From NCBI GenBank assembly GCA_017480385.1, contig JAFVAT010000005.1, positions 85,205 through 149,204 on the forward strand: a stretch of DNA of 64,000 bases, written 5' to 3'. The notes beneath the pieces were generated by a model. The model worked only from the letters and a program-made list of their open reading frames with translations. It did no database searches and was not told the DNA's origin. The DNA comes from Alphaproteobacteria bacterium. Its GTDB lineage: Bacteria > Pseudomonadota > Alphaproteobacteria > CAAGCB01 > CAG-977. Below are positions 1 through 64,000 of the stretch, piece by piece (within the stretch, counting starts at the first letter, position 1; every line of letters starts with the position of its first letter). The position numbers were made by a program, and so were the translations under genes.

Positions 1-324
1 TTCATCATCGGCGTTGCGTGATGCGCGTCAATCGCCGCCTGATTTTCCCAAGCGTCGATCAGCAGAACGGTTTCGGGATCGTTCGCCGGATAGAAGTATT
101 CGTAACGCAGGTTGCCCTTTTCGGCGCGGATTTTCGCCGCCGTGCCGCTTGCTTCCATTTCTTCGGCGAATTTGCGGGCATTGCCGTTTTCGCCCGTGTA
201 ATAAATATTAACCGTCAGGCTCATCGTTTTATTTTCCGCCTCCTTTTTCTCAAGCCATTTCGCCGTTCCCAAAAGAATCAGCGCGGCAAGTAAAAGACTT
301 GCTTTGATTGCTCTCATCTCATAC

Positions 325-1251
325 TCATTTCAGATATTTTTTCAAAAACGCCTTCATCAGCGCGGCAATTTCCCGATGATGAGATTCGAGCGCGAAATGC
401 CCGCTGTTCACAAAGCGGATTTCCGCATCCGGCAAGTCTTTTTTGAACGCTTCGGCACCCGCCGGAATGAAAGACGGATCGTTTTTTCCCCATACGGCAA
501 GCAAAGGCGGCTGATGATCGCGCATATATTTTTGAAATTCGGGATAAAGCGCCACATTCGAGCGATAATCCAGAATCAAATCGTTCTGCATTTCCGCCCG
601 TTCGGGCATTTGCACATAAGCGTAGTCCAACGTGTAACCGTCGGGGCCGACGCTGTTTTCCGGCGTGCCGAACGTGTATTGTCCGATAATGGTGTCAAGC
701 GCGTATGCCGAAGCGTATTGTTTGCGCAATTCGGGGGTCGGCTTTTTCCAGTATTCTTTCCGCGCTTCCCACTTTTTGCCCAAGCCTTCTTCATAGGCGT
801 TTCCGTTTTGAGAAACAATCGCCGTAATGCGTTCGGGGTGCCACATCGCCAGACGGAACCCGACCGGAGCGCCATAGTCGAACAGATACATCGCGTATCG
901 CTTCAATCCGAGCTTTTCCGTGAAAGCGTCAACCGTTTTTGCCAGATTGTCGAACGTGTAAGCGAACTTATCCCTTGAAGGCGCCTCCGTTTGGCCGAAG
1001 GACGGAAAATCGGGCGCAATCAGATGATATTCGTCCGCCAGTTCCGGCATCAGTTCCCGAAACATATGACTTGCGCTCGGAAACCCGTGCAGAAGCAGAA
1101 TCGCCGGTTTATCGGGATTTCCCGCTTCACGGTAAAAAACGCGGACACCGTTTGCATCAACCGTTTTATACCGCACCTGTCTTTCTTCCGCCCGCACTAT
1201 TGTCGTCATCAGCATAAAAATCCCGAACAAAAGAATAAGTCTTTTCAGCAT
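325..1251 (-). CDS. alpha/beta hydrolase (epoxide hydrolase/haloalkane dehalogenase-like), N-terminal signal peptide
   Basis: 308-aa ORF; hydrophobic N-terminus then 'LLLHGFPSASHMFRELMPEL...APDFPSFG' (HG oxyanion motif of alpha/beta hydrolase fold). Confidence 0.7.
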   Translation of the reverse strand: MLKRLILLFGIFMLMTTIVRAEERQVRYKTVDANGVRVFYREAGNPDKPAILLLHGFPSASHMFRELMPELADEYHLIAPDFPSFGQTEAPSRDKFAYTFDNLAKTVDAFTEKLGLKRYAMYLFDYGAPVGFRLAMWHPERITAIVSQNGNAYEEGLGKKWEARKEYWKKPTPELRKQYASAYALDTIIGQYTFGTPENSVGPDGYTLDYAYVQMPERAEMQNDLILDYRSNVALYPEFQKYMRDHQPPLLAVWGKNDPSFIPAGAEAFKKDLPDAEIRFVNSGHFALESHHREIAALMKAFLKKYLK

Positions 1252-1257
1252 GTTAAC

Positions 1258-2295
1258 TCAAGCTTCGTCCAAATCGACCAAAACATACTTGTCGCTTCCC
1301 ATGCCGAGCTCCCTCATATAGGAAAGCTGGCGCAGGCCGTGACGCGTTTCAATGCGTTCGCGCAGTTCCTTGCTTTTTTCGTTCAGCCGGTACACCAAAT
1401 CGACGGAAGCCTGATCAACCGCCAGAATATCATCGCTTGCCAGAATGCCGATATCGGGCGTCACAACCGGTTCGGCGTGAATCCCTTCGCAGTCGCAGCT
1501 GACGGACATATTCCGCAGCACGTTAACAAACGTAATGTTTTTGCCGAAATGATCGACCGTCGCTTTAGTCGATTCCGTCATGCGTTCCATGAACTCGTCC
1601 TGAGAAATGCTCCATTGTCCCTGCCCCGGATACGTATGAATCATCGCCTTGCCGATTCGCCCGTCCGCCATGCCGATCCCGATGTTTTTATTGGAACCGC
1701 CGAAGCCGCCCATTGTATGGCCCTTAAAATGCGTTAAAACCAATAGGGAATCGTATCTGTCCGCATGAGAACCAACGGACATTTCCTTGAAATATTTCCC
1801 GCCGGCAACCGGCCACATCCGCGTGCCTTCTTCGTCCATAATATCGACCGGCGCGAATGTCCAGCCGTTGACCTTTAACGTTTCCCGATGCTGTTCGGTC
1901 GTATAGCGGTCGCCTTCGTAATAGGTGTTCGTTTCAACGATTGTCGCGTCCGGAATATCGCTTTCAATCAGCTGTTTGACCCAGGCGGCGGGAATGATAT
2001 TCGGACCGTTTTTTTCTCCGGTATGCAGTTTGACAGCAATTTTGCCCTGCATATTCTGATTTACTTTCCGGTAAATCTTCTTCAATCCTTCGGGGCTTAA
2101 ATCCCGCGTAAAGTAAACGGTCGAAGCTTTGCCCTGCCGTTCTTCAACGGGAATATTAACCGAACTGCCCAAAGGTTCCGCCGCTTTTGCCATATCCTTT
2201 TCCATTTTTAATCCTTTCGCCAACGCCGCCTTGCCAAACGCGGTCAAAGCGACCGCCGCGCCCGTCAAACCTTTTACAAAATCGCGTCTGTTCAT
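1258..2295 (-). CDS. DUF362-domain protein with twin-arginine (TAT) signal
   Basis: 345-aa ORF; N-terminus 'MNRRDFVKGLTGAAVALTAF' is a TAT motif; 'CDCEGIHAEP' Cys motif; 7 nt downstream of the next gene. Confidence 0.55.
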   Translation of the reverse strand: MNRRDFVKGLTGAAVALTAFGKAALAKGLKMEKDMAKAAEPLGSSVNIPVEERQGKASTVYFTRDLSPEGLKKIYRKVNQNMQGKIAVKLHTGEKNGPNIIPAAWVKQLIESDIPDATIVETNTYYEGDRYTTEQHRETLKVNGWTFAPVDIMDEEGTRMWPVAGGKYFKEMSVGSHADRYDSLLVLTHFKGHTMGGFGGSNKNIGIGMADGRIGKAMIHTYPGQGQWSISQDEFMERMTESTKATVDHFGKNITFVNVLRNMSVSCDCEGIHAEPVVTPDIGILASDDILAVDQASVDLVYRLNEKSKELRERIETRHGLRQLSYMRELGMGSDKYVLVDLDEA

Positions 2296-2316
2296 CTTAT
2301 CCCTCTTCCAACGAAA

Positions 2317-2877
2317 TCACAATTGTTCCGCCGCCCATTTTTTCAGGTCTTCCGCAGAAACGCCGGCAGGAAAACGCTTGCCTTCAAGAACTTTCGCTTT
2401 CGGTGCCAAAGCCTGCATATTCTTGCCCGATTCACCGATCGGACTGACGCCGGAAGTCGCAAATGGAACAACCGTTTTGCCTGAAAAATCATACGCTTCC
2501 ATAAACGTGTCGATAATGGAGGGTTCTCTGTACCACCAGATCGGGAAGCCGACGAAAACGACATCGTATTGCGCTATGTTTTCGACTTTGGAAGCAATCG
2601 CCGGACGGCTGTTTCTGTCGTTCATTTCAACCGTGCTCCGGCTTTGCTTGTCCGTCCAGTCCAGATCCGCGTCCGTATAAACCTGCGCCGGTTTGATTTC
2701 AAACAAATCCGCGCCGACCGCTTCGGATAATCTGTTTGCCACGCCCGCCGTCACGCCGCTGGCGCTGAAATACGCGACCAGCATTTTTTTACCGCTCATA
2801 TTTGTTTCCTCCGCTTTTGTCTGAAAAGGCGTTAAAAAGGTTAAAACCGTTAAAAACGCCGATAAAAGTTTTTTCAT
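2317..2877 (-). CDS. exported flavodoxin-like protein
   Basis: 186-aa ORF; Sec-type signal 'MKKLLSAFLTVLTFLTPFQTKAEE' followed by flavodoxin-like 'KMLVAYFSASGVTAGVA...FVGFPIWW'. Confidence 0.6.
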   Translation of the reverse strand: MKKLLSAFLTVLTFLTPFQTKAEETNMSGKKMLVAYFSASGVTAGVANRLSEAVGADLFEIKPAQVYTDADLDWTDKQSRSTVEMNDRNSRPAIASKVENIAQYDVVFVGFPIWWYREPSIIDTFMEAYDFSGKTVVPFATSGVSPIGESGKNMQALAPKAKVLEGKRFPAGVSAEDLKKWAAEQL

Positions 2878-3506
2878 TAAACCGCTCCTATATTTTTGCC
2901 TAATTCATAGGCCTGTTGAGGATACTTTGTTTTGTTCACCGCTCCGACCGGCCAGACGCCCGAAGCGATCACCCGCCCCGCGTCCGTCCAGCCCAAATAG
3001 TTCAACAACGTTTCGTAATGCGAAATAATCGGCTGCGCTTCTTTGGCCGCCGTATCCGCGTACGTCATCAACAAAACGGCCTTTTTCGGGCGGTGAATCC
3101 GTCCGTTGATCGCGTAAAAGCGGTCGATTACGGTTTTTAACTGCGCCGAAATGCCGAAATAATACATCGGCGTAACAAATGCGACCGCATCGGCGTCAAC
3201 AATATGTTCGCGCACAAAATTGAAATCGTCGCTAAAGACGCACGGCCCGTCCATACCGCAATGATTGCAGGCGATACACGGGTGAACCTTTTTAAACGCC
3301 GCGTCAAAACGTTCGATATGATGACCGGCCTCTTCAGCGCCCTTGATAAAATTATCCGCCAAAGTCGCCGAATTGCCGTTTTTCCTCGGACTGCCCGTCA
3401 GAACCAGTATTTTCATTTGCTTTTCTCCGCCCGCTTTTAAAGCCTTCGGCAACATCGCCAACGCCCCCGCCGCCAAAGTGCCTTTGATAAAATCGCGCCT
3501 GTTCAT
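2877..3506 (-). CDS. NADPH-dependent FMN reductase / iron-sulfur flavoprotein family, TAT signal
   Basis: 209-aa ORF; 'MNRRDFIKGTLAAGALAML' TAT signal; 'KILVLTGSPRKNGNSATLAD' flavodoxin-like NADPH-FMN-reductase fold; start overlaps stop of flavodoxin gene (ATGA). Confidence 0.6.
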   Translation of the reverse strand: MNRRDFIKGTLAAGALAMLPKALKAGGEKQMKILVLTGSPRKNGNSATLADNFIKGAEEAGHHIERFDAAFKKVHPCIACNHCGMDGPCVFSDDFNFVREHIVDADAVAFVTPMYYFGISAQLKTVIDRFYAINGRIHRPKKAVLLMTYADTAAKEAQPIISHYETLLNYLGWTDAGRVIASGVWPVGAVNKTKYPQQAYELGKNIGAV

Positions 3507-3543
3507 TATTCCCCCGCTTTCAAACGACCCTTTATCTTCGCAT

Positions 3544-3566
3544 TTAAAGTCAGCTTTAAGTCAAGA
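3544..3566 (-). promoter_or_regulatory. palindromic operator-like motif TTAAAGtcagCTTTAAGTCAAG overlapping a CTTGAC -35-like box, 38-60 nt upstream of the flavoprotein operon start
   Basis: Perfect 6-4-6 inverted repeat TTAAAG/CTTTAA; near-identical copy at 10954-10975. Confidence 0.5.
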
Positions 3567-4814
3567 AAAAAGTTCAAAAACGGCGTTCAGCCTTTTCCGC
3601 CTCAGCATATCGCCGCGTTTTTCGGGCAAAGTCGCGGCTATTTCTTCCGCACTCAGCCGGATTGCCGCCGATTGTTTATAAACAGCGGAAACAAGGTTCA
3701 AAGCGCCCGCGAAATTCTTTTTCCATTCATTATCTGCGCGGTTGCAATATCTGTCCGCCAGACAGGCGATCAGGAACAATTCCGGTTTGTTTTCCGTCTG
3801 CTTGTAAATATCCCAAATAAAGTCGAATTTTTTGGCTTTTCTCATTTCGGAAAAATGATGAAAGCGCATATGGTTTTCGCAGACGAACCGGCACAGCTTC
3901 GCCGTAAAGGACGGCAGTTTCAGCCGCGCGCAAAAATCCATCCTCAACAGCTCCGCGCCCAGTTTGTCATGCCCGATGTGACGGGGGAATTCCGCCGGAT
4001 CGGTCAGCGGCTTGCCGATGTCGTGCAGTAAAACCGCCCAGTAAAGCGATTGCCTGGCCTGTTTGTTTAAATTGAAAAAGTCAACGTTCCTGTCCAGCCA
4101 TTTCAGCGCGCTGACGACGTGGCCGCCCGTGTTGCCTTCGGGGTGGTATTGCGGCTTTTCGGGACAGGAAAAAAGCATTTCCAAAGCGGGACAATAGGCC
4201 TCCAATGCTTTTAAAGCGTGCAAATTTTCGACAAACGCCCCGCCCGATTTCGCATCAAAGGCCTTGATAAATTCGGCGTAAAACCGTTCCGCCGGCAAAG
4301 AGGAAAGATCGCCTGATTCAGCCAAATGCACACATTCCGTCCGCGTCCGTTCCGTCAAGGTAAAGCCGAGCGTCGCCGCAAACCGCGCCGCCCGAACCGC
4401 GCGCAAAGGGTCTTCGCCGAAATGAGCCGGATCGACAACCTCCAATTCGCGGCGTTCCAAATCCTGCAAAGCCCGTTCGCTTACCCCCGTTTTGACAAGA
4501 TTTTCCGCTTCGTCCATAACAAGGCAATTCACGGTAAAATCGCGGCGCAACAAGTCTTCGTCAAGCGTTACGTCTTTGGAAAAGTCGAACGCAAACCCCC
4601 GATGACCTTTGCCCGTTTTGATGTCTTTGCGGGCTAGGGCGTGTTCCTCTTTGGTGTCGGGGTGCAGGAAAACGGGAAAGCCCGCCCCGACGCGCTGAAA
4701 TCCGACGGCCAGCATTTCCGCTTCGGTCGCGCCGACAACGACCCAATCCTTGTCTTCGGGCGCTTTTCCCAACAGCTTGTCCCTGACATATCCGCCGACA
4801 ATATAGCGTTTCAT
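3561..4814 (-). CDS. cca: CCA tRNA nucleotidyltransferase (poly(A) polymerase head + HD domain)
   Basis: 417 aa; 'YIVGGYVRDKLLG' nucleotidyltransferase head, 'RDFTVNCLVMD', HD motif 'LLHDIGK'. Confidence 0.8.
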   Translation of the reverse strand: MKRYIVGGYVRDKLLGKAPEDKDWVVVGATEAEMLAVGFQRVGAGFPVFLHPDTKEEHALARKDIKTGKGHRGFAFDFSKDVTLDEDLLRRDFTVNCLVMDEAENLVKTGVSERALQDLERRELEVVDPAHFGEDPLRAVRAARFAATLGFTLTERTRTECVHLAESGDLSSLPAERFYAEFIKAFDAKSGGAFVENLHALKALEAYCPALEMLFSCPEKPQYHPEGNTGGHVVSALKWLDRNVDFFNLNKQARQSLYWAVLLHDIGKPLTDPAEFPRHIGHDKLGAELLRMDFCARLKLPSFTAKLCRFVCENHMRFHHFSEMRKAKKFDFIWDIYKQTENKPELFLIACLADRYCNRADNEWKKNFAGALNLVSAVYKQSAAIRLSAEEIAATLPEKRGDMLRRKRLNAVFELFS

Positions 4815-5323
4815 TGGCTTTGCTTTTTCAAAAAGTCCAGAACAACCTGCGCCGTTTGTTCCGGCGTTTGATCACCGTTATCAATGATTAAATCCGAAAA
4901 ATCGGGATCATGACAGTGTTCTTCGTACATCTGCCGGATACGGGAAAGTTCCCATTCGGTCAGCTCCCGCGTTCCCCTGTTCATCAGGCATTTTTCCAAA
5001 GACGGCGATAACGTAATATTAAAAAAGTGCGTCTGCCCGTCTTCGTAACTTTTCCAGCGTTCGTAATTTTTCCGTACGATCGGATAGGCAAAGATCAAAA
5101 AGCGGCAAGAGTTGTCCGCCTTTTTTTGCCAAATAATCTGTTCCAGCCGGTCGACGCGTTCCCGCCAGCCGTCTTCCATTGACAACCCGAGCCGATCTTC
5201 CTCCTCATCGGACAAAAGATCGTCCACTTCAATAAACGACGCGTCAGGCAGGCTTTTGACCAAAAGCTTTGAAACGGTCGTCTTGCCCGCATTGATCGGG
5301 CCGTTGATGTTTAAAATAAGCAT
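4811..5323 (-). CDS. small P-loop NTPase/kinase-like protein
   Basis: 170 aa; Walker A 'NGPINAGKTT'; 4-nt overlap with cca start. Confidence 0.5.
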   Translation of the reverse strand: MLILNINGPINAGKTTVSKLLVKSLPDASFIEVDDLLSDEEEDRLGLSMEDGWRERVDRLEQIIWQKKADNSCRFLIFAYPIVRKNYERWKSYEDGQTHFFNITLSPSLEKCLMNRGTRELTEWELSRIRQMYEEHCHDPDFSDLIIDNGDQTPEQTAQVVLDFLKKQSQ

Positions 5324-5505
5324 TTTACAAGGTTACAAAAAAATCCGGCATAAATCAACACGGCGCAAAACCGCTTCATTTCACTTCCCGCGGTAAAAGC
5401 TTATACCGCTCCGCCGAACCCGCCCCGTTTGACAACCAGCACGACAGAACGTCCCAGATACGGTCAACAAAAAAGAAGCGTTAAAAAATCCCTCTTTTTG
5501 TAAAA

Positions 5506-6096
5506 TTATTCTTCCTTTTGCCAGACATTGATAACTTCCCCGATATACATCACATGAGGACTGATTTTGATTTTTTCATACAGTTCCGTCGCTTTATCGT
5601 CCAACAGTTCTTTTTGGAAAGGAATTTTGTAAATCGTTTTGCATTCGATTGCCAGATTCCCTTCTTTAAAAACAGGATTGCCGAGTTCCGTAAATTCCGG
5701 TGTCAAGCCGGCGGCTTTCAGCTTGTCACCGTCGCGTCCCGAATGTGACCCTATATACGCCAAAGCTTTCCGTTGCTCCTTGGGAAAACCAACAACGGTA
5801 AAGTATTCGTTTCTATCCATAAAGTCATTCGTGTAACGTTCGGGTGCGACATAAACGGTTACAACCGGTCTTTTCCATAAAACGCCGATGCTTCCCCAAC
5901 CGATCGTCATCGCGTTCATCTTGTCTTTATTGCCGGACGCCAGAGCCGCCCAATCTTTCTGAAACAGAGTGACGGGATTTTTAACGTCCGCCAAAGAAAT
6001 TTTTTTCCACCTCTCCTCCATTACCGATTTGCCGTCTTCGGCATACGCGGCGGAAGAAAACATCAAAAGTGTTATTATCAGAAAATTCAGCATCAT
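5506..6096 (-). CDS. exported flavin-reductase-like (FMN-binding split-barrel) protein, paralog A
   Basis: 196 aa; signal peptide 'MMLNFLIITLLMFSSAAYA'; ~80% aa identity to ORF 9299..9883. Confidence 0.6.
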   Translation of the reverse strand: MMLNFLIITLLMFSSAAYAEDGKSVMEERWKKISLADVKNPVTLFQKDWAALASGNKDKMNAMTIGWGSIGVLWKRPVVTVYVAPERYTNDFMDRNEYFTVVGFPKEQRKALAYIGSHSGRDGDKLKAAGLTPEFTELGNPVFKEGNLAIECKTIYKIPFQKELLDDKATELYEKIKISPHVMYIGEVINVWQKEE

Positions 6097-6105
6097 AGCC
6101 GTTCC

Positions 6106-7062
6106 TTACAATTTTTCATTAAAGAATTTTGTCAGCTTGTCCGCAATCTGTTCAACGTATTCCGGCACAAAGTATGTCTGAATATGCGTTGCGCCTTTGA
6201 TTTTGAACAATTCCTTGTCCTTTGTTCCGGTCGCTTTGGCAAAGGCGTCCTCGGTCATGTACAGAGAATCCGCCTTTTCGCCGGCAATCATCAATAAAGG
6301 CTGATTGATCAGCTCGATCTGATCGGTCGCGTCCCACGTCATCAGCTCCATCAGACTGCTTTCCGTATATTCAAACGTGGAATTCGGATGAGCATATGTC
6401 CGCATATAATATTGAAAGCCCTCGCGGTACAAATCAAACGGCAGTTTGGCGGCCTGTTCGTCTGTAACGCCCGCCATGGAACCGACCAGCCTTCAATCGT
6501 CCGATTGGGCGGTTTTCAGCGTGTACTCGCCGCCGCCGCAAATGCCCGGTATTCCGATCCGGTCGGCATCAACACCGGCGAATGTCGATATGTAATCAAT
6601 CATACCGTGAATGGATTCTTCCCGCAAAGTCGGTTTGTCGGTATGCCTCGGTTCGCCTTCGGACGCCCCCTGATAAGCCGCGTCCGCCGCAATCGTGATA
6701 TAGCCCTGTTCCGCCAGTTTTTGCGCGTAAAATCCAGCAACTTGTTCTTTCACGCCGCCGTTCAGATGCGCCACCGCGATCGCCGGATATTTTTTGTCCT
6801 TGTCGTAATTCGCGGGCAAGTAAACGTTCGCGGCGATTTTCAATCCATTCTGCATATACGTTACGGGCTTGATATTGACTTGCCCCGCGACGTTTTGAGC
6901 TATCGCCCCGTCATAAACCAGCCCGAACGGATTGCCCGCCGTCGAAACGCAGCCGCCGGATAAAAGAGCTGCTCCTATCACTGTCATTTTCAAAAATCCT
7001 TTCATTGCGTGTTTCCTTATTTCACCACTTTTTTCCAGAATTGAACGGCTTTGTCCGTCCAA
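6106..7062 (-). pseudogene. dienelactone-hydrolase-family lipoprotein interrupted by a single in-frame TGA (6493-6495)
   Basis: ORFs 6493..7062 and 6106..6477 are in the same frame, separated only by TGA plus 5 sense codons; lipoprotein signal 'MKGFLKMTVIGAALLSGGC'; Cys-nucleophile motif 'GICGGG'; likely start at 7005 or 6987. Confidence 0.45.
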
Positions 7063-7949
7063 CCCTCGGCGTTTGTCCCTGTGCCAAGACCGAATCCGTG
7101 TCCCACATTCGGATACAAATGAAAATCCGTTTCAACTCCCATTTTGTTCAACCGCTCGGATTGTCTTTGCATTCCGCGCGGATCGGCAATGCCGTCATAT
7201 TCGCCGACCGCCATAAAGACCGGAACGGTTTCGGGCGTGTAATCGCTGTGTCCGGTATAATTAACCACGACCATTGCCGGCTTCGGCAAGTCCGCCCCGC
7301 CGAACGCTTTTGCGCCATAAGTGCCGATATAAGCCGCCATGCGCGCGCCGGCGGAATCCCCCCAAACAGAATAGTTTTCCGTTGAAACTTCAAGCTTTTT
7401 ATGATGTTCAAAAATATATGTCAGAGCGTTGGCTAAATCCTCAACCGCCCAATTAGCCGAACCGCCCCGATATTTCAGCACAAAAGCGTTATAGCCCTTT
7501 TTGCTTAAATCCAACGCGATCGGAAACCCGCCGTGAAGGCTTCCGACATAAACAAATCCGCCGCCGGGACAAATGACGGCGAACGGCGCATCAGGCTTTC
7601 CTTTAAAGAAAAACAAGCCGGTATGTTTCTGTCTGTCATCGCCGTCAGGATAAAAGTTGTAAAACGTCCGATGCGTTTTAAGGTAATTCAGCCCCTTGAG
7701 CACGTCATTCATTCTGATTTCGGAAAGCCACGGCAGAATACTGCCTATGTTTTTGATTTGAGTCTCCGGCGGGTTGCGGCTTATCTCGTCCCACGGCAGG
7801 ATTTTATCGGCATAGCCTTTAAATTCCGGCGCGTTCAAGATGTCCCGAATCGTGCTGTTTTCATCAAACATTTTGATTTCCTCAGCCGCCGCTGATCCGA
7901 TTGCGCTTAATAGTGTCAATAAACAAAATCCCCAAAACCGCATTGCCAT
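7017..7949 (-). CDS. alpha/beta hydrolase fold-3 esterase/lipase (GDSAG motif), signal peptide
   Basis: 310 aa; 'MAMRFWGFCLLTLLSAIGSAAA' signal; 'HGGGF', 'GDSAGARMAAY' hormone-sensitive-lipase-family motifs. Confidence 0.7.
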   Translation of the reverse strand: MAMRFWGFCLLTLLSAIGSAAAEEIKMFDENSTIRDILNAPEFKGYADKILPWDEISRNPPETQIKNIGSILPWLSEIRMNDVLKGLNYLKTHRTFYNFYPDGDDRQKHTGLFFFKGKPDAPFAVICPGGGFVYVGSLHGGFPIALDLSKKGYNAFVLKYRGGSANWAVEDLANALTYIFEHHKKLEVSTENYSVWGDSAGARMAAYIGTYGAKAFGGADLPKPAMVVVNYTGHSDYTPETVPVFMAVGEYDGIADPRGMQRQSERLNKMGVETDFHLYPNVGHGFGLGTGTNAEGWTDKAVQFWKKVVK

Positions 7950-7967
7950 ATTCGCACATCATTCCCA

Positions 7968-8585
7968 TCACTGTTTATCCTTTTCGCCCGAATAATTTTG
8001 CAGAACAGGCCCGACGACCGTATCAAAGAAACGGTCGCTCCACCGGCTTGGCACAAAAACGCCGTCCGACATACACCAGCAGGTCATCATGCCGTAAAGT
8101 TCGGAAATAATGATCTGCGTTAAAAGATCAACAGGCGTGTTTGCGTTCAGCTCATTTTTCCGGACGGCCTGTTCCAAGATGCTTTTTAACATATCGACAT
8201 CAAACCGCCATTTGGCGTTATCCATATTTTCCGGCGCCTTGCCCGGATCGATCACGCCGCGTATCCATTCACGGCAAATGTTTATGCCGTAACGTTCGAC
8301 TTCCATATTAAATTGTTCAAAGTAATAGCGCATGCGTTCCGTGAACGGTTTGTTTTTCATGTTTTGCATATTCCGCTCTATCTTTTTGAACAGTCCGCGG
8401 CAAATTTCGTAACCGATATCTTCCTTATGCTTAAAGTGCGTATAAAAAGTGCCCTTCGCACAACCGCAGGCCTGCGTTATTTCTTCCACAAACAGATCGT
8501 CAAAGCTTTTTTTCTCCAACAGCTTAATCGTTGCCTCAATCAATTTTTGCTTTGTTTTAAGAGCGTTTTCCTGTCGTTTGGTCAT
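7968..8585 (-). CDS. TetR-family transcriptional regulator
   Basis: 205 aa; N-terminal HTH 'FVEEITQACGCAKGTFYTHFKHKEDI'. Confidence 0.8.
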   Translation of the reverse strand: MTKRQENALKTKQKLIEATIKLLEKKSFDDLFVEEITQACGCAKGTFYTHFKHKEDIGYEICRGLFKKIERNMQNMKNKPFTERMRYYFEQFNMEVERYGINICREWIRGVIDPGKAPENMDNAKWRFDVDMLKSILEQAVRKNELNANTPVDLLTQIIISELYGMMTCWCMSDGVFVPSRWSDRFFDTVVGPVLQNYSGEKDKQ

Positions 8586-8622
8586 TATTCTTTCTCCGTA
8601 TTTGATAAATATACGTTTTCAA

Positions 8623-8650
8623 TGACTCAGAGTCAATGACTTGAAGTCAT
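8623..8650. promoter_or_regulatory. tandem operator palindromes TGACTCaGAGTCA (8623-8635) and ATGACTTgAAGTCAT (8636-8650) upstream of tetR
   Basis: Two perfect inverted repeats 38-65 nt upstream of the tetR start codon. Confidence 0.55.
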
Positions 8651-8660
8651 CTTTATCAAA

Positions 8661-8701
8661 AACAACAAAAAAACCGGAGCAACGTTTTTAACATCGCTCC
8701 G
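8661..8701 (-). terminator. intrinsic terminator after flavin reductase gene
   Basis: Minus-strand hairpin CGGAGC(n15)GCTCCG followed by T-run. Confidence 0.5.
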
Positions 8702-8722
8702 ATCAATTTGAGGCTCGGAATC

Positions 8723-9286
8723 TTATTTTTTCAAAGCCAGTCCGTCATGGAAAGCCCGTCCGACCTTGTCGCCCAGAACGCGGTAAACGTGAGCCGCGCC
8801 GTCATAGGAAATCGGTCGAAGCTTGCCCAAATCGACGTTTCCTTTTTCGTCAAGAACGCTTTCGTCCGCCGCCATATTGACGACCCGTCCGACAACGCGG
8901 TAATCGCCGTCCTCTTCTTCCATTTCAATGACTTCGCATTCCAGAGTCAGCGGAAATTCCTCGATCACGGGCGCATCGACAAATTCGCTTTTCGTCACGT
9001 GAACGCCCGCTTTTTCGATTTTGTTGACGTTATTACCGCTTTCAACGCCGAAATAATCGGCAACCAGCATCGTTTCCGGCGTAGCAAATGACAAAGTGAA
9101 CGCCCGTTTCAGCATCAGATTGTCCGTTGTCTTGTGCGGCCCGAGCAAAAAAGTTACTTCGTGATAGCCGCACTGCGTCCCCCACGCGGCGTTCATCGCG
9201 TTCGGCACGTCGTTTTCGTCATACGTCGCGATAATAAATACGGGCAACGGCGCAACGACCGTCTTGTTTCCTAAATTCTTCTTCAT
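8723..9286 (-). CDS. flavin reductase-like domain protein (cytoplasmic)
   Basis: 187 aa; 'VVAPLPVFIIATYDENDVPNAMNAAWGT' is typical of the flavin reductase (DIM6/NTAB) family. Confidence 0.6.
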   Translation of the reverse strand: MKKNLGNKTVVAPLPVFIIATYDENDVPNAMNAAWGTQCGYHEVTFLLGPHKTTDNLMLKRAFTLSFATPETMLVADYFGVESGNNVNKIEKAGVHVTKSEFVDAPVIEEFPLTLECEVIEMEEEDGDYRVVGRVVNMAADESVLDEKGNVDLGKLRPISYDGAAHVYRVLGDKVGRAFHDGLALKK

Positions 9287-9298
9287 CGTTTTTTTCCT

Positions 9299-9883
9299 TT
9301 ATTTTTTCCGCCAAACGTTCACGACTTCACCGATATACGTCACGTGCGGACTGATTTTTATCCTTTGATATAAATCCTGCGCTTTGTCGTCCAACAGCTC
9401 TTTTTTAAACGGCTCTTTATAAATGATTTTGCATTCGATCGCCAGATTGCCCTCCTTAAAAACGGGATTGCCCAGTTCGGTGAATTCCGGCGTTAATCCG
9501 GCGGCTTTCAGCTTGTCGCCGTCCCGCCCCGAATGCGTTCCGATATAAGCCAGAGCCTCCCTTTTCGATTCGGGAAAGGCAACAACTGTAAAATAGTCGT
9601 TCCTGTCCATAAACTCGTTCGTATAGCGTTCCGGCGCAACATAAACCGTCACGATCGGCCTTTGCCACAAAACGCCGATCGTTCCCCAGCCGATAGTCAT
9701 CGCATTCATGCTGTCTTTGTTTCCCGCCGCCAAAGCCGCCCAATCCTTGTGAAACAAAGCCACCGGATTTTTAACGTCCTCAATTGAAATTTTCTGCCAT
9801 TCCGGTCCCATTTTCCGCTCCTGTGCCTGTGCTGTTCCCGATAAAACAAAAATCAGGAAAAACAAGAAATAAATCCGCTTCAT
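9299..9883 (-). CDS. exported flavin-reductase-like protein, paralog B
   Basis: 194 aa; signal 'MKRIYFLFFLIFVLSGTAQA'; ~80% identical to 5506..6096. Confidence 0.6.
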   Translation of the reverse strand: MKRIYFLFFLIFVLSGTAQAQERKMGPEWQKISIEDVKNPVALFHKDWAALAAGNKDSMNAMTIGWGTIGVLWQRPIVTVYVAPERYTNEFMDRNDYFTVVAFPESKREALAYIGTHSGRDGDKLKAAGLTPEFTELGNPVFKEGNLAIECKIIYKEPFKKELLDDKAQDLYQRIKISPHVTYIGEVVNVWRKK

Positions 9884-9892
9884 TGATTTTTC

Positions 9893-10918
9893 CTATTTCA
9901 ATTTATTGTAATCAGAATCGCCGACTTCTTCCAGCCATTCGGTCGAAGCGCCTTCAGCCGGAACGCTCATCGCGATATGCGTGAACCAGCTGTCCTTCGC
10001 CGCGCCGTGCCAATGCTTGACTTCGGCGGGAATATGGACGACATCGCCGAGGTGCAGTTCCTGTGCAGGTTTGCCCCATTCCTGATACCAGCCGCGCCCC
10101 GCCGTCACCAGCAAAATCTGACCGCTCTTGTGATGAACATGCCAGTTGTTGCGGCACTTCGGTTCAAAGGTCACGTTCGCAATGCCGACTTCCTCTTTAT
10201 TCAGCGGCTGTAAATAGCTTGTCCCCTTGAAGTATTTGGCATAAGCCATGTTTTCCTGCCCGAAACCAAACAAAATGTCCTGCGCGGCAGCCTTTTGCGC
10301 GACATTCAGGATTTCCGCCACCTGTTCATCGGTCAACCCGTTATGCTTGCCAACCGCAATATGACTGTTCAGCTGGCTTTCGACGCCGTTACGTACGGAA
10401 AGCATCGCGATCGTCGCCACTTCTCTGGTCTGCCAATCCACATTGTCGCGCGCGAAAATGTCGCCGAACAAATGCGCTTTCAGATATTCGTCGATCGCCG
10501 GCGCGAAATCAAACAGAGGCCCTTTAACCTCCCGTCCCGTCAGCTTTGTCTGATTCGCCGCGCCGTATTCCAAAGCCGTTCCTTTTGGCTTAGCGGAAGG
10601 CAAGCTCCCCTGTTCATCCTTGTTTCCGCGTTCGTTAACAACCGTCATCAACGTGCCCAAAGCGTTTAAGGCCCTCGGGAATCCACAGTAAGCGTAAGCC
10701 TGCGTCAGAATTTCCTTAAACTCGTTGACCGTCACACCGTTATCCAAACCGTTGATCAAAGCCTGTTTCAGCCCTTTTTGATCGCCTTTCGCCGTATAGG
10801 CTGCAACCTCGGCGATTGTTTTTTGTTTCGCGGTCAAAGCTCCGTTTGCCATTGCGTTTCCTCCCGTAAAAAGAATAAGCGCGCCCAGAAACAGCGCAGA
10901 TAAGTTTCTATTCGACAT
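9893..10918 (-). CDS. carboxymuconolactone decarboxylase (CMD) domain + cupin domain fusion, signal peptide
   Basis: Likely start at 10918 (MSNRNLSALFLGALILF...); cupin motif 'HHKSGQILLVTAGRGWYQEWGKP...GDVVHIPAEVKHWHGA'. Confidence 0.55.
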   Translation of the reverse strand: MSNRNLSALFLGALILFTGGNAMANGALTAKQKTIAEVAAYTAKGDQKGLKQALINGLDNGVTVNEFKEILTQAYAYCGFPRALNALGTLMTVVNERGNKDEQGSLPSAKPKGTALEYGAANQTKLTGREVKGPLFDFAPAIDEYLKAHLFGDIFARDNVDWQTREVATIAMLSVRNGVESQLNSHIAVGKHNGLTDEQVAEILNVAQKAAAQDILFGFGQENMAYAKYFKGTSYLQPLNKEEVGIANVTFEPKCRNNWHVHHKSGQILLVTAGRGWYQEWGKPAQELHLGDVVHIPAEVKHWHGAAKDSWFTHIAMSVPAEGASTEWLEEVGDSDYNKLK

Positions 10919-10953
10919 CTTGCACTCCTTGAGTTTTTTTATTAGATTAGCTT

Positions 10954-10975
10954 TTAAAGCTGACTTTAAGTCAAG
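10954..10975 (-). promoter_or_regulatory. operator-like motif TTAAAGctgaCTTTAAGTCAAG with embedded TGACTTtAAGTCA palindrome, upstream of the CMD-cupin operon
   Basis: Matches the 3544-3566 motif and the tetR operator half-sites. Confidence 0.5.
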
Positions 10976-11029
10976 CATTTTTTTAACTGCCGCTGAAAAA
11001 GCATATCAAAGCTAAAACTCTTCTAAAGA

Positions 11030-11593
11030 GTTGTGGTTTGACGCAAAATAATCATCTGCTATAATTCCGTCTGCATATAATTCGACAATCCCCGGCGTTG
11101 CGGTTTGACGCAAAATAATCATCTGCTATAATGGGAGCGGGGAGGAATCACCCGCTCTTTACGTTGCGGTTTGACGCAAAATAATCATCTGCTATAATGA
11201 ATGATCAAGGATTCGGCGGTGTTGATTAGTTGCGGTTTGACGCAAAATAATCATCTGCTATAATCGGACGGGGGATGATAAATATCTCCGCGTTGTTGCG
11301 GTTTGACGCAAAATAATCATCTGCTATAATTCAAGCGCATTATCGATGTCGATGCATAAGTTGCGGTTTGACGCAAAATAATCATCTGCTATAATCAAAG
11401 TCCTTAAAAATGAGACGTAACGGCAGTTGCGGTTTGACGCAAAATAATCATCTGCTATAATTCTTGACCAGCTCTAAAGTCAGTCAAAAAAGTTGCGGTT
11501 TGACGCAAAATAATCATCTGCTATAATTAGGAGCAGTAAGGATGAAGGTTTGCGTTTGTTGCGGTTTGACGCAAAATAATCATCTGCTATAAT
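11030..11593 (+). CRISPR. CRISPR array, 9 x 36-bp repeats (GTTGCGGTTTGACGCAAAATAATCATCTGCTATAAT), 8 spacers of 29-31 bp
   Basis: Repeats start at 11030 (degenerate, C5T), 11097, 11163, 11229, 11295, 11360, 11426, 11492, 11558; unique spacers; each repeat carries TTGACG-N16-TGcTATAAT on the + strand. Confidence 0.95.
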
Positions 11594-11599
11594 ATCAAT

Positions 11600-11632
11600 G
11601 AAAAAAGCCTTTGAAAACAAAGGCTTTTTTCT
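11600..11632. terminator. bidirectional intrinsic terminator between CRISPR array and cas2
   Basis: AAAAAAGCCTTTGaaaaCAAAGGCTTTTTT: 8-bp stem, A-run 5' and T-run 3'. Confidence 0.7.
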
Positions 11633-11643
11633 TTATTTTTCGT

Positions 11644-11973
11644 TTAAAAAAGTGTCAGCTGCTCCGGTTTTTCCGATATCAAAACAGGTTTTCGATTCCG
11701 AAATGTGATAATGTCGGCAAATTGTTTGTCCGTAAAAAACAAAATGCTGACGTTACCGTCCGGCGGAATCTGCTTTTTTATTCTGTTTATAAAAGGCGTC
11801 GCCATTTCCCGCGTGCCGCAAAAGCGGAAATAAACCGAAAACTGGCTCATTTCAAAGCCTTCGTCCAACAAATAATTCCGAAACGCCGTCGCCCGTTTGC
11901 GTTCTTCGGGTTCCGCCACGGGCAAATCGAACATTACCATCATCCACATCAGATTGTATCCCGTCACCGACAC
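11644..11973 (-). CDS. cas2: CRISPR-associated endoribonuclease Cas2 (GTG start)
   Basis: 109 aa; 'MSVTGYNLMWMMVMFDLPV' Cas2 N-terminus; begins 1 nt after cas1 stop. Confidence 0.9.
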   Translation of the reverse strand: MSVTGYNLMWMMVMFDLPVAEPEERKRATAFRNYLLDEGFEMSQFSVYFRFCGTREMATPFINRIKKQIPPDGNVSILFFTDKQFADIITFRNRKPVLISEKPEQLTLF

Positions 11974-11974
11974 A

Positions 11975-12883
11975 TTAAAGGTTCCACAGATTTTTTCCGG
12001 TCATCGCTTCGGGCAAGTTCAGACTGTCCGCTTCCCCCAAAACGCATTTTTGCAAAGAAACCGCCAGATCGGAAATCAGATACCCGACTTCACATTCCCG
12101 ATCGCCCGTTTTCACCGTACGGGACAGCAACGCGACAAGCCGTTTTTTCACTTCCGGCGTAACAGAGCCGAACTCGTCCTCATCCGTCATACGATAGACG
12201 CAAAAATCAACCAGAGGGCGGAACGGTTCCATCAAATCGTCCGCCAGACGCATCGCATTGTATTGATTTTGATGATGTATCCCCAAAGACGGATGCAATC
12301 CCGCCCCCGTAATCGCCCGAACAACCGAGGATCGTAAAATCGTATAACCGTAATTCAGCATCGCGTTAATGCCGTCCTGCGCCCTATCCCTGCGGAAATC
12401 CTTGCCGAACAACGTTTGAAAATAATATTTTGCCCCCTGCCCTTCCAAATTTTTGGGATCGCCGTTTTTGACCTGCTTTGCCATATAACGCAGAGACGCG
12501 TCCGGCTTTGAACAGGTTTTCAAAACTTCCGCCTGTTGCGTCAGTTTGGCTTGAATGATGTCTTTCCAATAACGGTCGGCGGCGGATTGCTTCATTCTAG
12601 CCTGAGCCGTCAGAATGTCGCCCTGCAAATGGTGGTTTTCCAGAGGGATCATAATCGAAGCGGGAACGTGATTCGCTCCGCAAACAACGAAAGGCGCATT
12701 CTGTTCCGCCAACCGGACAAGCAGATTGTTTGAATAGGTCAAGCCGTGCGCGTTGGCAATCACCGCCCCGATCTGATCGATCGGCACGCGCCCGACCTCT
12801 TGCGCGTTTTCATATACGACCATAAAACCGTGATCGACCGCCAGATAGCGATTATCCTGCGTGATTTCGATGATTCTATCCAT
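11975..12883 (-). CDS. cas1: CRISPR-associated endonuclease Cas1 (type II)
   Basis: 302 aa; Cas1 fold motifs; start overlaps cas9 3' end by 8 nt. Confidence 0.95.
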   Translation of the reverse strand: MDRIIEITQDNRYLAVDHGFMVVYENAQEVGRVPIDQIGAVIANAHGLTYSNNLLVRLAEQNAPFVVCGANHVPASIMIPLENHHLQGDILTAQARMKQSAADRYWKDIIQAKLTQQAEVLKTCSKPDASLRYMAKQVKNGDPKNLEGQGAKYYFQTLFGKDFRRDRAQDGINAMLNYGYTILRSSVVRAITGAGLHPSLGIHHQNQYNAMRLADDLMEPFRPLVDFCVYRMTDEDEFGSVTPEVKKRLVALLSRTVKTGDRECEVGYLISDLAVSLQKCVLGEADSLNLPEAMTGKNLWNL

Positions 12884-15800
12884 CCGCCTGCCCTTCCGGA
12901 CGCTTCGGGTCTATCACCCGTCCGTCTATCGTCACGGTGATTTTACGTCCGTTATGTAATCTGAATTGTTCAGCAGATGCGGCCCAAGAAAGTTTATCCG
13001 CTTCTTCTTTCGCAATAAGATGAGGACGTAAATAAAACAAAATACCTGTCATCTTTTTAACTCGGGCGATGATTGTTTCCCCGTCTTTTTCATAAGCGAC
13101 CATATCGTCAATATGCAGACGCATAATCAGTTTGGCGTGGGCGTCCGTATGACGCCATTTCGGAACGAAGTCTTTCTGATGGGCGCAATAGTTCGGAATG
13201 ATCTCGATTTGCCATTTTCCCGCGTTTTTCCCTCTGTCGGGACAGTAAATCTCCGCATACGCGTTTCCGCCGTAAATCGCGTAACGATACGGTTTCCCGT
13301 TTTTATCTTTAAAAGGCAGAATGACATTCTTGTTTCTTTCCCGATACGTCCTGACCTTGCGCGTGTTCCTGTCGGCAAAATAGCTCTGAATGATTGCTTC
13401 GTGTTCGGATTTGTCTTTCCCGTCCAACAAAGCGCGGATTTTATCCGCCGTTCCCGCTTGGTCGATGATGATATCCAAATCCGCCTCCGTTTTAAACTCG
13501 GTCACGGGGACGCGCTGAATCAGTTTCCACGTCCTTTTCTTATCTCCCTCGCCCGCAAAGCCGTAATACGTTTCCTCGTGCAATTTGGCGACCGTCTTTC
13601 CTTCCTGAATAGCTTTTTGCGGGTTGCCGTGGTCGGGTTTATGAGAAATCACCATACGGTCGAACGCGTCCTGCAATTCCCGCAGTCTGAATTCCGGATA
13701 AGGCAGATGAGGCGCCTTTTCCTGCGGCATTTGCGTGGAATAGTCACGTCGTTCCGTGGCATATTTCTGCAACGTCCCCCGTCCCGTGCAAGCGACAATA
13801 AACGCGTCCAAAGCGTGGTGGCGGTGATCCGTCCTATCCTTTTGATCTTCGGGGAACAGAGATTCCAATCCCCAATGGTGGCGCAGTTTCGCCGTCAGCT
13901 GTCCGGGGATGCCCCACACCTTCGACGGATTTGCGGCAAAGCACAAATACTGACGCGCCACCCGCGCCATATATTGCGTATCGGTCAGCATACGCGCCAG
14001 AACATCGTCCAAGTCCTGAAAAGCGTCTTCCCTGAACTTTTTCGCGCGGTTTTTCTTTTCGTCGTGCTTTAAGGAAAAATTTTCAACGCGCCCCAGAATC
14101 TCATTCCAACGTTTTTCATCGGCGTGGAAAGCCTCCCACGGAGAACGATTGCCTTTTTCACGGTTGCACGCACGGCAGGAAATGACTTTGTTGGTGCGGG
14201 CGTCCGAATATGACCGCGCAAACGGCAATAAATGCTCGATTTCAAATTCATCGGAAAACAGATGTTCGAAATTTATTGGCTTGCCGCAGAACGGACAACA
14301 CCTTTGAGACGAATCGTCGGAGGAATCCTCCCACAACTTGTATTTCATCCTGTTGTCATAAGAGTTTTTGACGCCTAAACGCTCCAATTCTTTGGCGATA
14401 CGGTCGTTATCTTTCGTGTTTTCCGTTTGCAACTTGTTCAATTCGTCTTTGGCTTTTTTACCCAACTTCAACTCGCGCGCCAATTCGACGACGATCGATT
14501 CGGGATGACCATAGCGTTTTACCAACTCGTTAATCAACTTTCTGACTTGATTCAGCGCGATGTGAACGGTCGGATTATTGATTTTTCCCCAGTATTTTTC
14601 GGGAAAATCCTTGTCCGCCGCGGCGTTCGTTCCGCCGATGACCGCTTTTGGCATCGCTTCCCCGTAATACGGCAACTCGTCATACACATCGCCCGTTTCC
14701 GGATTGATGAAAGTGTTGTAATATTCGGGTAAAGTCCCTTTCGTCTTTAAAGAAAACGTGTAGCCTGCCGATTCGACCGCCTGATGATACGGCTGTCCTT
14801 CGCGCAGAAAAGGATTTATTTTTCCTAACGCCTTCAAGCTTAAAGACGCCGTGCCGTCTTCCAAAGACGTATGCGCAACGGCTTCCGCCTGCTCCGGACT
14901 TAAAGCGTATTTGTCTTTTAATTCTTCAATCAGTTTCGATTCGTCCTGCGCGTTTAAAAGCAACGCCACGATTTCGTTTTGTTTTTCTCTGTCAAAAGAA
15001 AACCATTCCTTGCCGAAACAAGACTCATCCGCCAACTGCGCCGCCGTCGTGTCCGCGTCAAGTCCTTTGCGTTTTTCCGATTCCAGATTAAACGACACTT
15101 TCGGATTGACGCCGAACGGTTTGAGCAATTTTTTCGCCGCCGACCAGGTCAATGTCCGCTTTTTCTTATCCAAAGCGGAAAAGTCCTTTGCCGTGAAACG
15201 GTATAAAACCTCACGTTCCTCCGGCGTTAAAAAGCGTTCATCATCATCGTAAAGAATTTTCAACTGGTTGATCTGTTGCAATAAACGGCTTTGCTGAAAA
15301 GCAGGATAAGCGCAATACGCGCGGCGTTCGCCTTCCTCGAACTGACATAATCCCAATTCGGGCTGTTTCAACGGACGCTGATTGAAAATGATGTGGAAAA
15401 GATCGTCTTCGATTTCTTTCGACAAACCTTGCTTCGTCATAATTTGCCGAAATTCATCTTCGTACATTGCACGGTCGGGATAAAGCGGATAGGACGCTTT
15501 GCTCTTGACCACGATTGATTTTGCGCGAACAGGAACAAAATCCTGCGTGGAGGTTTTATCTTTGTTCATCAGGTACAGATATTCCCCCAAAGTCCGCGCG
15601 CCCGCTTCCGTCATACGTTTTCTTGTTTCGGCAATCGCGGTCTTCATCGCGCCCGTTTCCGCATCCTTTTTATCCGTCTTTAAATTGCTTTTAAACCCTC
15701 TGCGCTGATTGATGTGAAACAAAGCCCGCCCCAATTCATAGGGAGTCAGCTTTTCATCCAACGCCTTCGCGCGTAAAAAGTAGGGATCAAGCATTTCCAA

Positions 15801-16076
15801 CGCTTTGCGTTCCGCTTCGTCCTGCGGCATCAAACCGTATTTGATCAGCCTGTTCATCAGCGTTTCGCGACGCATCACAAAACGGTCGCGGCGTTTGCGC
15901 ATTCCTCTGGCCGTCCGGCGGGCGACCGCAAGCGGCTCTTTCGTTTTCGAATCCCGTCCGTCCGAAAAAATACGGACACCGAAATTTTCAAAGCGGTACG
16001 GCGCGCCGTCTTTTGTTTCGATGATGCTCCAGCCTAACGACGTTTCGCCCAAATCCAATCCCAAAACATAACGCAT
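12876..16076 (-). CDS. cas9: Cas9, type II-C
   Basis: 1066 aa; RuvC-I 'LGLDLGETSLGW', Arg-rich bridge helix 'RRTARGMRKRRDRFVMRR', HNH 'EIEHLLPFARSYSDARTNKVISCRACNREKGN', RuvC-III 'HHALDAF'; no csn2 or cas4 in the locus. Confidence 0.95.
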   Translation of the reverse strand: MRYVLGLDLGETSLGWSIIETKDGAPYRFENFGVRIFSDGRDSKTKEPLAVARRTARGMRKRRDRFVMRRETLMNRLIKYGLMPQDEAERKALEMLDPYFLRAKALDEKLTPYELGRALFHINQRRGFKSNLKTDKKDAETGAMKTAIAETRKRMTEAGARTLGEYLYLMNKDKTSTQDFVPVRAKSIVVKSKASYPLYPDRAMYEDEFRQIMTKQGLSKEIEDDLFHIIFNQRPLKQPELGLCQFEEGERRAYCAYPAFQQSRLLQQINQLKILYDDDERFLTPEEREVLYRFTAKDFSALDKKKRTLTWSAAKKLLKPFGVNPKVSFNLESEKRKGLDADTTAAQLADESCFGKEWFSFDREKQNEIVALLLNAQDESKLIEELKDKYALSPEQAEAVAHTSLEDGTASLSLKALGKINPFLREGQPYHQAVESAGYTFSLKTKGTLPEYYNTFINPETGDVYDELPYYGEAMPKAVIGGTNAAADKDFPEKYWGKINNPTVHIALNQVRKLINELVKRYGHPESIVVELARELKLGKKAKDELNKLQTENTKDNDRIAKELERLGVKNSYDNRMKYKLWEDSSDDSSQRCCPFCGKPINFEHLFSDEFEIEHLLPFARSYSDARTNKVISCRACNREKGNRSPWEAFHADEKRWNEILGRVENFSLKHDEKKNRAKKFREDAFQDLDDVLARMLTDTQYMARVARQYLCFAANPSKVWGIPGQLTAKLRHHWGLESLFPEDQKDRTDHRHHALDAFIVACTGRGTLQKYATERRDYSTQMPQEKAPHLPYPEFRLRELQDAFDRMVISHKPDHGNPQKAIQEGKTVAKLHEETYYGFAGEGDKKRTWKLIQRVPVTEFKTEADLDIIIDQAGTADKIRALLDGKDKSEHEAIIQSYFADRNTRKVRTYRERNKNVILPFKDKNGKPYRYAIYGGNAYAEIYCPDRGKNAGKWQIEIIPNYCAHQKDFVPKWRHTDAHAKLIMRLHIDDMVAYEKDGETIIARVKKMTGILFYLRPHLIAKEEADKLSWAASAEQFRLHNGRKITVTIDGRVIDPKRPEGQADG

Positions 16077-16149
16077 TGAAAGAAAACTCCTTAAAAATTG
16101 TTTCTAAAAATATTGACATACTTTACAAATATGTGACAACTTATATCTA

Positions 16150-16246
16150 TCATTTTAGCAGATGATTATTTTGTGTCTTTCCGTTAACAAGAATCAGAGA
16201 TTCACAAAATGAAAGGGGTGACTGCGCGTCGCCCCTTTAATTTTTA
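16150..16246 (+). ncRNA. candidate tracrRNA (anti-repeat 16156-16188, terminator 16212-16246)
   Basis: 16156-16172 TAGCAGATGATTATTTT is the exact reverse complement of repeat nt 16-32, with partial complementarity continuing to ~16188; GC hairpin GGGGTGAC/GTCGCCCC + TTTAATTTTT at the 3' end; TTGACA at 16113-16118 upstream. Confidence 0.65.
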
Positions 16247-16333
16247 TGCGGTTTTAGCGAGATTCATCTTGACGAAACAGGCTTTTGAAGTTAAAAGAAA
16301 AGCTCTGGATTTTTGTTTAAAGGAAATTGTGTT

Positions 16334-16633
16334 ATGGCCAAACGTTGCATTATTACCGGAAAAGGCGTGCAGACAGGGAACAATGTTTCTCACGCGAACA
16401 ACAAGACTCGCCGTCGTTTTATGCCGAACTTGCAGTCCGTTTCTTTGCTGAGCGAAACATTGGGTACGACAGTTACATTGCGCATGTCTTCCCGCGGTTT
16501 GCGGACGATTGAACACAACGGCGGATTGGACGCGTTTTTATTGTCCACGCCGAACGGCAAGCTGTCCTGCGAAGCCAAGCGTTTGAAAAAGCGTATTCTG
16601 GGTTCTGCCGAAAAGCACGCCGCGCAAGCTTAA
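16334..16633 (+). CDS. rpmB: 50S ribosomal protein L28
   Basis: '[34 protein letters not shown]' is the canonical bL28 N-terminus. Confidence 0.9.
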
Positions 16634-16650
16634 TCGCTGCCGCAAGAATT

Positions 16651-16688
16651 AAAAAAACCGTCCGATATTTTCGGGCGGTTTTTTTTGT
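16651..16688. terminator. bidirectional terminator after rpmB
   Basis: ACCGTCCG(n7)CGGGCGGT stem flanked by A-run and T-run. Confidence 0.6.
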
Positions 16689-16714
16689 TGCCGGCAATAA
16701 AAACTTAAAGAAAA

Positions 16715-17860
16715 TCACTGGCATAAATTCTGCTGTATTATTTTTTCAAATAAATCCTTTGAGGCATTTTGTTCTTCTTCCGAAAAAGGAAAAGATATTA
16801 TATCGTTTTTCTCTTTTTCTTTATTCGGATTAACGGGCAGCATTTTGACCAACTCAGCTTGCGGGATTTTGCAAATTTTGCTGTAATCAACCGTTTTTTC
16901 TTTGATTTCCAACGTATTTTTAAACGTTACCGTGCAAACATCGTCACTGAAAACCGAAGAAAGTCCTTTCGTGATTTTAACGCCGCCAAAGGAACTGCTT
17001 TCAGAACCCGAATTATGTTGCTTTTCTCCAGAAGCACAGGCCTTTATTGCTCCAAACAGGCCGGTTGTCGAATATTCGGGAATATATTTTGCGGCGGCAG
17101 AATCTTCAGCGAAAGAATAAAAGTCCGTCCATGCTTCGATTTTTTGAGCTTGCGTTTTATTCAAAGAAAACTCAAACGGGGGCATTTTAATTTGGCACAA
17201 ACCGTTTTTAATGCCTGTTATTTCCGCGGTCATTTTAAAAAAAGTAATCTTTTTTTCTGTTTCGGCAGCACGACAAACGCGTAAACCTTCGATAAAGTCT
17301 TGAGACAGAGCGAATGTTTTGCGCTGCAGTTTTTCCATATCCTGTTCTGACAATTTTATATCCCGTTTTTCGCAGGCCGATTCTGAAATTTTTTTCCACG
17401 CAATATTCATTTTCGTATCCGTAACGGTCATTTCCATCGGCTTTTTTTCCTGAGTCCCGTCGGGCTTGGAATAGGAGATATAAGTCGTGAACGTTTCCGT
17501 AACCTGATCTGTCGACGTATCCGTCATCGCGTCGCGGATTTCTGTCAGCTGTTCAGGAGAAACAGAGCAGGCATAATCAGAAAGAACGATGTCGTCCATT
17601 TGACTGGCGATCGAAAAATCGCAAAAGCCTTTATCGTTTTTACCCTTGATCCGAATATAAGTCGCTATGTCGTCCAATCCGAAAAATTGAGTAAACATTT
17701 TTAAAATCGGATTAGAATTTGTGAAGTTTTCCTCATAAGGAGCACACTCTTTCGCCGCATTTTTCAGTTCGTCCGTAAAATGATAAAAGGGAGCTGACTG
17801 TGCTTTTGCATGAAAAGCAGACAAGCCGAAAAGCAGGAAAAGGGTCAGACTTTTTTTCAT
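16715..17860 (-). CDS. hypothetical secreted Cys-containing protein
   Basis: 381 aa; signal 'MKKSLTLFLLFGLSAFHAKAQS'; no recognisable motifs. Confidence 0.45.
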   Translation of the reverse strand: MKKSLTLFLLFGLSAFHAKAQSAPFYHFTDELKNAAKECAPYEENFTNSNPILKMFTQFFGLDDIATYIRIKGKNDKGFCDFSIASQMDDIVLSDYACSVSPEQLTEIRDAMTDTSTDQVTETFTTYISYSKPDGTQEKKPMEMTVTDTKMNIAWKKISESACEKRDIKLSEQDMEKLQRKTFALSQDFIEGLRVCRAAETEKKITFFKMTAEITGIKNGLCQIKMPPFEFSLNKTQAQKIEAWTDFYSFAEDSAAAKYIPEYSTTGLFGAIKACASGEKQHNSGSESSSFGGVKITKGLSSVFSDDVCTVTFKNTLEIKEKTVDYSKICKIPQAELVKMLPVNPNKEKEKNDIISFPFSEEEQNASKDLFEKIIQQNLCQ

Positions 17861-17863
17861 TTT

Positions 17864-19456
17864 TTATCCTTTTTTTCTGTGCAGACGAGCTTTTATTTCT
17901 TTTAAGCTTACACCACCGGACAACAGGACGGCAACTGTAAATATGATTCCTCCGAAAGCGATCAGACCGGTCAATATGCCAAAGCGAATTATTTGCGCGC
18001 TATGTACCCAATCGGGGAAATAAACAGCTGTTTTTTTATTGGCAAAAATAACGGCGCCGGTCATTACAAGGGTGGAAATTAAAATGGAAAAGGCGCGTTT
18101 TTTTAACATGCGATCGGCGCGGTGCAAAGCTTGCTTTTTGATGCGCCAGATATATTGCAGCACGTTGATCCACGCGACAATTCCCGTTGCCAATGCAATG
18201 CCGACATAGCCGAAGTTCGGCAGGAAAGCGGCGCATAACAGGATATATAATCCCAAAGCCCAAGCCGCAATCCGAACCGGTGTCGTCGTGTCGCCGCGGG
18301 CATAAAAGACGGGAGCCAGAGTCTTCGTCAGAATATAGGCCGGCAGTCCCGCGGCATAAGCGCAAAGAGCAACGGCGGTATTGACGCTGTCCGTGTTCGT
18401 AAATTCGCCGCGTTCAAACAAAACGGAAATGACCGGATAGCTTAAAGCCATCAGTCCCGCCATAGACGGCACGGACATCAGCAAAGCAAATTCCAATGCG
18501 CGGTTCAAACTGTTTTGCGCCTGTTCCGTTTCTCCGGCTTTCAGCTGGCGGGACAAGATCGGCAATAATGCCGTGCCGATCGCCGCGCCGATGATGCCGA
18601 CAGGCAATTGGTATAACCGATTGGCGTAGTACAGCCATGATACGGCGCCCGTTGACAGGAACGATACGAATAACGTATCCAAAAACAGATTGATCTGATA
18701 AATGCCCGATCCGAACACGCCGGGAATAATCCGTTTCATTAACAGCTTCAATTCCGCCGATCTGTCTTTGATCACAGCGGCAGGTCCTCTTAATCCCAAA
18801 GGCAATCCCGCGCGGTGCGTGTGCCAGATCAGCCACAGCAATTGAAATACGCCGGCCAAGGTCACGCCGGCAGATAAAGCATAACCGTAATTGCCGCCGA
18901 ACAAAGGCGTTAAAGCAAACAGGGCTGCGATCATGGTCACATTCAGCAATACCGGCGTTAAAGCAGCGGCGGCGAAATACCCCATGGAATTGAGCATGCC
19001 GCTTTGTAAGGAATTTAAAGAGACCAACAGCAAATAAGGAAACGTAATTCGCGACATGATGACGGCTGCGTCGAATTTTGCCGGGTCTTCAACAAATCCG
19101 GGCGCCTGTACGATAATAAAAACCGGCATCGCGATTTCGGCAATCGCCGTAAAAAGCAGAACAATATAAAACAAAGCGGAAAAAGCTTCTTCAGCAAAAC
19201 GGCGGGCAGGCTCTTTGCCCTTGGTTTCCAGATGTTCCGAAAACAATGGCACAAAAGCGACGTTAAAAGCGCCTTCGGCAAACAGACTTCTGAACAGATT
19301 AGGCAGCTTGAAGGCGACAAAGAATGCATCGGCGATCATGCCTGCTCCTAAGAAATTCGCGATCAAAAGATCTCGCACAAAGCCTAAAACACGGCTGACC
19401 ATTGTCCAACCGCCGACCGTTATAATAGATTTAATGACTGAAAGAGGCGCTGCCAT
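17864..19456 (-). CDS. murJ: lipid II flippase MurJ/MviN
   Basis: 530-aa polytopic membrane protein with MurJ-like N-terminus 'ANFLGAGMIADAFFVAFKLPNLFRSLFAEGAFNVAFVP'. Confidence 0.85.
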   Translation of the reverse strand: MAAPLSVIKSIITVGGWTMVSRVLGFVRDLLIANFLGAGMIADAFFVAFKLPNLFRSLFAEGAFNVAFVPLFSEHLETKGKEPARRFAEEAFSALFYIVLLFTAIAEIAMPVFIIVQAPGFVEDPAKFDAAVIMSRITFPYLLLVSLNSLQSGMLNSMGYFAAAALTPVLLNVTMIAALFALTPLFGGNYGYALSAGVTLAGVFQLLWLIWHTHRAGLPLGLRGPAAVIKDRSAELKLLMKRIIPGVFGSGIYQINLFLDTLFVSFLSTGAVSWLYYANRLYQLPVGIIGAAIGTALLPILSRQLKAGETEQAQNSLNRALEFALLMSVPSMAGLMALSYPVISVLFERGEFTNTDSVNTAVALCAYAAGLPAYILTKTLAPVFYARGDTTTPVRIAAWALGLYILLCAAFLPNFGYVGIALATGIVAWINVLQYIWRIKKQALHRADRMLKKRAFSILISTLVMTGAVIFANKKTAVYFPDWVHSAQIIRFGILTGLIAFGGIIFTVAVLLSGGVSLKEIKARLHRKKG

Positions 19457-21935
19457 TGATAGTGTCCAGTAAAGCTGTTTTAATTGTTTGGATTTTATCT
19501 GCGTCCGTTATTTTTTTGCCGGCATTATCCGTAACATAGAAAACGTCCACAATACGAGAACCATAAGTGTAAATATGGGCCGAAACAATATTTAAATTTA
19601 AAGATGTCATCGTATGCGTTATCGCATGCAAAAAACCGGTACAGTCCGTTCCGTTGACTTCGATTAAGGAACAGGAATCCGATGCCGAATTGTTAATGAA
19701 AACGCGCGGCGGGCACCATAAAACGAACGCCGGCGCTTTGGCGCGTTTTTGATCGAGTTTTTTTTCAATCTCCGCAGGATTGGCCGTTTTAATGCTGTTT
19801 TGCAGGCGAGCTATTTTTTTTGCGGAATCCAGCGGTCGTTTTTCGTTAAGCATATTTGTTTCCTGAATAAGAAACGTATCCAACGCCATGCCATTATCCA
19901 AGGTGGCAATTTGAGCTTCAACGACGGAAACATCTTCTAACGCCATAGCGCCGGTGATTTCCGCAAACAACCCGTCATGGTCGGGCGCCAAAACGATAAA
20001 TTCGGTCACGCCGCGTTCAAGATCCGGCGTTACGGCAAAAGCGTATTCTTTTTGATCCGCTTTTTCCACCAGAGTTTTTTGAGCCGGCGTCAAACTGCGC
20101 ACACGGCTGTCAATGCCCTGCATTTTTTCCAAAGCCAGCGCGAACAAGTCTTTTAAAAGTTTGTCTTTAAACGAGTTCCAAACATTCGGACCGACGGCTT
20201 TAATATCCGCGACGGTCAGAGCATATAATAACTTCAACCGTTCGGGAGATTGTACGACGCTAACAAAGTCTTCGATTGTTTTCGGATCAAAAATATCACG
20301 GCGAAAAGCCGTTTGACTCATGATCAAATGATGCGCGACCAGCCAGACAACCGTTTCCGCATCGCCTTTTTCAACTTTCAAATCAGCCAGAATTTTTTCT
20401 GCCAGTTCCGCGCCGGCCTGCGCGTGTTCTCCGCCGCGGCCTTTGCCGATATCGTGCAATAAAGTCCCCAAATACAGCGCCAAACGGGATTGCGGCTTCA
20501 AATCATCGGGAATATCCGATAAATACCCGATCGCTTTAAAGGTGTGTTCGTCCGTGGTGTAAACATGATACAAATCGAACTGCACTTGGGCGACGATGTT
20601 TTGAAATTCGGGGATTAAGCAGCCCAAAATGCCGCATTCGGTCATTTGGCGCAGCGAAGATTCCGGATCCTGAGACAGCAAAATATCAAAAAACAGCTTA
20701 TGCGCTTCAGGAGTTTTGCGGATCCTGCGCGCCAGTTTGGCATTATCGGTAATCAGCTGCAATGTTTGGGGATTCAAAGACAGCCGCATTTTTTGTTTAA
20801 GGGCAAAAGCCTCCAGCAAAGCCAGCGGATATTCATTAAAATGCAGATGATCTTTAAAAGCAATGCGGTCATTGATTAAATAAAAATCCGTTTCCGGCAA
20901 AGGCGTCAGACGCGGCGTGCCGCTTAATGCATCTCTAATCGCAGCCGTAATCTGACGGGACAGTTCCCCCACTGTTTTACATGTCAGATAATAGTGTTTC
21001 ATAAACCGTTCGGCGGCAGACTGTCCTATCCGGCTGACATATCCCATTTGTTCGGCGATTTTCTTTTGCGCATCAAACGTTAAAATGTCCCCCGAACGGC
21101 CGGACATCATATGCAGATGACAGCGTACCGTTGCCAAAAAACGATGCGCTTTTAAAAATTTGTGGCAGGCGACGGGACTTAAAATGCCACGGTAAATCAA
21201 ATCGTGCATGTCCGTAATGCCAAATAAATACTTTGCAAGCCAAAACATCAAATGCAGATCGCGCAAGCCGCCCCGGCCTTCCTTGACATTCGGTTCCAGC
21301 ATATATTTCGACTGCCCCATGCGGCGATAGCGCACGGATCGTTCCTCCAGCTTGCTTTCCACAAAATCATGACCGTCACCGGCAGTTCGCAGCAATTCAT
21401 AACGGAAACAAAAATCATCAAACAAATCAACGCTGCCCCAAACCAATCGGCTTTCCAGCAAATTCGTTCTGATGCTCATATCCGAAACGGCCTGATCGAT
21501 ACAGTCCGCCGGTGTCCGCACAGAAGCCCCGACTTTTACCCCCGTGTCCCATAAAACGGAGGTGATAAAAGAAACAATTTCCTCCGCTTTGTTTTTGTCG
21601 TTTTCATTTAACAGGAATAGAATGTCTATGTCGGAATAAGGGGCAAGTTCTTTTCGGCCGTATCCGCCAACCGCAGCTAAGGCCAACTCCGGTTTTTCCT
21701 GATCCTGAAAAACAATATCGTAAACAAAGGTCATCAGTTCGGATAAAATCCGGTCCAATTCGTCCGCATGGCTGAACATTACTTCCAGCCCGCTGTTCTG
21801 CGGCGTATTCAGTGCCAGTCCCATATGCACCAGCACCTCATCGCGTTTTTGTTTCAACAGCTTGATAACGGCTGATTTCCGGTCTTCAAAGGCCGCCGTC
21901 TGCCAAACTTGTCCCAAATCGTAGCACAGCGTCAT
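19431..21935 (-). CDS. glnD: [protein-PII] uridylyltransferase/uridylyl-removing enzyme GlnD
   Basis: 834 aa; nucleotidyltransferase '[18 protein letters not shown]', HD '[11 protein letters not shown]', C-terminal ACT domains. Confidence 0.9.
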
Positions 21936-24652
21936 GCGTTTTGCTCCGCCAGCCGTTTCAATTTATAAAGCGCGTCCAGAGCCTGTTTCGGCGTCAGTTC
22001 GTCCGGAACGATTTTTTGCAGTTCCTCCAAAACAGGAGAAGAGAGCACGGCTTCAGAAACAGATGAGGCTTCCTGCGCCTTGGCTTTTTTCTGCACCAAA
22101 GCGAACAAAGGCAAGTCATTCATAAAGTTAACCTCGTACGACCCCTGCTTTTCCATTTCCGCCAACACTTGTTTGGCCCGCTCAATCACTGCCGCGGGAA
22201 GCCCGGCCAACCGTCCCACGTGAATGCCGTAAGACCGATCTGCCGTGCCTTTGATGACTTCGTGCAGGAAAACGACATTGTTTTTCCACTCTTTGACACG
22301 CATCGTGTACAGTGACAAATGCGCCAGTACTTCGGACAAAGCGGTCAGTTCGTGATAATGCGTTGCAAACAAAGCGCGGGATTTGTTGACTTCATGCAAA
22401 TGTTCAACAACGGCCCAAGCGATCGAAAGCCCGTCAAATGTTGCCGTGCCGCGGCCTATCTCGTCCAGAATAACCAAAGACTTGGGTGTGGACTGATTTA
22501 AAATCGCTGCGGTTTCAATCATTTCCACCATAAAGGTTGACCGGCCCCGCGCCAAATCGTCCGCCGCGCCGACACGGGAAAACAGCTTGTCGACAATGCC
22601 GATCTTTGCCGATTGAGCCGGCACATAACAGCCGGCCTGCGCCAAAACGGCAATCAAAGCGTTTTGACGCAGAAAAGTGCTTTTGCCCGCCATATTCGGT
22701 CCCGTCATCAGCCACAGCCGTCCGTCCTTTGTTTCATGATTGCCCAAATGACAGTCATTTGTGACAAAATCGGTTTCATGTGCCGCTTTCATTGTTTGTT
22801 CAACAACGGGGTGACGGCCTTTTTCAATGTCAAAGGCAAGACTGTCTTCTAAAACAGGGCGGCAGTAATCGTACTCTTCGGCTGTTTCCGCCAAACCGGA
22901 GGCAACGTCCAGCATCGCCAACACCTGTGCGTCCTGAGCAATCGTATCCGCCGCGCGCATCACTTTATTCACCAAATCGGCAAACAGCTCAAGTTCCAAT
23001 GCCAGCGTCCGCTCCGCTGCGCCCTTCAGCTTGTTTTCCAGCTCCGACAGCTCGACCGTCGTAAAGCGGATCGCATTCGACATTGTTTGGCGGTGCATGA
23101 AAATGGATTTGCCCTGCCGCGCGTCCTCCAGCATTGACTGCGCGTTTTTGGCGGTTACTTCGATATAGTAGCCCAGAATATTGTTGTGCGCGATTTTCAA
23201 ACCGGGAATACCGGCGATTTCCGCATATTTGACCTGCAGCCGCATCATCATTTGTCTGCTTTGGTCGCGCAGCTGTTTCAATTCGTCCAGTTCGGCAGAA
23301 TACATCGGTGCGATAAAACCGCCGTCCCGCGCCAAAAGAGGCAAGTCTTCCGCTAAAGCGCGGGATAAAGTATCGGTTAAGGCTTCGGGGATTTTTAAAG
23401 ACCTTAAGCAGCTTTCAATGGCAGGCGGCATGCCCAGATCGGAATGGATCGCCTGCTTTAAGTCAGGCAGCTGTTTTAAAGTGTCGCGGATTATCGCCAG
23501 ATCGCGGGGCCCGCCGCGGCCTAAAGACAGCCGGGCCAAAGCGCGCTCCATATCCGGACATTCGGCCAGCCTGTCGCGAACCGTGGCGCGAATCAGCGGA
23601 TTTTTAACAAAAAATTCAATTCTGTCCAGCCGCTTGTTAATCGCATAAATATCTGTCAGAGGCGAAGATAATTGCTGTGATAAAAGCCGTGCGCCGGCGC
23701 CGGTGACAGTTTTGTCAATGCTGGAAAACAACGTCGGTCCCTTTTCGGCGGACAAAGAATGAAACAGTTCCAAATTTCGCCGGGTAGCCGCATCAATTTC
23801 CATTAACCGGCCGACCGTGTAATGCTTCAACGGATTTAAGCGGGGCAGCTGTCCCTTTTGCGTCAGTTCAATATAATCGACCAAAGCGCCTGCCGCGCCA
23901 AGTTCGCTTTTATTAAAATGACCGAAAGCGTCCAGCGTTTGCACATTGAAAAATTTTTCCAGCCTTTTTTGCCCGTTTTCCGCAGAGAACCGCACTGAAG
24001 GCAGCGGTGTCAGCAGCCGTTTAAAGTCATTGAAAACTTCAAAAAAATCGGGAACTTGCAGCAGCTTATCCGACACAATAATTTCTTTAGGTTCCAACCG
24101 GGCAATGCCGGCGGATAAGGCTCCGGGTTTTTGAGACGCCAGCGTCTGCACGGCAAAATCGCCCGTTGAAACGTCCGCCCATGCCATGCCGATCCCGTCC
24201 AAAGATCCGGTTAACGCCAGCAAATAATTGCACGATCTCGGCTCCAAAATATTATCTTCGGTCAATGTGCCCGGCGTAATCAGGCGAATGACCTCCCGTT
24301 TGATCAAAGCGTTTGCCCCGCGCGCTTTGCGTGCCTGTACAGGATCCTCCATTTGTTCGCAGATCGCTACTTTAAACCCCTTGCGAATCAGACGGGACAG
24401 ATAAATTTCATGCGAATGAACAGGAACACCGCACATAGGAATATCAACACCTTTTTCCCGACCGCGTTTAGTCAATGCTATATCCAAAGCAGCAGACGCC
24501 GTTACCGCATCGTCAAAAAACATTTCGTAAAAATCACCCATACGGTAAAACAGCAAATATCCTTCATGCTGGCGTTTGATTTCAAAGTACTGCGCCATCA
24601 TCGGCGTTGATTTCTGATCGCTATCCTTTTCTGTTTTTGTGACCTGATTCAT
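21932..24652 (-). CDS. mutS: DNA mismatch repair protein MutS
   Basis: 906 aa; '[14 protein letters not shown]...[13 protein letters not shown]', Walker A 'GPNMAGKST'. Confidence 0.95.
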
Positions 24653-24730
24653 TGCGTTTCACTTCTTTGTTTATTTATGGTACGTTGTAATATATCCGTT
24701 TTTAACCAATCAATAAAGCTTTGAAATATT

Positions 24731-25972
24731 ATGACAGAAAACAAAAATTCACTTGAGCAGGACTCTTTAGCCTTACATGCTTCCGGCCGGCCCGGAAAAA
24801 TCGAAGTCGTCCCGACTAAGCCTTTGAATACTCAACGAGATTTAGCATTAGCTTATTCTCCAGGCGTGGCGGCGCCATGTTTGGAAATTCAAAAAAATCC
24901 CGACGAAGCCTTTCACTATACGGCCAAAGGAAATCTGGTCGCCGTCATTTCAAACGGTACGGCTGTTTTGGGACTGGGCAGCATCGGTGCTTTGGCTTCC
25001 AAACCGGTTATGGAAGGCAAAGCCGTTTTGTTTAAAAAATTTGCCGATGTGGATTCGATTGATATCGAAATCGATTCTTTGGATCCTGATAAAGTCGTGG
25101 AAACGGCGGCTCTGATCGGAAACGGATTCAGCGGCATCAACTTAGAAGACATCAAGGCGCCGGAATGTTTTTATATCGAAACGGAATTAAAAAAGCGTCT
25201 GAATATTCCTGTTTTCCATGATGACCAACACGGCACAGCGGTTGTCGTTGCTGCCGGACTGTTGAACGGATTGGAACTGACCGGCAAAAAAATTGAAAAA
25301 ATCAGGCTGGTTGTCAACGGCGCGGGAGCAGCGGCGGTCGCCTGCGCCTCTTTGCTGCGCGAATTAGGCGTAAAGCATATCATTATGTGCGATTCAAAAG
25401 GCGTCATTTACAAAGGCCGCACAGCAGGAATGAATCCTTTTAAAGAATCGTTTGCCGTTGAAACGGATTGCCGTACTTTAGCCGAAGCCGTTAAAGAAGC
25501 TGATGTTTTCTTAGGGCTTTCTGTCAAAGGAGCCCTGACGCAGGAAATGGTCAAAACAATGGCGAAACAGCCGCTGATTTTTGCCTTGGCCAATCCAAAT
25601 CCTGAAATTACGCCGCAGGACGCTTTTGCCGCCGCGCCGGACGCAATTGTGGCGACAGGGCGGTCGGATTATCCCAATCAAGTCAATAATGTTTTGGGCT
25701 TTCCGTATATTTTCCGCGGTGCGTTGGATGTTCGCGCTTTACAAATCAATGAAAAAATGAAGTTAGCGGCGGCCTATGCTTTGGCGGAATTGGCGCGCAC
25801 AGACGGATTGACCAAAGACAAAATCATTCCTTCTCCGTTTGACAGCCGTTTAATCGAAACAGTTCCCGTTGCAGTCGCCAAGGCGGCCTGTGAAACGGGT
25901 GTGGCACGCCTGCCTGTCGAAGATTGGGACGCCTACCGGATACGACTGCAAAACCGCGTCAAAAAAGGATAA
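24731..25972 (+). CDS. NAD(P)-dependent malic enzyme (short form, no PTA domain)
   Basis: 413 aa; '[13 protein letters not shown]', '[11 protein letters not shown]' Rossmann motif. Confidence 0.85.
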
Positions 25973-25976
25973 AAAA

Positions 25977-27446
25977 ATGGCCGTGCGCGTTTCCGATAAA
26001 GACGATGTCCCGTATCTGTTTGCCCAACGTGTTTTAACGGTTTCTCTTCCGACGGCTCTGATGCTGATCATTCTGGTTATGGCGGGAGAAGTGCAGGCAA
26101 CAACCGCTATCGTCGGATTTGGAATGGTTGTTTGTTTAACGATCGTTCTTGCGCTGCCGTTTTTGATGAAACTGAAAAATTTAACGCAGTATGTTCATAA
26201 AATAGCGCAGGAAGAAGATATTTCCGATATGCCTGTTTTCAGCGAAAGGGACGAAGAATCGGTTCGAATTGTTTCGGCGATCAATCAGATGCGCAACGTT
26301 TGGGCGACGCGAGCGGAACATTTGGAAGCGCAAACGCTTTCCGACGCAGCAGTATTGGACAGCCTGCCGGATCCGCTGCTGATGTTGGACGATAAAGGAA
26401 CGGTGATCGGAGCAAATTTAGCGGCGCGCGAACTGTTCGGTTTTAACGTTCGCGGGCAAGCTTTGAAAATATTGGTGGAATCTCAATATTTGCCCCTGGC
26501 TTTGGATCGGATTTTGAATGAACAAACGCGTAAAGAAAGTTTGGAAATTTACCTGAAACAAAAAGTTTTTAATGCAAAAATCGAACATTTGCCTGCGGAA
26601 GCCCGCGCGGGTACCGTTGCTGTTTTATCATTATATGATATGACTGCCAGAAAACAGTTTGAACAAATGCAAACGGACTTTATCGCCAATGCCAGCCACG
26701 AGCTGCGTACGCCGTTATCCGTATTGTCGGGATTTATTGAAACGCTTCAGGGAATGTCTGAAGAAGACGAAGAGGCTCGAAATCATTTCTTAAACATAAT
26801 GCAAACGCAGGCGGGACGAATGTCAAGCCTGATTGAAAGTCTGCTGTGTTTATCGCGGCTGCAAATGAATGAGGAACAAGAATTTTCCGCAGAGGTTGAA
26901 GTTCCTGAAATTTTGCCGGCTGTCAAGCAAATGTTGGACACCAAAGCGGCCAAAACGGAAATGAGCATTGTGTTAAAGCCCTGTGCGCAAACCGGCAGGA
27001 TTTTAGGAGATGTCAGCGAACTTAATCAGGTTTTTCAAAATTTAACGGATAACGCACTAAAATACGGCAAACCAGGCGGGAAAGTTACGGTTTCCTGCCG
27101 TATTTTGCCCAATGACGGAATGCTTGATGACAAAGCGCAACAAATCTATGCCGTTTCCATTCATAACACGGGCGATCCGATAGCGCCTGAAAATTTGCCG
27201 CATTTGTTTGAACGGTTTTACCGTGTCGCCGAAACAAAAAATAAAGCGGTCGGCACCGGTTTGGGATTGTCCATTGTTCAACAAATCATAAAACATCACA
27301 ATGGCCGAATTGACGTTCAAAGCTCTAATGAAACAGGGACGGTCTTTACGGTGTATCTGCCGATGTATCCACTTGAGCCTTCTGCGGAAAACGCCGGTTC
27401 AGAAACCACAGAACAATCAGCCCCGGCAGACACAGCGATGCCGTAA
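25977..27446 (+). CDS. PhoR-like PAS sensor histidine kinase
   Basis: Two TM segments, PAS, HisKA 'ANASHELRTPLS', HATPase 'GTGLGLSIV'; no adjacent response regulator. Confidence 0.75.
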   Translation: MAVRVSDKDDVPYLFAQRVLTVSLPTALMLIILVMAGEVQATTAIVGFGMVVCLTIVLALPFLMKLKNLTQYVHKIAQEEDISDMPVFSERDEESVRIVSAINQMRNVWATRAEHLEAQTLSDAAVLDSLPDPLLMLDDKGTVIGANLAARELFGFNVRGQALKILVESQYLPLALDRILNEQTRKESLEIYLKQKVFNAKIEHLPAEARAGTVAVLSLYDMTARKQFEQMQTDFIANASHELRTPLSVLSGFIETLQGMSEEDEEARNHFLNIMQTQAGRMSSLIESLLCLSRLQMNEEQEFSAEVEVPEILPAVKQMLDTKAAKTEMSIVLKPCAQTGRILGDVSELNQVFQNLTDNALKYGKPGGKVTVSCRILPNDGMLDDKAQQIYAVSIHNTGDPIAPENLPHLFERFYRVAETKNKAVGTGLGLSIVQQIIKHHNGRIDVQSSNETGTVFTVYLPMYPLEPSAENAGSETTEQSAPADTAMP

Positions 27447-28626
27447 TCATAAAGAAAACAGGCCATGTCGTATGATCGGCCAGCCATCCGCTCATTGAAG
27501 ACAGCATATCACGTGGCAAAGCCATTAAAGAACTGAGCAAAGCATATTGCGTCGCGGTATAAGCGGCATTGCATAAAAATGACATATAAGCGACAAACGC
27601 TGAAGTTGCCATAGCGGAAGTCAGATTATCCGAAATCACCGATATCATCAGCCAGGTAAGACTGTTGCCCTGCGTTGCCAAATACGCAAACGGCAGATTG
27701 CTGATCCCCTGCAGAATACCGCAGATCAGCAGACTGCGCATAATTCCCCAGCGGACAACGGCAATTCCTCCGAGAAAGCCGCCTAAAATCGTGGCAGCAA
27801 TACCGTACAATTTAACGACTGTTGCAATTTGATCATAAGAAAACCCCAGTTCCACATAGAATGGAGCCGTCATTGTGCCCAGTGTTGTCTCGCATAATTT
27901 GTAAAGCATAATGAACAATATGATCAGAAACCACCCCGGACGGGCGATAAAGTCCTTAATTGGAGCAACAACTGCCGTTTTGAAGAATTTTTTTTGATCT
28001 GCAGTTTCTTTTCTGACTTTCGGCTCTTTAACGGCCAAAATTGTTGCCATGCCGATTATTCCCGACAAGGCTAAAATCGTATAGACGTTTTCCCACGACA
28101 TGACTTGCGCCATATAAAGCGCGCCGGCACCGGCGGCCAACATGCCGATTCTATAGCCGAAGACAAAGCATCCCGATGCTGCGCCCTGATCCTGCGGATC
28201 AAAATCCTCCACACGAAAAGCATCTAAAACAATATCCTGAGACGCGGAAAAAAACGCGACGGCAATGGCGCAGACACCGGTCAGCATCGGATTGACAGCC
28301 GGATTCGTCCGGATCAGCGCAGCTAGACTGATCATCAGGCAGACCTGAAACAACAGAGCCCAAGACCGCCGTTGTCCCAAAGCCTTTGTCAACACTGGAA
28401 TTTTGCACCGATCGACATAAGGCGCCCACAAAAATTTAAAGCTGTATGGAAAACGCGTTAAAGAAAACAGCGCGATATCCGTTTTGGAAACACCTTTGCC
28501 GGCCAGCCAATACGCTAAAGTGGACAGCAATAAAACCAAGGGAAGTCCGCTGAAAAAGCCCAAAACCGCCATCACAGCCATTTTCGGACTGCGGTAGACG
28601 CTGATTGAGGCCTTCCAGCTGTTCAT
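27346..28626 (-). CDS. ampG: AmpG-family MFS muropeptide permease
   Basis: 426-aa 12-TM protein with AmpG-like N-terminus; 3' end overlaps the convergent kinase gene by 101 nt. Confidence 0.7.
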   Translation of the reverse strand: MNSWKASISVYRSPKMAVMAVLGFFSGLPLVLLLSTLAYWLAGKGVSKTDIALFSLTRFPYSFKFLWAPYVDRCKIPVLTKALGQRRSWALLFQVCLMISLAALIRTNPAVNPMLTGVCAIAVAFFSASQDIVLDAFRVEDFDPQDQGAASGCFVFGYRIGMLAAGAGALYMAQVMSWENVYTILALSGIIGMATILAVKEPKVRKETADQKKFFKTAVVAPIKDFIARPGWFLIILFIMLYKLCETTLGTMTAPFYVELGFSYDQIATVVKLYGIAATILGGFLGGIAVVRWGIMRSLLICGILQGISNLPFAYLATQGNSLTWLMISVISDNLTSAMATSAFVAYMSFLCNAAYTATQYALLSSLMALPRDMLSSMSGWLADHTTWPVFFMITASLCLPGLIVLWFLNRRFPQKAQVDTSADTP

Positions 28627-28628
28627 TC

Positions 28629-30458
28629 TTATTCCTGATCCATTTGTGCCCGTTTGTTTGCATCGCGCTTGCGCAGATTAGTGTCCAAAATCGCTTTGCG
28701 CAGACGGAACGTTTTCGGCGAGACTTCAACCAGTTCATCTTCCTGAATGTAGGCCAGAGCTTCTTCAAGACTCATTTTAATCGGCGGAATCAGCTGAATG
28801 TTTTCGTCTTTGGCCGCCGCACGAATATTGGTCAGGTGCTTTGTTTTAATCGGATTGACTTCAATGTCGTTTGACTTTGTATGTTCGCCGACAATCATGC
28901 CCTCATACACATCTGCTCCCGGATCAATGAACATCGGACCGCGGTCTTCCAGTTTCCACAGCGCATAGGCAACGGCAACACCGTTGTCCGTTGAAACTAA
29001 AACACCCGTTCTGCGTCCCGGAATCGACCCTTTATACGGCTGATAGCTGTGAAACAGTTTGTTCATAACGCCCGTACCGCAGGTGTCAGTCAAAAACTGC
29101 GAATGATAGCCGATCAAACTGCGCGACGGAACCAAGAACGTAATCCGCGTTTTATTGCCGCCGGAAGGACGCATATCCGTCATTTCAGCCCGGCGCTCGC
29201 CCAATTTTTCACAGACAGTGCCGACATACTGCTCATCAACATCAATAATGACCTCCTCAATCGGTTCCAGCTTTTTGCCGGATACGGGGTCAACCTGCAT
29301 TAAAACGCGCGGACGGCTGATTGACAGCTCGAAACCTTCGCGGCGCATCTGTTCGATCAAAATGCCCAGCTGCAATTCGCCGCGTCCCGCAACTTCAAAA
29401 GCATCTGTCGAATCCGTCCGAGAAACGCGCAAAGCAACATTGCCTTCCGCTTCTTTTTGCAAACGGTCCCAAATCACGCGGGAAGTGACTTTGTCGCCGT
29501 CTTTGCCGGCCAAGGGCGAAGTATTGATTGAAAATGTCATCGCCAAAGTCGGCGGATCAATCGGCTGAGCCGCAATCGGCGCCGTCACGGATTGATCGCA
29601 TAGCGTATCTGCAACGGTTGCTTTTGTTAACCCGGCCAGAGCGACAATATCGCCGGCATGCGCCTCTTCCAATCCGGTGCGCTTTAATCCACGAAAAGCT
29701 AGAATCTTACTGACACGGGCATTTTCGATTGTTTTGCCGTCACGCCCGATTGCTTTGATCATCGTATTGACCTTAATCGATCCCGAATGAATCTTGCCAG
29801 TCAGAATACGACCGACGAACGGATCATTTTCAATCGCCGTGACCAATAAAGAAAACGGCCCGTGCGGATCGCATTTCGGCGGCGGCACGAAGTCCATAAT
29901 CAAATCAAACAGAGGAGCGATGGAATCACGCGGGTCTTTGTCCAAATCCTTGACAGCCCAGCCTTCGCGACCGGAAGCGTACAGCACGGGAAAATCCAGC
30001 TGTTCATCTGTTGCGTCCAAAGAAGCAAACAGATCAAAAACTTCCTCGTAAACTTCCTGCGGGCGGGCATCAGGACGGTCAACCTTGTTAATCACAACGA
30101 TAGGTTTCAAGCCTATTTTCAAGGCTTTGCTGACGACGAACTTTGTCTGCGGCAGCGGCCCTTCCGCCGCATCAACCAAAACGATCGCCGAATCGACCAT
30201 ATCCAAAATACGTTCGACTTCGCCGCCGAAATCCGCGTGCCCCGGCGTGTCAACAATGTTAAAGCGCGCTCCTTTCCATTCAACAGAGGTGCATTTCGCT
30301 AAAATTGTAATGCCGCGTTCACGTTCCAAATCATTGGAATCCAAAGCGCGTTCAGCAACAACCTGATTGTCGCGGAAAGTGCCGCTTTGGCGCAGCATGG
30401 TATCGACCAGTGTCGTTTTGCCGTGGTCAACGTGGGCAATAATCGCAATATTACGCAT
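28629..30458 (-). CDS. typA: translational GTPase TypA/BipA
   Basis: 609 aa; '[19 protein letters not shown]'. Confidence 0.95.
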
Positions 30459-30618
30459 CGGAAAACTTCTTTGTTTTTAATAGACAATTAATGTAACTAT
30501 GCTTTTACGTATTCTTGTTCTTTTTGTCAATTCCCGACCGTTATGAAGCGGCGGATTTTTTTTGATCCGGCAGATATTTCGTATATACTGGAATTTAGTT
30601 TTTATTCAAGAGGGAAAA

Positions 30619-31161
30619 ATGTCTTGTTTGCTTGCCGCGCTTTTATTATCGCTTTTGGTTTTTCCGTGTCGGGCAGAAACCATAGAAGAACAATTTTTCA
30701 GAATGGACCGCAATAAAGACGGCTTTTTATCCAAAGAAGAATTTATAAAGGGTATGGAACAAGGGCCGGCTGAGCTTTCTTATTCTGCTGCGGCCCCGCT
30801 GACGGGTCAGATTTCCGCCGCCAAAAAACAAAAAATTATTGATGAATCCGTTGCTGAAGCAAAAAAGATTTTGCCGTTTAAAGTGGATCAGGCCACGACA
30901 TGGACGGACGTTTACGGCAGCAGTGATGAAATTCATTACGTATACCAGATTGAAATGGATATCGGTTCCGTACCGGCGGAACAAACCGCAATGCTCAAGC
31001 CCCTTTTAGAAGAGCAAATCTGCACAAAAGTAAAACCGGCCATGTGCGGCATCGCCAATGACCTTTTATTGAAAAACGGCATTTCACTGAAAACGCACTA
31101 TAATGATAAAAGCGGTCGGCTGATCGCTGAATGCCGCTTTATTCAGACGGACTGCGAATAA
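30619..31161 (+). CDS. secreted EF-hand-containing protein
   Basis: Signal peptide then EF-hand loop 'DRNKDGFLSKEEF'. Confidence 0.5.
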   Translation: MSCLLAALLLSLLVFPCRAETIEEQFFRMDRNKDGFLSKEEFIKGMEQGPAELSYSAAAPLTGQISAAKKQKIIDESVAEAKKILPFKVDQATTWTDVYGSSDEIHYVYQIEMDIGSVPAEQTAMLKPLLEEQICTKVKPAMCGIANDLLLKNGISLKTHYNDKSGRLIAECRFIQTDCE

Positions 31162-31162
31162 T

Positions 31163-32161
31163 CTATCCGACCTTTTTGGCGATCAGTTCGCTTAAAGAAG
31201 TTTCCGGTCGCGCCCCGTAGTGGGAGATAATCTCCGCTGCGGCCAAAGCTCCCATTTGCAAACATTCAAAAACAGACCTGCCATGGGAAAAACCGGTCAA
31301 AAAACCGGCAGCAAACAAATCTCCGGCACCGGTTGTATCAATGACACGGTTAATCGGTGCAGCGGGAATTTCATACCGATCCTGACCGCAAATCGCAATT
31401 GCTCCTTTGGCTCCGCGGGTAACAACAACGATTTCGCACAAATTTTCAGAATGCTTAAACGCCTCTTCCGGATCGTCCGTATCAAACAACGCTTTAATTT
31501 CGTCTTCGTTGCAAAACAGAATGTCAACCCCGTTTTTAATCAGCTGCAGGAAACTGTCCCGATGACGATTGACACAATACGGATCGGACAAAGACAGCGA
31601 TACTTTGCGGTCATACTTATGCGCCAATTCAACGGCATAGGCCAAAGCGTCCTTTGCTTCGGGTCTGTCCCACAAATACCCCTCCATATAAACGATTTTG
31701 GTCTGACGGATTAAATCTTCATCAATATCCTTGCGTGATAACTTGGAACATGCCCCCAAATACGTATTCATCGTTCTTTGCGCATCGGGGCTGACAATCA
31801 CCATGCAGCGCGCGGTCGGCCTTTCATTTTCCAAACAAGGAGTCGTAAAATAAACACCGGAGCGCGTAATGTCTTTTCTGAAAATTTCGCCTAATTGATC
31901 GTCGGCGACTTTGCCGATAAAAGCGGGTCTTCCGCCCAAAGCTGCAATGCCCACCGCCGTATTTGCCGCCGATCCGCCGGAACATTCAACGCCGTTCTGC
32001 GCGATATGGCTGTAAATCATTTCGGCAGCCGGCGCATCTATCAGCGTCATCATTCCTTTGGGCATATTGTGTTTTGCTAAAAACTCGTCGTCCATGTTGG
32101 CCAGTACGTCAACCATGGCATTGCCAATGGCAACAACGTCAAAACGTGTCAGAGCGTTCAT
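31163..32161 (-). CDS. adenosine kinase (PfkB family)
   Basis: 332 aa; 'VVAIGNAMVD', 'DTTGAGD' PfkB motifs. Confidence 0.8.
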   Translation of the reverse strand: MNALTRFDVVAIGNAMVDVLANMDDEFLAKHNMPKGMMTLIDAPAAEMIYSHIAQNGVECSGGSAANTAVGIAALGGRPAFIGKVADDQLGEIFRKDITRSGVYFTTPCLENERPTARCMVIVSPDAQRTMNTYLGACSKLSRKDIDEDLIRQTKIVYMEGYLWDRPEAKDALAYAVELAHKYDRKVSLSLSDPYCVNRHRDSFLQLIKNGVDILFCNEDEIKALFDTDDPEEAFKHSENLCEIVVVTRGAKGAIAICGQDRYEIPAAPINRVIDTTGAGDLFAAGFLTGFSHGRSVFECLQMGALAAAEIISHYGARPETSLSELIAKKVG

Positions 32162-32272
32162 ATAGTATAAAACCTCCGTATGGGGTTAATGTGCATATGC
32201 AGTATAAAGAATCTTACAATTCAAACAAGACTCTGTTACAAAAAACAGGAAACTTTTTTTTGGGAAAAGGCA

Positions 32273-32959
32273 ATGCTGTTTGAATTTAAAAGCGCGATAA
32301 AAGATATTTTTTCAAGTAAAATCAGAAGCTTGATTTGGGGTTCCGCCCTCTTGACGCTACTGATTTTCATTATATTGTTTTTTAGTTTTTCCCATGCGGT
32401 CTCCTTACTGCCGTTGACCGACATGCCAAAAGTGCAAAAAATAGTTGAAGTCTTTGGATATATTATATTTTTTATCCTTTCTTTGATGTTTTTTCCGTCT
32501 GTTGTTACGTTTATTTCCGGATTTTTTATCGACTCGGTTGTAAACCGTATGGCCGCTCGGAACAATATTCATGCGCTAAGGACCGTTCCTTTAAAAGAAA
32601 GTCTTGCTTTATCCGGAGTCGCGGCCATAAAAGGAATTATGGTATCCATTGGACTGGCTCTGGCATCTTTGTTGTTTGGCCTTATTCCTTTCATCAACCT
32701 TGTGCCGGTTATTTTGTATTACGGACTGAACGGGCGCCTGCTGGCCAGAGAATATTTTTTCGCTGCGGCCCTGCGTTATCTGGAAAAACAGGACGCGGAA
32801 GATCTTTTTAACCGTTATCAGGCATACTGGGTCAGAGCCGGCATTATCATCGCGATTTTAATGACAGTGCCAATTGTGAACATGATTGCGCCGCTAATTG
32901 CCATGGCTTTTATGCAAAGGTTGTTTTTGAAGAAAAATCCGAATCGGGAAAAAGCATGA
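32273..32959 (+). CDS. EI24/CysZ-like integral membrane protein
   Basis: 4-5 TM helices; start assigned to the internal Met of ORF 32180..32959. Confidence 0.5.
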   Translation: MLFEFKSAIKDIFSSKIRSLIWGSALLTLLIFIILFFSFSHAVSLLPLTDMPKVQKIVEVFGYIIFFILSLMFFPSVVTFISGFFIDSVVNRMAARNNIHALRTVPLKESLALSGVAAIKGIMVSIGLALASLLFGLIPFINLVPVILYYGLNGRLLAREYFFAAALRYLEKQDAEDLFNRYQAYWVRAGIIIAILMTVPIVNMIAPLIAMAFMQRLFLKKNPNREKA

Positions 32960-33336
32960 AAAAAGGTTTTTATTTTGGTGTTGTTTTAAGCTTATTGACC
33001 GCTGCCGGCTGTGTTTCCGAAAATGCGGCGGATCCAAACGGCGGAAAACCGACAATCGCTGCCAAACCCGAAGCCGTGATTCGTTCCGGGCGCAAAGATC
33101 CGCTGCTGAAATCCGACTACGTTTTGTCCGTTCTGGGCGAACCTTCGGTAAAACGGTATGAAAAGCCTTCGGAAGTATGGGTATATGCACAAACGGGGTG
33201 CGTTTTGTTCATTTATATGAACGATCAGGAGGACGGTTCCAAACTTGTCCGTCATATGGAAATCGGTACGCCGACTTTTAAGGCCAGACATAAAAACTCT
33301 TTGCCTTGTTTAAGAACAGCAGCAAAATTACGGTAA
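32956..33336 (+). CDS. hypothetical lipoprotein
   Basis: 'MKKGFYFGVVLSLLTAAGC' lipobox. Confidence 0.5.
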   Translation: MKKGFYFGVVLSLLTAAGCVSENAADPNGGKPTIAAKPEAVIRSGRKDPLLKSDYVLSVLGEPSVKRYEKPSEVWVYAQTGCVLFIYMNDQEDGSKLVRHMEIGTPTFKARHKNSLPCLRTAAKLR

Positions 33337-33372
33337 GAATAAAAAAGCCGGCGTTTTAACCGGCTTTTCTGA

Positions 33373-33690
33373 TTACATCTGTTCGTTAATCCAAGCGGAT
33401 AATTTTGATTTTGTAATCGCGCCGGAATGCGTGGCGACCGCTTCGCCGTTTTTAAACATGATCAGCGTTGGAATGCCGCGAACGCCAAAGTTTGTCGGCG
33501 TTTCGGGAGATTCGTCAATATTCATTTTAACGACTTTCAATTTGGCATCGCCGATTTCTTTGGACACTTCCTCCAAAACGGGGCCCAGCTGACGGCACGG
33601 AGAACACCATTCGGCATAAAAATCAACCAGAACAGGAATGTCGGAATTTTTGATTTCATTAGCAAATTCGCTGTCTTTGATTACTTTCAT
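33373..33690 (-). CDS. trxA: thioredoxin
   Basis: 'WCSPCRQ' active site; start at ATG 33690 with GGAAAG RBS. Confidence 0.9.
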   Translation of the reverse strand: MKVIKDSEFANEIKNSDIPVLVDFYAEWCSPCRQLGPVLEEVSKEIGDAKLKVVKMNIDESPETPTNFGVRGIPTLIMFKNGEAVATHSGAITKSKLSAWINEQM

Positions 33691-33749
33691 CGTTGCTTTC
33701 CTTTCTGTAAAAAAGTGTCCTTTATATATAGGGACGTTTTGATCAGCGG

Positions 33750-36700
33750 TCAATACTCCATTATATCACAAACGGCCTCTGTGATATCCATCAGCTTAGG
33801 CGCTTCGGTCCATAACAAAAAGCACCGAATCTGTTTATCAGGGTAAATTTCTGCCATTAACGCGCGGTAAGCGGCCATTTGTTTTAAATAAGCCGCGGGC
33901 GTTTCTTTGACTGACGCGGGAATGAAACGTCCTGTTTTATAATCAATCAGGCGCACTTCTTGGTCTGAAACGCTGATTCTGTCAATACGACCATTGATCA
34001 CGCGGCTGCCGACAACGCCGGAAACGGGCACTTCCGCCAAAGAAGATGCGGCGAACAAATCCGATGCCGCCGAATCATTTAGCAGCGTTAAAACATCATG
34101 TATCAAAGCTTCCCGTTCACTTTTTTTCGCTGAAGGCATCTGTACCGACACCACTTTTTCAGCAGCGGCAGGGTGGTCTTGGATCGGATATTGCGGCAAA
34201 ATTTCCAACAGCGCGTGAATGACCTGACCGCGTCTCATCGCCTCGATTCGCCCCTGCGTTAACGGAGACAGGCACGCAGGCTCTTCCACGTCCGGTCGGG
34301 ACGGCGCCAATGGTCGCGGCGGCGTCGGTTCTTTCGGAGCAGCAGCCGCAATCCATTCCGGCAGCGGGCGCGTTTCTTGATCAAGCGCGTCTTGCTTTTC
34401 AACAATCGGCGGTATTTCCTGCGCCGAAGACAAACGCAAAACCGGTTCTTCAAACAGATCGGTCTGGACTTCCTGAACCCGATAGGAAAGCGTGCCGTCC
34501 GGATTTTCCGTACTTAACGCACCGCGCACTAAATCGTACCAGTTATTTTTCGCATTTCGGGAGGTATCCCAGCCCGTAATGTACAACCGGTCTGCCGCGC
34601 GTGTCAGAGCCACATAAAGCAGTCGGTTGTATTCGCGCTGATTTTTTTCCTTCAGGCGTTCTATTTCTTCGCTGATCAGGTCTGTGCGCCATTGCGCGCT
34701 CGGAGCCCAAAAAAACATTTCATCGTTTCCGTTTTTCGGCCAAAAAGTTTTCGGCGAAAAAAATTTCAGCTGACGGGTATCCGGCAAAAAGACGATCGGC
34801 GCCTGCAATCCTTTGGCGGCATGAACCGTCATAATGCGTACGGCGTTTAATCCGGATTGTTCGGGGTCGCGTTTGATCTCGACATCATTTTGACGCAGAC
34901 TGCTTAAAAAGCTTTGCAAGGAAGGCGGACCGGATTGGTCGTGCTGCAAAGCCAAAGACAGAAATTCGTCCAAAGCGTCCAAAGCCTGTATGCCCAGACG
35001 GGAAACAAAAGCCTTTTGCCGCCCCAAGGGGCCCAAAATATAAGAATACAGTTCATAGGGACGCATTTTATCCACGCGTGAAAGCAGGTCTTTAATGAAC
35101 GAACAGGCCTTCCCCAACGGTGTTTCCGGCTGATTTTCATAAGTCCTGAGCCGGTTAAACAGCGTCGTTTTTCCGCGATTGTATGCTAAGGCGAATAGAT
35201 CTTTTTCCGAAACGCCGTCAAGCGGCATTTTCAAACGGCGCGCCGTTTCCAAGTCTTCGGCGGATAAATCATCGGCGGAAACACCGCATAAAGGGGAACG
35301 CAAAACGGTCGCCAAAGCCAGATCGTCTTCGGGCAGCAGCAATACGTCCCCCAAAGCCATTAAGTCTTTGACGGCGATATGCGACGTGATTTTCAACCGG
35401 TCAACGCCGGAAACGGGAACGCCGCGCGTTTTTAATTCGCGGGACAAATCGTTGATAAAGGAATTGCGGCGGCGGACCAAAATCAGGATATCTCCCGCCT
35501 GTATCGGTCGACCGGCGGATTCCAGCATTTCTTTTGAATCGAGCATATCTGCGATTTTTTGGGCGATTTTACGGGCCAAACGGGCGGAAGGCGTTTGGGA
35601 AAAAACGCGTTCGACCGGTTTTGTAAAAGGACGCTGAGCATCATTTTCTTCGGGCTTTTCCGTCGGCCAGACTTCAATCAGGCCGGCCTGCTTTTTGCGC
35701 CAGGAAATATGCGTGACATTTTCGTCGGGTTCAGCCACGCCGCTGCGCGCCGGATCAAAACGCAGCACAAAATTAACGGCGTCAATAACGGCGGGAACAG
35801 AACGGAAAGAAATATACATCGGAACGTCATTCCACGCTTTTCCGGCACTTTCGACTTTTGCTTTAAAGAATTGGCGCATCTGTTCAAATTCTTCCGGAAC
35901 AGCGCCCTGAAAGCTGAAAATCGATTGCTTTTTATCGCCGACCGCAAAGAGCGTCCTGTTTGTTTGGCGCAGTCCGGCGCCGGCAAAAAATTCTTCCGCC
36001 AGCGCTTTGATGATCGCCCATTGGTCAGGACTGGTATCCTGCGCTTCATCAACCAGAATATGATCAATGCCGCCGTCCAGTTTGAACAAGACCCAAGCAG
36101 CGGCTCCGGAGCCTTCCAGCAGTGCTTTTGCCGCAGCGATCAAATCGTCGTAATCCATAACGCCGCGGTCGTTTTTTAAAAGCATGTATTCGTTTAAAAT
36201 GGCTGAGCTGATACGGAACAAAGCTAAAGAAAGCTTCATATTTTGAATGGCTTGCAGATGCTTGGAAAAAAGCAGCGCTTTTTGCGCTTCCGCTTCCATT
36301 ACAGGTAGAACGGCAGCGGATTCTTTACAGGCCAACTGATCGCGAATTGTTCCGCTGCCGGTCAGAAAAACGGAGACATACTGCTGCGCAAGATCAGGCC
36401 TGTCCTCTTGGGCCGCCGCCAAAAAAGGATACATTTTTTCCGCTTTTTCCCGATCCGTTTTTTTAGCGGACGCACTTAAAACATCTGCCGCCTGCTTCAG
36501 CGCTTTGTATCGTTCGTCTTCCAAACGGCAAAATTCCCGCGTCAGGGAATCAGGCGTGCTTCCGACTGGAAGGTCCAGCATTTTTTCATAAGCATCCGTT
36601 AAGTCCCGCAGGGAAGAATAGTGCCGGTTTATGCGTTTTAATGCGGGCAAGTGCAAAGTCATTTCCGTTAAAACATCTAAAAAGCCGTCTTCCGTCGTTA

Positions 36701-37232
36701 CCGCGGTAATGATATCCAGAGCGTCTTCATATTCGGGACGGCTTAATATGGCCTTTTGCGCCTGAGCAATCAGTTCTTTCGCTCCGATCTCGTCCAAAAT
36801 ATCAAACTGCGGAGAAATGCCGGCCTCCAACGGAAAGCGTTTTAACAAAGACTGGCAGAAACCGTGCAGCGTTGTAATTTTCAGCCCGCCGGCAGTATCT
36901 AATAAGCGCGCGAACAGGCGGCGGGCCTGAGCGATTCTTTTCGCATCGGGCGGCGTGCCGGCCAAATCGGTCAATTCCCTGATCAGCGTTTCTTCCTCCG
37001 TAGAGGCCCATTTTGCCAATCTGGCGGCGATGCGGTTGGCCATTTGAGCCGCGGCGGTACGCGTAAACGTCAGGCATAAAATTTTTTCGGGCGGCGTGCC
37101 GGTTAACAACAAATTCAGCACCCGGTCGGACAATACTTTTGTTTTGCCCGATCCGGCGGAAGCCGCCACCCAGGCGGATTCTTCGGGATTGGCCGCAATG
37201 CGCTGCAAAACGTTCGGATCGCTTAAATCCAT
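33750..37232 (-). CDS. addA: double-strand break repair helicase/nuclease AddA (UvrD-like + PD-(D/E)XK)
   Basis: Walker A 'ASAGSGKTKVL'; C-terminal nuclease 'RIDRISVSDQEVRLIDYKTG'; start at 37232 with AGGGGAGG RBS. Confidence 0.85.
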   Translation of the reverse strand: MDLSDPNVLQRIAANPEESAWVAASAGSGKTKVLSDRVLNLLLTGTPPEKILCLTFTRTAAAQMANRIAARLAKWASTEEETLIRELTDLAGTPPDAKRIAQARRLFARLLDTAGGLKITTLHGFCQSLLKRFPLEAGISPQFDILDEIGAKELIAQAQKAILSRPEYEDALDIITAVTTEDGFLDVLTEMTLHLPALKRINRHYSSLRDLTDAYEKMLDLPVGSTPDSLTREFCRLEDERYKALKQAADVLSASAKKTDREKAEKMYPFLAAAQEDRPDLAQQYVSVFLTGSGTIRDQLACKESAAVLPVMEAEAQKALLFSKHLQAIQNMKLSLALFRISSAILNEYMLLKNDRGVMDYDDLIAAAKALLEGSGAAAWVLFKLDGGIDHILVDEAQDTSPDQWAIIKALAEEFFAGAGLRQTNRTLFAVGDKKQSIFSFQGAVPEEFEQMRQFFKAKVESAGKAWNDVPMYISFRSVPAVIDAVNFVLRFDPARSGVAEPDENVTHISWRKKQAGLIEVWPTEKPEENDAQRPFTKPVERVFSQTPSARLARKIAQKIADMLDSKEMLESAGRPIQAGDILILVRRRNSFINDLSRELKTRGVPVSGVDRLKITSHIAVKDLMALGDVLLLPEDDLALATVLRSPLCGVSADDLSAEDLETARRLKMPLDGVSEKDLFALAYNRGKTTLFNRLRTYENQPETPLGKACSFIKDLLSRVDKMRPYELYSYILGPLGRQKAFVSRLGIQALDALDEFLSLALQHDQSGPPSLQSFLSSLRQNDVEIKRDPEQSGLNAVRIMTVHAAKGLQAPIVFLPDTRQLKFFSPKTFWPKNGNDEMFFWAPSAQWRTDLISEEIERLKEKNQREYNRLLYVALTRAADRLYITGWDTSRNAKNNWYDLVRGALSTENPDGTLSYRVQEVQTDLFEEPVLRLSSAQEIPPIVEKQDALDQETRPLPEWIAAAAPKEPTPPRPLAPSRPDVEEPACLSPLTQGRIEAMRRGQVIHALLEILPQYPIQDHPAAAEKVVSVQMPSAKKSEREALIHDVLTLLNDSAASDLFAASSLAEVPVSGVVGSRVINGRIDRISVSDQEVRLIDYKTGRFIPASVKETPAAYLKQMAAYRALMAEIYPDKQIRCFLLWTEAPKLMDITEAVCDIMEY

Positions 37233-37233
37233 G

Positions 37234-40173
37234 TCAGGCCTCCCCTTCTTCTTCAGACGAATCGGAGGTGGCCCATTCGTCAAATCGCGCCAAGTGGTCA
37301 TAATCGTTATATGTCAGAGAAACGCTTGTGTCCGGAGTCGCCAGATAAGGCGTTTTTTCATCGTCGTACGTGTTAATCAGATCAATCAGCCGGTCTAAAG
37401 CTTCCTGCGCTAACGAAGCGGGTTCCGCTTTCAAAGGAACAATTTTGCCGCCGTCCTGCTGTCCTCTTAAGCGCCAATATTCCAAAACCGTTATTTCTTC
37501 AGAAGGTATTTTTTCAAATCCGTTGTGCGCAAAAATCGCGGCTTCCAAAGGCAGCTGAGGAGAATAGCCGGCCAAAACGGTTTTTTCGTTGGGAAGCAGT
37601 CCGGTTTTATAATCAATCAGGCTGACAGATCCGTCTTTCATCAGATCTATTCTGTCGGCGATGCAGCGAAGCGTAAAAGGACCGTTTTTGGCTTGGAAGG
37701 TTAATTCCCCCGATTGTTCGCAAAAAACGGTGCCGATTCGATCAATTCTTTGCTTTTGCCGGTCAACAAACCATTTCAGCGCAGCGATTAACCGCGGTTT
37801 CCAAAAGGCCGCTGCCGTTTGGGAAAAGTTCAGTTCTTTAAATAACTTAAGGCCGAGTTCCTGAATTTTTTGTTCCGCATCAACAGGCAGATCAGACGGA
37901 TACTGTCTGCAAAACAGCTCGACCGTTTTATGTACAATCGTACCGTAATCCGAAAGATCAAGCTCCTGATTCAGATCGTCCAGTTTTTTCAGTCCTAAAA
38001 TATAACGTGCGTAAATCGAGTAGGGATCGCGCATTAAAGTTTCAATCTTTGTAACGGACAGCCGTCTGGGGCGCGCTGAAACGGGCGGGCGGGGATTAGG
38101 CGGCAAAAAAGACAGGACGGCGCCCGGCTCGTCTGTTTTTGCTGCCCAAGCTGACCAAGGGCCGGCTTCAAACCGTAAACCGGAAATGTCCAGTACTGTT
38201 TCCAGACGCATCAGCCAGCGCGACGGCACGCTTGGTGTGCCGCCTTCTTTGACCGATCGGGTCATGATCAGCCGTTTAGCGCAGAATCCTTGTGCGAAGT
38301 CATGCGCGGAGAGAGCGATTTTCCTTTCCGGAGAAGATAAGCCGCACTGTTCCCGCATCGGTCGGGAAAGCCACGGATCCGCGTCCGGCGTTTTCGGCCA
38401 AACGCCTTCGTTCAGTCCGCCCATAATCAGCACGTCGGGCTGAATCAGCCGCGCTTCCATTGTGCCTAAAATATCCAGACGCGAATGCATGCCGTACTTG
38501 GGACGCACGGTGACGCCTTTAAACAAAGCGGCAAGCAGGGAAAGATATTCAGCCGCCGTCAGCTTTTCGATCAAAGCGGACTGGCCCTTCAGCTCAGTCA
38601 AAAACGCCGCCGCCGTTTCTCCGGCGTCCCCGCTCCATAACCGCTGAGCGCCGGTTCTGTCCGCGCTTTCGGCCAAATTTTCGGCAGCGGCCAGATGAGC
38701 GTCCAAAAAAGCCTCAAAAGCATATGATTCCTCTGCGTTCATCAGTGCGGAAAAGGCGCTTAAACGATTTTCCAAATCCTGCACAAAAGGCATTAAATCG
38801 GTTTCCTGCGCCGTTTGTGCCGCCGCTTTTAATCCGTCAAAACCGTCTCCTAAACGCTGACCGCGCAGCGCTTTCAGCTCTAATGTCCGCACTTGTGACC
38901 GAAACGAAGCGAAATCTTTTCCGCCCAAAGCCAACGGGTGTTTCAGACATGACAACAATTCAACCGGCGTCCAATTGTTCAAGGCCGCCTGTCCCAACAG
39001 CAATAAAAAGGATCCCGGTTCCGTTAACGTTAAATTCGTTCCGCCGGAATCGTCCATAACGATTCCCCACCGGTTCATTTCGGCAGCGACACGACGGGCC
39101 AAAGCTCTGTTCGGCGTGATCAAAGCGGCTGTTTTCCCCGGCATTTCCAGCGTTTGCCGCAAAATCAGCGCGATTGTCAGCGCTTCTTCCTGTACAGAAG
39201 AGCAATCTATTTTTTCAATGCCCTCAACGGCTTCTTTGGTAAACGGTTCCGCCGTACGCCACAGATCTGTCGTCGCTGACGGTCGCATGGCTTCGCTGAT
39301 CAGGCGCAGGCGTTCCTGCCGGATCGGAGGCTGACCGCCGAAGGGCTGTACGTCCGCCCGCGTTATTCCCATTTTTTTCAACAGCTGCTTTAAATTATAT
39401 TGAGGGTGGGAAGGCTCGCAGGCGTTAAAGCTTTTTTCGTCAAGCAGCATATCCAGTCCGGGCAGAATGACTTTGCCGTTTTTCACAGAAGCAATCGCGT
39501 CCAGCAGTTCCGCCGTCGCCGGCTGCGACCCCGTCGAACCGGCTGCAATAACGGGAAAATCAGGCGGTGTTTCCCGCCACAGACGCGCCTGGGCCTGAAA
39601 CAGGCGCACACGCCGGTCAGCGACATCGATAACGCCTTCCTCCTGTAGAATTTTAGGCCAAAAGTCTGTGATAATTTCTAAAAACTTTAAAATTTCCTGC
39701 CAATGAACCGCTAATTCGTCCGGAACAAGGTCTCTTAACCGCTCAAACGGCATGCCTTCGATATAGGCCTCGTCCAAAAGAGAAGCTAATGCGTCTGCTA
39801 AAAACAAAGATTTTTCCGCGTTTAATGATTGCGGACTGCGCTGTTGAATCAGGCGCGCTAACAATAACCGTCGGCGCAGCGGCAAAATCGCGGCGGGCAG
39901 ATCCGGCATATTATTCAGCAAACATAACCGCCCCTGCGTTTCTTCATCTTCGATGGACGAAAAGGAAATTAATCGGGGCAGCAGCAAAGGTTTTCCTTCG
40001 CTTTGACGCAGAAAAGCCTCCTGAACGGTTTTGCAGGCGCGCCGCGTCGGCAGGAAAATAACCGTTTTCGCTAATTCGTGGGGAAAGGCCTCATGCTGAC
40101 GCAGCAGTTCCGCCGCCAATGTATCGGCAAAGGAAAAAACGGGAGCTATTGTAAAAACGTTTTTAGCCGCCAT
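37234..40173 (-). CDS. addB: double-strand break repair protein AddB (alphaproteobacterial type)
   Basis: 979 aa directly upstream of addA; C-terminal 'DRIDLMKDGSVSLIDYKTG' nuclease motif. Confidence 0.8.
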   Translation of the reverse strand: MAAKNVFTIAPVFSFADTLAAELLRQHEAFPHELAKTVIFLPTRRACKTVQEAFLRQSEGKPLLLPRLISFSSIEDEETQGRLCLLNNMPDLPAAILPLRRRLLLARLIQQRSPQSLNAEKSLFLADALASLLDEAYIEGMPFERLRDLVPDELAVHWQEILKFLEIITDFWPKILQEEGVIDVADRRVRLFQAQARLWRETPPDFPVIAAGSTGSQPATAELLDAIASVKNGKVILPGLDMLLDEKSFNACEPSHPQYNLKQLLKKMGITRADVQPFGGQPPIRQERLRLISEAMRPSATTDLWRTAEPFTKEAVEGIEKIDCSSVQEEALTIALILRQTLEMPGKTAALITPNRALARRVAAEMNRWGIVMDDSGGTNLTLTEPGSFLLLLGQAALNNWTPVELLSCLKHPLALGGKDFASFRSQVRTLELKALRGQRLGDGFDGLKAAAQTAQETDLMPFVQDLENRLSAFSALMNAEESYAFEAFLDAHLAAAENLAESADRTGAQRLWSGDAGETAAAFLTELKGQSALIEKLTAAEYLSLLAALFKGVTVRPKYGMHSRLDILGTMEARLIQPDVLIMGGLNEGVWPKTPDADPWLSRPMREQCGLSSPERKIALSAHDFAQGFCAKRLIMTRSVKEGGTPSVPSRWLMRLETVLDISGLRFEAGPWSAWAAKTDEPGAVLSFLPPNPRPPVSARPRRLSVTKIETLMRDPYSIYARYILGLKKLDDLNQELDLSDYGTIVHKTVELFCRQYPSDLPVDAEQKIQELGLKLFKELNFSQTAAAFWKPRLIAALKWFVDRQKQRIDRIGTVFCEQSGELTFQAKNGPFTLRCIADRIDLMKDGSVSLIDYKTGLLPNEKTVLAGYSPQLPLEAAIFAHNGFEKIPSEEITVLEYWRLRGQQDGGKIVPLKAEPASLAQEALDRLIDLINTYDDEKTPYLATPDTSVSLTYNDYDHLARFDEWATSDSSEEEGEA

Positions 40174-40176
40174 AAC

Positions 40177-40884
40177 CTATTCCCGCAGCCGTTTTTCCGC
40201 CAGCGCCAAAGCCTCGGGCGTGCCGACATGATACCAATCGCCCGCGCCGACAACAGCCGCCAAGCGTCCGGCTTGTTCAGCCTTATCATACAATAAGTTC
40301 AAAGAAAACTTTCCTTCGGGCGCATCGGCAAAAATCCACGGATTTAAAATCTGCGCGCCGGCATAAACATAAGGGGCGCCTGATTCATCAGGGCGTTTGC
40401 GGCGCGGTCTGCCGTTTTCAAGAAAATAATCGCCTTTGCCGTCATGACCGAAAACGCGTTCAACCGGCCACAGCAGCAGCGAGATATCCGTTTGTTCTTG
40501 ATCAAATGCATCGGCCATGTCTTGCAGCGACGGTCTTTCTTCCGTCCATAAGGGATCGGCGTTTAAAACAAAAAAGGGATTTTCCCCCAGAAAAGGTAAA
40601 GCTTTTTTAACGCCACCGCCGGTTTCCAGCGCTGTTTCTTCCTCGGAAAAAGTCAGATGAATATCAGTACGCTGTCTTAAAGCGGATTTGATCTGATCAC
40701 CTAAATAACAGACGTTCACAACGCCCTGCGTTATCCCGTATGCGGCAATCTTGTCCAAAATACGATCAATCAGCGTTCGCCCTTTTACTTTGATCAGAGG
40801 TTTAGGCGTTTCGTCCGTCAAAGACCGCATGCGCGTTCCCCGTCCTGCGGCCAACACCATGGCTTTTGTTATTTCAACAGGCAT
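40177..40884 (-). CDS. nucleotidyltransferase, MurU-like (N-acetylmuramate-1-phosphate uridylyltransferase)
   Basis: 'KAMVLAAGRGTRMRSLTDETPKPLI' sugar-phosphate nucleotidyltransferase motif; conserved partner of the kinase gene. Confidence 0.65.
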   Translation of the reverse strand: MPVEITKAMVLAAGRGTRMRSLTDETPKPLIKVKGRTLIDRILDKIAAYGITQGVVNVCYLGDQIKSALRQRTDIHLTFSEEETALETGGGVKKALPFLGENPFFVLNADPLWTEERPSLQDMADAFDQEQTDISLLLWPVERVFGHDGKGDYFLENGRPRRKRPDESGAPYVYAGAQILNPWIFADAPEGKFSLNLLYDKAEQAGRLAAVVGAGDWYHVGTPEALALAEKRLRE

Positions 40885-41915
40885 GGCGGAATCCTTCTGT
40901 AATCCGCGGGAATATTTTTATCGAACCAGACTTTCAGCCGACCTAAAGCCGGGTGCTCCAACGCGCGTTCCAACAGCCGCCACAATCGGGGCAAATGCTG
41001 CAAATAACGGTTCTTTTTATCGCGAACGCACAAACGCACAAAAATGCCCAGCACTTTAATATGACGCTGTGCCGCTAAAACCGTCCAAGAAGCCAGAAAA
41101 TCTTCACGGTTGGCAATCTTTTTCCCCAAGCCGTCCATATAGCGGTTTCGCATATCATGAAACAGGTCAGGCGCAATATCCCGGCGGGCGTCTTCCAGCA
41201 AAGACATGATGTCATACGTGATCGTGCCGTGCAGCGCATCTTGAAAATCCAGCAAACCGCAGGCTTGCACGCCCTTCCGACTATCCAAACGCATCAGATT
41301 GTCCACATGGTAATCCCGCAGCACTAATGTTTTCGGCACATTATTGGCGATCGGGTACAGCTCTTCCCAAATCAACACAAAATCATCAACGGCATTTTTG
41401 TCGGCTTCCCGCCCGAAAGCCGCCGGCATAAACCAATCCGGAAACAGCATTAATTCCTGTTTGAGGGCGTCTTCGTCATACAGCGGCAAATTTTCGGGAA
41501 TAACCTCCGCCTCTTCATGTTTATGAAGATCTATCAGAAGATCCGTCGCCAATTCATACAGCTTTCGTTCGTCTGCGCCGTTTTTCAGCAAACGGGTATA
41601 GGTCGCATCACCGAAATCTTCCAGCAATACAAAGCCGTTTTCTTCGTCCTGCGCATAAACATGCGGCGCGCTGTAGCCTAAGGCCTCCAGCCTTTTTGCA
41701 ATTTTTAAAAACGGACGAACGTCCTCCATCGGCGGCGGAGCGTCCATTAAAACCATGGTTTCCGAACCGCGCGTCAAACGATCGTAATGCCTGAACGACG
41801 CGTCGACCGCCAACAGCTTTCTTTCCGCATCGTCCCAATGGTTCTTTTTTAAAAAAGCATTTAAAAGCTCTGAACGCTCAGACATGTTTTTATTTTCTCC
41901 ATTCTTTGAACCCAA
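40869..41915 (-). CDS. aminoglycoside-phosphotransferase-fold sugar kinase, AmgK-like
   Basis: APH fold 'RDYHVDNLM'; in the conserved tsaE-amgK-murU arrangement. Confidence 0.6.
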   Translation of the reverse strand: MGSKNGENKNMSERSELLNAFLKKNHWDDAERKLLAVDASFRHYDRLTRGSETMVLMDAPPPMEDVRPFLKIAKRLEALGYSAPHVYAQDEENGFVLLEDFGDATYTRLLKNGADERKLYELATDLLIDLHKHEEAEVIPENLPLYDEDALKQELMLFPDWFMPAAFGREADKNAVDDFVLIWEELYPIANNVPKTLVLRDYHVDNLMRLDSRKGVQACGLLDFQDALHGTITYDIMSLLEDARRDIAPDLFHDMRNRYMDGLGKKIANREDFLASWTVLAAQRHIKVLGIFVRLCVRDKKNRYLQHLPRLWRLLERALEHPALGRLKVWFDKNIPADYRRIPPCLLK

Positions 41916-42373
41916 CTTGAACCGTTTGCCGTTATGGTCACATTTCTTTTGTCAATCGCATCGGCAGGAATTTCCAGCTGAATCGTCAATCGGTTTTTCG
42001 GCAGCAAGCCTTCCGCCCGCTCCGGCCATTCTATCAAAGAAATACCGTCGGCAAGGGCCTCTTCAAAACCTGTTTCATAGATTTCCTGCGCTGTTTTCAA
42101 TCGATAAAGATCAAAATGCCAAAGAATTAATTCTTTCTCGTTTTGTCGGGCTTCATATGTTTGCACCAGCGTAAAAGTCGGACTGGGCACGTCTTCGTCC
42201 TGACGGGTGAGCGCCCGAATGAATGCTTTGGCAAAAACAGTTTTGCCTGCCCCCAAATCACCGGACAAAGCGATAACATCACGCGTTTTGGCCTGCTGCG
42301 CCAAAGCGGCCGCCAAAGCCTGAACGCCTTTTTGTGACACGCCTGTCAAAACAAAAGACTCAGAAAAGACCAA
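41861..42373 (-). CDS. tsaE: tRNA t6A biosynthesis ATPase TsaE
   Basis: 'LSGDLGAGKTVFAKAFIRAL' P-loop. Confidence 0.8.
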   Translation of the reverse strand: MVFSESFVLTGVSQKGVQALAAALAQQAKTRDVIALSGDLGAGKTVFAKAFIRALTRQDEDVPSPTFTLVQTYEARQNEKELILWHFDLYRLKTAQEIYETGFEEALADGISLIEWPERAEGLLPKNRLTIQLEIPADAIDKRNVTITANGSSWVQRMEKIKTCLSVQSF

Positions 42374-43304
42374 AGACCCCTTTTCCTTTCTTTTTCACTT
42401 TCCTGACCGCGGGTATCCGCTGTGCTCCGGAAGCGCTGCTTCTTTGAACCTGCTGCTGTGCAGCCCATTCCCATGGCATTTGGAAGCGGCCCTCCCACAT
42501 GCCCTTATGGCCTTCCTGCGCCTTTTGCTGATACGGCAAATAGATTTGTGTCACAGCAGGCAGAGCGATCGCCCACCCGGCTTCAACCATTGCGGCGCCT
42601 ATATCAAAAGAGCCGACAGAACAGGCCGCCATTAATTCGCCCTTCGCATTGATATTCATAATGCGGCAGCTGACATCGTCACCGCTGACAAAATCTTTCA
42701 GCATGCGCGCCGACACATATCCGCAGTTATATGTATGCCCGTCGGCATCAAGACATGTTTGATTGCTTAACGGAGAAGCCAAACCATACAGCCGAATGGT
42801 CTGTTGTCCGATCCGAAAAACATCGCCGCTGACAATTGAGGTAATCTTTCCCGAAACGGTATTCGGCGGCGTTTGTTGCATCTGCTGCATGGTGCCGGGG
42901 GGCAGTCCGACAAGCAGCTGCGGATCCAAAACCGGCTGCTGTTCCTGCATATCAGGAGCGACAGCGCCTTCAGCGGACAGTTCCTGATCCTGATTCTGCA
43001 GTGCTTCCTCCCCCGCCTCTTCCGATCGAGAAAGGTTTGAAGCCATACCCATAATATTGTTGACAATATCAGAACCGGAGACAAAAAAGAAAAGAACGCC
43101 GACAATAACCGCCATTAAAATAAACGTGGTCATGCATCCCAAAAAACGCCAGAGTCCTTTCCCCAAAAAGAAAAAACAAAGAATCCCGATCAGAATGGCT
43201 CCGCCGCCGACAGCCATATCTGCTCCGGAACCGTTTTGAAAACACAGGCTGCCGATATAAGAAGACGCCAATCCGATAATAAGAAGAGTTAAACGCAAAA
43301 ACAC
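42360..43304 (-). CDS. membrane-anchored thermonuclease (SNase-like) domain protein
   Basis: 3 N-terminal TM helices, Q/P-rich linker, SNase-like 'GDVFRIGQQTIRLYGLASP'. Confidence 0.55.
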   Translation of the reverse strand: MFLRLTLLIIGLASSYIGSLCFQNGSGADMAVGGGAILIGILCFFFLGKGLWRFLGCMTTFILMAVIVGVLFFFVSGSDIVNNIMGMASNLSRSEEAGEEALQNQDQELSAEGAVAPDMQEQQPVLDPQLLVGLPPGTMQQMQQTPPNTVSGKITSIVSGDVFRIGQQTIRLYGLASPLSNQTCLDADGHTYNCGYVSARMLKDFVSGDDVSCRIMNINAKGELMAACSVGSFDIGAAMVEAGWAIALPAVTQIYLPYQQKAQEGHKGMWEGRFQMPWEWAAQQQVQRSSASGAQRIPAVRKVKKKGKGVFGLF

Positions 43305-43351
43305 GTCAGATACCCTTTCGAATAAAACAAAAGTATGTAGCCATTAAAAAT

Positions 43352-43393
43352 AAAGCAGCGGACAAAGTCAAGAATCCGCTGCTTTATTTTTTT
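43352..43393. terminator. bidirectional terminator
   Basis: AAAGCAGCGGA(n12)TCCGCTGCTTT + T8. Confidence 0.6.
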
Positions 43394-43404
43394 ATCTTCA
43401 GCCA

Positions 43405-44139
43405 TTAATGGACACGTTCATCACGTTTGCGCAGGCGCATTTCGGCAATCCGAGAGTTGTTTTGCTCGCGGCGCTGGGATTTTTGATATTTTTTCGCAAA
43501 ATCCGTGTCGCGGCGCGTAACAGCCTGATTCTTGTTCAGACCGCGCAGTTTTCTGAGCTTTTCAATGCTGATTTTATTGCCGTATGCATCTGTCACATAC
43601 AGCTCTTTTTTAGCGGTCTTTTCCAATTCTTTCTTTCTGCCGCGTTCAATTTTAGCACGAGACAGACGGTCACGGCGTTCAGAAGGCAGCAGTTTGTGTT
43701 TGGAACGTTTTTTGCGTTTTGCAGCCCCTTCCAATCCGCGGACATCTTTTTTCTTGATATTCAGCGGATCATCTCTGCCGACCATGCTGTTGGAATTTTG
43801 GGCACGCCTGATATCTTCCTTGGACAACAGCCCTTCCATGCCCAGCTTTTTTTCCTGCCGCAAAATTTTATTGCGCACTTCAATTTTTTCTTCAATGCGG
43901 CGAACATCTTCACGGCGCTGCTTTTCAATGATATCCGTTTCTTTGGACTGACGATTCTTTTCCGCCTTTTCGGCATACAAGCGATCCTCCGCCTGTTTTG
44001 CAGCCTTGGCCGTACGGAATAAAAGGCCGTCATCTTTTACTATGTTGGAATGAACATTCTTTTGAGCCTCACGGCGCTGTTTCCATACCATATCGCTGTT
44101 GTCAGCCAAGCGAATGCGTTTTCTTTTATTTTCGTCCAT
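43405..44139 (-). CDS. hypothetical highly charged K/R/E-rich protein
   Basis: 244 aa, ~45% K/R/E/D, no hydrophobic segments, predicted coiled-coil. Confidence 0.4.
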   Translation of the reverse strand: MDENKRKRIRLADNSDMVWKQRREAQKNVHSNIVKDDGLLFRTAKAAKQAEDRLYAEKAEKNRQSKETDIIEKQRREDVRRIEEKIEVRNKILRQEKKLGMEGLLSKEDIRRAQNSNSMVGRDDPLNIKKKDVRGLEGAAKRKKRSKHKLLPSERRDRLSRAKIERGRKKELEKTAKKELYVTDAYGNKISIEKLRKLRGLNKNQAVTRRDTDFAKKYQKSQRREQNNSRIAEMRLRKRDERVH

Positions 44140-44278
44140 ATCAGTCGTCCTTCATTTCAGAAAAGCTGAAATTCCTTTACCATAAGTTAACTATACAAGA
44201 AAGAAAAAAAGAAGAAAAGTTTTTTTGAAAAAATCGACAAAAAAAGAATATGACATTCTTGTGACATCTTTGTAACGC

Positions 44279-46675
44279 TTAGTGAATCGGAAGATAAATT
44301 TGCGTTTTCTTTGTCCCTTTTTTGTCCGAAACAGCCAAAGTACCGCCGTGCATTTCAATAAAATTGCGAATAAGCGCCGCCGCGAACCCGTTTTGGGCGG
44401 CAAAATTGACCGTATCGGAGTCGTTTTTGACATTGAGGGACTGTTCTTCAATTGCAATGATCAAATTTTTATTCTCGACCTGAACGGATAAAGAGATTGT
44501 GCCGTCTTTAAAGGCTGCGGAAACGGCATTGTTCATCAGATAAAACAAGACTTGTTTCAGCCTCTTTTGATCTGCGATCAGCAAAGGCAAGTTATCGGGA
44601 TATGTTAAATTAAGCGTGATATTTTTATTTTTTGCCTGTTCCCGAACGATTTTTAAAATACCGTTTAAAAGGGCGTGAATATCAACAGAATTCAGTTCCA
44701 AAACGGCAGAGCCCGTTTCGATTAAAGCCAAATCGGTCATATCTTTGAACAGGCTTTTTAATTCCGCCGATGCATCTGCAATCGTTTGCAAAAAAGCTTT
44801 TTGCTGCCTGCCGGCATGCGGATTTTTGCCTTTTGCCAGCTTTTGCGCCGATTCTGTTAAAACAGACAGCTGAGGATTGATTTCCCGGCTCAGCTGTTCC
44901 AAAAAGACGGCTCGCAGTTTTTCCGCCTGAATCGTCGTTTGGCGGAACCTGCTGAGAAGCGTTTCCTTTTCTTCAATCAAGGAAGAGCGTTTTTCTTCCT
45001 CCGTAACGTCTAAAAACGAAACAAAAATACCGCCGTCAGGCAGACCGACGGCAATAAATTCCAGAACTTTTCCGTCAGGACGCAAGATCTGAAATATTTC
45101 TCCGGTATGCGATGTAATGACTCCCAGCAGTTGCTCTTTTGAAGTTTCCCAATTATTTTCGTTTTCAAAAAACGGACGCAATTTTTCCAAAACTTCCATG
45201 ACAGACAAGGGCTGGCGGTTAAAATCGGGATCACTGATCTGCCATAAATTAAGATACGCCGCATTGGCCAGTTTTAACCGCCCGTTGCGTCCAAAAAGCA
45301 GGATCGCTTCACGCAGGTGGTTGACAACCGTGAACTGCGTTTCATTCAAAACGGTCATCGACCGTTCCATTGTCAAATGGCCGGTAACATCTTCATATGT
45401 GATCAACAGACCTCCCAACGGGTGAGGTGTCAACATACGGCGCAATGTAACGCCCGAAGGCAGATGCAGAATGTCTTCCGTTGCCGAAACCAGAGAAGTA
45501 AAAAATTTAATTTCGCGTGTTTTATATGCATTAAAGTCTCTGTTTTCCGGCAATCGGCGTTTTTCGCGCATCATATCCAAGACATGCGAATACGTCGGCG
45601 ATCCGTCCAATTCCTCTTCTTCCAAATCCCACAGATTCATAAAAGAAGTATTATAAAACTGCAGGCGCATTTCAGCATCGAAAACAGCAATAGCGGTTTT
45701 CAAATGCTCCAAAACGCCATTGTGGGAAGCGATATGGCGCTGCAAACTGTTCTGTAATTCTTGTTCCTGCGTGATATCCCGAACAAAACCTATCGTTTTG
45801 TTTTTGGAGTACATTTGTGCCGGCAGCGGAATTTCCGAAGCTTCCACCCAGCGACGCTTGCCCTCCATAACGACATATTCACGGGTTTTTCTTTCCTTGC
45901 CGGCGGCTCTGGCCGCTGCTGCCAGCACTTTTGCCTCCCGCGGGGATTTTTCATAAACCAATTCACTGCCTAACAGCAGCGCCTGATCAATTGATTCAGC
46001 ATGAACAGCCGCAGCATAGGCCGTATTGCATAATGCCAGCTGCAGGTCTTCATTGCGCAGCCAAACCGGAAACGGCAGAGAATTAAACGCCTGACGGAAC
46101 AGAGCATTTTCTTTTTCCAACTCCCGAACACGATCTGTCAAAGACAACAATTTTTCGGCTGTTTCAGTCGTTTCCCGAATCCATAGCACGTCAACAATAT
46201 TGTTATATCCGACCGTATGCGTTCGAAAACCTGAAACCAAAAAACGGCGCATTTCAGTTTTGTGCTGCAATTCCAGAGCAAAAGGACGCTCGTTTGTTCT
46301 TAAAGCATTCAAAGCGGCGCTTAAAAGATCGGCGCTGTCAGGGGAAAAATGCTCCAGCAGAGCATCAAAAGAGGCCTCTGTTCCATGCGCCAGATCCATC
46401 ATCACGGCCAGTCGCCGGGAACAATATGTTTCCCGAATAAAGCCGATCGGATCATATTCCCACAAGTAATACCCGTCAGGAAAACTTTCCAGCGTTTCCT
46501 CCTGCAAATCCAGCTTTTCCTCTGTCATGACCAGCCGGCGATGTAGTCGAAGCAATAAATAAAAAGCGGACAGACAAGCCAAGACGACAACCAGACACGT
46601 AAAAATAAGCGTTTTCGGATAAAAAAACGCGGAAATAATCATTCTGGCCAGAACTGAATCAAATGCTGTCATCAT
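44279..46675 (-). CDS. multi-PAS sensor histidine kinase (PleC/DivJ-like)
   Basis: 798 aa; N-terminal TM helices, several PAS repeats, C-terminal HATPase. Confidence 0.75.
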   Translation of the reverse strand: MMTAFDSVLARMIISAFFYPKTLIFTCLVVVLACLSAFYLLLRLHRRLVMTEEKLDLQEETLESFPDGYYLWEYDPIGFIRETYCSRRLAVMMDLAHGTEASFDALLEHFSPDSADLLSAALNALRTNERPFALELQHKTEMRRFLVSGFRTHTVGYNNIVDVLWIRETTETAEKLLSLTDRVRELEKENALFRQAFNSLPFPVWLRNEDLQLALCNTAYAAAVHAESIDQALLLGSELVYEKSPREAKVLAAAARAAGKERKTREYVVMEGKRRWVEASEIPLPAQMYSKNKTIGFVRDITQEQELQNSLQRHIASHNGVLEHLKTAIAVFDAEMRLQFYNTSFMNLWDLEEEELDGSPTYSHVLDMMREKRRLPENRDFNAYKTREIKFFTSLVSATEDILHLPSGVTLRRMLTPHPLGGLLITYEDVTGHLTMERSMTVLNETQFTVVNHLREAILLFGRNGRLKLANAAYLNLWQISDPDFNRQPLSVMEVLEKLRPFFENENNWETSKEQLLGVITSHTGEIFQILRPDGKVLEFIAVGLPDGGIFVSFLDVTEEEKRSSLIEEKETLLSRFRQTTIQAEKLRAVFLEQLSREINPQLSVLTESAQKLAKGKNPHAGRQQKAFLQTIADASAELKSLFKDMTDLALIETGSAVLELNSVDIHALLNGILKIVREQAKNKNITLNLTYPDNLPLLIADQKRLKQVLFYLMNNAVSAAFKDGTISLSVQVENKNLIIAIEEQSLNVKNDSDTVNFAAQNGFAAALIRNFIEMHGGTLAVSDKKGTKKTQIYLPIH

Positions 46676-46827
46676 CTTTTTAAAATAGCGCGCCGAATAT
46701 GAAACGGCAAAGTAAAAATTGAAATATCGGAAATGTTTTCTAAAAGGATATCTTTTTTTAATTGATTTTCTCGAATAAAATAGTGATTATCTGTAAATCA
46801 TTGAAATTACTTAAAAGGAACGTGATT

Positions 46828-47316
46828 ATGGTGAGAAATAGAAAATCTTCGCGCGGCAGGACCGCGGACGGTTCGCCTAACCCGATTGACGTTTATGTCG
46901 GCGCCAGAGTCAAAATGCGCCGCACGCTGCTGGGAATGAGCCAGGAAAAATTGGGTGAAGCAATAGGTTTGACATTTCAGCAGGTTCAAAAATATGAACG
47001 CGGGCTGAACCGCATCAGCGCCAGCCGCTTATTTGACATCGGAAAAGTTTTGGAAGTGCCTATCAGTTTCTTTTTTGAAGAAATGGACGATCAGGTGGCA
47101 GAGCTTTCTCCGCGAATGTTGGCCGGCGCCGCCGAATTAGCGGAAGAGCCTGTTCTGTTTAATTACGATCCCATGACAAAGCGCGAAACGCTGGAGCTTG
47201 TCCGTTGCTATTACATGATTCCGGATCGCCGGCTGGCAAAGAAGCTACTGGATTTAATCAAGACCATGGCTTCCCCCGCCGAAATGGAAGAAGAGGAACA
47301 GGAACAGGAAGATTAA
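46828..47316 (+). CDS. HTH_XRE-family transcriptional regulator
   Basis: 'MSQEKLGEAIGLTFQQVQKYERGLNRISASRLFDI'; AAGGAA RBS; acidic C-terminus. Confidence 0.8.
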   Translation: MVRNRKSSRGRTADGSPNPIDVYVGARVKMRRTLLGMSQEKLGEAIGLTFQQVQKYERGLNRISASRLFDIGKVLEVPISFFFEEMDDQVAELSPRMLAGAAELAEEPVLFNYDPMTKRETLELVRCYYMIPDRRLAKKLLDLIKTMASPAEMEEEEQEQED

Positions 47317-47335
47317 ATTTTTTCTTTCATATAAA

Positions 47336-47367
47336 ATGCGGTTCTTCAGCAAGGACCGCATTTTTTT
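47336..47367 (+). terminator. intrinsic terminator
   Basis: ATGCGG...CCGCAT stem + T7. Confidence 0.6.
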
Positions 47368-47469
47368 ATGCCAAAAACGGCAGAGGCACACTAATTTTCT
47401 GTTTTCAAAGTCTATTTTCTCCTTTATACCTGTACAGGTAATCATTTTTGGACATGAGGAGTACATTTT

Positions 47470-48639
47470 ATGAGGAAAAATTACCTGTTTACCAGCGAGT
47501 CCGTTTCCGAAGGACACCCGGACAAAGTTTGCGACAGCATTTCAGACACCCTGCTGGATTTGTTTTTAACACATGATCCTCAGGCGCGTTCTGCTGTAGA
47601 AACAATGGTTTCGACAGATCGGGTCATTATCTGCGGCGAAGCCCGTTTGCCCGAAACCGTTGACAAACATATGATGGAGGAGGCCGTTCGCCAATGTATC
47701 AAAAACATCGGTTATGAACAAAAAGGGTTTGACTGGCAGACGGCAGATATCCAAAATTATATTCATAAACAATCCTCAGACATCGCGCGCGGCGTTGACG
47801 AACAAGAAAATAAAGAAGAAGGAGCCGGCGATCAGGGCATTATTTTCGGCTATGCCACAAATGAAATGGACGGGACAGAATACTCTCCGGCAACGTTGTT
47901 CTTGTCTCATGCGATTTTAAAGGAACTGGCCCGGCTGCGTCATGCGGGCGAAGTCAAATGGCTGCGTCCTGATGCGAAAAGTCAGGTAACGTTGCGTTAT
48001 GAAAACGGCAAACCGGTCGATGTGGATACGGTTGTCGTTTCAACACAGCATACGGAAGAAGTTTCGTATGAAGAAATCCGTGCGACGGTACGCAAAGTAG
48101 TCGATCAAATCTTGCCAAACGGCTGGACGGTTGATGAAAAGAAATTTTACGTTAATCCAACGGGACGCTTTGTGATCGGCGGCCCTGACGGAGATACGGG
48201 ACTGACGGGACGCAAGATCATCGTTGACACATACGGCGGCGCGATCGCACATGGCGGCGGCGCTTTTTCGGGCAAAGACCCGACCAAGGTTGATCGTTCC
48301 GCAGCCTATGCGACACGTTATCTGGCCAAGAACATTGTTGCCGCAGGTTTGGCAGACAGGGCTATGATTCAGCTGGCTTATGCGATCGGCGTGGCCAAGC
48401 CTTTGGCGGTATATCTCGACACATTCGGAACCTGCAAAGTAGACGAAGACAAGTTGGAAAAGATTCTGCCGGAAGTCATGGATCTGACGCCGCGCGGCAT
48501 TCGTACACATCTGGAACTGAACCGTCCGATTTATCTGCCGACGTCCCGTTATGGCCACTTTGGTAGAGCGCCCGGTGTTGACGGCGCTTTCCCGTGGGAA
48601 AAAACCGATCTGGCTGATAAATTAAAAGCGGCCTTTTAA
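47470..48639 (+). CDS. metK: S-adenosylmethionine synthetase
   Basis: '[18 protein letters not shown]', '[19 protein letters not shown]'. Confidence 0.95.
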
Positions 48640-48651
48640 GGAATTGCCTCA

Positions 48652-49392
48652 ATGGAAAAAACCAAGACGGCGGATTATCGTTTCTATGGACGGCGAAAAG
48701 GAAAAAAGCTGAAGCCTTCGCGCGAAGTGCTGCTTGAGTCGTTTTTGCCGAAAGTGCGTTTGCCGGATATTGTCGGTCGAGAAGATATTGATCCGCTGTC
48801 TTGTTTTTCTTTGCCCGTACAATCCGTTTGGCTGGAAATCGGTTTCGGCGGCGGCGAACATTTGGCGGAACAATCCCGCCGTTACCCGCAGACTGGTTTT
48901 ATCGGAGCGGAGGTTTTTTTAAACGGCATCACCAGTTTGCTGACGCATCTAACGGGCATGGAACACCGCGGAGATGTAGATGAAAACGTCGGTTTAGCGG
49001 AAGGGCGTGCGGACAACGTTCGTGTTTACGGCGAAGACGTGCGCGATATTCTGCCTTGCTTCAAAGCGGGCGGTTTTGAAAGAATCTATGTTCTTTTCCC
49101 CGATCCTTGGCCAAAAAGGCGGCATGCGGACAGACGCTTTATCGGGCCTAAAAATCTGCCGGTTTTGGCCCGGCTGCTCAAATCGGGCGGAGAACTGCGG
49201 ATTGCCAGCGATGATATGAATTATATCCGTTGGTCTTTGCAGCACTTAATGAATTCGCCTGATTTCGAATGGACGGCCCGATCCGCCGATGATTGGCGCA
49301 AACCGCCCGCAGACTGGGTTAATACTCGTTACGAACAAAAAGCGCTCGCCAAGGGAAAAAAGCCCGTCTATCTTATTTTTAAACGGAAATAA
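48652..49392 (+). CDS. trmB: tRNA (guanine-N7)-methyltransferase
   Basis: 'LEIGFGGGEHL' SAM-binding motif. Confidence 0.85.
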   Translation: MEKTKTADYRFYGRRKGKKLKPSREVLLESFLPKVRLPDIVGREDIDPLSCFSLPVQSVWLEIGFGGGEHLAEQSRRYPQTGFIGAEVFLNGITSLLTHLTGMEHRGDVDENVGLAEGRADNVRVYGEDVRDILPCFKAGGFERIYVLFPDPWPKRRHADRRFIGPKNLPVLARLLKSGGELRIASDDMNYIRWSLQHLMNSPDFEWTARSADDWRKPPADWVNTRYEQKALAKGKKPVYLIFKRK

Positions 49393-49395
49393 ACT

Positions 49396-49698
49396 ATGCA
49401 GGTTTCAGTCAGGACAGCTTCTCAACAGCGTGAATTTTTTATTAAAGGCGATTTTACGGCGCAGGACGAAAAACGTTTTTTTGACGTGTTTGTTCAGATC
49501 CGTTCTATGACGGAACCGCAGCTGGCTTTTAATTTAGCGCAGTGCACCTTTATTGATTCCGCGGCCATGGGCATGTTGGTCGTTGCTTTTGAAGAGGCCG
49601 CCAAGCGCAATATTTTCCGTCTGATCCGGCAGGCGCCGGCCTCTCTGGAGGGCATTTTGCGTTCCGCCGGTTTTGACCGGTTCTGCTCTTTTCAGTAA
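49396..49698 (+). CDS. STAS-domain protein (anti-sigma-factor antagonist-like)
   Basis: 100 aa; 'FIDSAAMGMLVVAFEEA'. Confidence 0.55.
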   Translation: MQVSVRTASQQREFFIKGDFTAQDEKRFFDVFVQIRSMTEPQLAFNLAQCTFIDSAAMGMLVVAFEEAAKRNIFRLIRQAPASLEGILRSAGFDRFCSFQ

Positions 49699-49776
49699 AA
49701 ACAATAAAAAAAGCTTGCCTGAATAAAAAAGCTTTGATATGTATGGAACATACATTCTTATAGTTTCTATGAGGGT

Positions 49777-49802
49777 GGGCTTAAAAAAGCCCGCTTTTTT
49801 TT
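49777..49802 (+). terminator. terminator/attenuator hairpin 34 nt upstream of rimP
   Basis: GGGCTTaaaaAAGCCC + T8. Confidence 0.5.
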
Positions 49803-49835
49803 ATGGTAAGAGCCGAAGAAACAAGGGAGGTCTTA

Positions 49836-50333
49836 ATGACTTTGAATGATACGCTGAACGAACTGATTGAACCGATTTGCGATCAAATGGGCTATGATTT
49901 GGTTCGTTTGCAGCTGCAGGGCGGCAATTCGCGCAAAGTACTGCAGATCATGGCAGAACGCAAAGACCGTCAGGCCATGACTGTTGACGACTGCGCCGAT
50001 TTAAGCCGGGCCATTTCTCCGGCATTAGATGAAAAAGACCCGATCGAAGACAATTATACGCTGGAGGTCAGCTCTCCGGGAATCGACAGACCTTTGGTAA
50101 AATTAAATGATTTTGATCGGTTCAAAGGGTTTGAAGCAAAAATCGAAGCTCTGACTCTGATCAATGGCAGGAAACGTTTTTCCGGTCGTTTGCAGGGAGT
50201 TGACGGCGATGACGTCGTTCTTCTTTTTGAAAACGAAGACGTTCGAATCCCCTTTGATCAGATCGCCAAAGCAAAGCTGATCTTAACCGATGAACTGCTG
50301 GCGGCTTTTGCTTCGCAGAATGATGAGGAATAA
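49836..50333 (+). CDS. rimP: ribosome maturation factor RimP
   Basis: GGGAGG RBS then ATG at 49836; conserved position before nusA. Confidence 0.85.
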   Translation: MTLNDTLNELIEPICDQMGYDLVRLQLQGGNSRKVLQIMAERKDRQAMTVDDCADLSRAISPALDEKDPIEDNYTLEVSSPGIDRPLVKLNDFDRFKGFEAKIEALTLINGRKRFSGRLQGVDGDDVVLLFENEDVRIPFDQIAKAKLILTDELLAAFASQNDEE

Positions 50334-50345
50334 AGGGAAAAACTA

Positions 50346-51881
50346 ATGGAAAATACGGCAGCTTTACCGCGTCCCGAACTATTGCAGGTGGCAGACGCGG
50401 TTGCCCGTGACAAGGGCATTGACAGAGATGAAGTCCTGAGTGCTATGGAATTTGCCATTCAAAAGGCAGGACGTTCCAAATTCGGACAGGAACACGATAT
50501 CCGCGCAACGATCAGCCGCAAAGACGGCGCGATCACAATGGCGCGCTATATCGAAGTCGTTCCTGATGATGCGGAAATCGAAAATGAAGCCGCGCAGATC
50601 ACGGAAACAAAAGCGCGTAAAAAAGACAAATCTCTGAAAGCCGGCGATTTTATCATTGATCCTCTGCCGCCGATTGACTTTGGCCGCATTGCGGCGCAGA
50701 CGGCCAAGCAGGTGATCGTGCAAAAGGTCCGTGATGCCGAACGTATCCGTCAATATAACGAATACAAGGACAGAATCGGCGAGATCATCAACGGCGTTGT
50801 CAAACGTGTTGAAACAGGCAATATTGTTGTTGACATGGGACGGGCTGAAGCAATTCTGCGCTGGGACGAACTGATCCCCCGCGAACAGTTCCACAACGGC
50901 GACAGAATCCGCGCTTATTTAATGGACGTCCGTCAGGAAGTCCGCGGCCCGCAGATTTTCCTGTCCCGCACGCACCCTCAATTTATGGCGAAACTGTTTG
51001 CGCAGGAAGTTCCTGAAATTTATGACGGCGCCATTGAAATCAAGGCTGTCGCCCGTGATCCGGGATCCAGAGCGAAAATGGCTGTTGTGGCTTCCGATTC
51101 TTCCATTGATCCGGTCGGCGCCTGCGTCGGCATGCGCGGCGTGCGCGTTCAGGCGGTCGTAACGGAACTGCAGGGCGAAAAGGTCGACATCATTCAGTGG
51201 TCACCCGATCCGGCGGCGTTTATCGTGAATGCTTTGGCTCCGGCAGAAGTCGTCAAAGTCGTCTTGGACGAAGAAGCGCACAGAATCGAAGTCGTGGTTC
51301 CCGATGACCAGCTGTCTTTGGCCATTGGGCGGCGCGGTCAGAACGTGCGGTTAGCCTCTCAGCTGACCGGCTGGTACATTGATATTTTGACCGAAGCGGA
51401 AGAATCCGAACGCCGTCAAAGCGAAGTTAAAGTCCGTACTCAGATGTTTATGGACGCTTTGGACGTGGACGATGTGATTGCTCATTTGCTGGTAGCGGAA
51501 GGCTTTTCTTCCGTCGGCGAAGTTGCTTTCGTTCCGTTGGCGGATATCACGTCCATTGAAGGCTTTGATGAAGAAATAGCGGCGGAGCTGCAGAATCGTG
51601 CCAAGGCCTATGTTGAAAAGCAAAATGCCGAATTTGCTGTTCGTAGCAAAGAATTAGGCGTTGATGCCAGCTTGATCGGCCTTGAAGGATTGGATCAGGG
51701 CATGATTGTCAAATTGGCAGAAAAGGGTGTCAAGACTCTGGACGATTTTGCCGATCTGGCGAATGATGAATTGCTGGAGATTTTGGGCGAAAACACTATG
51801 ACGGCACACGATGCGGACGCTTTGATCATGAAAGCGCGCGAAAAATTAGGCTGGTTCGCTGATGACGGCAAAGAAGCCTAA
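50346..51881 (+). CDS. nusA: transcription termination/antitermination factor NusA
   Basis: 511 aa with S1 and KH domains. Confidence 0.95.
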   Translation: MENTAALPRPELLQVADAVARDKGIDRDEVLSAMEFAIQKAGRSKFGQEHDIRATISRKDGAITMARYIEVVPDDAEIENEAAQITETKARKKDKSLKAGDFIIDPLPPIDFGRIAAQTAKQVIVQKVRDAERIRQYNEYKDRIGEIINGVVKRVETGNIVVDMGRAEAILRWDELIPREQFHNGDRIRAYLMDVRQEVRGPQIFLSRTHPQFMAKLFAQEVPEIYDGAIEIKAVARDPGSRAKMAVVASDSSIDPVGACVGMRGVRVQAVVTELQGEKVDIIQWSPDPAAFIVNALAPAEVVKVVLDEEAHRIEVVVPDDQLSLAIGRRGQNVRLASQLTGWYIDILTEAEESERRQSEVKVRTQMFMDALDVDDVIAHLLVAEGFSSVGEVAFVPLADITSIEGFDEEIAAELQNRAKAYVEKQNAEFAVRSKELGVDASLIGLEGLDQGMIVKLAEKGVKTLDDFADLANDELLEILGENTMTAHDADALIMKAREKLGWFADDGKEA

Positions 51882-52524
51882 AACAAAAAAGAGATGCTGG
51901 CGGGGGAAACCTTCCCCCGACGGTTTGTCCCGCAAACACGAAGAAACGGTCAGAAAGTGCATTGTGACCAATGAAACTCTGCCGATGAACCGCATGATTC
52001 GTTTCTGTGTTTCGCCGGACGGTCTGATCGTTCCCGATTTGGCGCACAAATTGCCGGGCAGAGGCATATGGGTAACGGCAGACAAAGAAATGATCGAAAC
52101 GGCTTGTCAAAAAAGGCTGTTTATAAAATATGCCCGACGGAAAATAAAATGGCCTGAAGATATGAATGAGTTGCTTGCAAACTTATTCGTCAAACGGCTG
52201 CAGGAACTGTTGGGTGTCGCTAAAAAGGCCGGACAGGTCGTTTCCGGCTTTGAAAAAGCGGAGGAGGCTTTGCGCAAAGGGCCGGTCGCCTGCCTGCTTG
52301 AAGCGACAGATGCCGCATCGGACGGTCGGGAAAAGCTGAGCCGCTTATGCGCTGCCGGCAATATTCCTGTGCTCCGAATCCTAACCGCGGATCAAACGGC
52401 GCAGGCTTTGGGCTCGGGCATGGGAGTGCATATCGTGCTGAAATCCGGCGGCGTCAGCGATTTAATAGTTGCGGAAGCACAACGTTTTGCGGCATATTGC
52501 AAAATTGAACCATTTAAAGTGTAG
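51862..52524 (+). CDS. YlxR (DUF448)/L7Ae-like RNA-binding protein
   Basis: 'CIVTNETLPMNRMIRF' YlxR motif; between nusA and infB. Confidence 0.7.
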   Translation: MTAKKPKTKKRCWRGKPSPDGLSRKHEETVRKCIVTNETLPMNRMIRFCVSPDGLIVPDLAHKLPGRGIWVTADKEMIETACQKRLFIKYARRKIKWPEDMNELLANLFVKRLQELLGVAKKAGQVVSGFEKAEEALRKGPVACLLEATDAASDGREKLSRLCAAGNIPVLRILTADQTAQALGSGMGVHIVLKSGGVSDLIVAEAQRFAAYCKIEPFKV

Positions 52525-52542
52525 GAAAAGGCTGATTGATTT

Positions 52543-55098
52543 ATGACAGACGCGAATGATAAAACAGAAAAGGCTCCTCTGACTCTTTCCCGCCCCAAGC
52601 TGGAACTAAAAAAAACGGTTGACGCGGGTCACGTGCAGCAAAGTTTGGGCACGGGACGGACAAGACCGGTTCAGGTCGAGGTGCGGAAAAAACGATCATT
52701 TGTGACCGATGCGCAGGGCAATATTCAGGGGGTCAGGGAAAACGATACGCCCTCCTCTGAATTTTTGGACAGCGAAAAGGCGCGCCGTCTGAAAGTCCTG
52801 AAAGATGCGATCAAAGAAGAAGAAGAAAATCGCATTAAGGCTGAAGAAGAAGCGAAAATTCGCGCTGTAGAAGAAGAAAAACGCAAGGCGGAGGAAGCTA
52901 AGCGCCGGGCGGAAGAAGCGGCTGAACAAAAGCGCCGTGAAGCCGAACAGGCCGCTGCTCAAAAGATTGAAAAACCGGCAGCTCCGGCTCCGGTGAAGAA
53001 AGAAGAGCACAAAAAGCCCGCTGACAAACGGCCTGCTCCGGCGCAGCACCAGCAGCCGGCCATGTCTCCGGAAGAAGCGGAAGCCGCCGAAAATCATCGC
53101 ATGAAGACCAACTATAAACGCCGCGAATTTCATGATGACGACAATCGCGGCGGTCATTCAAAACGCGGCGGCAGCGAAGACAAATGGCGCGGAGGTCGCA
53201 TGAATATGTCCGCTTTGATGCGCGGCGACGATGAAGAAGGACGCGGGCGGTCTTTGGCCTCTATTAAACGCGCCCGCGAAAAAGAACGTCAGAAAATGTC
53301 CGGCCAGGCAAAACCTGCGGAAAAAGTCTACCGAGAGGTCATCATTCCCGAAACAATCACAGTGCAGGAACTGGCCGCGCGTATGTCCGAACGCGGTGCC
53401 GATGTTGTCAAGCAGCTGATGAAAATGGGTGTAATGGCAACAATTACGCAAACAATTGATGCCGATATCGCGCAGATTATTGTTGAAGAAATGGGCCATA
53501 AGGCAAAGCGCGTCAATGAAGCCGATGTGGAAGACAATTTGCGCGACGCTCCGGACGCTGATGAAGACAAGCTGCCTCGTCCGCCCGTCGTAACGGTTAT
53601 GGGACACGTTGACCACGGCAAGACGTCTTTATTGGATAACTTGCGTTCGACCGATGTTGCGGCTCATGAAGCCGGCGGCATTACGCAGCATATCGGGGCA
53701 TATCAAATTACGCTGGAAAACGGTCAGAAAGTCACATTTATTGACACGCCGGGGCACGCAGCCTTTACGGAAATGCGCGCCCGCGGGGCAAAGGTGACGG
53801 ACATTGTTGTCCTGGTTGTTGCCGCAAATGACGGTATCATGCCGCAGACGATCGAAGCGATCACACACGCAAAAGCGGCGGGAGTTCCGATTGTTGTCGC
53901 GATTAATAAGATCGATGTTCCGGGGGCAAATCCGGAAAAGGTTCGTACGGATCTGCTGTCGCATGAAGTTGTTGTTGAAAGCATGGGCGGCGACGTGCTA
54001 GCAGTGGAAGTTTCCGCAAAGAAGCGCATTAATCTGGATAAATTGGTGGAAGCGATTTTATTGCAGGCCGAAATTCTGGATTTAAAGGCCAATCCGAACC
54101 ATATGGCGGAAGGCGCTATTATCGAAGCCAAAATGGAAAAAGGCCGCGGTTCCGTAGCAACCGTATTGGTCCAGCGCGGCACCCTGCATCAGGGAGATAT
54201 CTTTGTGGCCGGCAAGGATTGGGGACGCGTGCGCGCCATGATAGATGAACGCGGTCAGCGCGTAACAGAGGCGGGGCCGTCTTTCCCGGTTGAAGTGCTG
54301 GGCTTCCAATCGACGCCCTCTGCCGGCGATGATTTTATTGTCGTCAATGATGAAGATCGGGCCCGTGAAGTCGCCGCTTATCGTCAGCGCAAGGAACGCG
54401 AAGCACTGCAGGTGCGTTCAACCCGTTCCGCAATCGAACAGATGTTCGACAAGATTAAAGCCGGCGAAGCGAAAGAACTGCCCGTCGTCATCAAAGCAGA
54501 CGTGCAGGGTTCTGTTGAGGCTCTGACGGCAACGCTGAATAAGATCTCTACAGACAAAGCCAAAGTTCGCATTCTGCATGCGGCTGTCGGTGCGATCAAT
54601 GAATCCGATGTCACATTGGCCAAAGCCTCCAGCGCTTTAATTATCGGCTTTAACGTGCGCGCCAATACGCTGGCCCGTACGGCGGCGAAGCGTGACGGCA
54701 TTGAAATTCGTTATCATTCCATTATTTATAATGTGGCAGATGATATTCACGCCGCCTTAGAGGGCATGCTGGCCCCCGAACTGCGCGAAAAAATCCTGGG
54801 CTATGCTAAAATCCGTCAGGTTTACAATATCTCCAAAGTGGGTAAAGTTGCCGGCTGTATGGTCAAGGAAGGTCTGATGAAGCGCGGGGCGCATGTCCGT
54901 TTGCTGCGGTCAAACGTGGTTTACCACGACGGTATGATGGCGCAGCTAAAACGCTTTAAGGACGACGTGAAAGAAGTTCGTGAAGGTTATGAATGCGGCA
55001 TGAGTTTTGAAAACTTCAACGACATTCAGGTTGATGATACGGTCGAATGTTATGAAATTGAAGAAGTCGCCGCTAAGCTTGAAGAAGTGAAGCTGTAA
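52543..55098 (+). CDS. infB: translation initiation factor IF-2
   Basis: 851 aa; G domain '[17 protein letters not shown]', 'DTPGHAAF', 'NKID'. Confidence 0.95.
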
Positions 55099-55113
55099 AT
55101 ACAGGAGAAACTT

Positions 55114-55533
55114 ATGCGTTCCGATTCTAAACCAGTATCTCAACGACAACTCCGCGTCGCGGAACAGATCCGGCATATTCTGGCAGATTGTTTTCAACGC
55201 GGCAACGTGCCGAAGGATTTTTTGGATTGTCCGCCCGTTTCTGTCATGGAGGTCAAGGTTTCTCCTGATTTTTCCTATTGCAAAGCATACATTTCCGTTT
55301 TGGCAATCGAACAAAATTCGGCGGAGGAATTGGCTAAGGCTTTGAATAAGCAGTCCGGTTTTTTTCGTAAGATTTTGGGGACGAAAATCCGCTTGCGCCT
55401 GACACCGGAAATCCGCTTTTTTGCAGACGGCGCTCAGGCCGAAGCGGATAAAATCGATGCTCTTCTGGCTTCCGAAAAGGTTCAGCGGGATTTGGTCGCT
55501 TCGGAATCGGAGGAAGAAGCGGTAAATGATTAA
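55114..55533 (+). CDS. rbfA: ribosome-binding factor A
   Basis: 'QRQLRVAEQIRHILADCF'. Confidence 0.9.
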   Translation: MRSDSKPVSQRQLRVAEQIRHILADCFQRGNVPKDFLDCPPVSVMEVKVSPDFSYCKAYISVLAIEQNSAEELAKALNKQSGFFRKILGTKIRLRLTPEIRFFADGAQAEADKIDALLASEKVQRDLVASESEEEAVND

Positions 55534-56302
55534 AGCTGCTTTTTTTGATATAGACGGGACTCTGATTTCTTTCAAAACGCATGAAATGCCGAAATCAACG
55601 CAAGAGGCTTTGGAACGTTTGCATCAAAAGGGCGTTAAAGTGTTCATAGCGACGGGACGCGCGCCGAAAGACGTTGGTTTTTTGAAAAAATATTTCGATT
55701 TTGACGGCGTGATTTCGTTTAACGGACAGTATTGTTTTGATAAAACGGACGTTTTACACAATGCTCCTTTGCCGCATGAAACGATTTTATCCGTGTTGCC
55801 GTATCTGAAGGAAAAACAAATCGCGTCAACTTTTGAAACAATTGACGAAAATATATTTAATTTGGTGAACGACAGAGTGCACGAACTGATTCGGCTGGTG
55901 GGATTTAATGAACCGGAAAAGCAGGTCGCCGATGTGTCCCGATTGGAACGGGATATTTATCAGATGACCACCTTTGTTATACCGGAGGAAGAAGCGGATC
56001 TTGTCGCTCATTTGCCGGGGTGCAGGACTGTGCGGTGGTATCCGACGTTTGTTAACGTGATCGGAGAAAACGGCGGCAAACACGTCGGTATTGCCAAGGT
56101 ATGCGAAAAATACGGCATCGGACGTGACGAAATCATGGCGTTCGGCGACGGCGGCAACGATGTGGATATGCTGGAACACGCAGGTATCGGTGTGGCAATG
56201 GGCAACGGCGGAGCGGACGCCAAAGCCGCCGCGAATTATATAACAACGGCGGTTGATGACGACGGCGTTTATAACGCTTTGAAACATTTTGAAATCATTT
56301 GA
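55526..56302 (+). CDS. Cof-type HAD-IIB phosphatase
   Basis: 'AAFFDIDGTL', 'AFGDGGNDVDML'. Confidence 0.8.
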   Translation: MIKAAFFDIDGTLISFKTHEMPKSTQEALERLHQKGVKVFIATGRAPKDVGFLKKYFDFDGVISFNGQYCFDKTDVLHNAPLPHETILSVLPYLKEKQIASTFETIDENIFNLVNDRVHELIRLVGFNEPEKQVADVSRLERDIYQMTTFVIPEEEADLVAHLPGCRTVRWYPTFVNVIGENGGKHVGIAKVCEKYGIGRDEIMAFGDGGNDVDMLEHAGIGVAMGNGGADAKAAANYITTAVDDDGVYNALKHFEII

Positions 56303-56884
56303 AAAGATTGCCAAAAGAAGCTTTAGGGCCGATTTTTACCGGCCTCATCAACAACTTTATTTCATTGGATGCGTTTACGATCAAGTCGCTTAAACGATTA
56401 GCTTTTATTCCTGCTAAAGCGCATACAAAGCCAATAGTTCTTTGTCCCTCACTTCTCAGATCGGAGTAATCAAGTGACATAATAAATCTATGAAATATTT
56501 TACGCCTGTTTCAGATCAACAGCACCAAAAACTGAATATATCAATATACATTACATAAACTGCTGCTTACTTAAACGCTTTGTTATATTTCAGAAAAACG
56601 AATGTTATATTTCAACAGCAAAAAAACAATAAATTTATTTTTTGTTATTTAAAGATATCCCCTCTCCTGACGAAAGACGATCGAGAGCAGGAAAAACGCG
56701 GGCAGTTATAAGAAGGCCCTCCCTCCCGTGTATGGCCACGCAGGGCCTTCCGACTTTACGATGCAGTTTCAGAAACAAAAGGCCCTTTGCGCAATAACAC
56801 AAAGGGTCAAATAACGTAATATTTTAAAGCGTTTTTTTGAGCATTATCTGTTTGCAATGCTCTTTCTGAAACATGTGAATATCT

Positions 56885-57235
56885 TCACTGCTTCTTTTTT
56901 CCTTTGAGAGATTTTTTCATTTTTGGCGGAAAAACTTCCACTTCATCTACAATCAAGAAACCAGGATTGTCGGCAAAGTATTCAACCTGAACCCGATCAC
57001 CCGTATTTAAATCAACCAAAGAAAGATCTTCATCAAACCATTTGCCGTTTTTTTCTATTTCCGTCATCTCGTTGACGTTGAACAAATACACATTGCCGTC
57101 ATCTCCGCGCACGGTAAAAGTATTGTTTACAGCGGTCACCTGTTCGACTGTACCGAACGTTTTCATGCCGTCAGCCAGAGCCGGACAAACCGCCGCACAC
57201 GATAAGATCAGTCCCATTAAAAATTCTTTTCTCAT
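56885..57235 (-). CDS. hypothetical small exported protein
   Basis: 116 aa; signal peptide; K-rich C-terminus. Confidence 0.4.
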   Translation of the reverse strand: MRKEFLMGLILSCAAVCPALADGMKTFGTVEQVTAVNNTFTVRGDDGNVYLFNVNEMTEIEKNGKWFDEDLSLVDLNTGDRVQVEYFADNPGFLIVDEVEVFPPKMKKSLKGKKKQ

Positions 57236-57305
57236 GTGATTTCCTCCCTTTAAAACAACGTCTTAAAGTATCAAAAATCACTATAAAAATCAGGATAGCT
57301 AAAGG

Positions 57306-57743
57306 TTATCTGTCCGTTGGAACAATTTGAACGGTCACACCGGCTTCTTCTAAAATTGTTTTTGCCAGATTAAAATTTTCCAGCCACCTATCCGGAATAG
57401 GTCTGTCTTCAACCACAACGCGTTTAATGCCGGATTGAATAATCGCCCCCGCACAGCGCGAACACGGCAAATACGGATAAACATAAATTGTACAGCCGGC
57501 CACCGATTTCGGCGCAGTCAATATCGCATTAGCCTCTGCATGAACGATCAGTTCATACTTTAAGTCCCTTTTATTCAAACGTTCTTCCGTATCTTCAACT
57601 CCGATCGGCAGACCGTTAAAGCCAACGGAAACAATGCGTTTTTTATCGTCGACAATAACCGCTCCGACCTGAGAAGACGGATCTTTCGACCATGTCGCGA
57701 CCAACTGAGCCAAATCAAAAAATCGTTTTTGCCATTTATCCAT
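57306..57743 (-). CDS. dCMP deaminase (ComEB-like)
   Basis: 'HAEANAI', 'PCSRCAGAII' zinc-deaminase motifs; start at 57743 with AGGAGA RBS. Confidence 0.8.
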   Translation of the reverse strand: MDKWQKRFFDLAQLVATWSKDPSSQVGAVIVDDKKRIVSVGFNGLPIGVEDTEERLNKRDLKYELIVHAEANAILTAPKSVAGCTIYVYPYLPCSRCAGAIIQSGIKRVVVEDRPIPDRWLENFNLAKTILEEAGVTVQIVPTDR

Positions 57744-57873
57744 AGAACTCTTCTCCTTGATGTTAAAAGGATCATAACAATTTTTAAACGAATCGACAAT
57801 AAAAAGGCTTAACAAAACCGTTCCCTTCCGTTATCCTGAGCCAAATGTTACGCTTTACAGCAAAGGAAAACCG

Positions 57874-58557
57874 ATGAAACCGATTATTGCCGTTTTGTGC
57901 CCGATGCCCATGGAATTTGCCGCTGTTGAAAAGGCCTTGGGCCGGCTGGGAGAAACTTTGGAAACCGTTTTTGAAGAAAAACGTTTTGACTTGAACGGAC
58001 TGGACGTCATTTTGGCGCGCTGCGGCGTCGGAAAAACATTTGCCGCGGCCAAAGCGCAAAAACTGATTCAAACATACGAGCCGGATCATTTGTTTGTCTG
58101 CGGTGTTGCCGGCGCAATAGCGGAAGAGTTAAATGTTTTTGACGTCGTTGTTCCCAACCGTATTGTTCACGGCGATGTTTGTTTCGGTAACACTTACAGT
58201 CCGACAGACATTACAGAATCTTCCATGGAATTTTTTGAAGGAAAGCCCGGCTTTTCCGCATCGGCTTATCTGCCCGAACGTTTGAATGCTCCCTATAAAT
58301 CCGGGACATTAGCCACAATAGATTTCTTTGCGGAAGAAGCGGAAAAGACCTTTCTGGAAGAAAAATTCAATGCCGTCTGCATCGACATGGAAAGCGCGGC
58401 TGTGGCTCAAATCGCGACGTTGTGGAACGTTCCCGTTACGGTGATCCGCGCGATCTCCGACAACCGGAAACATACATTGGGTGATTTTGAAACAAACGCG
58501 CCGAAAGCCTGCGATATTGCGGCAGAAGCTCTGACAGAACTGCTGAAAAAAATCTAA
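57874..58557 (+). CDS. PNP/UDP phosphorylase-family nucleosidase (MTA/SAH nucleosidase-like)
   Basis: 227 aa; 'VCGVAGAIAEEL', 'MESAAVAQ' typical of the MTAN fold. Confidence 0.55.
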   Translation: MKPIIAVLCPMPMEFAAVEKALGRLGETLETVFEEKRFDLNGLDVILARCGVGKTFAAAKAQKLIQTYEPDHLFVCGVAGAIAEELNVFDVVVPNRIVHGDVCFGNTYSPTDITESSMEFFEGKPGFSASAYLPERLNAPYKSGTLATIDFFAEEAEKTFLEEKFNAVCIDMESAAVAQIATLWNVPVTVIRAISDNRKHTLGDFETNAPKACDIAAEALTELLKKI

Positions 58558-59165
58558 AGGTCGGAGGAATAAATAAACTCGGTTAACTGAACCGGTTTAT
58601 TTCCCAGTTTTTGCCACCCTTCCGGCACTTCCAAACAAGCCAGAGCTGACGTCGGAAAGCCGTCCGCAATACGGTGCTGATGCGGGTCTTCCCGTGTCAA
58701 ATCCCAATCGCATATTAATGGCAAAAACTCTTGCAATCCGGGATTATGCCCGATCACCAGCACATCATATTTATCCGATCCCGTTCGACGCAAAATCTGC
58801 AGCATTTCGTCTGCGTCCGCCATATACAGGGCGTCCATAAAGACAATTTCCGCCCGTGTGAAAATTTTTTTCAATTTCATCAGCGTTTCCATTGTCCGCA
58901 CCGCCGGAGAACACAAAATCAGGTCCGGCTGCAGCCGTCTGTCCCGCATCAGTTTCCTGATTTTTTTCACGTCTCTGCAGCCGCGCCTGTCCAAAGAACG
59001 AAAGACATCATGATCCGTCTTTTTGGATTTTTGCGCTTTACCATGACGCATCAAGTACAAATGACGGGAATCCTCTGATAAAAAAGGGCCCTCTTTTACT
59101 TTTGATGCGGAAGAATCCTTTCTGACTTTAACCGGTGACTTGGACATATGGCACCTCTCTCTCAA
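58554..59165 (-). CDS. histidine-phosphatase-family protein (SixA-like)
   Basis: 'LYLMRHGKA' RHG motif. Confidence 0.6.
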   Translation of the reverse strand: MRERCHMSKSPVKVRKDSSASKVKEGPFLSEDSRHLYLMRHGKAQKSKKTDHDVFRSLDRRGCRDVKKIRKLMRDRRLQPDLILCSPAVRTMETLMKLKKIFTRAEIVFMDALYMADADEMLQILRRTGSDKYDVLVIGHNPGLQEFLPLICDWDLTREDPHQHRIADGFPTSALACLEVPEGWQKLGNKPVQLTEFIYSSDL

Positions 59166-59300
59166 ATACTTTATTCAGGATAAAAACATTTCCCGACAAA
59201 GAAAAGCTGAACGATAGATGTAGACTCTTTTTATGCTTTTATTTCTTGAAAAAAAATATTACTGATTGAGTAAGAAATATTTTTATAAGGATTCTTAATT

Positions 59301-61595
59301 ATGGCCGCTGATCCCGTTGTTTTTTCACAGCCTGTTTCCATGGATTCTCCCGCCCGGTTTTTCAACCGGGAATTATCTTGGCTAGCCTTCAACCAACGCG
59401 TTTTGGAGGAAGCGATGAACAAACGCTACCCACTGTTGGAAAGACTGCGTTTTCTAGCCATTTCAGGGTCAAATCTGGACGAGTTTTTCATGGTGCGCGT
59501 CGCCGGCATTCTGGCGCAAATCTATGCGGGCGTTACAACGCGTTCCGATGACGGACTGACGCCGCAGGAACAGCTGGACGCAATTAACGGACGCGTTGAA
59601 ATTCTGCGCAAAACGCAGGACGAATATTTCCATATTTTGAAAAAAGAATTGGAAAAAGAGCATATCTTTTTGATTTCGCGCGACCAGCTTTCCAAACAGG
59701 ATATGAAAGTTTTAAAATCCGTCTTTGAAGAATCTGTCTTTCCGGTTTTAACCCCCATTGCACTGGATCCGTCTCACCCGTTTCCGTGGCTGGCGAATTT
59801 GTCCCACTCTTTAATTTTTTCGATGAAGGACAAGCACGGCACGGAACGCAAGGCTCTTATTCCTCTGCCGTCCAGTCTGCCGCGCTTTATCCGGCTGAAT
59901 AAAAAACCGGCGCGGTTTATCGCGCTGGAGGACGTGGTCATGCAGTTCATCGGAACGATTTTTCCGAACTTTACCGTCAGGCAAGCGGGATTATTTTCAA
60001 TCGTGCGCAACAGCCTGCTGCAGGTTGACGAACGCGCCGAAGATCTGGTGCGTCAATTTGAAACGGCTTTGGCGCAGCAGAAACGCGGCGATGTCATCGC
60101 TTTGGTCATGAATCAGGAGATGCCGCAGGAATTGGCGTCCTATCTGACGCATAAACTGGACGTGGAAAGCTTCGGTGTTGTGCGCCGCAACGGTGTTTTA
60201 GGCATACGGTCGCTGTCTTCTTTGATTTTATCGGAAAGGAAAGACTTGCTTTTCAAGCCGTACAAGCCGCGTCATGCCGAACGCGTCCGCGATTTCAAGG
60301 GCGATCATTTTGCGGCAATCCGCAAAAAGGACATGGTTATTCATCATCCTTACGAATCCTTTGAAGTCGTTGTCAAATTCCTGCGTCAGGCAGCCAAAGA
60401 TCCCGAAGTCGTTTCAATCAAGCAGACGTTGTACCGCACCAATCAAAACTCTCCGATCGTGAAGGCTTTGATTGACGCTGCCCGTGCCGGCAAGGACGTA
60501 ACGGCTGTTGTCGAACTGCGCGCCCGTTTTGATGAAGAAGCCAATATCAAATGGGCCAAAGATATGGAAAAAGCCGGCGTGCATGTCGTTTTCGGATTGA
60601 TGAACTATAAAACGCACGCCAAAATTTCTTTAGTCACGCGGCGGGAAAACGGCAAAATGAAAAGCTATGCGCATTTCGGCACGGGCAACTATCATGAAAT
60701 CACAGCCAATTTATATACGGACCTATCCTTTTTCACCTGTGATAAAGATTTGTGTAACGATGCGGCGCTGGTATTCAACTATCTGACCGGCTATGCGCAA
60801 CCGGAGGGATTAAAAAAGCTTTCGATCGCTCCGTTAAATTTACGCGACAAATTGATCAAACTGATCGAAAAAGAAATTTCTTACGCGCAAAAGGGAAAAC
60901 CGGCCAACATCTGGGCCAAAATGAATTCCCTGCTGGACGACAAACTGATAGACGCTTTATACCGCGCGTCTCAAGCCGGCGTGAAAATAACGCTGGTCAT
61001 ACGCGGCATTTGCGCTTTGCGTCCGGGCATTCCGGGATTTTCAGAAAATATCAAGGTGAAAAGCATTATCGGGCGCTTTTTGGAGCATGCGCGCATTATC
61101 TGCTTTGGCGCAGGCAACAAACTGCCTTCTCCTAAAGCAAAAGTTTTTATCTCTTCAGCGGATTGGATGCCACGCAATACGCTGCATCGGGTAGAAACGT
61201 TAGTGCCGATTGAAAATGAAACCGTTCATGAACAAATCATGGGACAGATCATGCAGGGCAATATCAAAGATGAAGCGTTAAGCTGGATTTTAAATCCCGA
61301 CATGACTTATACGCGTGTTTCGGAAAGCCCGCAGGCTTTTTCCTGCCACCAATTCTTTATGACGCACCCCAGCTTGTCCGGTCGCGGATCGGCTAAACTG
61401 CGCGGGATCGTTGCCCGTCAGAAAAAAGCGGTGCGCAAAGAGGAAAAAACAGCGGCCAAAGCCCCTGCGCGGCCGAAACGGGCAAAGAAAACGACGAAGA
61501 CACCCGCTGACGCCGTCTTAACGCCCAAGAAAACGCCCGTTAAAAAACAGAAAAAAATCGTCAGAAAATCTCTGGCTCAAACAAAAAAGGACTAA
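59301..61595 (+). CDS. ppk: polyphosphate kinase 1
   Basis: 764 aa; 'FFNRELSWLAFNQRVLEEA' PPK1 N-terminus; K-rich tail. Confidence 0.95.
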   Translation: MAADPVVFSQPVSMDSPARFFNRELSWLAFNQRVLEEAMNKRYPLLERLRFLAISGSNLDEFFMVRVAGILAQIYAGVTTRSDDGLTPQEQLDAINGRVEILRKTQDEYFHILKKELEKEHIFLISRDQLSKQDMKVLKSVFEESVFPVLTPIALDPSHPFPWLANLSHSLIFSMKDKHGTERKALIPLPSSLPRFIRLNKKPARFIALEDVVMQFIGTIFPNFTVRQAGLFSIVRNSLLQVDERAEDLVRQFETALAQQKRGDVIALVMNQEMPQELASYLTHKLDVESFGVVRRNGVLGIRSLSSLILSERKDLLFKPYKPRHAERVRDFKGDHFAAIRKKDMVIHHPYESFEVVVKFLRQAAKDPEVVSIKQTLYRTNQNSPIVKALIDAARAGKDVTAVVELRARFDEEANIKWAKDMEKAGVHVVFGLMNYKTHAKISLVTRRENGKMKSYAHFGTGNYHEITANLYTDLSFFTCDKDLCNDAALVFNYLTGYAQPEGLKKLSIAPLNLRDKLIKLIEKEISYAQKGKPANIWAKMNSLLDDKLIDALYRASQAGVKITLVIRGICALRPGIPGFSENIKVKSIIGRFLEHARIICFGAGNKLPSPKAKVFISSADWMPRNTLHRVETLVPIENETVHEQIMGQIMQGNIKDEALSWILNPDMTYTRVSESPQAFSCHQFFMTHPSLSGRGSAKLRGIVARQKKAVRKEEKTAAKAPARPKRAKKTTKTPADAVLTPKKTPVKKQKKIVRKSLAQTKKD

Positions 61596-61601
61596 AACGT
61601 C

Positions 61602-63176
61602 ATGGCACATCATTCAGAAGAAGATGATATCGAATTTGAAGCCAGCTTTTCCGGCAAGGAAGAAGCCGGAATACGGACCCGTCTGATTGCTCTGCAGGAA
61701 AAAATCCGAGAAGCGAATGTTCCCGTTATTATCCTGCTGTGCGGCGTAAACGGCTCCGGAAAAAATTCCGCGCTGGGCATTTTGCGTGACTGGCTGGATC
61801 AGCGCCAGCTTGATCTGCATGCCTATGAACGTCAGGACGTTCAAAAAGACCCGATCGAATTCAGACGCTATTGGTGTGATACGCCGATGAACGGCAATAC
61901 GGGCATTTTTGTCAGCTCATGGTATTCTGACCCTATGGTTTCCCACGCTTACGGCAAAACAGACGACGACGCTTTGTATAAACGGCTGGACGAATGCAAT
62001 GCTTTTGAAAAAGTTTTAGCCGATTCCAATGCCATTTTTTGCAAGCTGTGGTTTCACAAAAATAAAAATGATCAGGAATCTTTTTTGCGCGCCTTAGACG
62101 ATGATCCTTATGAAAAATGGCGCGTGATGCCGGACGATTGGAAAAACTGCTGCATGGCGGAAAAATTTGAAGCGACCACAAAGAAAATTATCCGCTATAC
62201 CGATAAAGAGTATGCCCCGTGGTTTGAAATCGAAACGGGAACTTTTACCGAACGGCTGCGAACCGCCATGAATGTCATCTGTACGCGTGTTGAAACGCAG
62301 ATCGCGGCACTAAAAAAGGAAAAAGAAAAGAAAAACGGCGAAGAAAAAAAGAAAAAAGACAGCCTTAAAAAGCCGAACTTTGTCAAAACGCTTGATATGA
62401 AAGCGGCTTTATCCAAAGAAGAATACTGTGAAATGCTGCCTTATCTGCGCGCCCGGTTAAACGCGCTGTTAATGGAGGTAAAAAAACGCGGCAAGAAAGT
62501 CATTTTAGCCTTTGAAGGACCTGATGCTTCAGGCAAGGGCGGCGTGATCAGCCGTTTGGCATCCTCTATTTTTGTGCGCGACTGCAATATTTTCCCGATC
62601 GCCGCGCCGACAAAAGAAGAAATCAACCATAATTATCTGTGGCGGTTTTGGACCCGCCTGACCAATCAAAAACTTTTAACCGTTTTTGACCGGACCTGGT
62701 ATGGCCGCGTTTTGGTGGAACGGATCGAACACTTTGCGGCTGACAAGGAATGGAAACGCGCTTATGACGAAATCAACCACTTTGAAAAGCAATTAGCAAA
62801 CGGCCGCAATATTGTTGTCAAATTTTTGCTTTACATTACCAAAGATGAACAAATGGTCCGTTTTAAGGCGCGTGAAGAAACCGATTATAAAAAGTGGAAA
62901 ATCGGCAGCGAAGATTGGCGCAACCGTGAAAAATGGGACCAGTATGATGAAGCCTTTGACGATATGCTGACCAAAACAAACACAAAGCATGCGCCATGGT
63001 TCGTCGTCGCGGACAACAATAAAAAATATGGCCGGATTCAAACAATGCGGCTGCTGTGCGAATATTTGGAAAAAGTGTTGGATTACGATCCTGCTGATGA
63101 AGTTCCGCCTCCGGAAAATGAAAAACAGGCCGGAAAATCCAAAAAAAATAAGAAAAAAAAGAAAAAATCCGCATAA
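61602..63176 (+). CDS. two-domain polyphosphate kinase 2 (PPK2, polyP:AMP/ADP phosphotransferase-like)
   Basis: 524 aa; two PPK2 P-loops 'CGVNGSGKN' and 'EGPDASGKGG'; poly-Lys C-terminal tail. Confidence 0.85.
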   Translation: MAHHSEEDDIEFEASFSGKEEAGIRTRLIALQEKIREANVPVIILLCGVNGSGKNSALGILRDWLDQRQLDLHAYERQDVQKDPIEFRRYWCDTPMNGNTGIFVSSWYSDPMVSHAYGKTDDDALYKRLDECNAFEKVLADSNAIFCKLWFHKNKNDQESFLRALDDDPYEKWRVMPDDWKNCCMAEKFEATTKKIIRYTDKEYAPWFEIETGTFTERLRTAMNVICTRVETQIAALKKEKEKKNGEEKKKKDSLKKPNFVKTLDMKAALSKEEYCEMLPYLRARLNALLMEVKKRGKKVILAFEGPDASGKGGVISRLASSIFVRDCNIFPIAAPTKEEINHNYLWRFWTRLTNQKLLTVFDRTWYGRVLVERIEHFAADKEWKRAYDEINHFEKQLANGRNIVVKFLLYITKDEQMVRFKAREETDYKKWKIGSEDWRNREKWDQYDEAFDDMLTKTNTKHAPWFVVADNNKKYGRIQTMRLLCEYLEKVLDYDPADEVPPPENEKQAGKSKKNKKKKKKSA

Positions 63177-63270
63177 AGTTCTTTAAATTCAAAAAAATCA
63201 ACGGTATAAAAATAAGACTTAAAAATTACGGATATCTGTCCGAAGGTCTTATTTTTTACCGGAGTTTTCC

Positions 63271-64000
63271 ATGAGAGAAGCAATTCAGGTTGATCAAAAA
63301 CTGCCTCTTTTGCAGGCTTTGCCGCTTTCCTTGCAGCACTTGTTTGCCATGTTCGGCGCGAATGTTTTAGTGCCGGTTTTATTGCATATCGATCCCGCTA
63401 TCGTTCTGTTGTTTAACGGTATCGGCACATTATTGTATATACTGATTACCAAAAAGAAGATCCCCGTTTATCTGGGCGCTTCTTCCGCGTTTATCGCCTG
63501 CGGATTGGCGGTCATTAATACCCCCAATCTGGGATATCCCGCAGCTTTGGGCGGCTTCATTACCGTCGGTATTGCATTTGTCTTTGTTTCCGCCGTCATT
63601 TCCAAAGTCGGCTATAGATGGGTTTACGCCATTCTGCCGCCGGCTTCAATCGGCGCGGTAATTGCCGTTATCGGTCTGGCGCTGGGCCCCATTGCCGCCA
63701 GAATGTCAGGTCTGACAGCGGAAGTTATGGATCCCGTCACGATTTCTATCGCTCTGGTCACGTTAGCCGTTACGGTTTTCGGATATGTTTTCTTCAAGGG
63801 ATTCCTGTCGATCATTCCGATTTTGGTCGGAATCGTTTCCGGCTATCTCTTCGCCGTTTGCATGGGACAAGTCGATTTTACATTGGTTAAGGAAGCTCCG
63901 TGGTTCTCTTTCCCGGAATTCACAACCCCCGTTTTTAAACCCGACGCCATTGCAATTATTCTGCCGGTCGCTCTTGTCTGTATTGCGGAACATATCGGAG
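63271..64000 (+). CDS. uracil/xanthine permease (NCS2 family), 3'-truncated by window end
   Basis: ATG at 63271; 'LQHLFAMFGANVLVPVLL' UraA-like; the ORF runs off the window. Confidence 0.75.
   Translation, partial: MREAIQVDQKLPLLQALPLSLQHLFAMFGANVLVPVLLHIDPAIVLLFNGIGTLLYILITKKKIPVYLGASSAFIACGLAVINTPNLGYPAALGGFITVGIAFVFVSAVISKVGYRWVYAILPPASIGAVIAVIGLALGPIAARMSGLTAEVMDPVTISIALVTLAVTVFGYVFFKGFLSIIPILVGIVSGYLFAVCMGQVDFTLVKEAPWFSFPEFTTPVFKPDAIAIILPVALVCIAEHIG

Follow-up and report, generated by a model that had tools for sequence, protein, structure and literature searches.

Flavoproteins and hydrolases with export signals in a predicted TetR regulon of an uncultured rumen alphaproteobacterium

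The window, the whole 64,000-nucleotide stretch of DNA analysed here, comes from an uncultured rumen alphaproteobacterium. The 13 minus-strand open reading frames (ORFs) that a first-pass annotation placed at 325-10978 are all present at the coordinates it gave, each protein family it named is borne out by Pfam, and its 11 listed products together with a CCA-adding enzyme and a P-loop protein make up the 13. The right end of that interval has to be moved, as the true start of the CMD-cupin gene is placed at M21 of its long ORF (10918, not 10978), the first 20 codons of which contain the promoter, a predicted operator and a Shine-Dalgarno (SD) site. To the left, the cluster runs on beyond the window edge into an ABM-domain gene. 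The features are the following:

1..317, minus strand: ABM gene (antibiotic-biosynthesis-monooxygenase-like), 5' part only in the window
325-1251, minus strand: ABH1, alpha/beta hydrolase, Pfam Abhydrolase_1
1258-2295, minus strand: DUF362 protein, Tat signal, LarA-like fold
2317-2877, minus strand: Fld4, Pfam Flavodoxin_4, Sec signal
2877-3506, minus strand: FMNred, Pfam FMN_red, Tat signal
3548..3564, minus strand: degenerate predicted TetR operator/-35 box TTGACTTAAAGCTGACT, before FMNred and over the CCA stop codon
3561-4814, minus strand: CCA-adding enzyme, Pfam PolyA_pol+HD
4811-5323, minus strand: P-loop kinase-like gene
5506-6096, minus strand: FlaRedA, Pfam Flavin_Reduct, Sec signal
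6106-7005, minus strand: ABH2, DLH-type hydrolase, Pfam DLH, lipoprotein
7017-7949, minus strand: ABH3, BD-FAE/Abhydrolase_3 hydrolase (Pfam)
7968-8585, minus strand: TetR-family regulator, Pfam TetR_N
8608..8649, minus strand: promoter-like TTGACT-17-TATATT with palindromes TGACTCAGAGTCA and TGACTTGAAGTCA over it, predicted TetR operator
8672..8704, minus strand: intrinsic terminator, 15-bp stem and T run, ending the CMD-cupin/FlaRedB/FlaRedCyt unit
8723-9286, minus strand: FlaRedCyt, Pfam Flavin_Reduct, without signal
9299-9883, minus strand: FlaRedB, Pfam Flavin_Reduct, Sec signal
9893-10918, minus strand: CMD-CMD-cupin fusion, Pfam CMD and Cupin_2, Sec signal
10961..10973, minus strand: third operator-palindrome copy TGACTTTAAGTCA, across the -35 of the CMD-cupin promoter

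FMNred matches Pfam FMN_red at 83.8 bits and the TAT_signal model at 29.8 bits, which exceeds the cut-off of 22.7. As read from its translation, it carries a CX2CX2CX5C motif, CIACNHCGMDGPC, of the iron-sulfur-flavoprotein (Isf) type (defined in PMC3164229), and its orthologues in L006 (87%) and L102 (73%) also have Tat signals. The DUF362 protein has the Tat signal MNRRDFVKG...ALA/K (here and below, the slash marks the cleavage site), and most of its closest homologues (84-88% identical, Alphaproteobacteria) are without a signal, so its localisation appears evolutionarily labile.

Fld4 scores 223.8 bits against Pfam Flavodoxin_4 and 233.9 against the NCBIfam flavodoxin model (cut-off 198), with residues 27-181 aligning to PDB 3KLB (E=3.5e-50). 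Its Sec signal is MKKLLSAFLTVLTFLTPFQTKA/EE, and its start overlaps the stop codon of the gene upstream (TAATG). An N-terminal hydrophobic signal is present in 110 of its 120 best homologues (home-made heuristic), and the signal-peptide ATG is preceded by an SD site in most alphaproteobacterial loci. The mature domain is 66-77% identical to signal-less homologues of Firmicutes, Elusimicrobia and Treponema.

FlaRedA (Sec signal MMLNFLIITLLMFSSAAYA/ED; Flavin_Reduct, 62.3 bits) and FlaRedB (MKRIYFLFFLIFVLSGTAQA/QE; 59.3 bits) are flavin-reductase-like split-barrel proteins sharing 75% identity (P0122). The AF2 model of FlaRedB (pLDDT 88.6) has the FMN-binding flavin-reductase-like structures 3HMZ, 3ZOC and 3BNK as its best Foldseek matches (probability 1.0), and a signal was called by the home-made heuristic on 109 of the 120 best FlaRedB homologues, 57 of these 109 being lipoprotein-type, Bacteroidales-like sequences. 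FlaRedCyt, in which the Pfam match begins at residue 13, is predicted to be a cytoplasmic flavin-reductase-like protein. The CMD-cupin fusion has the Sec signal MSNRNLSALFLGALILFTGGNAMA/NG, and signal-bearing homologues are found in Alphaproteobacteria, Gastranaerophilales, Elusimicrobia and Treponema; its cupin part resembles Mn hydroxynitrile-lyase-type cupins (PDB 4BIF/4UXA) at 120.6 bits, under the NCBIfam cut-off of 140.

ABH1 (Abhydrolase_1, 109 bits) has the Sec signal MLKRLILLFGIFMLMTTIVRA/EE, and its L090 orthologue, 80% identical, retains a signal peptide of different sequence. The three alpha/beta hydrolases of the first-pass annotation hold as families, but the one described as a lipoprotein, ABH2, is broken. 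This dienelactone-hydrolase-type protein, with lipobox LSGGC and a GxCxG nucleophile, has an in-frame TGA at 6493-6495, aligned to Thr in intact homologues and also present in L001 and L002, and is probably a pseudogene. The predicted Sec signal of ABH3, MAMRFWGFCLLTLLSAIGSAAA/EE, is the least well supported; in a homologue library clustered at 50% identity the closest cluster representative is only 53% identical, homology begins at about residue 28, and relatives have Sec, lipoprotein, Tat or no signal. The ABM protein of L090 matches window positions 3-239 with 88.6% identity (tblastn), and the full-length one of L001 (141 aa) begins with MRAIKASLLLAALILLGTAKW..., a hydrophobic segment followed by an internal Met.

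Sec, Tat or lipoprotein N-terminal signals thus mark nine of the 13 genes, with ABM as a tenth, the calls being based on motifs, a crude N-terminal heuristic and the comparison of homologues. Ten of the 14 cluster genes are signal-positive against at most nine of the 42 other ORFs in the window (Fisher p ~0.001), by a crude in-house heuristic under which membrane proteins are scored as positive too. Homologues retain the signal although its sequence drifts, and its type changes with phylum: in Alphaproteobacteria the same mature enzymes follow a Sec signal peptide, in Bacteroidales or Succiniclasticum a lipoprotein one. Exported forms also occur in Bacteroidales, Negativicutes, Elusimicrobia, Treponema and Gastranaerophilales. 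Two fusions are known, signal peptide-hydrolase-Fld4 in L095 and, in P0366, a lipoprotein in which Flavodoxin_4 is joined to an ABH3-like domain.

The accessory genes are read as one TetR regulon with a predicted operator, because one palindrome, TGACTYNRAGTCA, recurs at their promoters. It has three matches in the 64 kb against 0.21 expected, all three at promoters of the cluster, where it marks the TetR and CMD-cupin genes; L006 has an intact TGACTTAAAGTCA in place of the degenerate box before FMNred. TetR homologues, 57-63% identical, lie within the Fld4/CMD-cupin clusters of L090, L010 and L028. The cluster has the character of an island. The CCA enzyme and the P-loop gene, conserved in position at ~80% DNA identity in the two closest genomes (L005 and L007), are chromosomal backbone outside the module, window 5327-16238 (cas9 to FlaRedA) is missing from both genomes, and gene content from CCA to dxs differs among L005, L006 and L007. 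The two cluster halves are separate variable insertions. With two housekeeping genes, at least three transcription units and separately inserted halves, the cluster is not the single 13-gene unit first proposed; a functional link among its genes does stand, through the common predicted operator, the families that recur together and the hydrolase-flavodoxin fusions. Synteny elsewhere is partial: family combinations recur across genomes and phyla, in related and unrelated gut taxa, but the 13-gene order is seen only in identical metagenome contigs, the whole-cluster order being otherwise unconserved.

In relatives, a NapH-NapG fusion polyferredoxin (NapGH) and TatA-TatC are neighbours of genes orthologous to those for the Tat-flavoprotein, Fld4, DUF362 and FlaRed. 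For instance, L090 has the order TetR...ABH1-DUF362-NapGH-TatA-TatC, a signal-peptide FlaRed adjoins NapGH-TatA-TatC in L093, and the L102-type operon encodes Tat-Isf (73% to the window protein), Tat-AKR/Fer4, signal-peptide Fld4, NapGH, TatA and TatC. This NapGH protein contains KRRQLL as an internal motif, along with a fifth transmembrane segment. Contexts of a detoxification flavour are also seen at related loci, including nitroreductase with flavodiiron protein, HxlR with adjacent RND efflux, and AKR, SDR and SnoaL. No NapGH, TatC or any membrane electron conduit was found in the 64-kb window, and the electron source for the host genome is therefore an extrapolation. The extracytoplasmic redox role first suggested is plausible through the linkage in relatives, but not through a conduit in the window itself.

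The reading that we favour, with slightly better than even confidence, is an accessory TetR regulon with mostly periplasmic products that process small molecules of dietary origin by redox and hydrolytic chemistry. The Isf-type 4Fe-4S/FMN flavoprotein and the LarA-like DUF362 enzyme, with cofactors needing cytoplasmic assembly, would take the Tat route; Flavodoxin_4, the two split-barrel flavin-reductase-like proteins, CMD-cupin, the three alpha/beta hydrolases and ABM would take the Sec or lipoprotein route. Small dietary compounds (aromatic esters, quinones, other electrophiles) would be hydrolysed and reduced or converted before cytoplasmic entry, and inducer binding by TetR would release expression. 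Electrons would reach the Isf-like protein from a NapH-NapG fusion polyferredoxin whose gene would lie with those of TatA-TatC at another site of the genome, and would go on from there to the flavodoxin and the flavin-reductase-like proteins. What we infer is where the proteins actually reside, that the Sec substrates carry flavin, the path of the electrons and the substrates. FMN_red and Flavin_Reduct proteins usually draw on NAD(P)H, which is absent from the periplasm; this counts against the reading, as do the probable pseudogene ABH2, the labile DUF362 localisation and the unconserved cluster order.

It is scarcely credible that translation skips the hydrophobic N-termini and that the enzymes are ordinary cytoplasmic ones. 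Internal Met/SD pairs are present, and in L001 a gene caller shortened ABH3 to 284 aa and ABH1 to 296 aa by choosing downstream starts; however, the frame, charged start, hydrophobic core and cleavage motif are conserved in ~100 diverged homologue clusters with no stops or frameshifts, the upstream ATG has an SD site, that of Fld4 is coupled to the upstream stop, the RRxF[IV]K Tat motifs are canonical, and other phyla have lipobox versions. Together with the fusions, this confirms, at the level of sequence comparison, that the export signals first annotated are genuine and excludes a start-site artefact. Quite unlikely is a dual localisation, in which the upstream ATG of each gene gives an exported isoform and the retained ancestral start a cytoplasmic one that holds the main function. 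An internal Met past the signal is found in Fld4, FMNred, DUF362, FlaRedA/B, ABH3 and ABM, and signal-less homologues begin exactly there. In Fld4 loci, the internal Met follows an SD-like 4-mer in 17/18 cases (6/83 for other Met codons) and GAG occupies the SD site in 20/28 (50/199 elsewhere), figures that overstate independence because the loci are related. The 'AEE' past the Fld4 cleavage site reads as the ancestral SD site, now translated, and since the internal Met and its own SD are retained, cytoplasmic isoforms may also be made. Against a mainly cytoplasmic function, the Met is lost in L021, L045 and L082 and lacking in Bacteroidales lipoprotein forms, the Fld4 domain is internal in the hydrolase-Fld4 fusion and must accompany the exported hydrolase, and Met retention may only mirror recent origin.

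The island character and the restricted gene order would also suit unrelated accessory genes piled up in two variable chromosome spots beside CRISPR-Cas, a very unlikely explanation given the operator predicted at the unit promoters, the recurring family combinations, the fusions and the export-signal enrichment. A respiratory role is unlikely; here the exported flavoproteins would serve, as terminal reductases or carriers, an energy-conserving anaerobic respiration with compounds of the diet or the host, not detoxification, with electrons from quinol oxidation at the NapGH-like protein. It fits the linkage to NapH-NapG polyferredoxin and TatAC, the quinol oxidation by NapGH in nitrate respiration (PMC5449189) and the big arsenals of exported flavin reductases known in gut bacteria (bioRxiv 10.1101/2022.12.26.521950). 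On the other hand, no cluster protein belongs, by Pfam, to the reductase types of those systems, FAD_binding_2 or molybdopterin, the window is without a quinone-linked component, gene content turns over rapidly, and contexts with TetR, HxlR, efflux, nitroreductase and AKR genes are characteristic of stress and xenobiotic responses.

Because normally cytoplasmic families carry genuine export signals, the favoured regulon points to undescribed flavin-based periplasmic chemistry in gut anaerobes. No exported flavodoxins are described in the literature searched, so the proposal of a module without prior description stands in this respect, but not its restriction to Alphaproteobacteria.

The mature Fld4 domain matches 3KLB, one of the cytoplasmic Flavodoxin_4 proteins known from gut anaerobes (PDB 3KLB, 4ICI, 4J8P), end to end and shares its putative FMN-binding loops YFSxSGxT, GFP(I/V)WW and ATSG, while Fld4 has gained a 22-residue cleavable Sec signal ahead of the ancestral start. 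Similarly, FMNred shares the FMN_red fold and the compact CX2CX2CX5-7C motif with Isf of Methanosarcina thermophila and relatives. Isf receives electrons from ferredoxin and reduces O2/H2O2; known Isf proteins are cytoplasmic, whereas FMNred, like its orthologues, has a canonical Tat signal.

Also close are the quinol dehydrogenase NapGH of nitrate respiration and the dual Sec-Tat NapH-NapG fusion polyferredoxin, in which an internal twin-arginine motif goes with a fifth transmembrane segment (Tooke et al., 2017; PMC5449189). The like protein adjoining the exported-flavoprotein genes of L090, L093 and L102 has four NapH-type transmembrane segments, two CX3CP motifs, Fe-S motifs on the cytoplasmic side, a twin-arginine motif within the chain along with the fifth segment, and a C-terminal polyferredoxin; in place of nitrate reductase, these relatives encode TatA-TatC and Isf-, flavodoxin- and AKR-type proteins. 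The ApbE-flavinylated extracytosolic systems, including 'NapH-like' ones (Meheust et al., 2021; PMC8238504), follow the same concept of extracytoplasmic flavoproteins with a NapH-like Fe-S protein and, like the present module, combine varied enzymes modularly. What defines them is ApbE together with covalently flavinylated FMN_bind domains; the cluster has neither, its flavoproteins belonging to non-covalent flavodoxin-like and split-barrel families outside the coverage of that study. With the flavin-based extracellular electron transfer of Listeria and other Gram-positives, a likeness raised in the first-pass annotation but not upheld, the only common ground is flavins acting outside the cytoplasm, as ApbE/FmnB and FMN_bind (PplA-type) had no matches in the Pfam results for the 14 cluster genes, cas1 and cas2 or in the related-locus gene tables examined. 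The MhqR/YodB-type electrophile/quinone detoxification regulons of Firmicutes comprise repressor-controlled flavin-dependent reductases, DLH-type carboxylesterases and CMD/cupin-like enzymes, all cytoplasmic and NAD(P)H-driven. The present cluster has a like repressor-controlled enzyme mix, but most of its products would be exported.

Fourteen minus-strand genes, all co-oriented, fill positions 1-10978 of the window. The first-pass annotation had described 13 of them (325-10978) as a cluster of exported flavoproteins and hydrolases beside a CRISPR locus, and the protein families it had assigned were confirmed by Pfam and NCBIfam.

Genes of the cluster, in order of transcription
9893-10918, minus strand, CMD-CMD-cupin fusion (CMD-cupin), Pfam/NCBIfam; first transcribed
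9299-9883, minus strand, Flavin_Reduct protein FlaRedB
8723-9286, minus strand, Flavin_Reduct protein FlaRedCyt
7968-8585, minus strand, TetR regulator, PF00440 (TetR_N helix-turn-helix)
7017-7949, minus strand, alpha/beta hydrolase ABH3, BD-FAE/Abhydrolase_3
6106-7005, minus strand, alpha/beta hydrolase ABH2, DLH type
5506-6096, minus strand, Flavin_Reduct protein FlaRedA
4811-5323, minus strand, P-loop protein
3561-4814, minus strand, CCA-adding enzyme
2877-3506, minus strand, Tat-signal FMN_red protein (FMNred)
2317-2877, minus strand, Flavodoxin_4 protein (Fld4)
1258-2295, minus strand, DUF362 protein
325-1251, minus strand, alpha/beta hydrolase ABH1
1-317, minus strand, antibiotic-biosynthesis-monooxygenase-like gene (ABM), truncated by the window edge; last transcribed

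Exact matches to the window sequence were metagenome contigs only, with identical gene order, and the names of identical or near-identical NCBI proteins together with related GTDB loci point to uncultured rumen and gut Alphaproteobacteria.

Fld4 scores 223.8 bits against Flavodoxin_4 (PF12682) in Pfam (cut-off 24) and 233.9 against the NCBIfam flavodoxin model NF005501 (cut-off 198). Its residues 27-181 align to 3KLB (E=3.5e-50) with conservation of the YFSxSGVT, GFPIWWY, and FATSG loops, which we take to be the FMN-binding loops. A haem-binding flavodoxin of the HmuF type (PMC10404700) was considered for Fld4 and set aside; in the PDB, Fld4 matches 3KLB-type flavodoxins only. FMNred reaches 83.8 bits against FMN_red (PF03358) and has the flavodoxin-like fold of the iron-sulfur flavoproteins (Isf). 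Isf proteins carry a bound 4Fe-4S cluster and FMN and perform ferredoxin-dependent reduction of O2/H2O2. The translation of FMNred contains the Isf motif CX2CX2CX5C (CIACNHCGMDGPC), which fits the compact CX2CX2CX5-7C motif defined for the 4Fe-4S cluster of Isf (PMC3164229). The three Flavin_Reduct (PF01613) proteins score 62.3, 60.8, and 59.3 bits against a cut-off of 27. Flavin reductase-like or flavoredoxin split-barrel proteins of PF01613 are characterized by NAD(P)H-dependent flavin reduction. The AF2 model of FlaRedB (pLDDT 88.6) has a predicted FMN-binding split-barrel fold, with Foldseek matches at probability 1.0 to 3HMZ, 3ZOC, 3BNK, and 1USF.

Flavodoxins, Isf proteins, and flavin-reductase-like proteins are commonly treated as cytoplasmic. 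FMNred and DUF362 share the N-terminus MNRRDF[IV]KG, to which the Pfam TAT_signal model gives 29.8 bits in FMNred, above the cut-off, and 17.1 bits in DUF362, below it. A charged start followed by a hydrophobic core and an AxA-type site is present in Fld4, FlaRedA, FlaRedB, ABH1, ABH3, and CMD-cupin, and ABH2 has a lipobox. By a home-made signal-peptide heuristic, which gives false positives (e.g., FlaRedCyt and membrane proteins) and only rough counts, export signals occur in 10 of these 14 genes versus no more than 9 of the 42 other ORFs of the window (p ~0.001). Among the 120 best Fld4 homologues, the same N-terminal heuristic found a hydrophobic signal in 110, its sequence drifting while the pattern MKK-hydrophobic-xAxAEE is kept, so that Fld4 departs from the cytoplasmic location usually assumed for flavodoxins by a conserved, predicted Sec signal. 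Similarly, 109 of 120 FlaRed homologues bear a signal by the heuristic, 57 of them lipoprotein signals in Bacteroidales-like sequences such as those of Bacteroides sp. K03 and Duncaniella. Signal-bearing CMD-cupin homologues are found in Alphaproteobacteria, Gastranaerophilales, and Elusimicrobia, and as lipoproteins in Treponema, and Succiniclasticum has an FMNred with Tat signal plus lipobox and a lipoprotein DUF362.

These changes of signal type with phylum rule out the explanation that the signals are start-site artefacts, which would place the true starts downstream of the hydrophobic segments. Most alphaproteobacterial Fld4 loci have a good Shine-Dalgarno (SD) site ahead of the signal-peptide ATG, and in the window this ATG overlaps the FMNred stop as TAATG. 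Furthermore, two exported fusions settle the predicted localization of the flavodoxin domain: in loci L095/L096, an alpha/beta-hydrolase-Flavodoxin_4 protein with a Sec signal is encoded immediately ahead of a signal-bearing FlaRed, and P0366 is a lipoprotein that joins Flavodoxin_4 to an ABH3-like part. For most of the proteins, comparison across homologues argues decisively that the predicted signals are genuine, and on homologue conservation, SD sites, signal-type switches, and fusions, the export signals noted in the first-pass annotation stand. The weak spots are the putative signals of ABH3 and DUF362. In a library clustered at 50% identity, ABH3 shares no more than 53% identity with its closest cluster representative, and a metagenome scan found no ABH3 relatives; therefore, its signal peptide has no close orthologue for comparison. 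DUF362 homologues are mostly without a signal (94 of 120 by the heuristic; 99 excluding identical repeats), including close alphaproteobacterial ones of 84-88% identity. Full-text literature searches turned up no account of exported or periplasmic flavodoxins, and a literature search for Tat-exported Isf showed nothing relevant among the papers listed.

The two fusions are independent, with a Hydrolase_4-type N-terminal part in one (L095 5619-6950) and a BD-FAE/ABH3-type C-terminal part in P0366. In another group (P0096, P0099, P0101-P0109, and loci L097-L099), Flavodoxin_4 has an N-terminal membrane anchor, not a cleavable signal; these anchored proteins, possibly from Firmicutes, are paired with a nitroreductase and adjoin a flavodiiron protein gene.

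Nearly every exported gene has a Met directly after the signal. The internal Met of Fld4 (Met27, window 2797-2799) serves as the start codon in signal-less homologues (Firmicutes, Elusimicrobia, and Treponema; 66-77% identity over the mature part), and equivalent sites are present in FMNred, DUF362, FlaRedA, FlaRedB, and ABH3 and were seen in loci L005-L050. By sequence comparison, the old ribosome-binding site (GCG GAG GAA) is now translated, as the 'AEE' that follows the predicted Fld4 cleavage site. In 17 of 18 loci, the internal Met has an SD-like 4-mer in front of it, against 6 of 83 other Met codons, and the codon at the ancestral SD site is GAG in 20 of 28 cases versus 50 of 199 elsewhere, both counts ignoring the relatedness of the loci. 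The old start and its SD being kept inside the coding sequence, the signal appears to have been added upstream of an existing cytoplasmic gene. The retained internal start could possibly give a cytoplasmic isoform by alternative initiation, cause translational pausing, or merely reflect recent origin; some Fld4 homologues have lost it.

The cluster is not a single conserved operon. There is a strong terminator (8704-8672) behind FlaRedCyt and a promoter-like site ahead of TetR, and the CCA and P-loop genes are chromosomal backbone. The content is variable, and a tblastn comparison of all window proteins with 80 GTDB loci recovered the complete order in identical metagenome contigs only. In the closest genomes, L005 and L007, the rpmB region, which lies at 16239-16685 in the window beyond cas9, abuts the P-loop or CCA gene, so the segment 5327-16238, which carries the CRISPR array with cas9, cas1, and cas2 together with seven cluster genes, is absent from both. 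The interval between CCA and dxs consists of Fld4 only in L007, an MBL-fold gene and Fld4 in L005, FMNred-Fld4-ABM in L006, and FMNred-Fld4-DUF362-ABH1-ABM in the window.

The units are linked all the same, by a shared palindrome and recurring family combinations. Three copies of the palindrome TGACTYNRAGTCA were found in 64 kb, where 0.21 would be expected by chance; two of them cover the TetR promoter (8623-8649), and the third covers the CMD-cupin promoter's -35 (10961-10973) and also fixes the CMD-cupin start at M21. An almost identical box, TTGACTTAAAGCTGACT, precedes FMNred at 3548-3564, where L006 has an intact palindrome. The regulator and the predicted palindromic operators at the promoters it would control are consistent with a TetR regulon, and the same families co-occur in other alphaproteobacterial MAGs, Elusimicrobia, Treponema, and Succiniclasticum.

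One variable insertion site harbours both the type II-C CRISPR-Cas locus and the seven exported-enzyme genes (compared with L005 5138-5639 and L007 7849-8381). Repeat-embedded promoters are a trait of type II-C systems. Lying between the CMD-cupin gene and cas2, the array at 11030-11600 has nine repeats, each with a promoter-like site, TTGACG-16-TATAAT (extended -10), on the plus strand, opposite to the cas genes, and these sites look like such promoters. L005 (5639-6700) has two tandem copies of the P-loop kinase-like gene that lies upstream of CCA, with 62% and 84% identity to the window copy.

No membrane redox protein or NapH-like Fer4_5 membrane protein was found in the window; one adjoins orthologues of the cluster genes in L090, L093, L102, and ~40 further metagenome loci (among L100-L148). 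The regulon-like L090 cluster comprises TetR, Fld4 with a Sec signal peptide (SP), Tat-Fer4, FMN_red, ABM (SP), Fld4b (SP), AKR, FMN_red, SnoaL, SDR, CMD-cupin (SP), ABH1 (SP), and DUF362, then a 436-aa NapH-like protein, TatA, and TatC, and finally Tat-AKR/Fer4, LarB, LarC, a LarE-like protein, Tat-MBL, and a NiCoT-like transporter; its identity to the window is 85% for DUF362, 80% for ABH1, 75% for Fld4, and 57% for TetR. In the NapH-like protein, four transmembrane segments with two CX3CP motifs, along with Fe-S motifs on the cytoplasmic side, are followed by an internal KRRQLL motif, a weakly hydrophobic fifth segment, and a C-terminal polyferredoxin, an architecture that identifies it, by its sequence, as a NapH-NapG fusion (NapGH). 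Such a fusion polyferredoxin is inserted jointly by Sec and Tat (PMC5449189). A metagenome scan gave 53 NapGH loci, with TatA-TatC immediately downstream in most contigs long enough to show it. Flanks of the L102 type (human gut) carry a Tat-Isf 73% identical to FMNred, Tat-AKR/Fer4, and a signal-bearing Fld4 paralogue, while other flanks hold CMD-cupin with FMN_red and Fld4, LarBCE with NiCoT, DUF362 (L130), or FlaRed (L140, L093). The conserved NapGH-TatA-TatC trio lies at 9936-12214 in L090, 2784-5174 in L093, and 8989-11123 in L102, recurs in ~40 further loci of gut and rumen metagenomes, and is also found in Gastranaerophilales (L067). The Succiniclasticum clusters L046, L051, and L078 have, among their exported flavoprotein genes, no more than a distant TatC match (28%).

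Isf proteins accept electrons from ferredoxin-type donors. Together with the Isf motif of FMNred and NapGH in the related loci, this makes it a reasonable inference that electrons would pass from the polyferredoxin to the Tat-exported Isf and on to the flavodoxin and split-barrel proteins, with the conduit taken from the relatives. The export route would follow the cofactor, with Fe-S and possibly nickel-pincer proteins using Tat and the rest Sec. The Sec-exported flavoproteins would then need periplasmic flavin, for which a title cited in PMC8238504 offers a precedent, namely, that Shewanella secretes flavin cofactors for periplasmic reductases.

The DUF362 protein has a LarA-like fold, within the same Pfam clan as the LarA superfamily of nickel-pincer nucleotide enzymes. 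Its invariant residues H193, K203, and H220 are spaced much like H174/K184/H200 of LarA, whose cofactor-tethering Lys and Ni-binding or catalytic His residues would be the counterparts; a profile search against PDB sequences gave no LarA alignment. The cofactor synthesis genes LarB, LarC, and LarE lie ~3.5 kb downstream of the DUF362 orthologue in the same L090 gene cluster, adjoin NapGH without DUF362 in L067 and L125, and were not found in the window.

Several resemblances bear on the substrates. Among the FlaRedB model matches are FMN-binding split-barrel proteins, some of them crystallized with hydroquinone or p-hydroxybenzaldehyde (3ZOC/3ZOD). The cupin is similar to Mn-dependent cupins of the hydroxynitrile-lyase type, with a score below the family cut-off; ABH3 is near feruloyl/acetyl-esterase families, ABH2 is of the DLH type, and ABH1 is near lactonase/dehalogenase-type hydrolases. 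Related contexts contain nitroreductase, flavodiiron protein, AKR, SDR, HxlR, and efflux genes, and in Bacteroides, a FlaRed lipoprotein cluster with two FMN_red and two Lumazine_bd_2 genes is divergent from an HxlR gene and beside an RND pump. From these family resemblances and contexts, the favoured reading is that the proteins would, under TetR control, hydrolyse and reduce aromatic esters, quinones, or other electrophiles from the diet in the periplasm; the main alternative is respiration on diet-derived compounds.

In the Bacteroides-like loci L085-L088, the order is Lumazine_bd_2, FMN_red, FMN_red, FlaRed lipoprotein, and Lumazine_bd_2, with an AraC regulator and RND efflux genes adjoining, and FlaRed is the only exported member. 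An in-frame TGA at 6493-6495 splits the lipoprotein hydrolase ABH2. A read error is unlikely, since metagenome contigs L001 and L002 have this stop too. The codon aligns with a Thr in intact paralogues and homologues; selenocysteine and read-through were considered, and the gene was treated as a probable pseudogene.

It is tentatively proposed that the window captures a portion of a periplasmic electron-transfer system, so far undescribed, of diderm anaerobes from gut and rumen, in which non-covalent flavoproteins fed by NapGH/TatA-TatC serve exported enzymes and the signals arose by upstream extension. Here, a Tat-exported Isf together with Sec-exported flavodoxins and split-barrel proteins would stand in for c-type cytochromes or ApbE-flavinylated proteins and would pass electrons on to fast-changing, horizontally exchanged reductases, hydrolases, and a LarA-like (possibly nickel-pincer) enzyme, the final exported enzymes acting on dietary compounds. 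Signal peptides would have been born by extending cytoplasmic genes upstream of the old ribosome-binding site, a clean natural example of signals grafted onto cytoplasmic enzymes. If whole subfamilies of these proteins act in the periplasm of abundant, uncultured gut and rumen bacteria, metabolic models built from their genomes misplace a set of redox enzymes, and the question is raised of how Sec-exported flavoproteins acquire their flavin and become reduced in the absence of NAD(P)H. NapGH, TatAC, Tat-Isf, and the signal-peptide flavodoxin would be a candidate system by which anaerobes handle plant- or host-derived xenobiotics before cell entry, and the locus would provide a genomic lead on DUF362 function.

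Among known systems, the flavin-based electron transfer of Gram-positive bacteria had been suggested as an analogy, and this was not borne out by the cluster or the related loci read. The Listeria-type system consists of Ndh2, EetA/EetB, DmkA, FmnB (ApbE), and the FMN_bind lipoprotein PplA. Its ApbE and FMN_bind components were not found among the Pfam matches of the 14 genes or their neighbours, and ApbE with a secreted FMN_bind/DUF2271/DUF3570 target is absent from the cluster and from L001, L090, L093, and L085. The NapH-like extracytosolic systems follow the same logic as the cluster (Meheust et al., PMC8238504), although their defining ApbE and FMN_bind parts were not found in it. The cluster proteins are clear Flavodoxin_4, Isf-like FMN_red, and Flavin_Reduct members that differ by their export signals. 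On this computational evidence, the locus would be an extracytoplasmic redox module fed by a NapGH-type conduit, known in kind and moderately surprising.

Follow-up and report, generated by a model that had tools for sequence, protein, structure and literature searches.

Organisation of the locus

The window, a 64-kb stretch of an alphaproteobacterial contig, contains two minus-strand operons preceded by closely similar sequence motifs, sites A and B, together with a tetR gene (Table 1). The site A operon runs on past the window start with ABM and DXS genes, and site A itself shares bases with the stop codon of the CCA-adding enzyme gene that precedes it (3561-4814). The true ATG of the CMD-cupin gene behind site B is at 10918, not 10978. 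The tetR product is a member of an uncharacterised subfamily in which cysteines are conserved (CWCMSDG motif), and its gene has a promoter with a 17-bp spacer between TTGACT (8631-8636) and TATATT (8608-8613).

Table 1. Coordinates of genes and predicted regulatory elements in the window
Feature	Position	Strand	Remarks
Site A operon	325-3506	-	
FMN reductase with TAT signal (first gene, site A operon)	2877-3506	-	
Flavodoxin_4 (site A operon)	2317-2877	-	
DUF362 (site A operon)	1258-2295	-	
Alpha/beta hydrolase (site A operon)	325-1251	-	
Site A, predicted MerR-type promoter/operator of the TAT-FMN reductase operon	3534-3565	-	register as in 106 metagenome sites and E. coli soxS
Site A -35 TTGACT	3559-3564	-	
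Site A 7-4-7 inverted repeat CTTAAAG-ctga-CTTTAAa	3543-3560	-	
Site A -10 GAAGAT	3534-3539	-	19-bp spacer
tetR, TetR/AcrR-family repressor	7968-8585	-	205 aa; Pfam TetR_N; 449 homologues; alignment
Proximal TetR operator TGACTCAGAGTCA (predicted)	8623-8635	.	overlaps tetR promoter -35
Distal TetR operator TGACTTGAAGTCA (predicted)	8637-8649	.	14 bp centre-to-centre from proximal
Intrinsic terminator of the CMD-cupin/flavin-reductase unit	8672-8704	-	15-pair stem, then T-run; just upstream of tetR promoter
Site B operon	8723-10918	-	
CMD-cupin protein with signal peptide (first gene, site B operon)	9893-10918	-	
Two flavin-reductase-like proteins (site B operon)	9299-9883, 8723-9286	-	
Site B, predicted MerR-type promoter/operator of the CMD-cupin operon	10944-10975	-	
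Site B -35 TTGACT	10969-10974	-	
Site B inverted repeat CTTAAAG-tcag-CTTTAAa	10953-10970	-	
Site B -10 TAATCT	10944-10949	-	19-bp spacer
TetR operator-like palindrome TGACTTTAAGTCA in site B	10961-10973	.	exact match; top matrix score

Site B (TTAAAGctgaCTTTAAGTCAAG) occupies 10954-10975, as the preliminary description had it, and site A (TTAAAGtcagCTTTAAGTCAAG) starts at 3544, likewise as described, and ends at 3565 instead of 3566. The two sites are indeed identical at 18 of 22 bases, the four others, which form the central 4-mer, being exactly reverse-complemented. Both carry cTTGACT on the coding strand, and their proximal ends lie upstream of the first gene by 38 nt in site A (ATG at 3506) and by 36 nt in site B (ATG at 10918), within the 30-60 nt first reported. 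The full 22-mer is not the palindrome it was taken for; its symmetry is that of an inner 6-4-6 inverted repeat, TTAAAG-N4-CTTTAA, or, with one mismatch, of a 7-4-7 repeat, CTTAAAG-N4-CTTTAAG. This repeat sits in the promoter spacer and overlaps the 3' end of the -35 hexamer (CTTAAAG-N4-CTTTAAa, occupying positions 5-22 and matching in 13 of 14 arm bases); its right arm is complete at only six of seven positions in both sites because A replaces G/C at position 22. At the conventional 17-bp spacing, the candidate -10 hexamers GCGAAG and GCTAAT are both poor, and a simple sigma-70 scan called neither promoter, which is explained by the 19-bp reading given in Table 1.

The shared motif marks probable MerR-type promoters

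A metagenome scan with the exact 18-base pattern CTTGACTTAAAGNNNNCTTTAA (CTTGACTTAAAG-N4-CTTTAA) detected the sequence common to sites A and B, cTTGACTTAAAG-N4-CTTTAA, in at least 120 contigs; the matches listed come from unrelated soil and gut bacteria. Among these matches, 106 distinct sites could be compared: TAnnnT follows 19 bp after the -35 hexamer in 92 and xAnnnT (positions 26-31) in 100, while a -10 element shifted by one base in either direction is present in none. The -10 element of site A is weak in this comparison, a G at position 26 being found in only two of the 106 listed sites. The centre of the repeat takes 33 different forms among the matches listed (TTAA 33 times, CTGA 16, TCAG three, and 30 others), and the inverted central 4-mer of the pair is simply an unconstrained operator centre.

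In 74 of about 120 contigs among the matches listed, an ORF for a MerR-family protein touches the motif, mostly in divergent orientation. The 68 distinct regulators concerned (60 divergent placements, four directly downstream) include 49 that match the SoxR model TIGR01950 and 13 that match NmlR; the Fe-S signature CIGCGCLS-x4-C is present in 13 of the 68, one of which is 48% identical to E. coli SoxR. Directly 3' of the motif, the listed contigs encode SDR (16), FMN_red (5), DXS (4), AKR (3), CMD (3), cupin (2), flavodoxin_4 (1) and DUF362 (1) proteins. Homologues of the CMD-cupin protein, FMN reductase, flavodoxin and DUF362 protein of the window thus stand downstream of the motif elsewhere, with no TetR nearby. 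On this comparative evidence, the shared motif is predicted to be an ordinary operator for a MerR-family activator of the SoxR/NmlR-AdhR clade, embedded in a sigma-70 promoter, and sites A and B are predicted MerR-type stress-activated promoters.

The same contig contains a third copy of the motif, 8.5 kb past the window (L210, 20890-20907), which precedes an AKR-ferredoxin gene, is built as TTGCTT-19 bp-TATCCT with the centre TTAA and has no TetR palindrome. Searches by tblastn with approximate CueR, SoxR and MerR queries, by an HTH regular expression and with HMMs of the motif-adjacent MerR proteins found no MerR-family gene in the window, in about 20 kb of its flanks, in L209-L211 or in the tetR loci. 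Since the window encodes no such protein, the regulator must act in trans. A general search for inverted-repeat promoters with a 19-bp spacer in alphaproteobacterial tetR loci yielded none besides those of the window.

Relation to SoxR, NmlR and AdhR operators

SoxR, which controls E. coli soxS, is a redox-sensing [2Fe-2S] activator of the MerR family, and non-enteric SoxR regulons comprise oxidoreductases and similar enzymes. The soxS promoter (TTTACC-19 bp-TATACT) carries CCTCAAG-TTAA-CTTGAGG at positions 5-22 and thereby shares the register of sites A and B: a 7-4-7 repeat at the same positions, a 19-bp spacer and a -10 element at positions 26-31. Its TTAA centre is also the commonest one among the metagenome matches listed. 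The half-sites agree at five of seven positions (CCTCAAG in soxS, CTTAAAG here), and true SoxR orthologues with CIGCGCLS-x4-C stand divergently beside the CTTAAAG variant in 13 contigs among the matches listed. In contrast to soxS, the promoters of the window have the consensus -35 TTGACT, no soxR gene lies adjacent, and the targets are secreted flavoproteins and the CMD-cupin protein instead of soxS.

The operator of B. subtilis AdhR is a 7-4-7 repeat, CTTAAAG-N4-CTTTAAG. A sequence search of the literature did not confirm the operator sequence of AdhR/NmlR; it returned only unrelated papers and T7 A1 promoter constructs. The motif-adjacent regulators of gut contigs are closest to NmlR (NF041849, 83-87 bits) and to the H. 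influenzae NmlR structures (PDB 5D8C, 5D90 and 5E01), which the regulator of L125 matches with an E value of 2e-28; as their scores stay below the curated cut-off of 175, they are relatives of NmlR rather than equivalogs. In NmlR operators, the -35 hexamer is embedded in the inverted repeat and the promoters are divergent and overlapping (PMC5001606), and the motif described here likewise has its -35 inside the repeat and occurs at divergent promoters. The classical NmlR/AdhR targets, the formaldehyde dehydrogenase genes adhC and adhA, are absent from the operons of the window.

The predicted operator of the TetR protein

Upstream of tetR, the palindromes TGACTCaGAGTCA (8623-8635) and ATGACTTgAAGTCAT (8636-8650) are found where they had been placed. 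Among orthologous tetR genes of gut and rumen MAGs, 78 distinct upstream regions share the sequence tGACtnnaAGTCATTGACTTTTAGTCA; the double palindrome lies 45-86 nt before the ATG in them, and GTCA-T-TGAC is invariant. This conservation identifies TGACYNNNRGTCA as the predicted operator of this TetR family, and the two palindromes of the window are, by the same comparison, very probably genuine operators. In tetR loci totalling 1.3 Mb, exact matches to the operator pattern are found almost only upstream of tetR. L050 has a secondary double operator ahead of an aldo/keto reductase gene, and L064 has one at its end. With two copies of TGACYNNNRGTCA 14 bp apart covering the -35 hexamer of its promoter, tetR would be autorepressed.

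As in QacR and TetR, a protein with a TetR_N HTH domain is combined here with palindromic operators over its own -35 and with cargo genes that follow; the present operator is conserved together with the protein across genomes. The closest relatives of known structure, B. subtilis FadR and MtrR, are distant from the tetR product (E values of 1e-13 to 1e-17). A literature search by sequence for the tandem operator with its 14-bp spacing found only unrelated papers and T7 A1 promoter constructs.

Sites A and B compared with the TetR operator

A matrix built only from the orthologous tetR operators ranks site B first in the window (20.1 bits), followed by the two palindromes at tetR (19.0 and 16.2 bits); the next best position reaches 12.4 bits. 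Similarly, with up to one mismatch allowed, TGACTNNNAGTCA occurs in the window only at the two sites upstream of tetR and in site B, each time exactly (0.55 expected). The earlier observation that site B holds a palindrome of the tetR type is thus borne out by a perfect copy. This copy shares bases with the -35 hexamer and with the left arm of the MerR-type repeat, and its register relative to the -35 is that of the palindromes upstream of tetR. Site A reads TGACTtaaAGCTG, lacks a second TetR half-site and scores 6.2 bits, a background value that places it at about rank 17 of 64,000 positions. The proposal of one TetR for all three transcription units is therefore supported for tetR and site B, and not for site A.

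The TetR palindrome of site B is perfect only because the free central 4-mer happens to be TCAG. A TCA centre is present in about 7.5% (9/120) of the MerR-type sites among the matches listed, so the palindrome could be a by-product of the MerR-type operator. With a perfect TetR operator inside a MerR-type operator, the CMD-cupin promoter is probably under dual control, site B being probably also repressed by TetR.

Weighing the alternatives

The initial proposal, that a single local TetR binds half-sites of the form TGACT(T)-N-(A)AGTCA at the tetR promoter as well as at sites A and B, with the 22-bp motif as an extended operator, draws on the matrix ranks of site B and the tetR sites and on other genomes, in which tetR is often followed by genes for FMN reductase and flavodoxin_4 homologues. 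Site A would have to be bound through its one TGACT half-site and a second one in direct orientation 11 bp downstream, but half-sites in direct orientation or 11 bp apart are found in none of the 78 orthologous operators, and this layout was rejected; about 16 other, unrelated positions of the window score as well as site A. Apart from TGACT, the bases common to the two sites (TAAAG-N4-CTTTAA) moreover fall outside the TetR consensus, and they recur in the metagenome contigs beside genes for SoxR-like and NmlR-like MerR proteins without TetR. The supposed identity of the 22-bp motif with the TetR site is consequently not supported, and control of all three units by TetR is very unlikely. It is likely that two different elements are present: a MerR-type operator common to sites A and B, and a TetR operator at tetR and within site B.

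The likeness of sites A and B could also stem from ancestry instead of a common factor, if they were paralogous promoter copies whose loop had been flipped through a hairpin or template switch. The 18 identical and four exactly reverse-complemented bases fit such an event, and a hairpin between the 6-bp arms is conceivable. However, the flanks of the two sites do not align outside the motif, the same 18 bases surround all 33 centres found in unrelated bacteria among the matches listed, and the third copy on the contig differs in its centre and -35. Because the centre is unconstrained in the 106 listed sites, no hairpin-loop inversion or template switching is needed, and functional constraint accounts for the identity without any special mutation, which makes copying very improbable. 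Chance resemblance between two AT-rich promoter regions that share a 12-mer and a 6-mer is scarcely credible. By a combinatorial estimate, exact 12-mer repeats, taken one by one, should turn up many times in 64 kb, but TTAAAGNNNNCTTTAAGTCAAG with up to three mismatches matches the window only at sites A and B (two observed, 0.05 expected), and given site B, the expectation for a second 18/18 match in the window is about 2e-6. The sites also agree in start-codon distance, orientation and 19-bp geometry. Chance is effectively refuted by the window expectation, the recurrence of the motif in metagenomes, its linkage to MerR genes and the fixed 19-bp spacing.

Proposed regulation and significance

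With a MerR-type operator at both sites, control would follow the model of SoxR, CueR and NmlR, in which a putative dimer sits on the 7-4-7 repeat and the over-long 19-bp spacer keeps the promoter poor. Oxidation or alkylation of the sensor by redox-cycling compounds, quinones or aldehydes would cause the dimer to untwist the DNA, and the untwisting would switch on the downstream oxidoreductase operons. At the CMD-cupin promoter, TetR would block the left MerR half-site together with the -35, while the MerR-type factor would activate. Site A, with its CTGA centre and no TetR site, would be expected to be under MerR-type control only.

These results correct a plausible but wrong regulon assignment, as the two operons appear to be joined by a trans-acting MerR-type (SoxR/NmlR-like) activator and not by the neighbouring TetR. 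For a TetR subfamily that is widespread in gut and rumen bacteria and uncharacterised, they also provide a well-supported predicted operator, two tandem copies of TGACYNNNRGTCA placed 14 bp apart. The MerR-type promoter element is itself of a known kind; CTTGACTTAAAG-N4-CTTTAAG with a 19-bp spacer represents a broadly distributed variant of the SoxR box in soil and gut bacteria, which marks genes for oxidoreductases and detoxification, DXS included. Both elements lend themselves to annotating stress regulons in metagenome-assembled genomes.

More tentatively, site B may constitute a compact two-input gate, in which a TetR repressor and a MerR-type activator act on fully overlapping operators that share one -35, and the operon fires only when TetR is off and the MerR-type sensor is active. 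The cysteine-rich (CWCMSDG) TetR, which travels with variable flavoprotein/CMD/AKR cassettes in gut and rumen anaerobes of several phyla, might be a thiol-based sensor of electrophiles or oxidants; this combined proposal is possible rather than probable. In a footprinting search for relatives, sites A and B were carried only by identical strains (L001-L003 and L209). Of 80 loci, 29 have CMD-cupin genes after tetR; in the nearest relative, L084, the CMD-cupin gene comes directly after tetR with no separate promoter.

Sites A and B as probable MerR-type promoters

Site A, upstream of the TAT-signal FMN reductase operon, and site B, upstream of the CMD-cupin operon, have the sequences given in their preliminary description, except that site A ends at 3565 and not at 3566. 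Even with three mismatches allowed in its 18 fixed bases, the shared motif has no match in the window other than A and B (0.05 expected). Both fit a promoter form with a 19-bp spacer, TTGACT taaagctgactttaaatgc GAAGAT at site A and TTGACT taaagtcagctttaaaagc TAATCT at site B. Upstream of FMN-reductase/flavodoxin homologues in the fetched loci there are likewise promoters that read cTTGACT-inverted repeat-TAnnnT and have a 19-bp spacer.

Scanning a metagenome collection for CTTGACTTAAAGNNNNCTTTAA retrieved at least 120 contigs from soil, gut and other samples. Counting the T of TTGACT as position 1, TAnnnT occupies exactly positions 26-31 in 92 of the 106 distinct sites among the matches listed, and xAnnnT does so in 100, with no -10 element shifted by one position in either direction in any of the 106. 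Among these matches, the palindrome is extended by positions 12 and 15 (T/C and A/G) and the central 4-mer is otherwise free, occurring in at least 33 variants, with CTGA found at least 16 times and TCAG at least three times. Those parts of the sites on which the selection did not rest behave like a promoter-operator.

An HMM built from the MerR proteins directly downstream of the motif detected a MerR-family ORF touching the motif on at least 74 contigs among the matches listed. The 68 distinct regulators among them are mostly divergent from the motif (60, with 4 directly downstream); 49 match the SoxR model TIGR01950 (best E 3e-62), 13 match NmlR, and 13 carry the SoxR cluster motif CIGCGCLS-x4-C, one being 48% identical to E. 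coli SoxR. The gut Firmicutes-like regulators among these matches are closest to the HiNmlR structures 5D8C, 5D90 and 5E01 (E 2e-28) and match NF041849 NmlR below its cut-off.

In the E. coli K-12 soxS promoter, TTTACC-19 bp-TATACT, the repeat CCTCAAG-TTAA-CTTGAGG spans positions 5-22, and CTTAAAG-N4-CTTTAAG lies in exactly the same register in the window. The operator of B. subtilis AdhR, which we take to be CTTAAAG-N4-CTTTAAG, provides a lead only. MerR regulons have 19-20-bp spacers, with a 9-bp half-site for each DNA-binding domain of the regulator, and -35 elements are characteristically embedded in NmlR operators (PMC5001606). We infer that both sites are MerR-type promoters and that their motif is a SoxR-box/NmlR-operator variant, i.e., of a known kind. 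The window and about 20 kb of contig beyond its ends yielded no MerR-family gene; the regulator would therefore be encoded elsewhere in the genome.

Genes behind the MerR-type motif

Among the matches listed, the genes directly behind the motif on metagenome contigs encode SDR (16), FMN reductase (5), DXS (4), DinB (4), aldo/keto reductase (3), CMD (3), cupin (2), flavodoxin_4 (1) and DUF362 (1) proteins, and also MerR proteins themselves. Homologues of the CMD-cupin, FMN reductase, flavodoxin_4 and DUF362 genes of the window are found right behind the motif, on contigs that, among these matches, contain an NmlR-like gene in divergent orientation and lack TetR. A third copy, TTGCTT-TAAAGTTAACTTTAAGGTG-TATCCT with a 19-bp spacer and the centre TTAA, is located on the same contig about 8.5 kb past the 3' end of the window (L210 20890-20907), upstream of an aldo/keto-reductase-ferredoxin fusion gene, and contains no TetR palindrome. 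A further FMN reductase gene is arranged divergently to the fusion gene.

DXP synthase (DXS) directly follows a MerR-type motif in several gut contigs of the metagenome set (L097, L121, L131, L147, L155 and L174), and a DXS gene closes the window cluster just past the 5' end (L001 18706-20463). DXS is not an expected member of a redox or electrophile regulon.

The TetR operator and its reach

The preliminary description had proposed that one local TetR-family repressor could control tetR, site A and site B. In all, 80 genomic loci with TetR orthologues of 48-65% identity were fetched, and 110 nt upstream of each gene were read. Related TetR proteins occur in MAGs of rumen and gut origin that are labelled Alphaproteobacteria, Gastranaerophilales and others. 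The double palindrome present upstream of tetR in the window (8623-8635 and 8636-8650) recurs upstream of practically all 80 orthologues. Anchored on the invariant core, 78 distinct operator regions yield the consensus tGACtnnaAGTCATTGACTTTTAGTCA, with two 13-bp palindromes 14 bp apart and the -35 element TTGACT within the proximal one; likewise, the proximal palindrome covers the -35 of the window tetR promoter, TTGACT-17 bp-TATATT (8636-8608). Within 1.3 Mb of tetR loci, exact copies of the pattern are found almost exclusively upstream of tetR. The exceptions are second full double operators at L050 12567-12595 and L064 13461-13489 (end of L064), suggesting that this TetR family can control more than one promoter. 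Both belong to Gastranaerophilales genomes and are 2.5-3.5 kb from tetR; the one in L050 precedes a divergent aldo/keto reductase gene by 60 nt.

A position weight matrix derived from heterologous operators only ranks site B at the top of the window (20.1 bits), followed by the tetR-upstream sites 8636-8650 (19.0 bits) and 8622-8636 (16.2 bits), versus 6.2 bits for site A, a score equal to that of a lone half-site and similar to those of about 16 unrelated window positions. The proposed TetR control is therefore supported for tetR and site B, and not for site A. The palindrome form noted at site B and tetR is real: TGACTNNNAGTCA matches the two tetR sites and site B and nothing else in the window. 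The original observation is confirmed, and its interpretation partly supported. The next-best window match (44176-44190, TTAACTTATGGTAAA, 12.4 bits) is weak and probably not a real operator; the gene 37 nt downstream of it (43405-44139, minus strand) encodes a 244-aa protein without Pfam match and follows a PAS histidine kinase gene.

The papers searched contained nothing matching the TetR operator sequence, and the nearest solved structures are distant relatives of this TetR. The operator appears new in sequence only, its kind being already known, and the subfamily is uncharacterised. In alignment A1 of the TetR proteins, C62, C104, C169 and C171 are invariant or near-invariant, with a CWCMSDG motif. 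The subfamily occurs in Alphaproteobacteria, Gastranaerophilales, Verrucomicrobia-labelled and other gut/rumen MAGs with varying oxidoreductase cargo, which suggests a mobile cassette, possibly with thiol-based sensing.

Proposed mechanism

A dimeric MerR-type regulator would sit between -35 and -10 on the 7-4-7 repeat, with basal activity held low by the 19-bp spacer; oxidation or alkylation of the sensor would untwist the DNA and turn on the genes for exported flavoproteins, CMD/AhpD-like proteins and hydrolases. The site A and B operons would then form a defence module (redox or electrophile), which agrees with neighbours such as the glutathione peroxidase and the rubredoxin-containing metallo-beta-lactamase-fold protein encoded in the relative L084.

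TetR would repress its own gene via the tandem operator. The free centre of site B is TCAG, which, by chance or selection, completes TGACTtaaAGTCA in the same register as in the proximal tetR operator, so that TetR bound there would cover the left MerR half-site together with the -35. CMD-cupin is typical TetR cargo, following tetR in 29 of the 80 loci (directly in L084), and a TCA centre is found in only 9 of 120 MerR-type sites among the matches listed; together, this makes TetR control of site B likely. Site A, with the centre CTGA, should be TetR-independent. Less ordinary are the predicted repressor and activator operators at site B, which would overlap fully on one -35.

Gene arrangement and neighbouring features

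The window derives from metagenome scaffold ERZ28655154 scaffold_167 (121 kb), and every gene of the described cluster is on the minus strand. The CCA-adding enzyme and P-loop kinase-like genes, both housekeeping-like, interrupt the oxidoreductase cluster between the genes near tetR and the operon behind site A; the motif at site A and the CCA gene overlap at the stop codon of the latter.

Features of the window and 7-3-7 promoters of Gastranaerophilales tetR loci
Feature	Coordinates	Strand	Remark
Site A	3544-3565		TTAAAGtcagCTTTAAGTCAAG
Site B	10954-10975		TTAAAGctgaCTTTAAGTCAAG
CMD+cupin	9893-10918	-	signal peptide; true ATG 10918, AAGGAG ribosome-binding site
Two flavin-reductase-like genes		-	after CMD+cupin
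Intrinsic terminator	8672-8704		after the two flavin-reductase-like genes
tetR	7968-8585	-	
Hydrolases, further flavin reductase		-	after tetR
P-loop kinase-like gene	within 3561-5323, with CCA gene	-	170-aa protein
CCA-adding enzyme	3561-4814	-	HD domain
TAT-signal FMN reductase	2877-3506	-	behind site A
flavodoxin_4, DUF362, alpha/beta hydrolase		-	after TAT-signal FMN reductase
cas9	12876-16076	-	
cas1	11975-12883	-	
cas2	11644-11973	-	
CRISPR array	11030-11594		9 repeats of GTTGCGGTTTGACGCAAAATAATCATCTGCTATAAT
7-3-7 promoters	L048 3658, 11732, 12376; L056 12731; L058 11653; L060 11667, 15683; L065 11735, 16760; L067 11617; L068 11667; L071 113; L073 12179; L074 12441, 14165		

Gastranaerophilales tetR neighbourhoods contain another 19-bp-spacer promoter family, TTGACT-GATAGctgCTATCAG-...-TAnAAT, with a 7-3-7 repeat, some copies of which mix in CTTAGAG/CTCTAAG arms. 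These promoters lie in front of flavodoxin_4, FMN reductase and, probably, aldo/keto reductase genes, and a MerR gene could not be found within 10 kb of them.

Directly beside site B is a type II CRISPR-Cas locus (11030-16076). Every repeat contains, on the plus strand, a TTGACG-16-TATAAT promoter that is near consensus and has an extended TG. The array looks like one with type II-C repeat-embedded promoters, from which crRNA transcription would be convergent with the cas genes.

Follow-up and report, generated by a model that had tools for sequence, protein, structure and literature searches.

The region between rpmB (16334-16633) and a group of CMD/cupin and flavin-reductase genes in an alphaproteobacterial contig raises the question of whether its cas genes, repeats and candidate guide-RNA elements constitute an intact CRISPR-Cas9 system and, if so, of which subtype and in which direction the array is read. 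It was addressed within a 64-kb window, i.e., the whole stretch of DNA analyzed, and by comparison with related loci. The locus is very probably an intact type II-C CRISPR-Cas9 adaptive-immunity system of the Neisseria/Campylobacter architectural type and, judged by its sequence, it is complete and apparently functional. It is an example of a well-known kind, and the exact Cas9 protein is already present in NCBI, machine-annotated as Cas9 of an Alphaproteobacteria MAG, which agrees with the origin from an uncultured-like alphaproteobacterium proposed by an earlier note on this DNA.

Gene content and the Cas9 protein

All parts of the complete locus described in the earlier note, namely cas9, cas1, cas2, an array of nine repeats and a tracrRNA, were located (Table 1), whereas the strand had to be corrected: the cas genes lie on the minus strand. 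There they form one tightly packed operon closed by a bidirectional terminator, and the reported packing was recovered, with an 8-nt overlap of cas9 and cas1 (12876-12883) and a gap of 1 nt between cas1 and cas2 if the latter starts at GTG 11973. A public gene caller took a later ATG, yielding a protein of 96 aa; the GTG start is favored because tblastn alignments of 11 close relatives covered all 109 residues, including a conserved N-terminus. No additional open reading frames were found among tracrRNA, cas9, cas1, cas2 and the array, leaving no room for csn2 or cas4. Type II-C is defined by the minimal set cas9-cas1-cas2, lacking the csn2 of II-A and the cas4 of II-B (PMC3737331). The gene content here is cas9-cas1-cas2 alone and the best Cas9 matches are II-C enzymes, both of which uphold the previous subtype assignment.

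Table 1. Predicted and annotated features of the locus (positions in the 64-kb window).
Feature	Positions	Strand	Evidence and remarks
CRISPR array	11030..11593	+ (probable crRNA sense)	nine 36-nt repeats, eight spacers of 29-31 nt
Putative distal 'extra' repeat	11030..11065	+	C5>T (GTTGTGG...)
cas2-proximal repeat to cas2 stop	11594..11643		putative spacer-integration side, by analogy with other II-C systems
Bidirectional intrinsic terminator hairpin	11600-11631	both	14-bp stem, T-runs on both strands
cas2	11644..11973	-	TIGR01573 (67.5 bits), PF09827; 109 aa from GTG 11973
cas1	11975..12883	-	TIGR03639 (type II/NMENI subfamily; 261.8 bits), PF01867; 302 aa
cas9	12876..16076	-	TIGR01865, Pfam, catalytic motifs; 1066 aa, ATG start, 123.3 kDa
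cas9 Shine-Dalgarno AAGGAG	16087..16092	-	10 nt before ATG, read off sequence
Putative mirror-symmetric conserved promoter region	16110..16142		alignment of 12 loci
Putative tracrRNA promoter	TTGACA 16113-16118, 18 nt, TGaCAACTT 16134-16142	+	12-locus alignment
Putative cas9 promoter	TTGTCA 16139-16134, 18 nt, TGtCAATAT 16118-16110	-	12-locus alignment
Predicted tracrRNA gene	16149..16247	+	anti-repeat, two 3' hairpins, terminator; ~100 nt, divergent from cas9
Anti-repeat	16152-16188	+	complementarity to repeat
tracrRNA hairpin 1	16191-16203	+	covariation
tracrRNA terminator hairpin	16212-16238	+	terminator scan, covariation
tracrRNA U-tract	16241-16245	+	after terminator hairpin

The Cas9 protein scored 586 bits against TIGR01865 (cutoff 100) and matched the Pfam families HNH_4 (PF13395), RuvC_III (PF18541) and Cas9_a (PF18470). 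The RuvC, HNH and bridge-helix motifs noticed before are all intact: the catalytic residues D8 (RuvC-I), E531 (RuvC-II), H615 and N638 (HNH) and H753, H754 and D757 (RuvC-III) were invariant in an alignment of 50 homologues at 45-90% identity, as were R53, R54, R57, R65 and R69 of the bridge helix (R53-R69), and inactivating substitutions at D8, the HNH histidine or RuvC-III were absent. An AF2 model (pLDDT 83) superposed over its full length on Nme1Cas9 (6kc8) in a Foldseek comparison, with TM values of 0.69/0.71, as compared to 0.65/0.67 for ThermoCas9. The full Cas9 fold with bridge helix, REC lobe and WED/PI was thus found, as seen from the Cas9_a match, the superposition of the model with Nme1Cas9 and an alignment with EHCas9 that extends through residue 1057. 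The best matches in sequence and fold were all II-C enzymes (Geo, Thermo, Nme1, Hpa and EHCas9) and, judged by these top matches, Cas9 groups with the II-C orthologs. Two descriptions of the protein did not hold: its length is ordinary for II-C rather than unusually compact, and a mass of 'roughly 1.07 kDa per residue' makes no sense, the whole protein having 123.3 kDa.

tracrRNA, array and direction of transcription

The tracrRNA is predicted from an anti-repeat, two 3' hairpins and a terminator, all of which are present in the sequence. The duplex of repeat and anti-repeat has a calculated energy of -42.3 kcal/mol and comprises about 33 bp with a 3x3 internal loop; in 10 relatives the duplex energies were similar, and repeat and anti-repeat change together there. 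The fold of an sgRNA-like construct gave z = -13.5. Across 12 loci, compensatory changes were observed in 12 of the 16 pairs of the two 3' hairpins, a covariation that supports the tracrRNA as real, and 95.7% of the alignment cells were paired, a value reached by none of 500 shuffles. Furthermore, ten G-U cells of these hairpins would be A-C mismatches if the other strand were transcribed, and it is only on the plus strand that a T-run comes after the hairpin; both observations favor the plus strand as tracrRNA sense. In Rfam, neither gathering nor permissive thresholds brought up a family of tracrRNA or CRISPR, and the only entries that appeared were sub-threshold look-alikes of terminators.

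The repeat reads GTTGCGGTTTGACGCAAAATAATCATCTGCTATAAT on the plus strand (36 nt), with copies starting at 11030, 11097, 11163, 11229, 11295, 11360, 11426, 11492 and 11558. Eight of the nine are identical, the copy at 11030 alone carrying C5>T, and the eight spacers, which make this a short array, are all unique. The 16-nt repeat core occurs ten times in the window, as compared to 0.06 expected, the tenth copy being the inverted one at 16158-16173 in the tracrRNA anti-repeat. Each of the nine repeats contains on the plus strand the promoter TTGACG-16-TGCTATAAT, which matches the consensus at 11 of 12 positions and has the extended -10 TG. A promoter scan detected 20 promoter-like sites (7.0 +/- 3.0 in shuffles), nine of which are the repeat promoters, and both the -35 and the -10 element were retained in the repeats of every relative that has an array. 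Repeat-embedded promoters have been described before (PMC5965381). Since a plus-strand promoter is present in every repeat, transcription of the array most likely runs against that of the cas genes, i.e., the crRNA sense is most likely the plus strand and each repeat gives rise to one crRNA, in the manner of Neisseria and Campylobacter. At the level of sequence, both a promoter in each repeat and an array antisense to the cas operon were found, and the orientation of the tracrRNA agrees. Neither this probable crRNA sense nor the per-repeat promoters had been recognized in the earlier note.

In II-C systems, the oldest, spacer-less extra repeat is cas-distal and is often mutated within its first 15 nt (PMC12080349). 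Here, C5>T is confined to the copy at 11030 and lowers the stability of the tracrRNA duplex, whose calculated energy changes from -42.3 to -39.0 kcal/mol; the cas-distal repeats of four relatives (L002, L004, L007 and L009) are degenerate as well, with the changes in the crRNA-sense 5' part. By analogy, the repeat at 11030 would be the oldest, spacer-less extra repeat. No sister assembly with differing spacer content was seen. At the other end of the array, 11 relatives retain the terminator hairpin and show compensatory changes in it.

Between the tracrRNA and cas9, the alignment points to two divergent promoters that interlock, each having its -35 box overlapped by the -10 box of its partner. 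Both are putative and non-canonical, with a -10 hexamer CAAnnT, and a strict consensus scan calls neither. A main cas9 promoter within the antisense of the anti-repeat (16179-16152) was also considered and was rejected because its -10 element is destroyed in most relatives. We regard it as possible, but rather doubtful, that one 33-bp element drives both tracrRNA and cas9 in a system with a complete -35/extended -10 promoter in each repeat, unlike that of Neisseria, and with a possibly new PAM, the last point resting on the finding that no characterized enzyme is more than about 35% identical to this Cas9. If this were true, the shared element would couple the expression of nuclease and guide scaffold mechanically or place both under the control of one bound factor; the regulatory reading would concern the II-C clade of gut and rumen alphaproteobacteria. 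All these features together would amount to variation within known II-C biology rather than to a new kind of system.

Following the arrangement of these elements, we propose that a sigma-70 promoter in each repeat would transcribe the plus strand and, each repeat having its own promoter, that short crRNAs would begin inside the spacers, about 6-8 nt from their start, and continue into the next repeat. A guide of roughly 23-25 nt would then precede the repeat sequence, which would pair with the tracrRNA anti-repeat over about 33 bp interrupted by the 3x3 internal loop. Cas9 would take up this dual RNA together with the two 3' hairpins of the tracrRNA and use its HNH and RuvC sites to cut matching, PAM-flanked DNA. 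New spacers would, by analogy with other II-C systems, be inserted by Cas1-Cas2 at the cas2-proximal repeat.

Defense function, strand and genomic setting

That this is the only defense system in the window, as had been claimed, was supported by PADLOC, which returned for 60 ORFs the Cas proteins, generic matches of AddA and three partial-domain matches. Gabija or DRT, suggested by matches to GajB and RTasHel, were rejected because the matched protein is the housekeeping AddA (UvrD helicase plus PD-(D/E)XK nuclease) with AddB adjoining. The dCTPase and RmrA matches were likewise discarded, since they cover only a deaminase-like stretch of about 50 residues and an HTH domain.

It is improbable that the locus is intact but does not serve defense against phages and plasmids, being either silent or put to another use such as endogenous regulation or the limitation of natural transformation. 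None of the eight spacers of the window had a protospacer in the phages of INPHARED or, searched as one exact 20-22-mer per spacer, in IMG/VR, and INPHARED likewise contained no match to any of the 113 spacers taken from 10 related arrays. Moreover, the array is short, and non-canonical roles of II-C systems are on record, namely the limitation of transformation in N. meningitidis (PMC5965381) and a scaRNA in Neisseria. However, the absence of protospacers is expected, as the phages of gut and rumen alphaproteobacteria are poorly sampled, and no self-target was found when all spacers were compared with the 64-kb window and the fetched related loci, where only spacer-spacer overlaps between arrays were seen. 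The cas genes and tracrRNA are apparently under purifying selection among relatives at 61-90% identity, and the relatives carry arrays of up to 27 spacers with completely different content in each genome, a sign that adaptation is ongoing in the clade. In one metagenome scan, spacer 8 had a single 22-nt core match; this is probably due to chance, as both flanks, the three PAM-proximal bases among them, are mismatched and the contig on which it lies shows no phage signature apart from one PHROG of unknown function.

Even less likely is a II-A-like organization, in which one long minus-strand pre-crRNA would continue out of the cas operon or start at a leader beside cas2 and the guide-partner RNA would be the minus strand of 16150-16190. 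The array does lie directly 3' of cas2 in the direction of the cas genes, and the minus strand of the anti-repeat has a promoter-like AAGACA-16-TGCTAAAAT; yet a 1-nt deletion in most relatives ruins this -10 element, and an RNA started there would enter cas9 without a terminator. A strong minus-strand terminator, conserved in relatives, separates cas2 from the array, the repeat promoters point along the plus strand, the cas-distal end is the one with the degenerate repeat, and the G-U pairs of the hairpins and the T-run behind them are compatible with the plus strand only.

On one side of the locus are flavin-reductase and CMD/cupin genes, on the other rpmB, in agreement with the flavoprotein cluster and rpmB first described, and mobile-element genes were absent within 10 kb of the locus. 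That the locus stems from faulty assembly or binning, or is cargo acquired recently and foreign to the chromosome, is scarcely credible: rpmB, MurJ and CMD/cupin adjoin the cas locus in none of 20 related loci, including that of a relative with an 89% identical Cas9, so that the position of the module is not conserved, but the sequence across the rpmB-cas9 junction is identical in an ENA scaffold of 121 kb, which also crosses the array-CMD junction, and in an 18.9-kb Logan contig assembled independently, the GC content of the locus (47%) fits that of the window (48%), no integrase, transposase or tRNA genes are close by, and the close relatives are all Alphaproteobacteria MAGs too.

In terms of biology, one further intact II-C locus from an uncultured gut-type alphaproteobacterium matters little. 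As a candidate for genome editing, Cas9 retains the merit that its guide elements are identifiable, whereas its appeal is generic, i.e., that of any uncharacterized Cas9 of about 1066 aa, and EHCas9, an enzyme of the same general type, has already been characterized. The guide elements are now precise enough for the design of an sgRNA, namely the probable crRNA sense, the 36-nt repeat, the predicted tracrRNA (16149-16247) with its two hairpins, and the internal loop of the duplex. Additionally, the 11 close relatives provide a family for comparison.

Comparison with known II-C systems

A comparison with characterized II-C orthologs, as had been suggested, was run with phmmer and gave 250 bits for GeoCas9/ThermoCas9, 213 bits for Nme1Cas9 and 119 bits for CjCas9. 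With the system of Nme1Cas9 (PDB 6kc8, 6jdv, 6jdq), the locus shares the gene set cas9-cas1-cas2 only, repeats of 36 nt, spacers of roughly 30 nt and, most likely, the direction of the array opposite to the cas operon (PMC3737331, PMC5965381). It also shares an extended -10 box at the end of the repeat (TGCTATAAT here), by which crRNAs can begin within the spacers. The overall fold of the two Cas9 proteins is the same, yet their identity in the structural alignment is about 22-24%. In contrast to Neisseria, the repeats here add a near-consensus -35 (TTGACG) at a spacing of 16 nt, and the tracrRNA is located upstream of cas9 and divergent from it.

In C. jejuni, new spacers join at the last repeat and the first, oldest repeat is the extra, spacer-less one, often with mutations among its first 15 nt (PMC12080349). 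Its II-C system shares with the present locus the repeat-embedded promoters and such an 'extra' repeat, here probably the copy with C5>T, whereas CjCas9 is smaller and more distant. The terminator tested in C. jejuni is upstream of the extra repeat (PMC12080349); here, a conserved terminator lies between the presumably newest repeat and cas2.

Among solved structures, GeoCas9 and ThermoCas9 (PDB 8jtj, 8uza, 9ar4) were the best match in sequence, with 32-35% identity in the two stretches that align (residues 1-443 and 499-795), the same domain order and a similar length (chains of 1082-1095 aa). They are, however, enzymes of Firmicutes thermophiles, and their C-terminal WED/PI region is unaligned by sequence. 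The structural match of these enzymes is one at the level of the fold only (TM 0.57-0.67). A literature search found no characterized Cas9 from Kangiella.

The closest characterized ortholog among those tested was EHCas9, a metagenomic II-C enzyme of 1070 aa with an NGG PAM (PMC10281378), whose own closest database homologues are alphaproteobacterial (PMC10281378). BLASTP against its sequence, rebuilt from Fig. S2, showed 35.4% identity over residues 3-1057 (528 bits). An identity of 35% is too low for the PAM or the guide scaffold of EHCas9 to be carried over to the Cas9 described here. In contrast to the metagenomic EHCas9, the present locus sits in a chromosomal contig. Both have a tracrRNA gene of about 100 bp upstream of cas9, in which the anti-repeat is followed by two stem-loops, and in both the array appears to run in the direction of the tracrRNA.

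The cas genes and the integrity of Cas9

The cas genes are encoded on the minus strand, which corrects the earlier note, and are packed as tightly as it described, cas9 and cas1 overlapping by 8 nt and cas1 and cas2 being separated by 1 nt in the ORF list. The latter spacing depends on the start codon of cas2, which is ambiguous at 11934-11973: the 1-nt gap stands with the GTG at 11973 and is lost with the later, internal ATG used in the public gene call, which yields 96 aa. The GTG is preferred because relatives conserve all 109 residues, including the 13 codons between the two starts. This region contains a GY.LMW strand, as is typical for type II Cas2.

NCBIfam models assigned Cas9 (TIGR01865, 586 bits, cutoff 100), Cas1 (TIGR03639, type II/NMENI subfamily, 262 bits) and Cas2 (TIGR01573), and Pfam recognized HNH_4, RuvC_III and Cas9_a in Cas9. 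The RuvC, bridge helix and HNH motifs claimed previously are present, and the listed residues, catalytic ones included, are all unchanged throughout an alignment comprising 50 homologues (45-90% identity). An AlphaFold2 model built on this alignment (mean pLDDT 83) was aligned by Foldseek over its full length with Nme1Cas9 (6kc8; TM 0.69/0.71), ThermoCas9 (9ar4; TM 0.65/0.67) and GeoCas9. Inactivating substitutions and missing RNA elements, which the earlier note had named as grounds for abandoning its reading, were looked for and none was found. The figure of 1.07 kDa per residue in the earlier note was an error, the whole protein weighing 123.3 kDa, and 1066 aa is a normal size for type II-C rather than a compact one.

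Features of the locus and of the window, with Cas9 motif residues
Feature	Position	Strand	Description
CRISPR array	11030-11593		nine 36-nt repeats, eight unique 29-31-nt spacers
Bidirectional terminator hairpin	11600-11631	both	14-bp stem, between cas2 and nearest repeat
cas2	11644..11973	minus	109 aa (ORF list)
cas1	11975..12883	minus	302 aa (ORF list)
cas9	12876..16076	minus	1066 aa (ORF list)
Mirror-symmetric element	16110-16142	both	ATATTGACA-N15-TGTGACAACTT, conserved in 12/12 loci
tracrRNA gene (predicted)	about 16149-16247	plus	anti-repeat, two hairpins, T-run
Short tracrRNA hairpin	16191-16203	plus	3' of anti-repeat
GC-rich tracrRNA hairpin and T-run	16212-16245	plus	after short hairpin
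AddA-like protein	33750-40173 (with adjoining ORF)	minus	1183 aa, UvrD helicase and PD-(D/E)XK nuclease; adjoins 979-aa ORF in AddB position
Cas9 RuvC-I	D8		GLDLGETS
Cas9 bridge helix	R53-R69		Arg-rich
Cas9 RuvC-II	E531		IVVELARE
Cas9 HNH	H615		EIEHLLPF
Cas9 HNH	N638		NREKGN
Cas9 RuvC-III	H753, H754, D757		HHALDAF

Array, tracrRNA and predicted transcription

Repeat finders and an explicit search bore out the nine-repeat array, in which eight repeats share one sequence and the remaining one, at 11030, differs by C5>T. The 16-nt repeat core occurs ten times in the window (0.06 expected), the tenth copy being inverted at 16158-16173, upstream of cas9. A consensus scan detected a sigma-70-like promoter on the plus strand of all nine repeats (TTGACG, 16 nt, TGCTATAAT), near-perfect with 11/12 consensus matches plus an extended -10 TG, and running counter to the cas genes. 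The -10 box occupies the final six bases of each repeat, so that transcripts are predicted to start about 6-8 nt inside the following spacer and would run on into the next repeat; N. meningitidis and C. jejuni type II-C systems are reported to be arranged in the same way (PMC5965381, PMC3737331, PMC12080349).

Type II-C arrays are reported to acquire spacers at the last repeat, counted in the crRNA sense; the first repeat, which is the oldest, is a spacer-less "extra" repeat, and 60% of arrays carry mutations in it, mostly within its first 15 nt (PMC12080349). Here the sole variant repeat is the cas-distal one, and its change at position 5 makes the lower stem formed with the tracrRNA less stable (-39.0 instead of -42.3 kcal/mol). 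Distal repeats are also degenerate in four related loci (L002, L004, L007 and L009), the same portion of the repeat being affected. These variants fit the type II-C polarity model, under which the spacer at 11528-11557, adjoining cas2, would be the newest. Second, unrelated arrays were seen upstream of cas9 in a Marinicella relative (L016, 29-~800; repeat GTTAACCGCCGCAAAGGCGGCTTAGAAA) and an Opitutales relative (L019, ~2864-3900; repeat GTTTCAATTCACGCGCCCGCGAGGGGCGCGAC).

Read on the plus strand, the inverted repeat copy is an anti-repeat to the plus-strand crRNA; their duplex (-42.3 kcal/mol) contains a 3x3 U/U internal loop, and a construct joining repeat, GAAA and tracrRNA adopts exactly the fold of an sgRNA (z = -13.5). 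The same RNA is kept in all 12 loci compared, namely the window and 11 relatives whose Cas9 proteins are 61-89% identical. Across these, the two hairpins are paired in 95.7% of cells and 12 of 16 hairpin pairs show compensatory changes, a pairing approached by none of 500 shuffles and by no slid register. Repeat and anti-repeat co-vary as well, e.g., CCAAAAC with CCAATAAC in relative L008. That the tracrRNA is read from the plus strand is favoured by ten G-U cells and by where the T-run lies. Because of the duplex, the folding, the hairpin covariation and the co-changing repeat and anti-repeat, the tracrRNA prediction is well supported, in agreement with the earlier claim that the guide-RNA elements are identifiable.

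The 70-nt spacer between cas9 and the tracrRNA gene was aligned from the 12 loci, and its mirror-symmetric element reads TTGnCA, 17-18 nt, TGnCAAnnT on either strand. The plus-strand reading would start the tracrRNA near 16149 and the minus-strand reading the cas9 mRNA near 16103, 10 nt upstream of the AAGGAG Shine-Dalgarno sequence preceding cas9. Overlapping back-to-back promoters for tracrRNA and cas9 are thus plausible; the -10 hexamers are weak and were not called by the consensus scan, and the element could equally be a regulator-binding site. The minus strand of the anti-repeat (16152-16179) carries a promoter-like AAGACA-16-TGCTAAAAT pointing toward cas9. Most relatives have lost a single nucleotide of the anti-repeat, which disrupts this -10; selection against antisense transcription may be the reason.

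At the other end of the operon, the terminator hairpin lies 6 nt from the cas2-proximal repeat and is conserved with compensatory stem changes in 11/11 relatives. Transcription of the cas operon would end there, as would that from the promoter of the last repeat, which would otherwise produce antisense cas2 RNA.

Genomic setting, defence content and targets

NCBI nr already contains an identical Cas9 protein, and public data already include a machine annotation of the locus. A 121-kb ENA scaffold (sample SAMN15829990) carries the same sequence, as does an independent Logan contig. The close relatives, among them "Acetobacter sp. CAG:977", are Alphaproteobacteria MAGs recovered from the sheep rumen, horse faeces and the human gut. 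The flanking genes are housekeeping genes: MutS, GlnD, MurJ, a 381-aa protein and rpmB on one side, and a CMD/cupin protein, flavin reductases and a TetR regulator on the other. The 381-aa ORF (16715-17860, minus strand, between MurJ and rpmB) had no Pfam or NCBIfam match. Around the locus there are no tRNA genes, mobile-element genes or GC anomaly, which agrees with the earlier description of a site free of mobile-element genes between a flavoprotein gene cluster and rpmB. When window positions 9893-19456 were compared with 20 related loci, rpmB, the 381-aa ORF, MurJ, CMD/cupin and flavin reductase adjoined the cas module in none, and neighbours differed even at 89% Cas9 identity. Since these neighbours are absent, the position of the module is not conserved; the tracrRNA-cas-array module occupies different neighbourhoods in different genomes.

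PADLOC, run on 60 window ORFs, returned the Cas proteins, generic helicase matches from AddA and three partial-domain matches, and nothing else. The strong but generic GajB and DRT-helicase matches do not indicate a second defence system, as they belong to the AddA-like protein with AddB adjacent. At the level of PADLOC, the claim that the window has no defence system other than the CRISPR locus thus holds.

No credible protospacer was found in INPHARED, in exact scans of IMG/VR or in one metagenome scan: INPHARED gave no match for the window spacers or for 113 spacers from relatives, and IMG/VR nothing for all eight window spacers. In the metagenome scan, the spacer 8 core matched 22 nt exactly, with both flanks mismatched, in an intergenic stretch of the non-viral-looking JGI contig Ga0222645_100510 (L023, 676-697); this match is probably due to chance. 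Among relatives, spacers of L001 (10591-10612; sheep rumen MAG) and L007 (11264-11285; a different assembly) cover a single 30-bp target, in identical register but on opposite strands, with 21/22 core identity, and in L011 two pairs of spacers are nearly duplicated. These observations suggest that targets are shared within the clade and recur.

Comparison with characterised type II-C systems

Judged by sequence, the locus is an intact type II-C CRISPR-Cas9 system of the Neisseria/Campylobacter architectural type because of its gene content, Cas9 relatives, repeat promoters, array orientation and extra-repeat position, and all testable defining features of type II-C were found. The first reading was real and correctly interpreted, the locus being an ordinary one of its kind. 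Beyond the earlier note, the analysis adds the crRNA strand and the array polarity, the per-repeat promoter, and exact boundaries for the tracrRNA together with a structure that covariation supports; the conserved terminator, the candidate bidirectional promoter and the nearest characterised ortholog are likewise new.

The comparison with characterised orthologs that had been proposed identified GeoCas9 as the best sequence match among solved structures (250 bits, 32-35% identity over aligned parts). The closest experimentally characterised enzyme tested was EHCas9, a metagenomic type II-C Cas9 of 1070 aa with an NGG PAM, whose closest database homologues are alphaproteobacterial (PMC10281378); its sequence, rebuilt from Fig. 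S2 of that paper, showed 35.4% identity over residues 3-1057 (528 bits). The same paper assigns EHCas9 to Gasiunas clade IX, beside the Cas9 of Sulfitobacter donghicola (PMC10281378), and placement of the window Cas9 in this clade is a lead. Both systems share a tracrRNA with two stem-loops located upstream of cas9 (PMC10281378).

Follow-up and report, generated by a model that had tools for sequence, protein, structure and literature searches.

[quoted passage not shown] In N. meningitidis and in Campylobacter jejuni, promoters embedded in the repeats, with transcription starts inside the spacers, have been shown experimentally (PMC5965381, PMC3656092), and repeat-embedded promoters have been described for many type II-C systems (PMC7665894). 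In Neisseria, every spacer has its transcription start at the sixth nucleotide, and no crRNA arises from the repeat beside the leader (PMC12477760). For the minimal type II-C system of C. jejuni (Dugar et al. 2013, PMC3656092), the repeat promoters are described with a -10 box only, and the repeats are cleaved internally by RNase III with tracrRNA. In Clostridium cellulolyticum, too, the repeat ends in nine nucleotides that resemble an extended -10 element (PMC7038990), and a repeat-encoded -33 'TTG' element has been proposed, on mostly bioinformatic evidence, for type II-C arrays of Flavobacterium (PMC8092290, PMC10309648). The orientation of type II-C arrays, which automatic tools often get wrong (PMC12638026), matters for the prediction of guides, PAM sides and targets.

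The locus compared here with these systems lies in the window (the whole 64-kb stretch of DNA that was analysed) and is classified by its layout as a type II-C CRISPR-Cas9 system of an uncultured alphaproteobacterium (Table 1). Neither csn2 nor cas4 is found among the two genes flanking it, which encode a decarboxylase/cupin protein and an ORF without assigned function, and the layout is thus that of type II-C. The system resembles that of N. meningitidis (Zhang et al. 2013, via PMC5965381, PMC12477760) in (i) a gene set limited to cas9, cas1 and cas2, (ii) an extended -10 element (TGnTAnAAT) formed by the last nine nucleotides of each repeat (PMC7038990) and (iii) the predicted starts inside spacers, transcription towards the leader and a leader-adjacent repeat without crRNA. 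It differs in that nt 9-14 of the repeat also match a -35 element, at 16-nt spacing, in that the tracrRNA is encoded divergently upstream of cas9, and in its Cas9, which is only distantly related to the Neisseria protein (Nme1Cas9, 6jdq, E = 9e-62; best match among solved structures 8jtj, E = 4e-73). The -35 element likewise sets the repeat apart from that of Campylobacter. With the Flavobacterium arrays the locus shares a type II-C repeat with a proposed upstream promoter element and transcription towards the variable (leader) end, whereas the promoter there is of the Bacteroidetes type and lacks a canonical -10. The Cas9 protein is 100% identical to one that NCBI names 'MAG: Alphaproteobacteria bacterium', and its relatives form a graded series of 90-60% identity, followed by proteins of 48% and below.

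Table 1. Features of the CRISPR-Cas9 locus; positions are those of the window
Feature	Position	Strand	-35	-10	Predicted start	Remarks
CRISPR array	11030..11593	+				9 repeats x 36 nt, 8 spacers x 29-31 nt; crRNA sense = +
Repeat 1	11030..11065	+	11038-11043	11060-11065	~11071-11073	cas-distal, oldest; C5>T; TG 11057-11058
Repeat 2	11097..11132	+	11105-11110	11127-11132	~11138-11140	
Repeat 3	11163..11198	+	11171-11176	11193-11198	~11204-11206	
Repeat 4	11229..11264	+	11237-11242	11259-11264	~11270-11272	
Repeat 5	11295..11330	+	11303-11308	11325-11330	~11336-11338	
Repeat 6	11360..11395	+	11368-11373	11390-11395	~11401-11403	
Repeat 7	11426..11461	+	11434-11439	11456-11461	~11467-11469	
Repeat 8	11492..11527	+	11500-11505	11522-11527	~11533-11535	
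Repeat 9	11558..11593	+				adjoins leader and cas2; promoter points straight into leader hairpin
Leader (~50 bp)	11594..11643					last repeat to cas2 stop codon; predicted site of new-spacer insertion; conserved in 11 related loci
Predicted bidirectional hairpin terminator	11600..11631					GAAAAAAGCCTTTG-AAAA-CAAAGGCTTTTTTC; 14 bp, -18.4 kcal/mol
cas2	11644..11973	-				TIGR01573, E = 9.5e-19
cas1 (type II, NMENI subtype)	11975..12883	-				TIGR03639, E = 6.8e-78
cas9 (1066 aa)	12876..16076	-				TIGR01865, E = 1.4e-175
Predicted tracrRNA promoter	16113..16142	+	TTGACA, 16113-16118	TGa-CAACTT, 16134-16142		18-nt spacer; block conserved in 13 loci
tracrRNA (~97 nt)	16149..16245	+				anti-repeat 16152-16187, stem-loop 16191-16203, terminator 16212-16238 + T-run

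The repeat, GTTGCGGTTTGACGCAAAATAATCATCTGCTATAAT, is identical in eight of its nine copies, the exception being the single substitution in copy 1. All nine read GTTGCGGT-TTGACG-N16-(TGc)TATAAT: TTGACG occupies nt 9-14 and TATAAT nt 31-36, and the 16-nt spacer between them (nt 15-30), a length within the 16-18 nt of sigma70 promoters, carries TG at nt 28-29, the extended -10 element TGCTATAAT thereby comprising nt 28-36. The promoter scan gives every repeat a sigma70 score of 11/12 plus TG, and the initial annotation, which had reported TTGACG-N16-TGcTATAAT in each repeat of the array, is borne out in motif and coordinates. As copies of a single repeat, the nine sites count as one observation, not nine. 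The chance of reaching at least 11/12 is 5e-5 for one random 36-mer (3.5e-6 with TG) and 2e-4 among shuffles of the repeat itself (1.6e-5 with TG). The looser pattern TTGAC-N16-18-TANNNT is about as frequent in the window outside the array (four matches) as in 100 dinucleotide-preserving shuffles of it (mean 3.8). Compared with the Caulobacter RpoD consensus TTGaCgS / GCtANAWC (PMC8144410), the repeat fits 7/7 positions of the first element (nt 9-15, TTGACGC) and 7/8 of the second (nt 29-36, GCTATAAT), the two lying 13 nt apart. A 5-bp hairpin within the repeat (nt 2-6 with 13-17, -6.2 kcal/mol) was dismissed, because A or C at nt 14 in relatives breaks the pairing.

The motif was followed through 80 genomic loci encoding Cas9 relatives (34-82% identity) and eight further loci from metagenome assemblies. 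An array is present in 60 of the first 80 loci and in all 60 it lies after cas2, with a repeat antisense to cas9 that reads GTTGC...CTAnAnT on the strand opposite cas9; nearly all of the array-bearing loci also have an anti-repeat, on the other strand than cas9 and ~80-200 nt upstream of it. The key -10 positions (TAnnnT, nt 31-36) are almost invariant: among 61 distinct repeats, T31 is kept in 60, A32 in 56 and T36 in 57, with G29 kept in 49 and T28 in 31, while nt 15-27 vary freely. Judged by the criteria of the promoter scan itself, 24 of the 65 distinct repeats count as promoter-like on the crRNA strand, as against none on the opposite strand, at a random expectation of 0.5%. The conserved 3' positions fall in the part that is dropped from the mature crRNAs of the studied type II-C systems, those of C. 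cellulolyticum, for instance, retaining 24-28 nt of the repeat (PMC7038990). Conservation of the repeat ends could also stem from recognition by the Cas1-Cas2 integrase.

Within the close clade (Cas9 62-100% identical), the repeat changes only at nt 14, 16, 21, 23, 24 and 33, that is, at the weakest -35 position, in the spacer and at the weakest -10 position; TTGAC, TG and TA-AAT stay constant. Loci from further metagenome-assembled genomes named Alphaproteobacteria bacterium (L001-L004, L081-L088) have the same repeat family, leader hairpin, tracrRNA promoter and tracrRNA structure as the window, and their repeats read TTGAC(A/C/G)-N16-TGCTA(T/C)AAT. Apart from the repeat positions just named, they differ from it only in spacer content and genomic location; in three cases (L003/L085, L004/L081 and L087) the promoter match is a perfect 12/12 in place of 11/12.

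At a probability of roughly 0.8, each crRNA of this type II-C locus is transcribed separately from its own promoter within a repeat. The housekeeping RNA polymerase would bind the 3' end of the repeat (TGcTATAAT, nt 28-36), probably aided by TTGACG at nt 9-14, and transcription would start 6-8 nt into the following spacer and proceed on the + strand through the next repeat. The latter would pair with the tracrRNA (encoded on the + strand upstream of cas9) through its anti-repeat, and the duplex would be bound by Cas9. RNase III may trim the 3' end, while the 5' end of the guide would be made without this enzyme, and each spacer would yield a guide of ~23-25 nt. Array read-out and the opposing cas operon would both halt at the conserved hairpin in the 50-bp leader beside cas2, and new spacers are probably inserted at this leader. 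Repeat 9 should produce no crRNA, its promoter running into the leader hairpin, by analogy with the R26 allele of Neisseria (PMC12477760). The motif, the gene set, the tracrRNA with its + strand position and the family-wide -10 conservation on which this model builds are observed. Its start sites, the activity of the promoters, the contribution of the -35 and the independence from RNase III are predicted by analogy.

That a crRNA promoter is embedded in the repeat is already known for type II-C, and the present locus exemplifies it clearly without being out of the ordinary. By its gene content, geometry, orientation, reliance on a tracrRNA and repeat-embedded extended -10, the locus belongs to the type II-C class that Neisseria and Campylobacter represent. 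Only the clade-wide -35, with its putative function, goes beyond the Neisseria and Campylobacter case. In a literature search that was not exhaustive and had the primary Neisseria paper outside its reach, no description of a sigma70 -35 in type II-C repeats was found beyond the Flavobacterium 'TTG' proposal. Being common to a clade of mostly uncultured alphaproteobacterial systems, the -35 is no peculiarity of the window. The distinction from Neisseria that had been drawn earlier on account of this element is less novel than implied: the consensus-like -35 is there, at 11/12 for the whole promoter, but TTGAC is shared by a whole Cas9 clade, three relatives reach 12/12, and a contribution to transcription is not separable from the role of the motif in the RNA. 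Were the -35 functional, the 36-nt repeat would be a compact, strong and self-contained promoter, a sequence under constraint as promoter at the DNA level and as Cas9 guide scaffold at the RNA level; if it is not, the locus is one further case, from an uncultured host, of the Neisseria/Campylobacter mechanism.

As in Neisseria, the core of the working promoter is very probably the extended -10, and the odds that the -35 adds promoter strength are about even. Two accounts of TTGAC have to be weighed. At somewhat less than even odds, nt 9-13 may be put to dual use, having been selected as a working -35 in the DNA (bound by sigma region 4) and as a U-U internal loop and lower stem in the RNA. Also possible, if rather doubtful, is that the extended -10 alone serves as the promoter, as in Neisseria, and that TTGACG is kept for RNA or protein reasons and adds little or nothing. 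The position of the motif bears on both accounts. The crRNA retains the part of the repeat with TTGAC, which in the crRNA:tracrRNA duplex contributes to the internal loop and the lower stem, T8-T10 facing TTT of the anti-repeat and G11-C13 being paired; its promoter role is not separable from this duplex role, and Cas9 (by reading the loop and lower stem) or the integrase could be the agent that conserves it. Yet T9 and T10 remain T whether they are unpaired, as in the U-U internal loop of the alphaproteobacterial loci, or paired with A, as in Cloacimonadota, which indicates a constraint on the repeat strand and not on pairing. Against an extended -10 acting alone speaks, furthermore, that matches to TTGACA peak at offset nt 9, the register that gives a 16-nt spacer (at least 5/6 in 19 and at least 4/6 in 34 of 61 repeats), and that 5/6 is reached at no other offset in any of the 61 repeats. 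The only -35 position that varies in the close clade is nt 14, the least important one, and it covaries with the anti-repeat. The partner tracrRNA promoter, finally, has TTGACA, and the host polymerase thus evidently reads such elements.

The distribution of the motif among relatives points the other way. Cloacimonadota repeats keep TTGACA but have TGATAT instead of TAnnnT at nt 31-36, TTGAC is replaced by TGGACC, TTGGCC or CCAGAG in most other related clades, and the distribution of the motif agrees with the phylogeny of Cas9 and not with host taxonomy. The partial repeats found at the cas-distal end of arrays also favour the extended -10 as sole promoter. These terminal units have no upstream spacer and can therefore act only as promoters; several relatives retain the 3' end only, the 5' part often being gone, which points to the extended -10 as the essential element. 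The partial repeats of L087 (ATCTGCTATAAT only) and L088 (CGCTATAAT only) have the -10 and lack the -35, and in that of L001, TTGACC is present but at a spacing of 14 nt. Such evidence is suggestive only, being exposed to ascertainment bias: deletions of a whole terminal unit would escape notice, and partial repeats are thus no clean natural experiment. Poly-G runs of 10-25 nt lie beside or near the terminal repeat in the cas-distal flank of L014, L021, L025 and L038; they are probably sequencing or assembly artefacts, which makes apparent partial repeats at these places untrustworthy. The arrays of L083 (9488-9523) and L088 (9644-9679) consist of one intact and one 5'-truncated partial repeat around a single spacer and resemble the collapsed-array state discussed for Neisseria (PMC12477760). 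If the dual use of TTGAC is real, the alphaproteobacterial type II-C clade would possess promoters of full consensus, scoring as high as 12/12 plus TG, at intervals of 66 bp; guide expression would be unusually strong and independent of the leader, and the need for a promoter would constrain the co-evolution of repeat and anti-repeat.

A quite different route is the canonical one of type II systems (PMC5965381), in which the repeat motif would be inactive and one long precursor, made from an outside promoter, would be cut by RNase III and tracrRNA as in type II-A. For the present locus this is improbable. The promoter scan found no other + strand promoter-like site upstream of the array (11030), where the start codon of a divergent gene is only 51 bp from repeat 1; the array lies antisense to the cas operon, and a terminator shields it from the latter; and internal promoters are documented for type II-C. 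The family-wide -10 signature on one strand only is a further argument against an inactive motif. Transcription of each crRNA from its own repeat promoter, as the initial annotation had proposed, thus finds support in the -10 conservation, in the one-strand result of the scan (24/65 against 0/65) and in the lack of a rival promoter upstream.

The divergent gene itself (9893-10978, - strand, 361 aa) encodes carboxymuconolactone-decarboxylase-like repeats and a cupin-like C-terminus and is directed away from the array. No minus-strand promoter was found by the promoter scan in the 51-bp gap between this gene and repeat 1, and the promoter of the gene may thus sit within the first repeat units.

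At the other end of the array, the leader hairpin is flanked by A-runs and T-runs, so that termination is possible in both directions; as a predicted terminator, it can end transcription of the cas operon and crRNA read-through alike. Its sequence lies 7-9 nt past the last repeat in all 11 close-relative loci examined. The hairpin core (AAAAAGCCTTTG-gaaa-CAAAGGCTTTTT) is kept in sequence, without covariation, in the window and in L001-L004, L081, L083-L085, L087 and L088 (Cas9 62-100% identical), and, besides termination, it might serve spacer integration as a leader element. The cas-distal flanks of the array are unrelated between close-relative loci, and a degenerate repeat is found at the cas-distal end in the window, L002 and L003. 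In type II-C, acquisition takes place at the transcriptional 3' end (PMC12638026, PMC12477760); together with the conserved leader and the cas-distal degenerate repeats, this suggests that new spacers enter beside the leader.

The strand of the crRNA follows from the tracrRNA independently of the repeat promoter. The anti-repeat forms 30 of 36 possible pairs with the repeat and is located 76 nt upstream of cas9 in divergent orientation. Ahead of it, ending a few nucleotides before the anti-repeat in the window, is a promoter that reads TTGACA-N17/18-TGnCAAnnT across 13 aligned loci; in all 13, its -10 starts with C, not T (CAAnnT). Behind it is the terminator, a G+C-rich hairpin with a T-run. 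Across 12 loci, RNAalifold finds compensatory changes at nine base pairs of the two tracrRNA hairpins, and crRNA and tracrRNA cofold at -69 kcal/mol. A search of Rfam at the gathering threshold gave no match anywhere in the window, which places the tracrRNA outside the curated families. With the tracrRNA real and on the + strand, the crRNA strand is + as well, and the array is antisense to the cas operon, its read-out running towards cas2. The initial annotation had arrived at the same strand and direction from the repeats, and promoter, covarying stem-loop and terminator of the tracrRNA, all on the + strand, agree with it; promoter motif and tracrRNA jointly fix the orientation of the window's array. 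In many systems, cas2 and array are by default assumed to be co-oriented (PMC7665894). That the crRNA of the present array is made from the minus strand, co-directionally with the cas genes and with the + strand motif irrelevant, is hardly credible, as it needs a minus-strand tracrRNA where cas9, without a terminator, lies downstream of the anti-repeat, disregards the conserved promoter, covarying hairpins and terminator of the + strand tracrRNA, has a terminator standing between cas2 and the array, and finds a promoter-like site on the minus strand in none of the 65 repeats.

Protospacers, which could have indicated PAM side and orientation, were searched for with 49 spacers (those of the window and of L001-L004) in a phage collection and with exact 21-22-mers of four window spacers in IMG/VR, without a match in either; against all fetched loci, the spacers gave only chance matches of 13-18 nt.

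The opposite strand of the anti-repeat (16152-16187, -) resembles a degenerate repeat, AAGACA-16-TGcTAAAAT, that faces cas9 (ATG at 16076) and is the sole promoter-like match on the cas9 strand between the hairpin at 16212-16238 and cas9. The cas9 promoter may thus overlap the 5' end of the tracrRNA gene in a head-to-head arrangement. This putative -10 of cas9 is retained in L002, L004/L081 and L086 and is displaced by a 1-nt deletion in the other close relatives. In L082 and L083, the cas9-cas1-cas2 locus (~4800-9950) is flanked by adk and rpsM within the cluster of ribosomal-protein genes, a site different from that in the window, which suggests that the locus is mobile.
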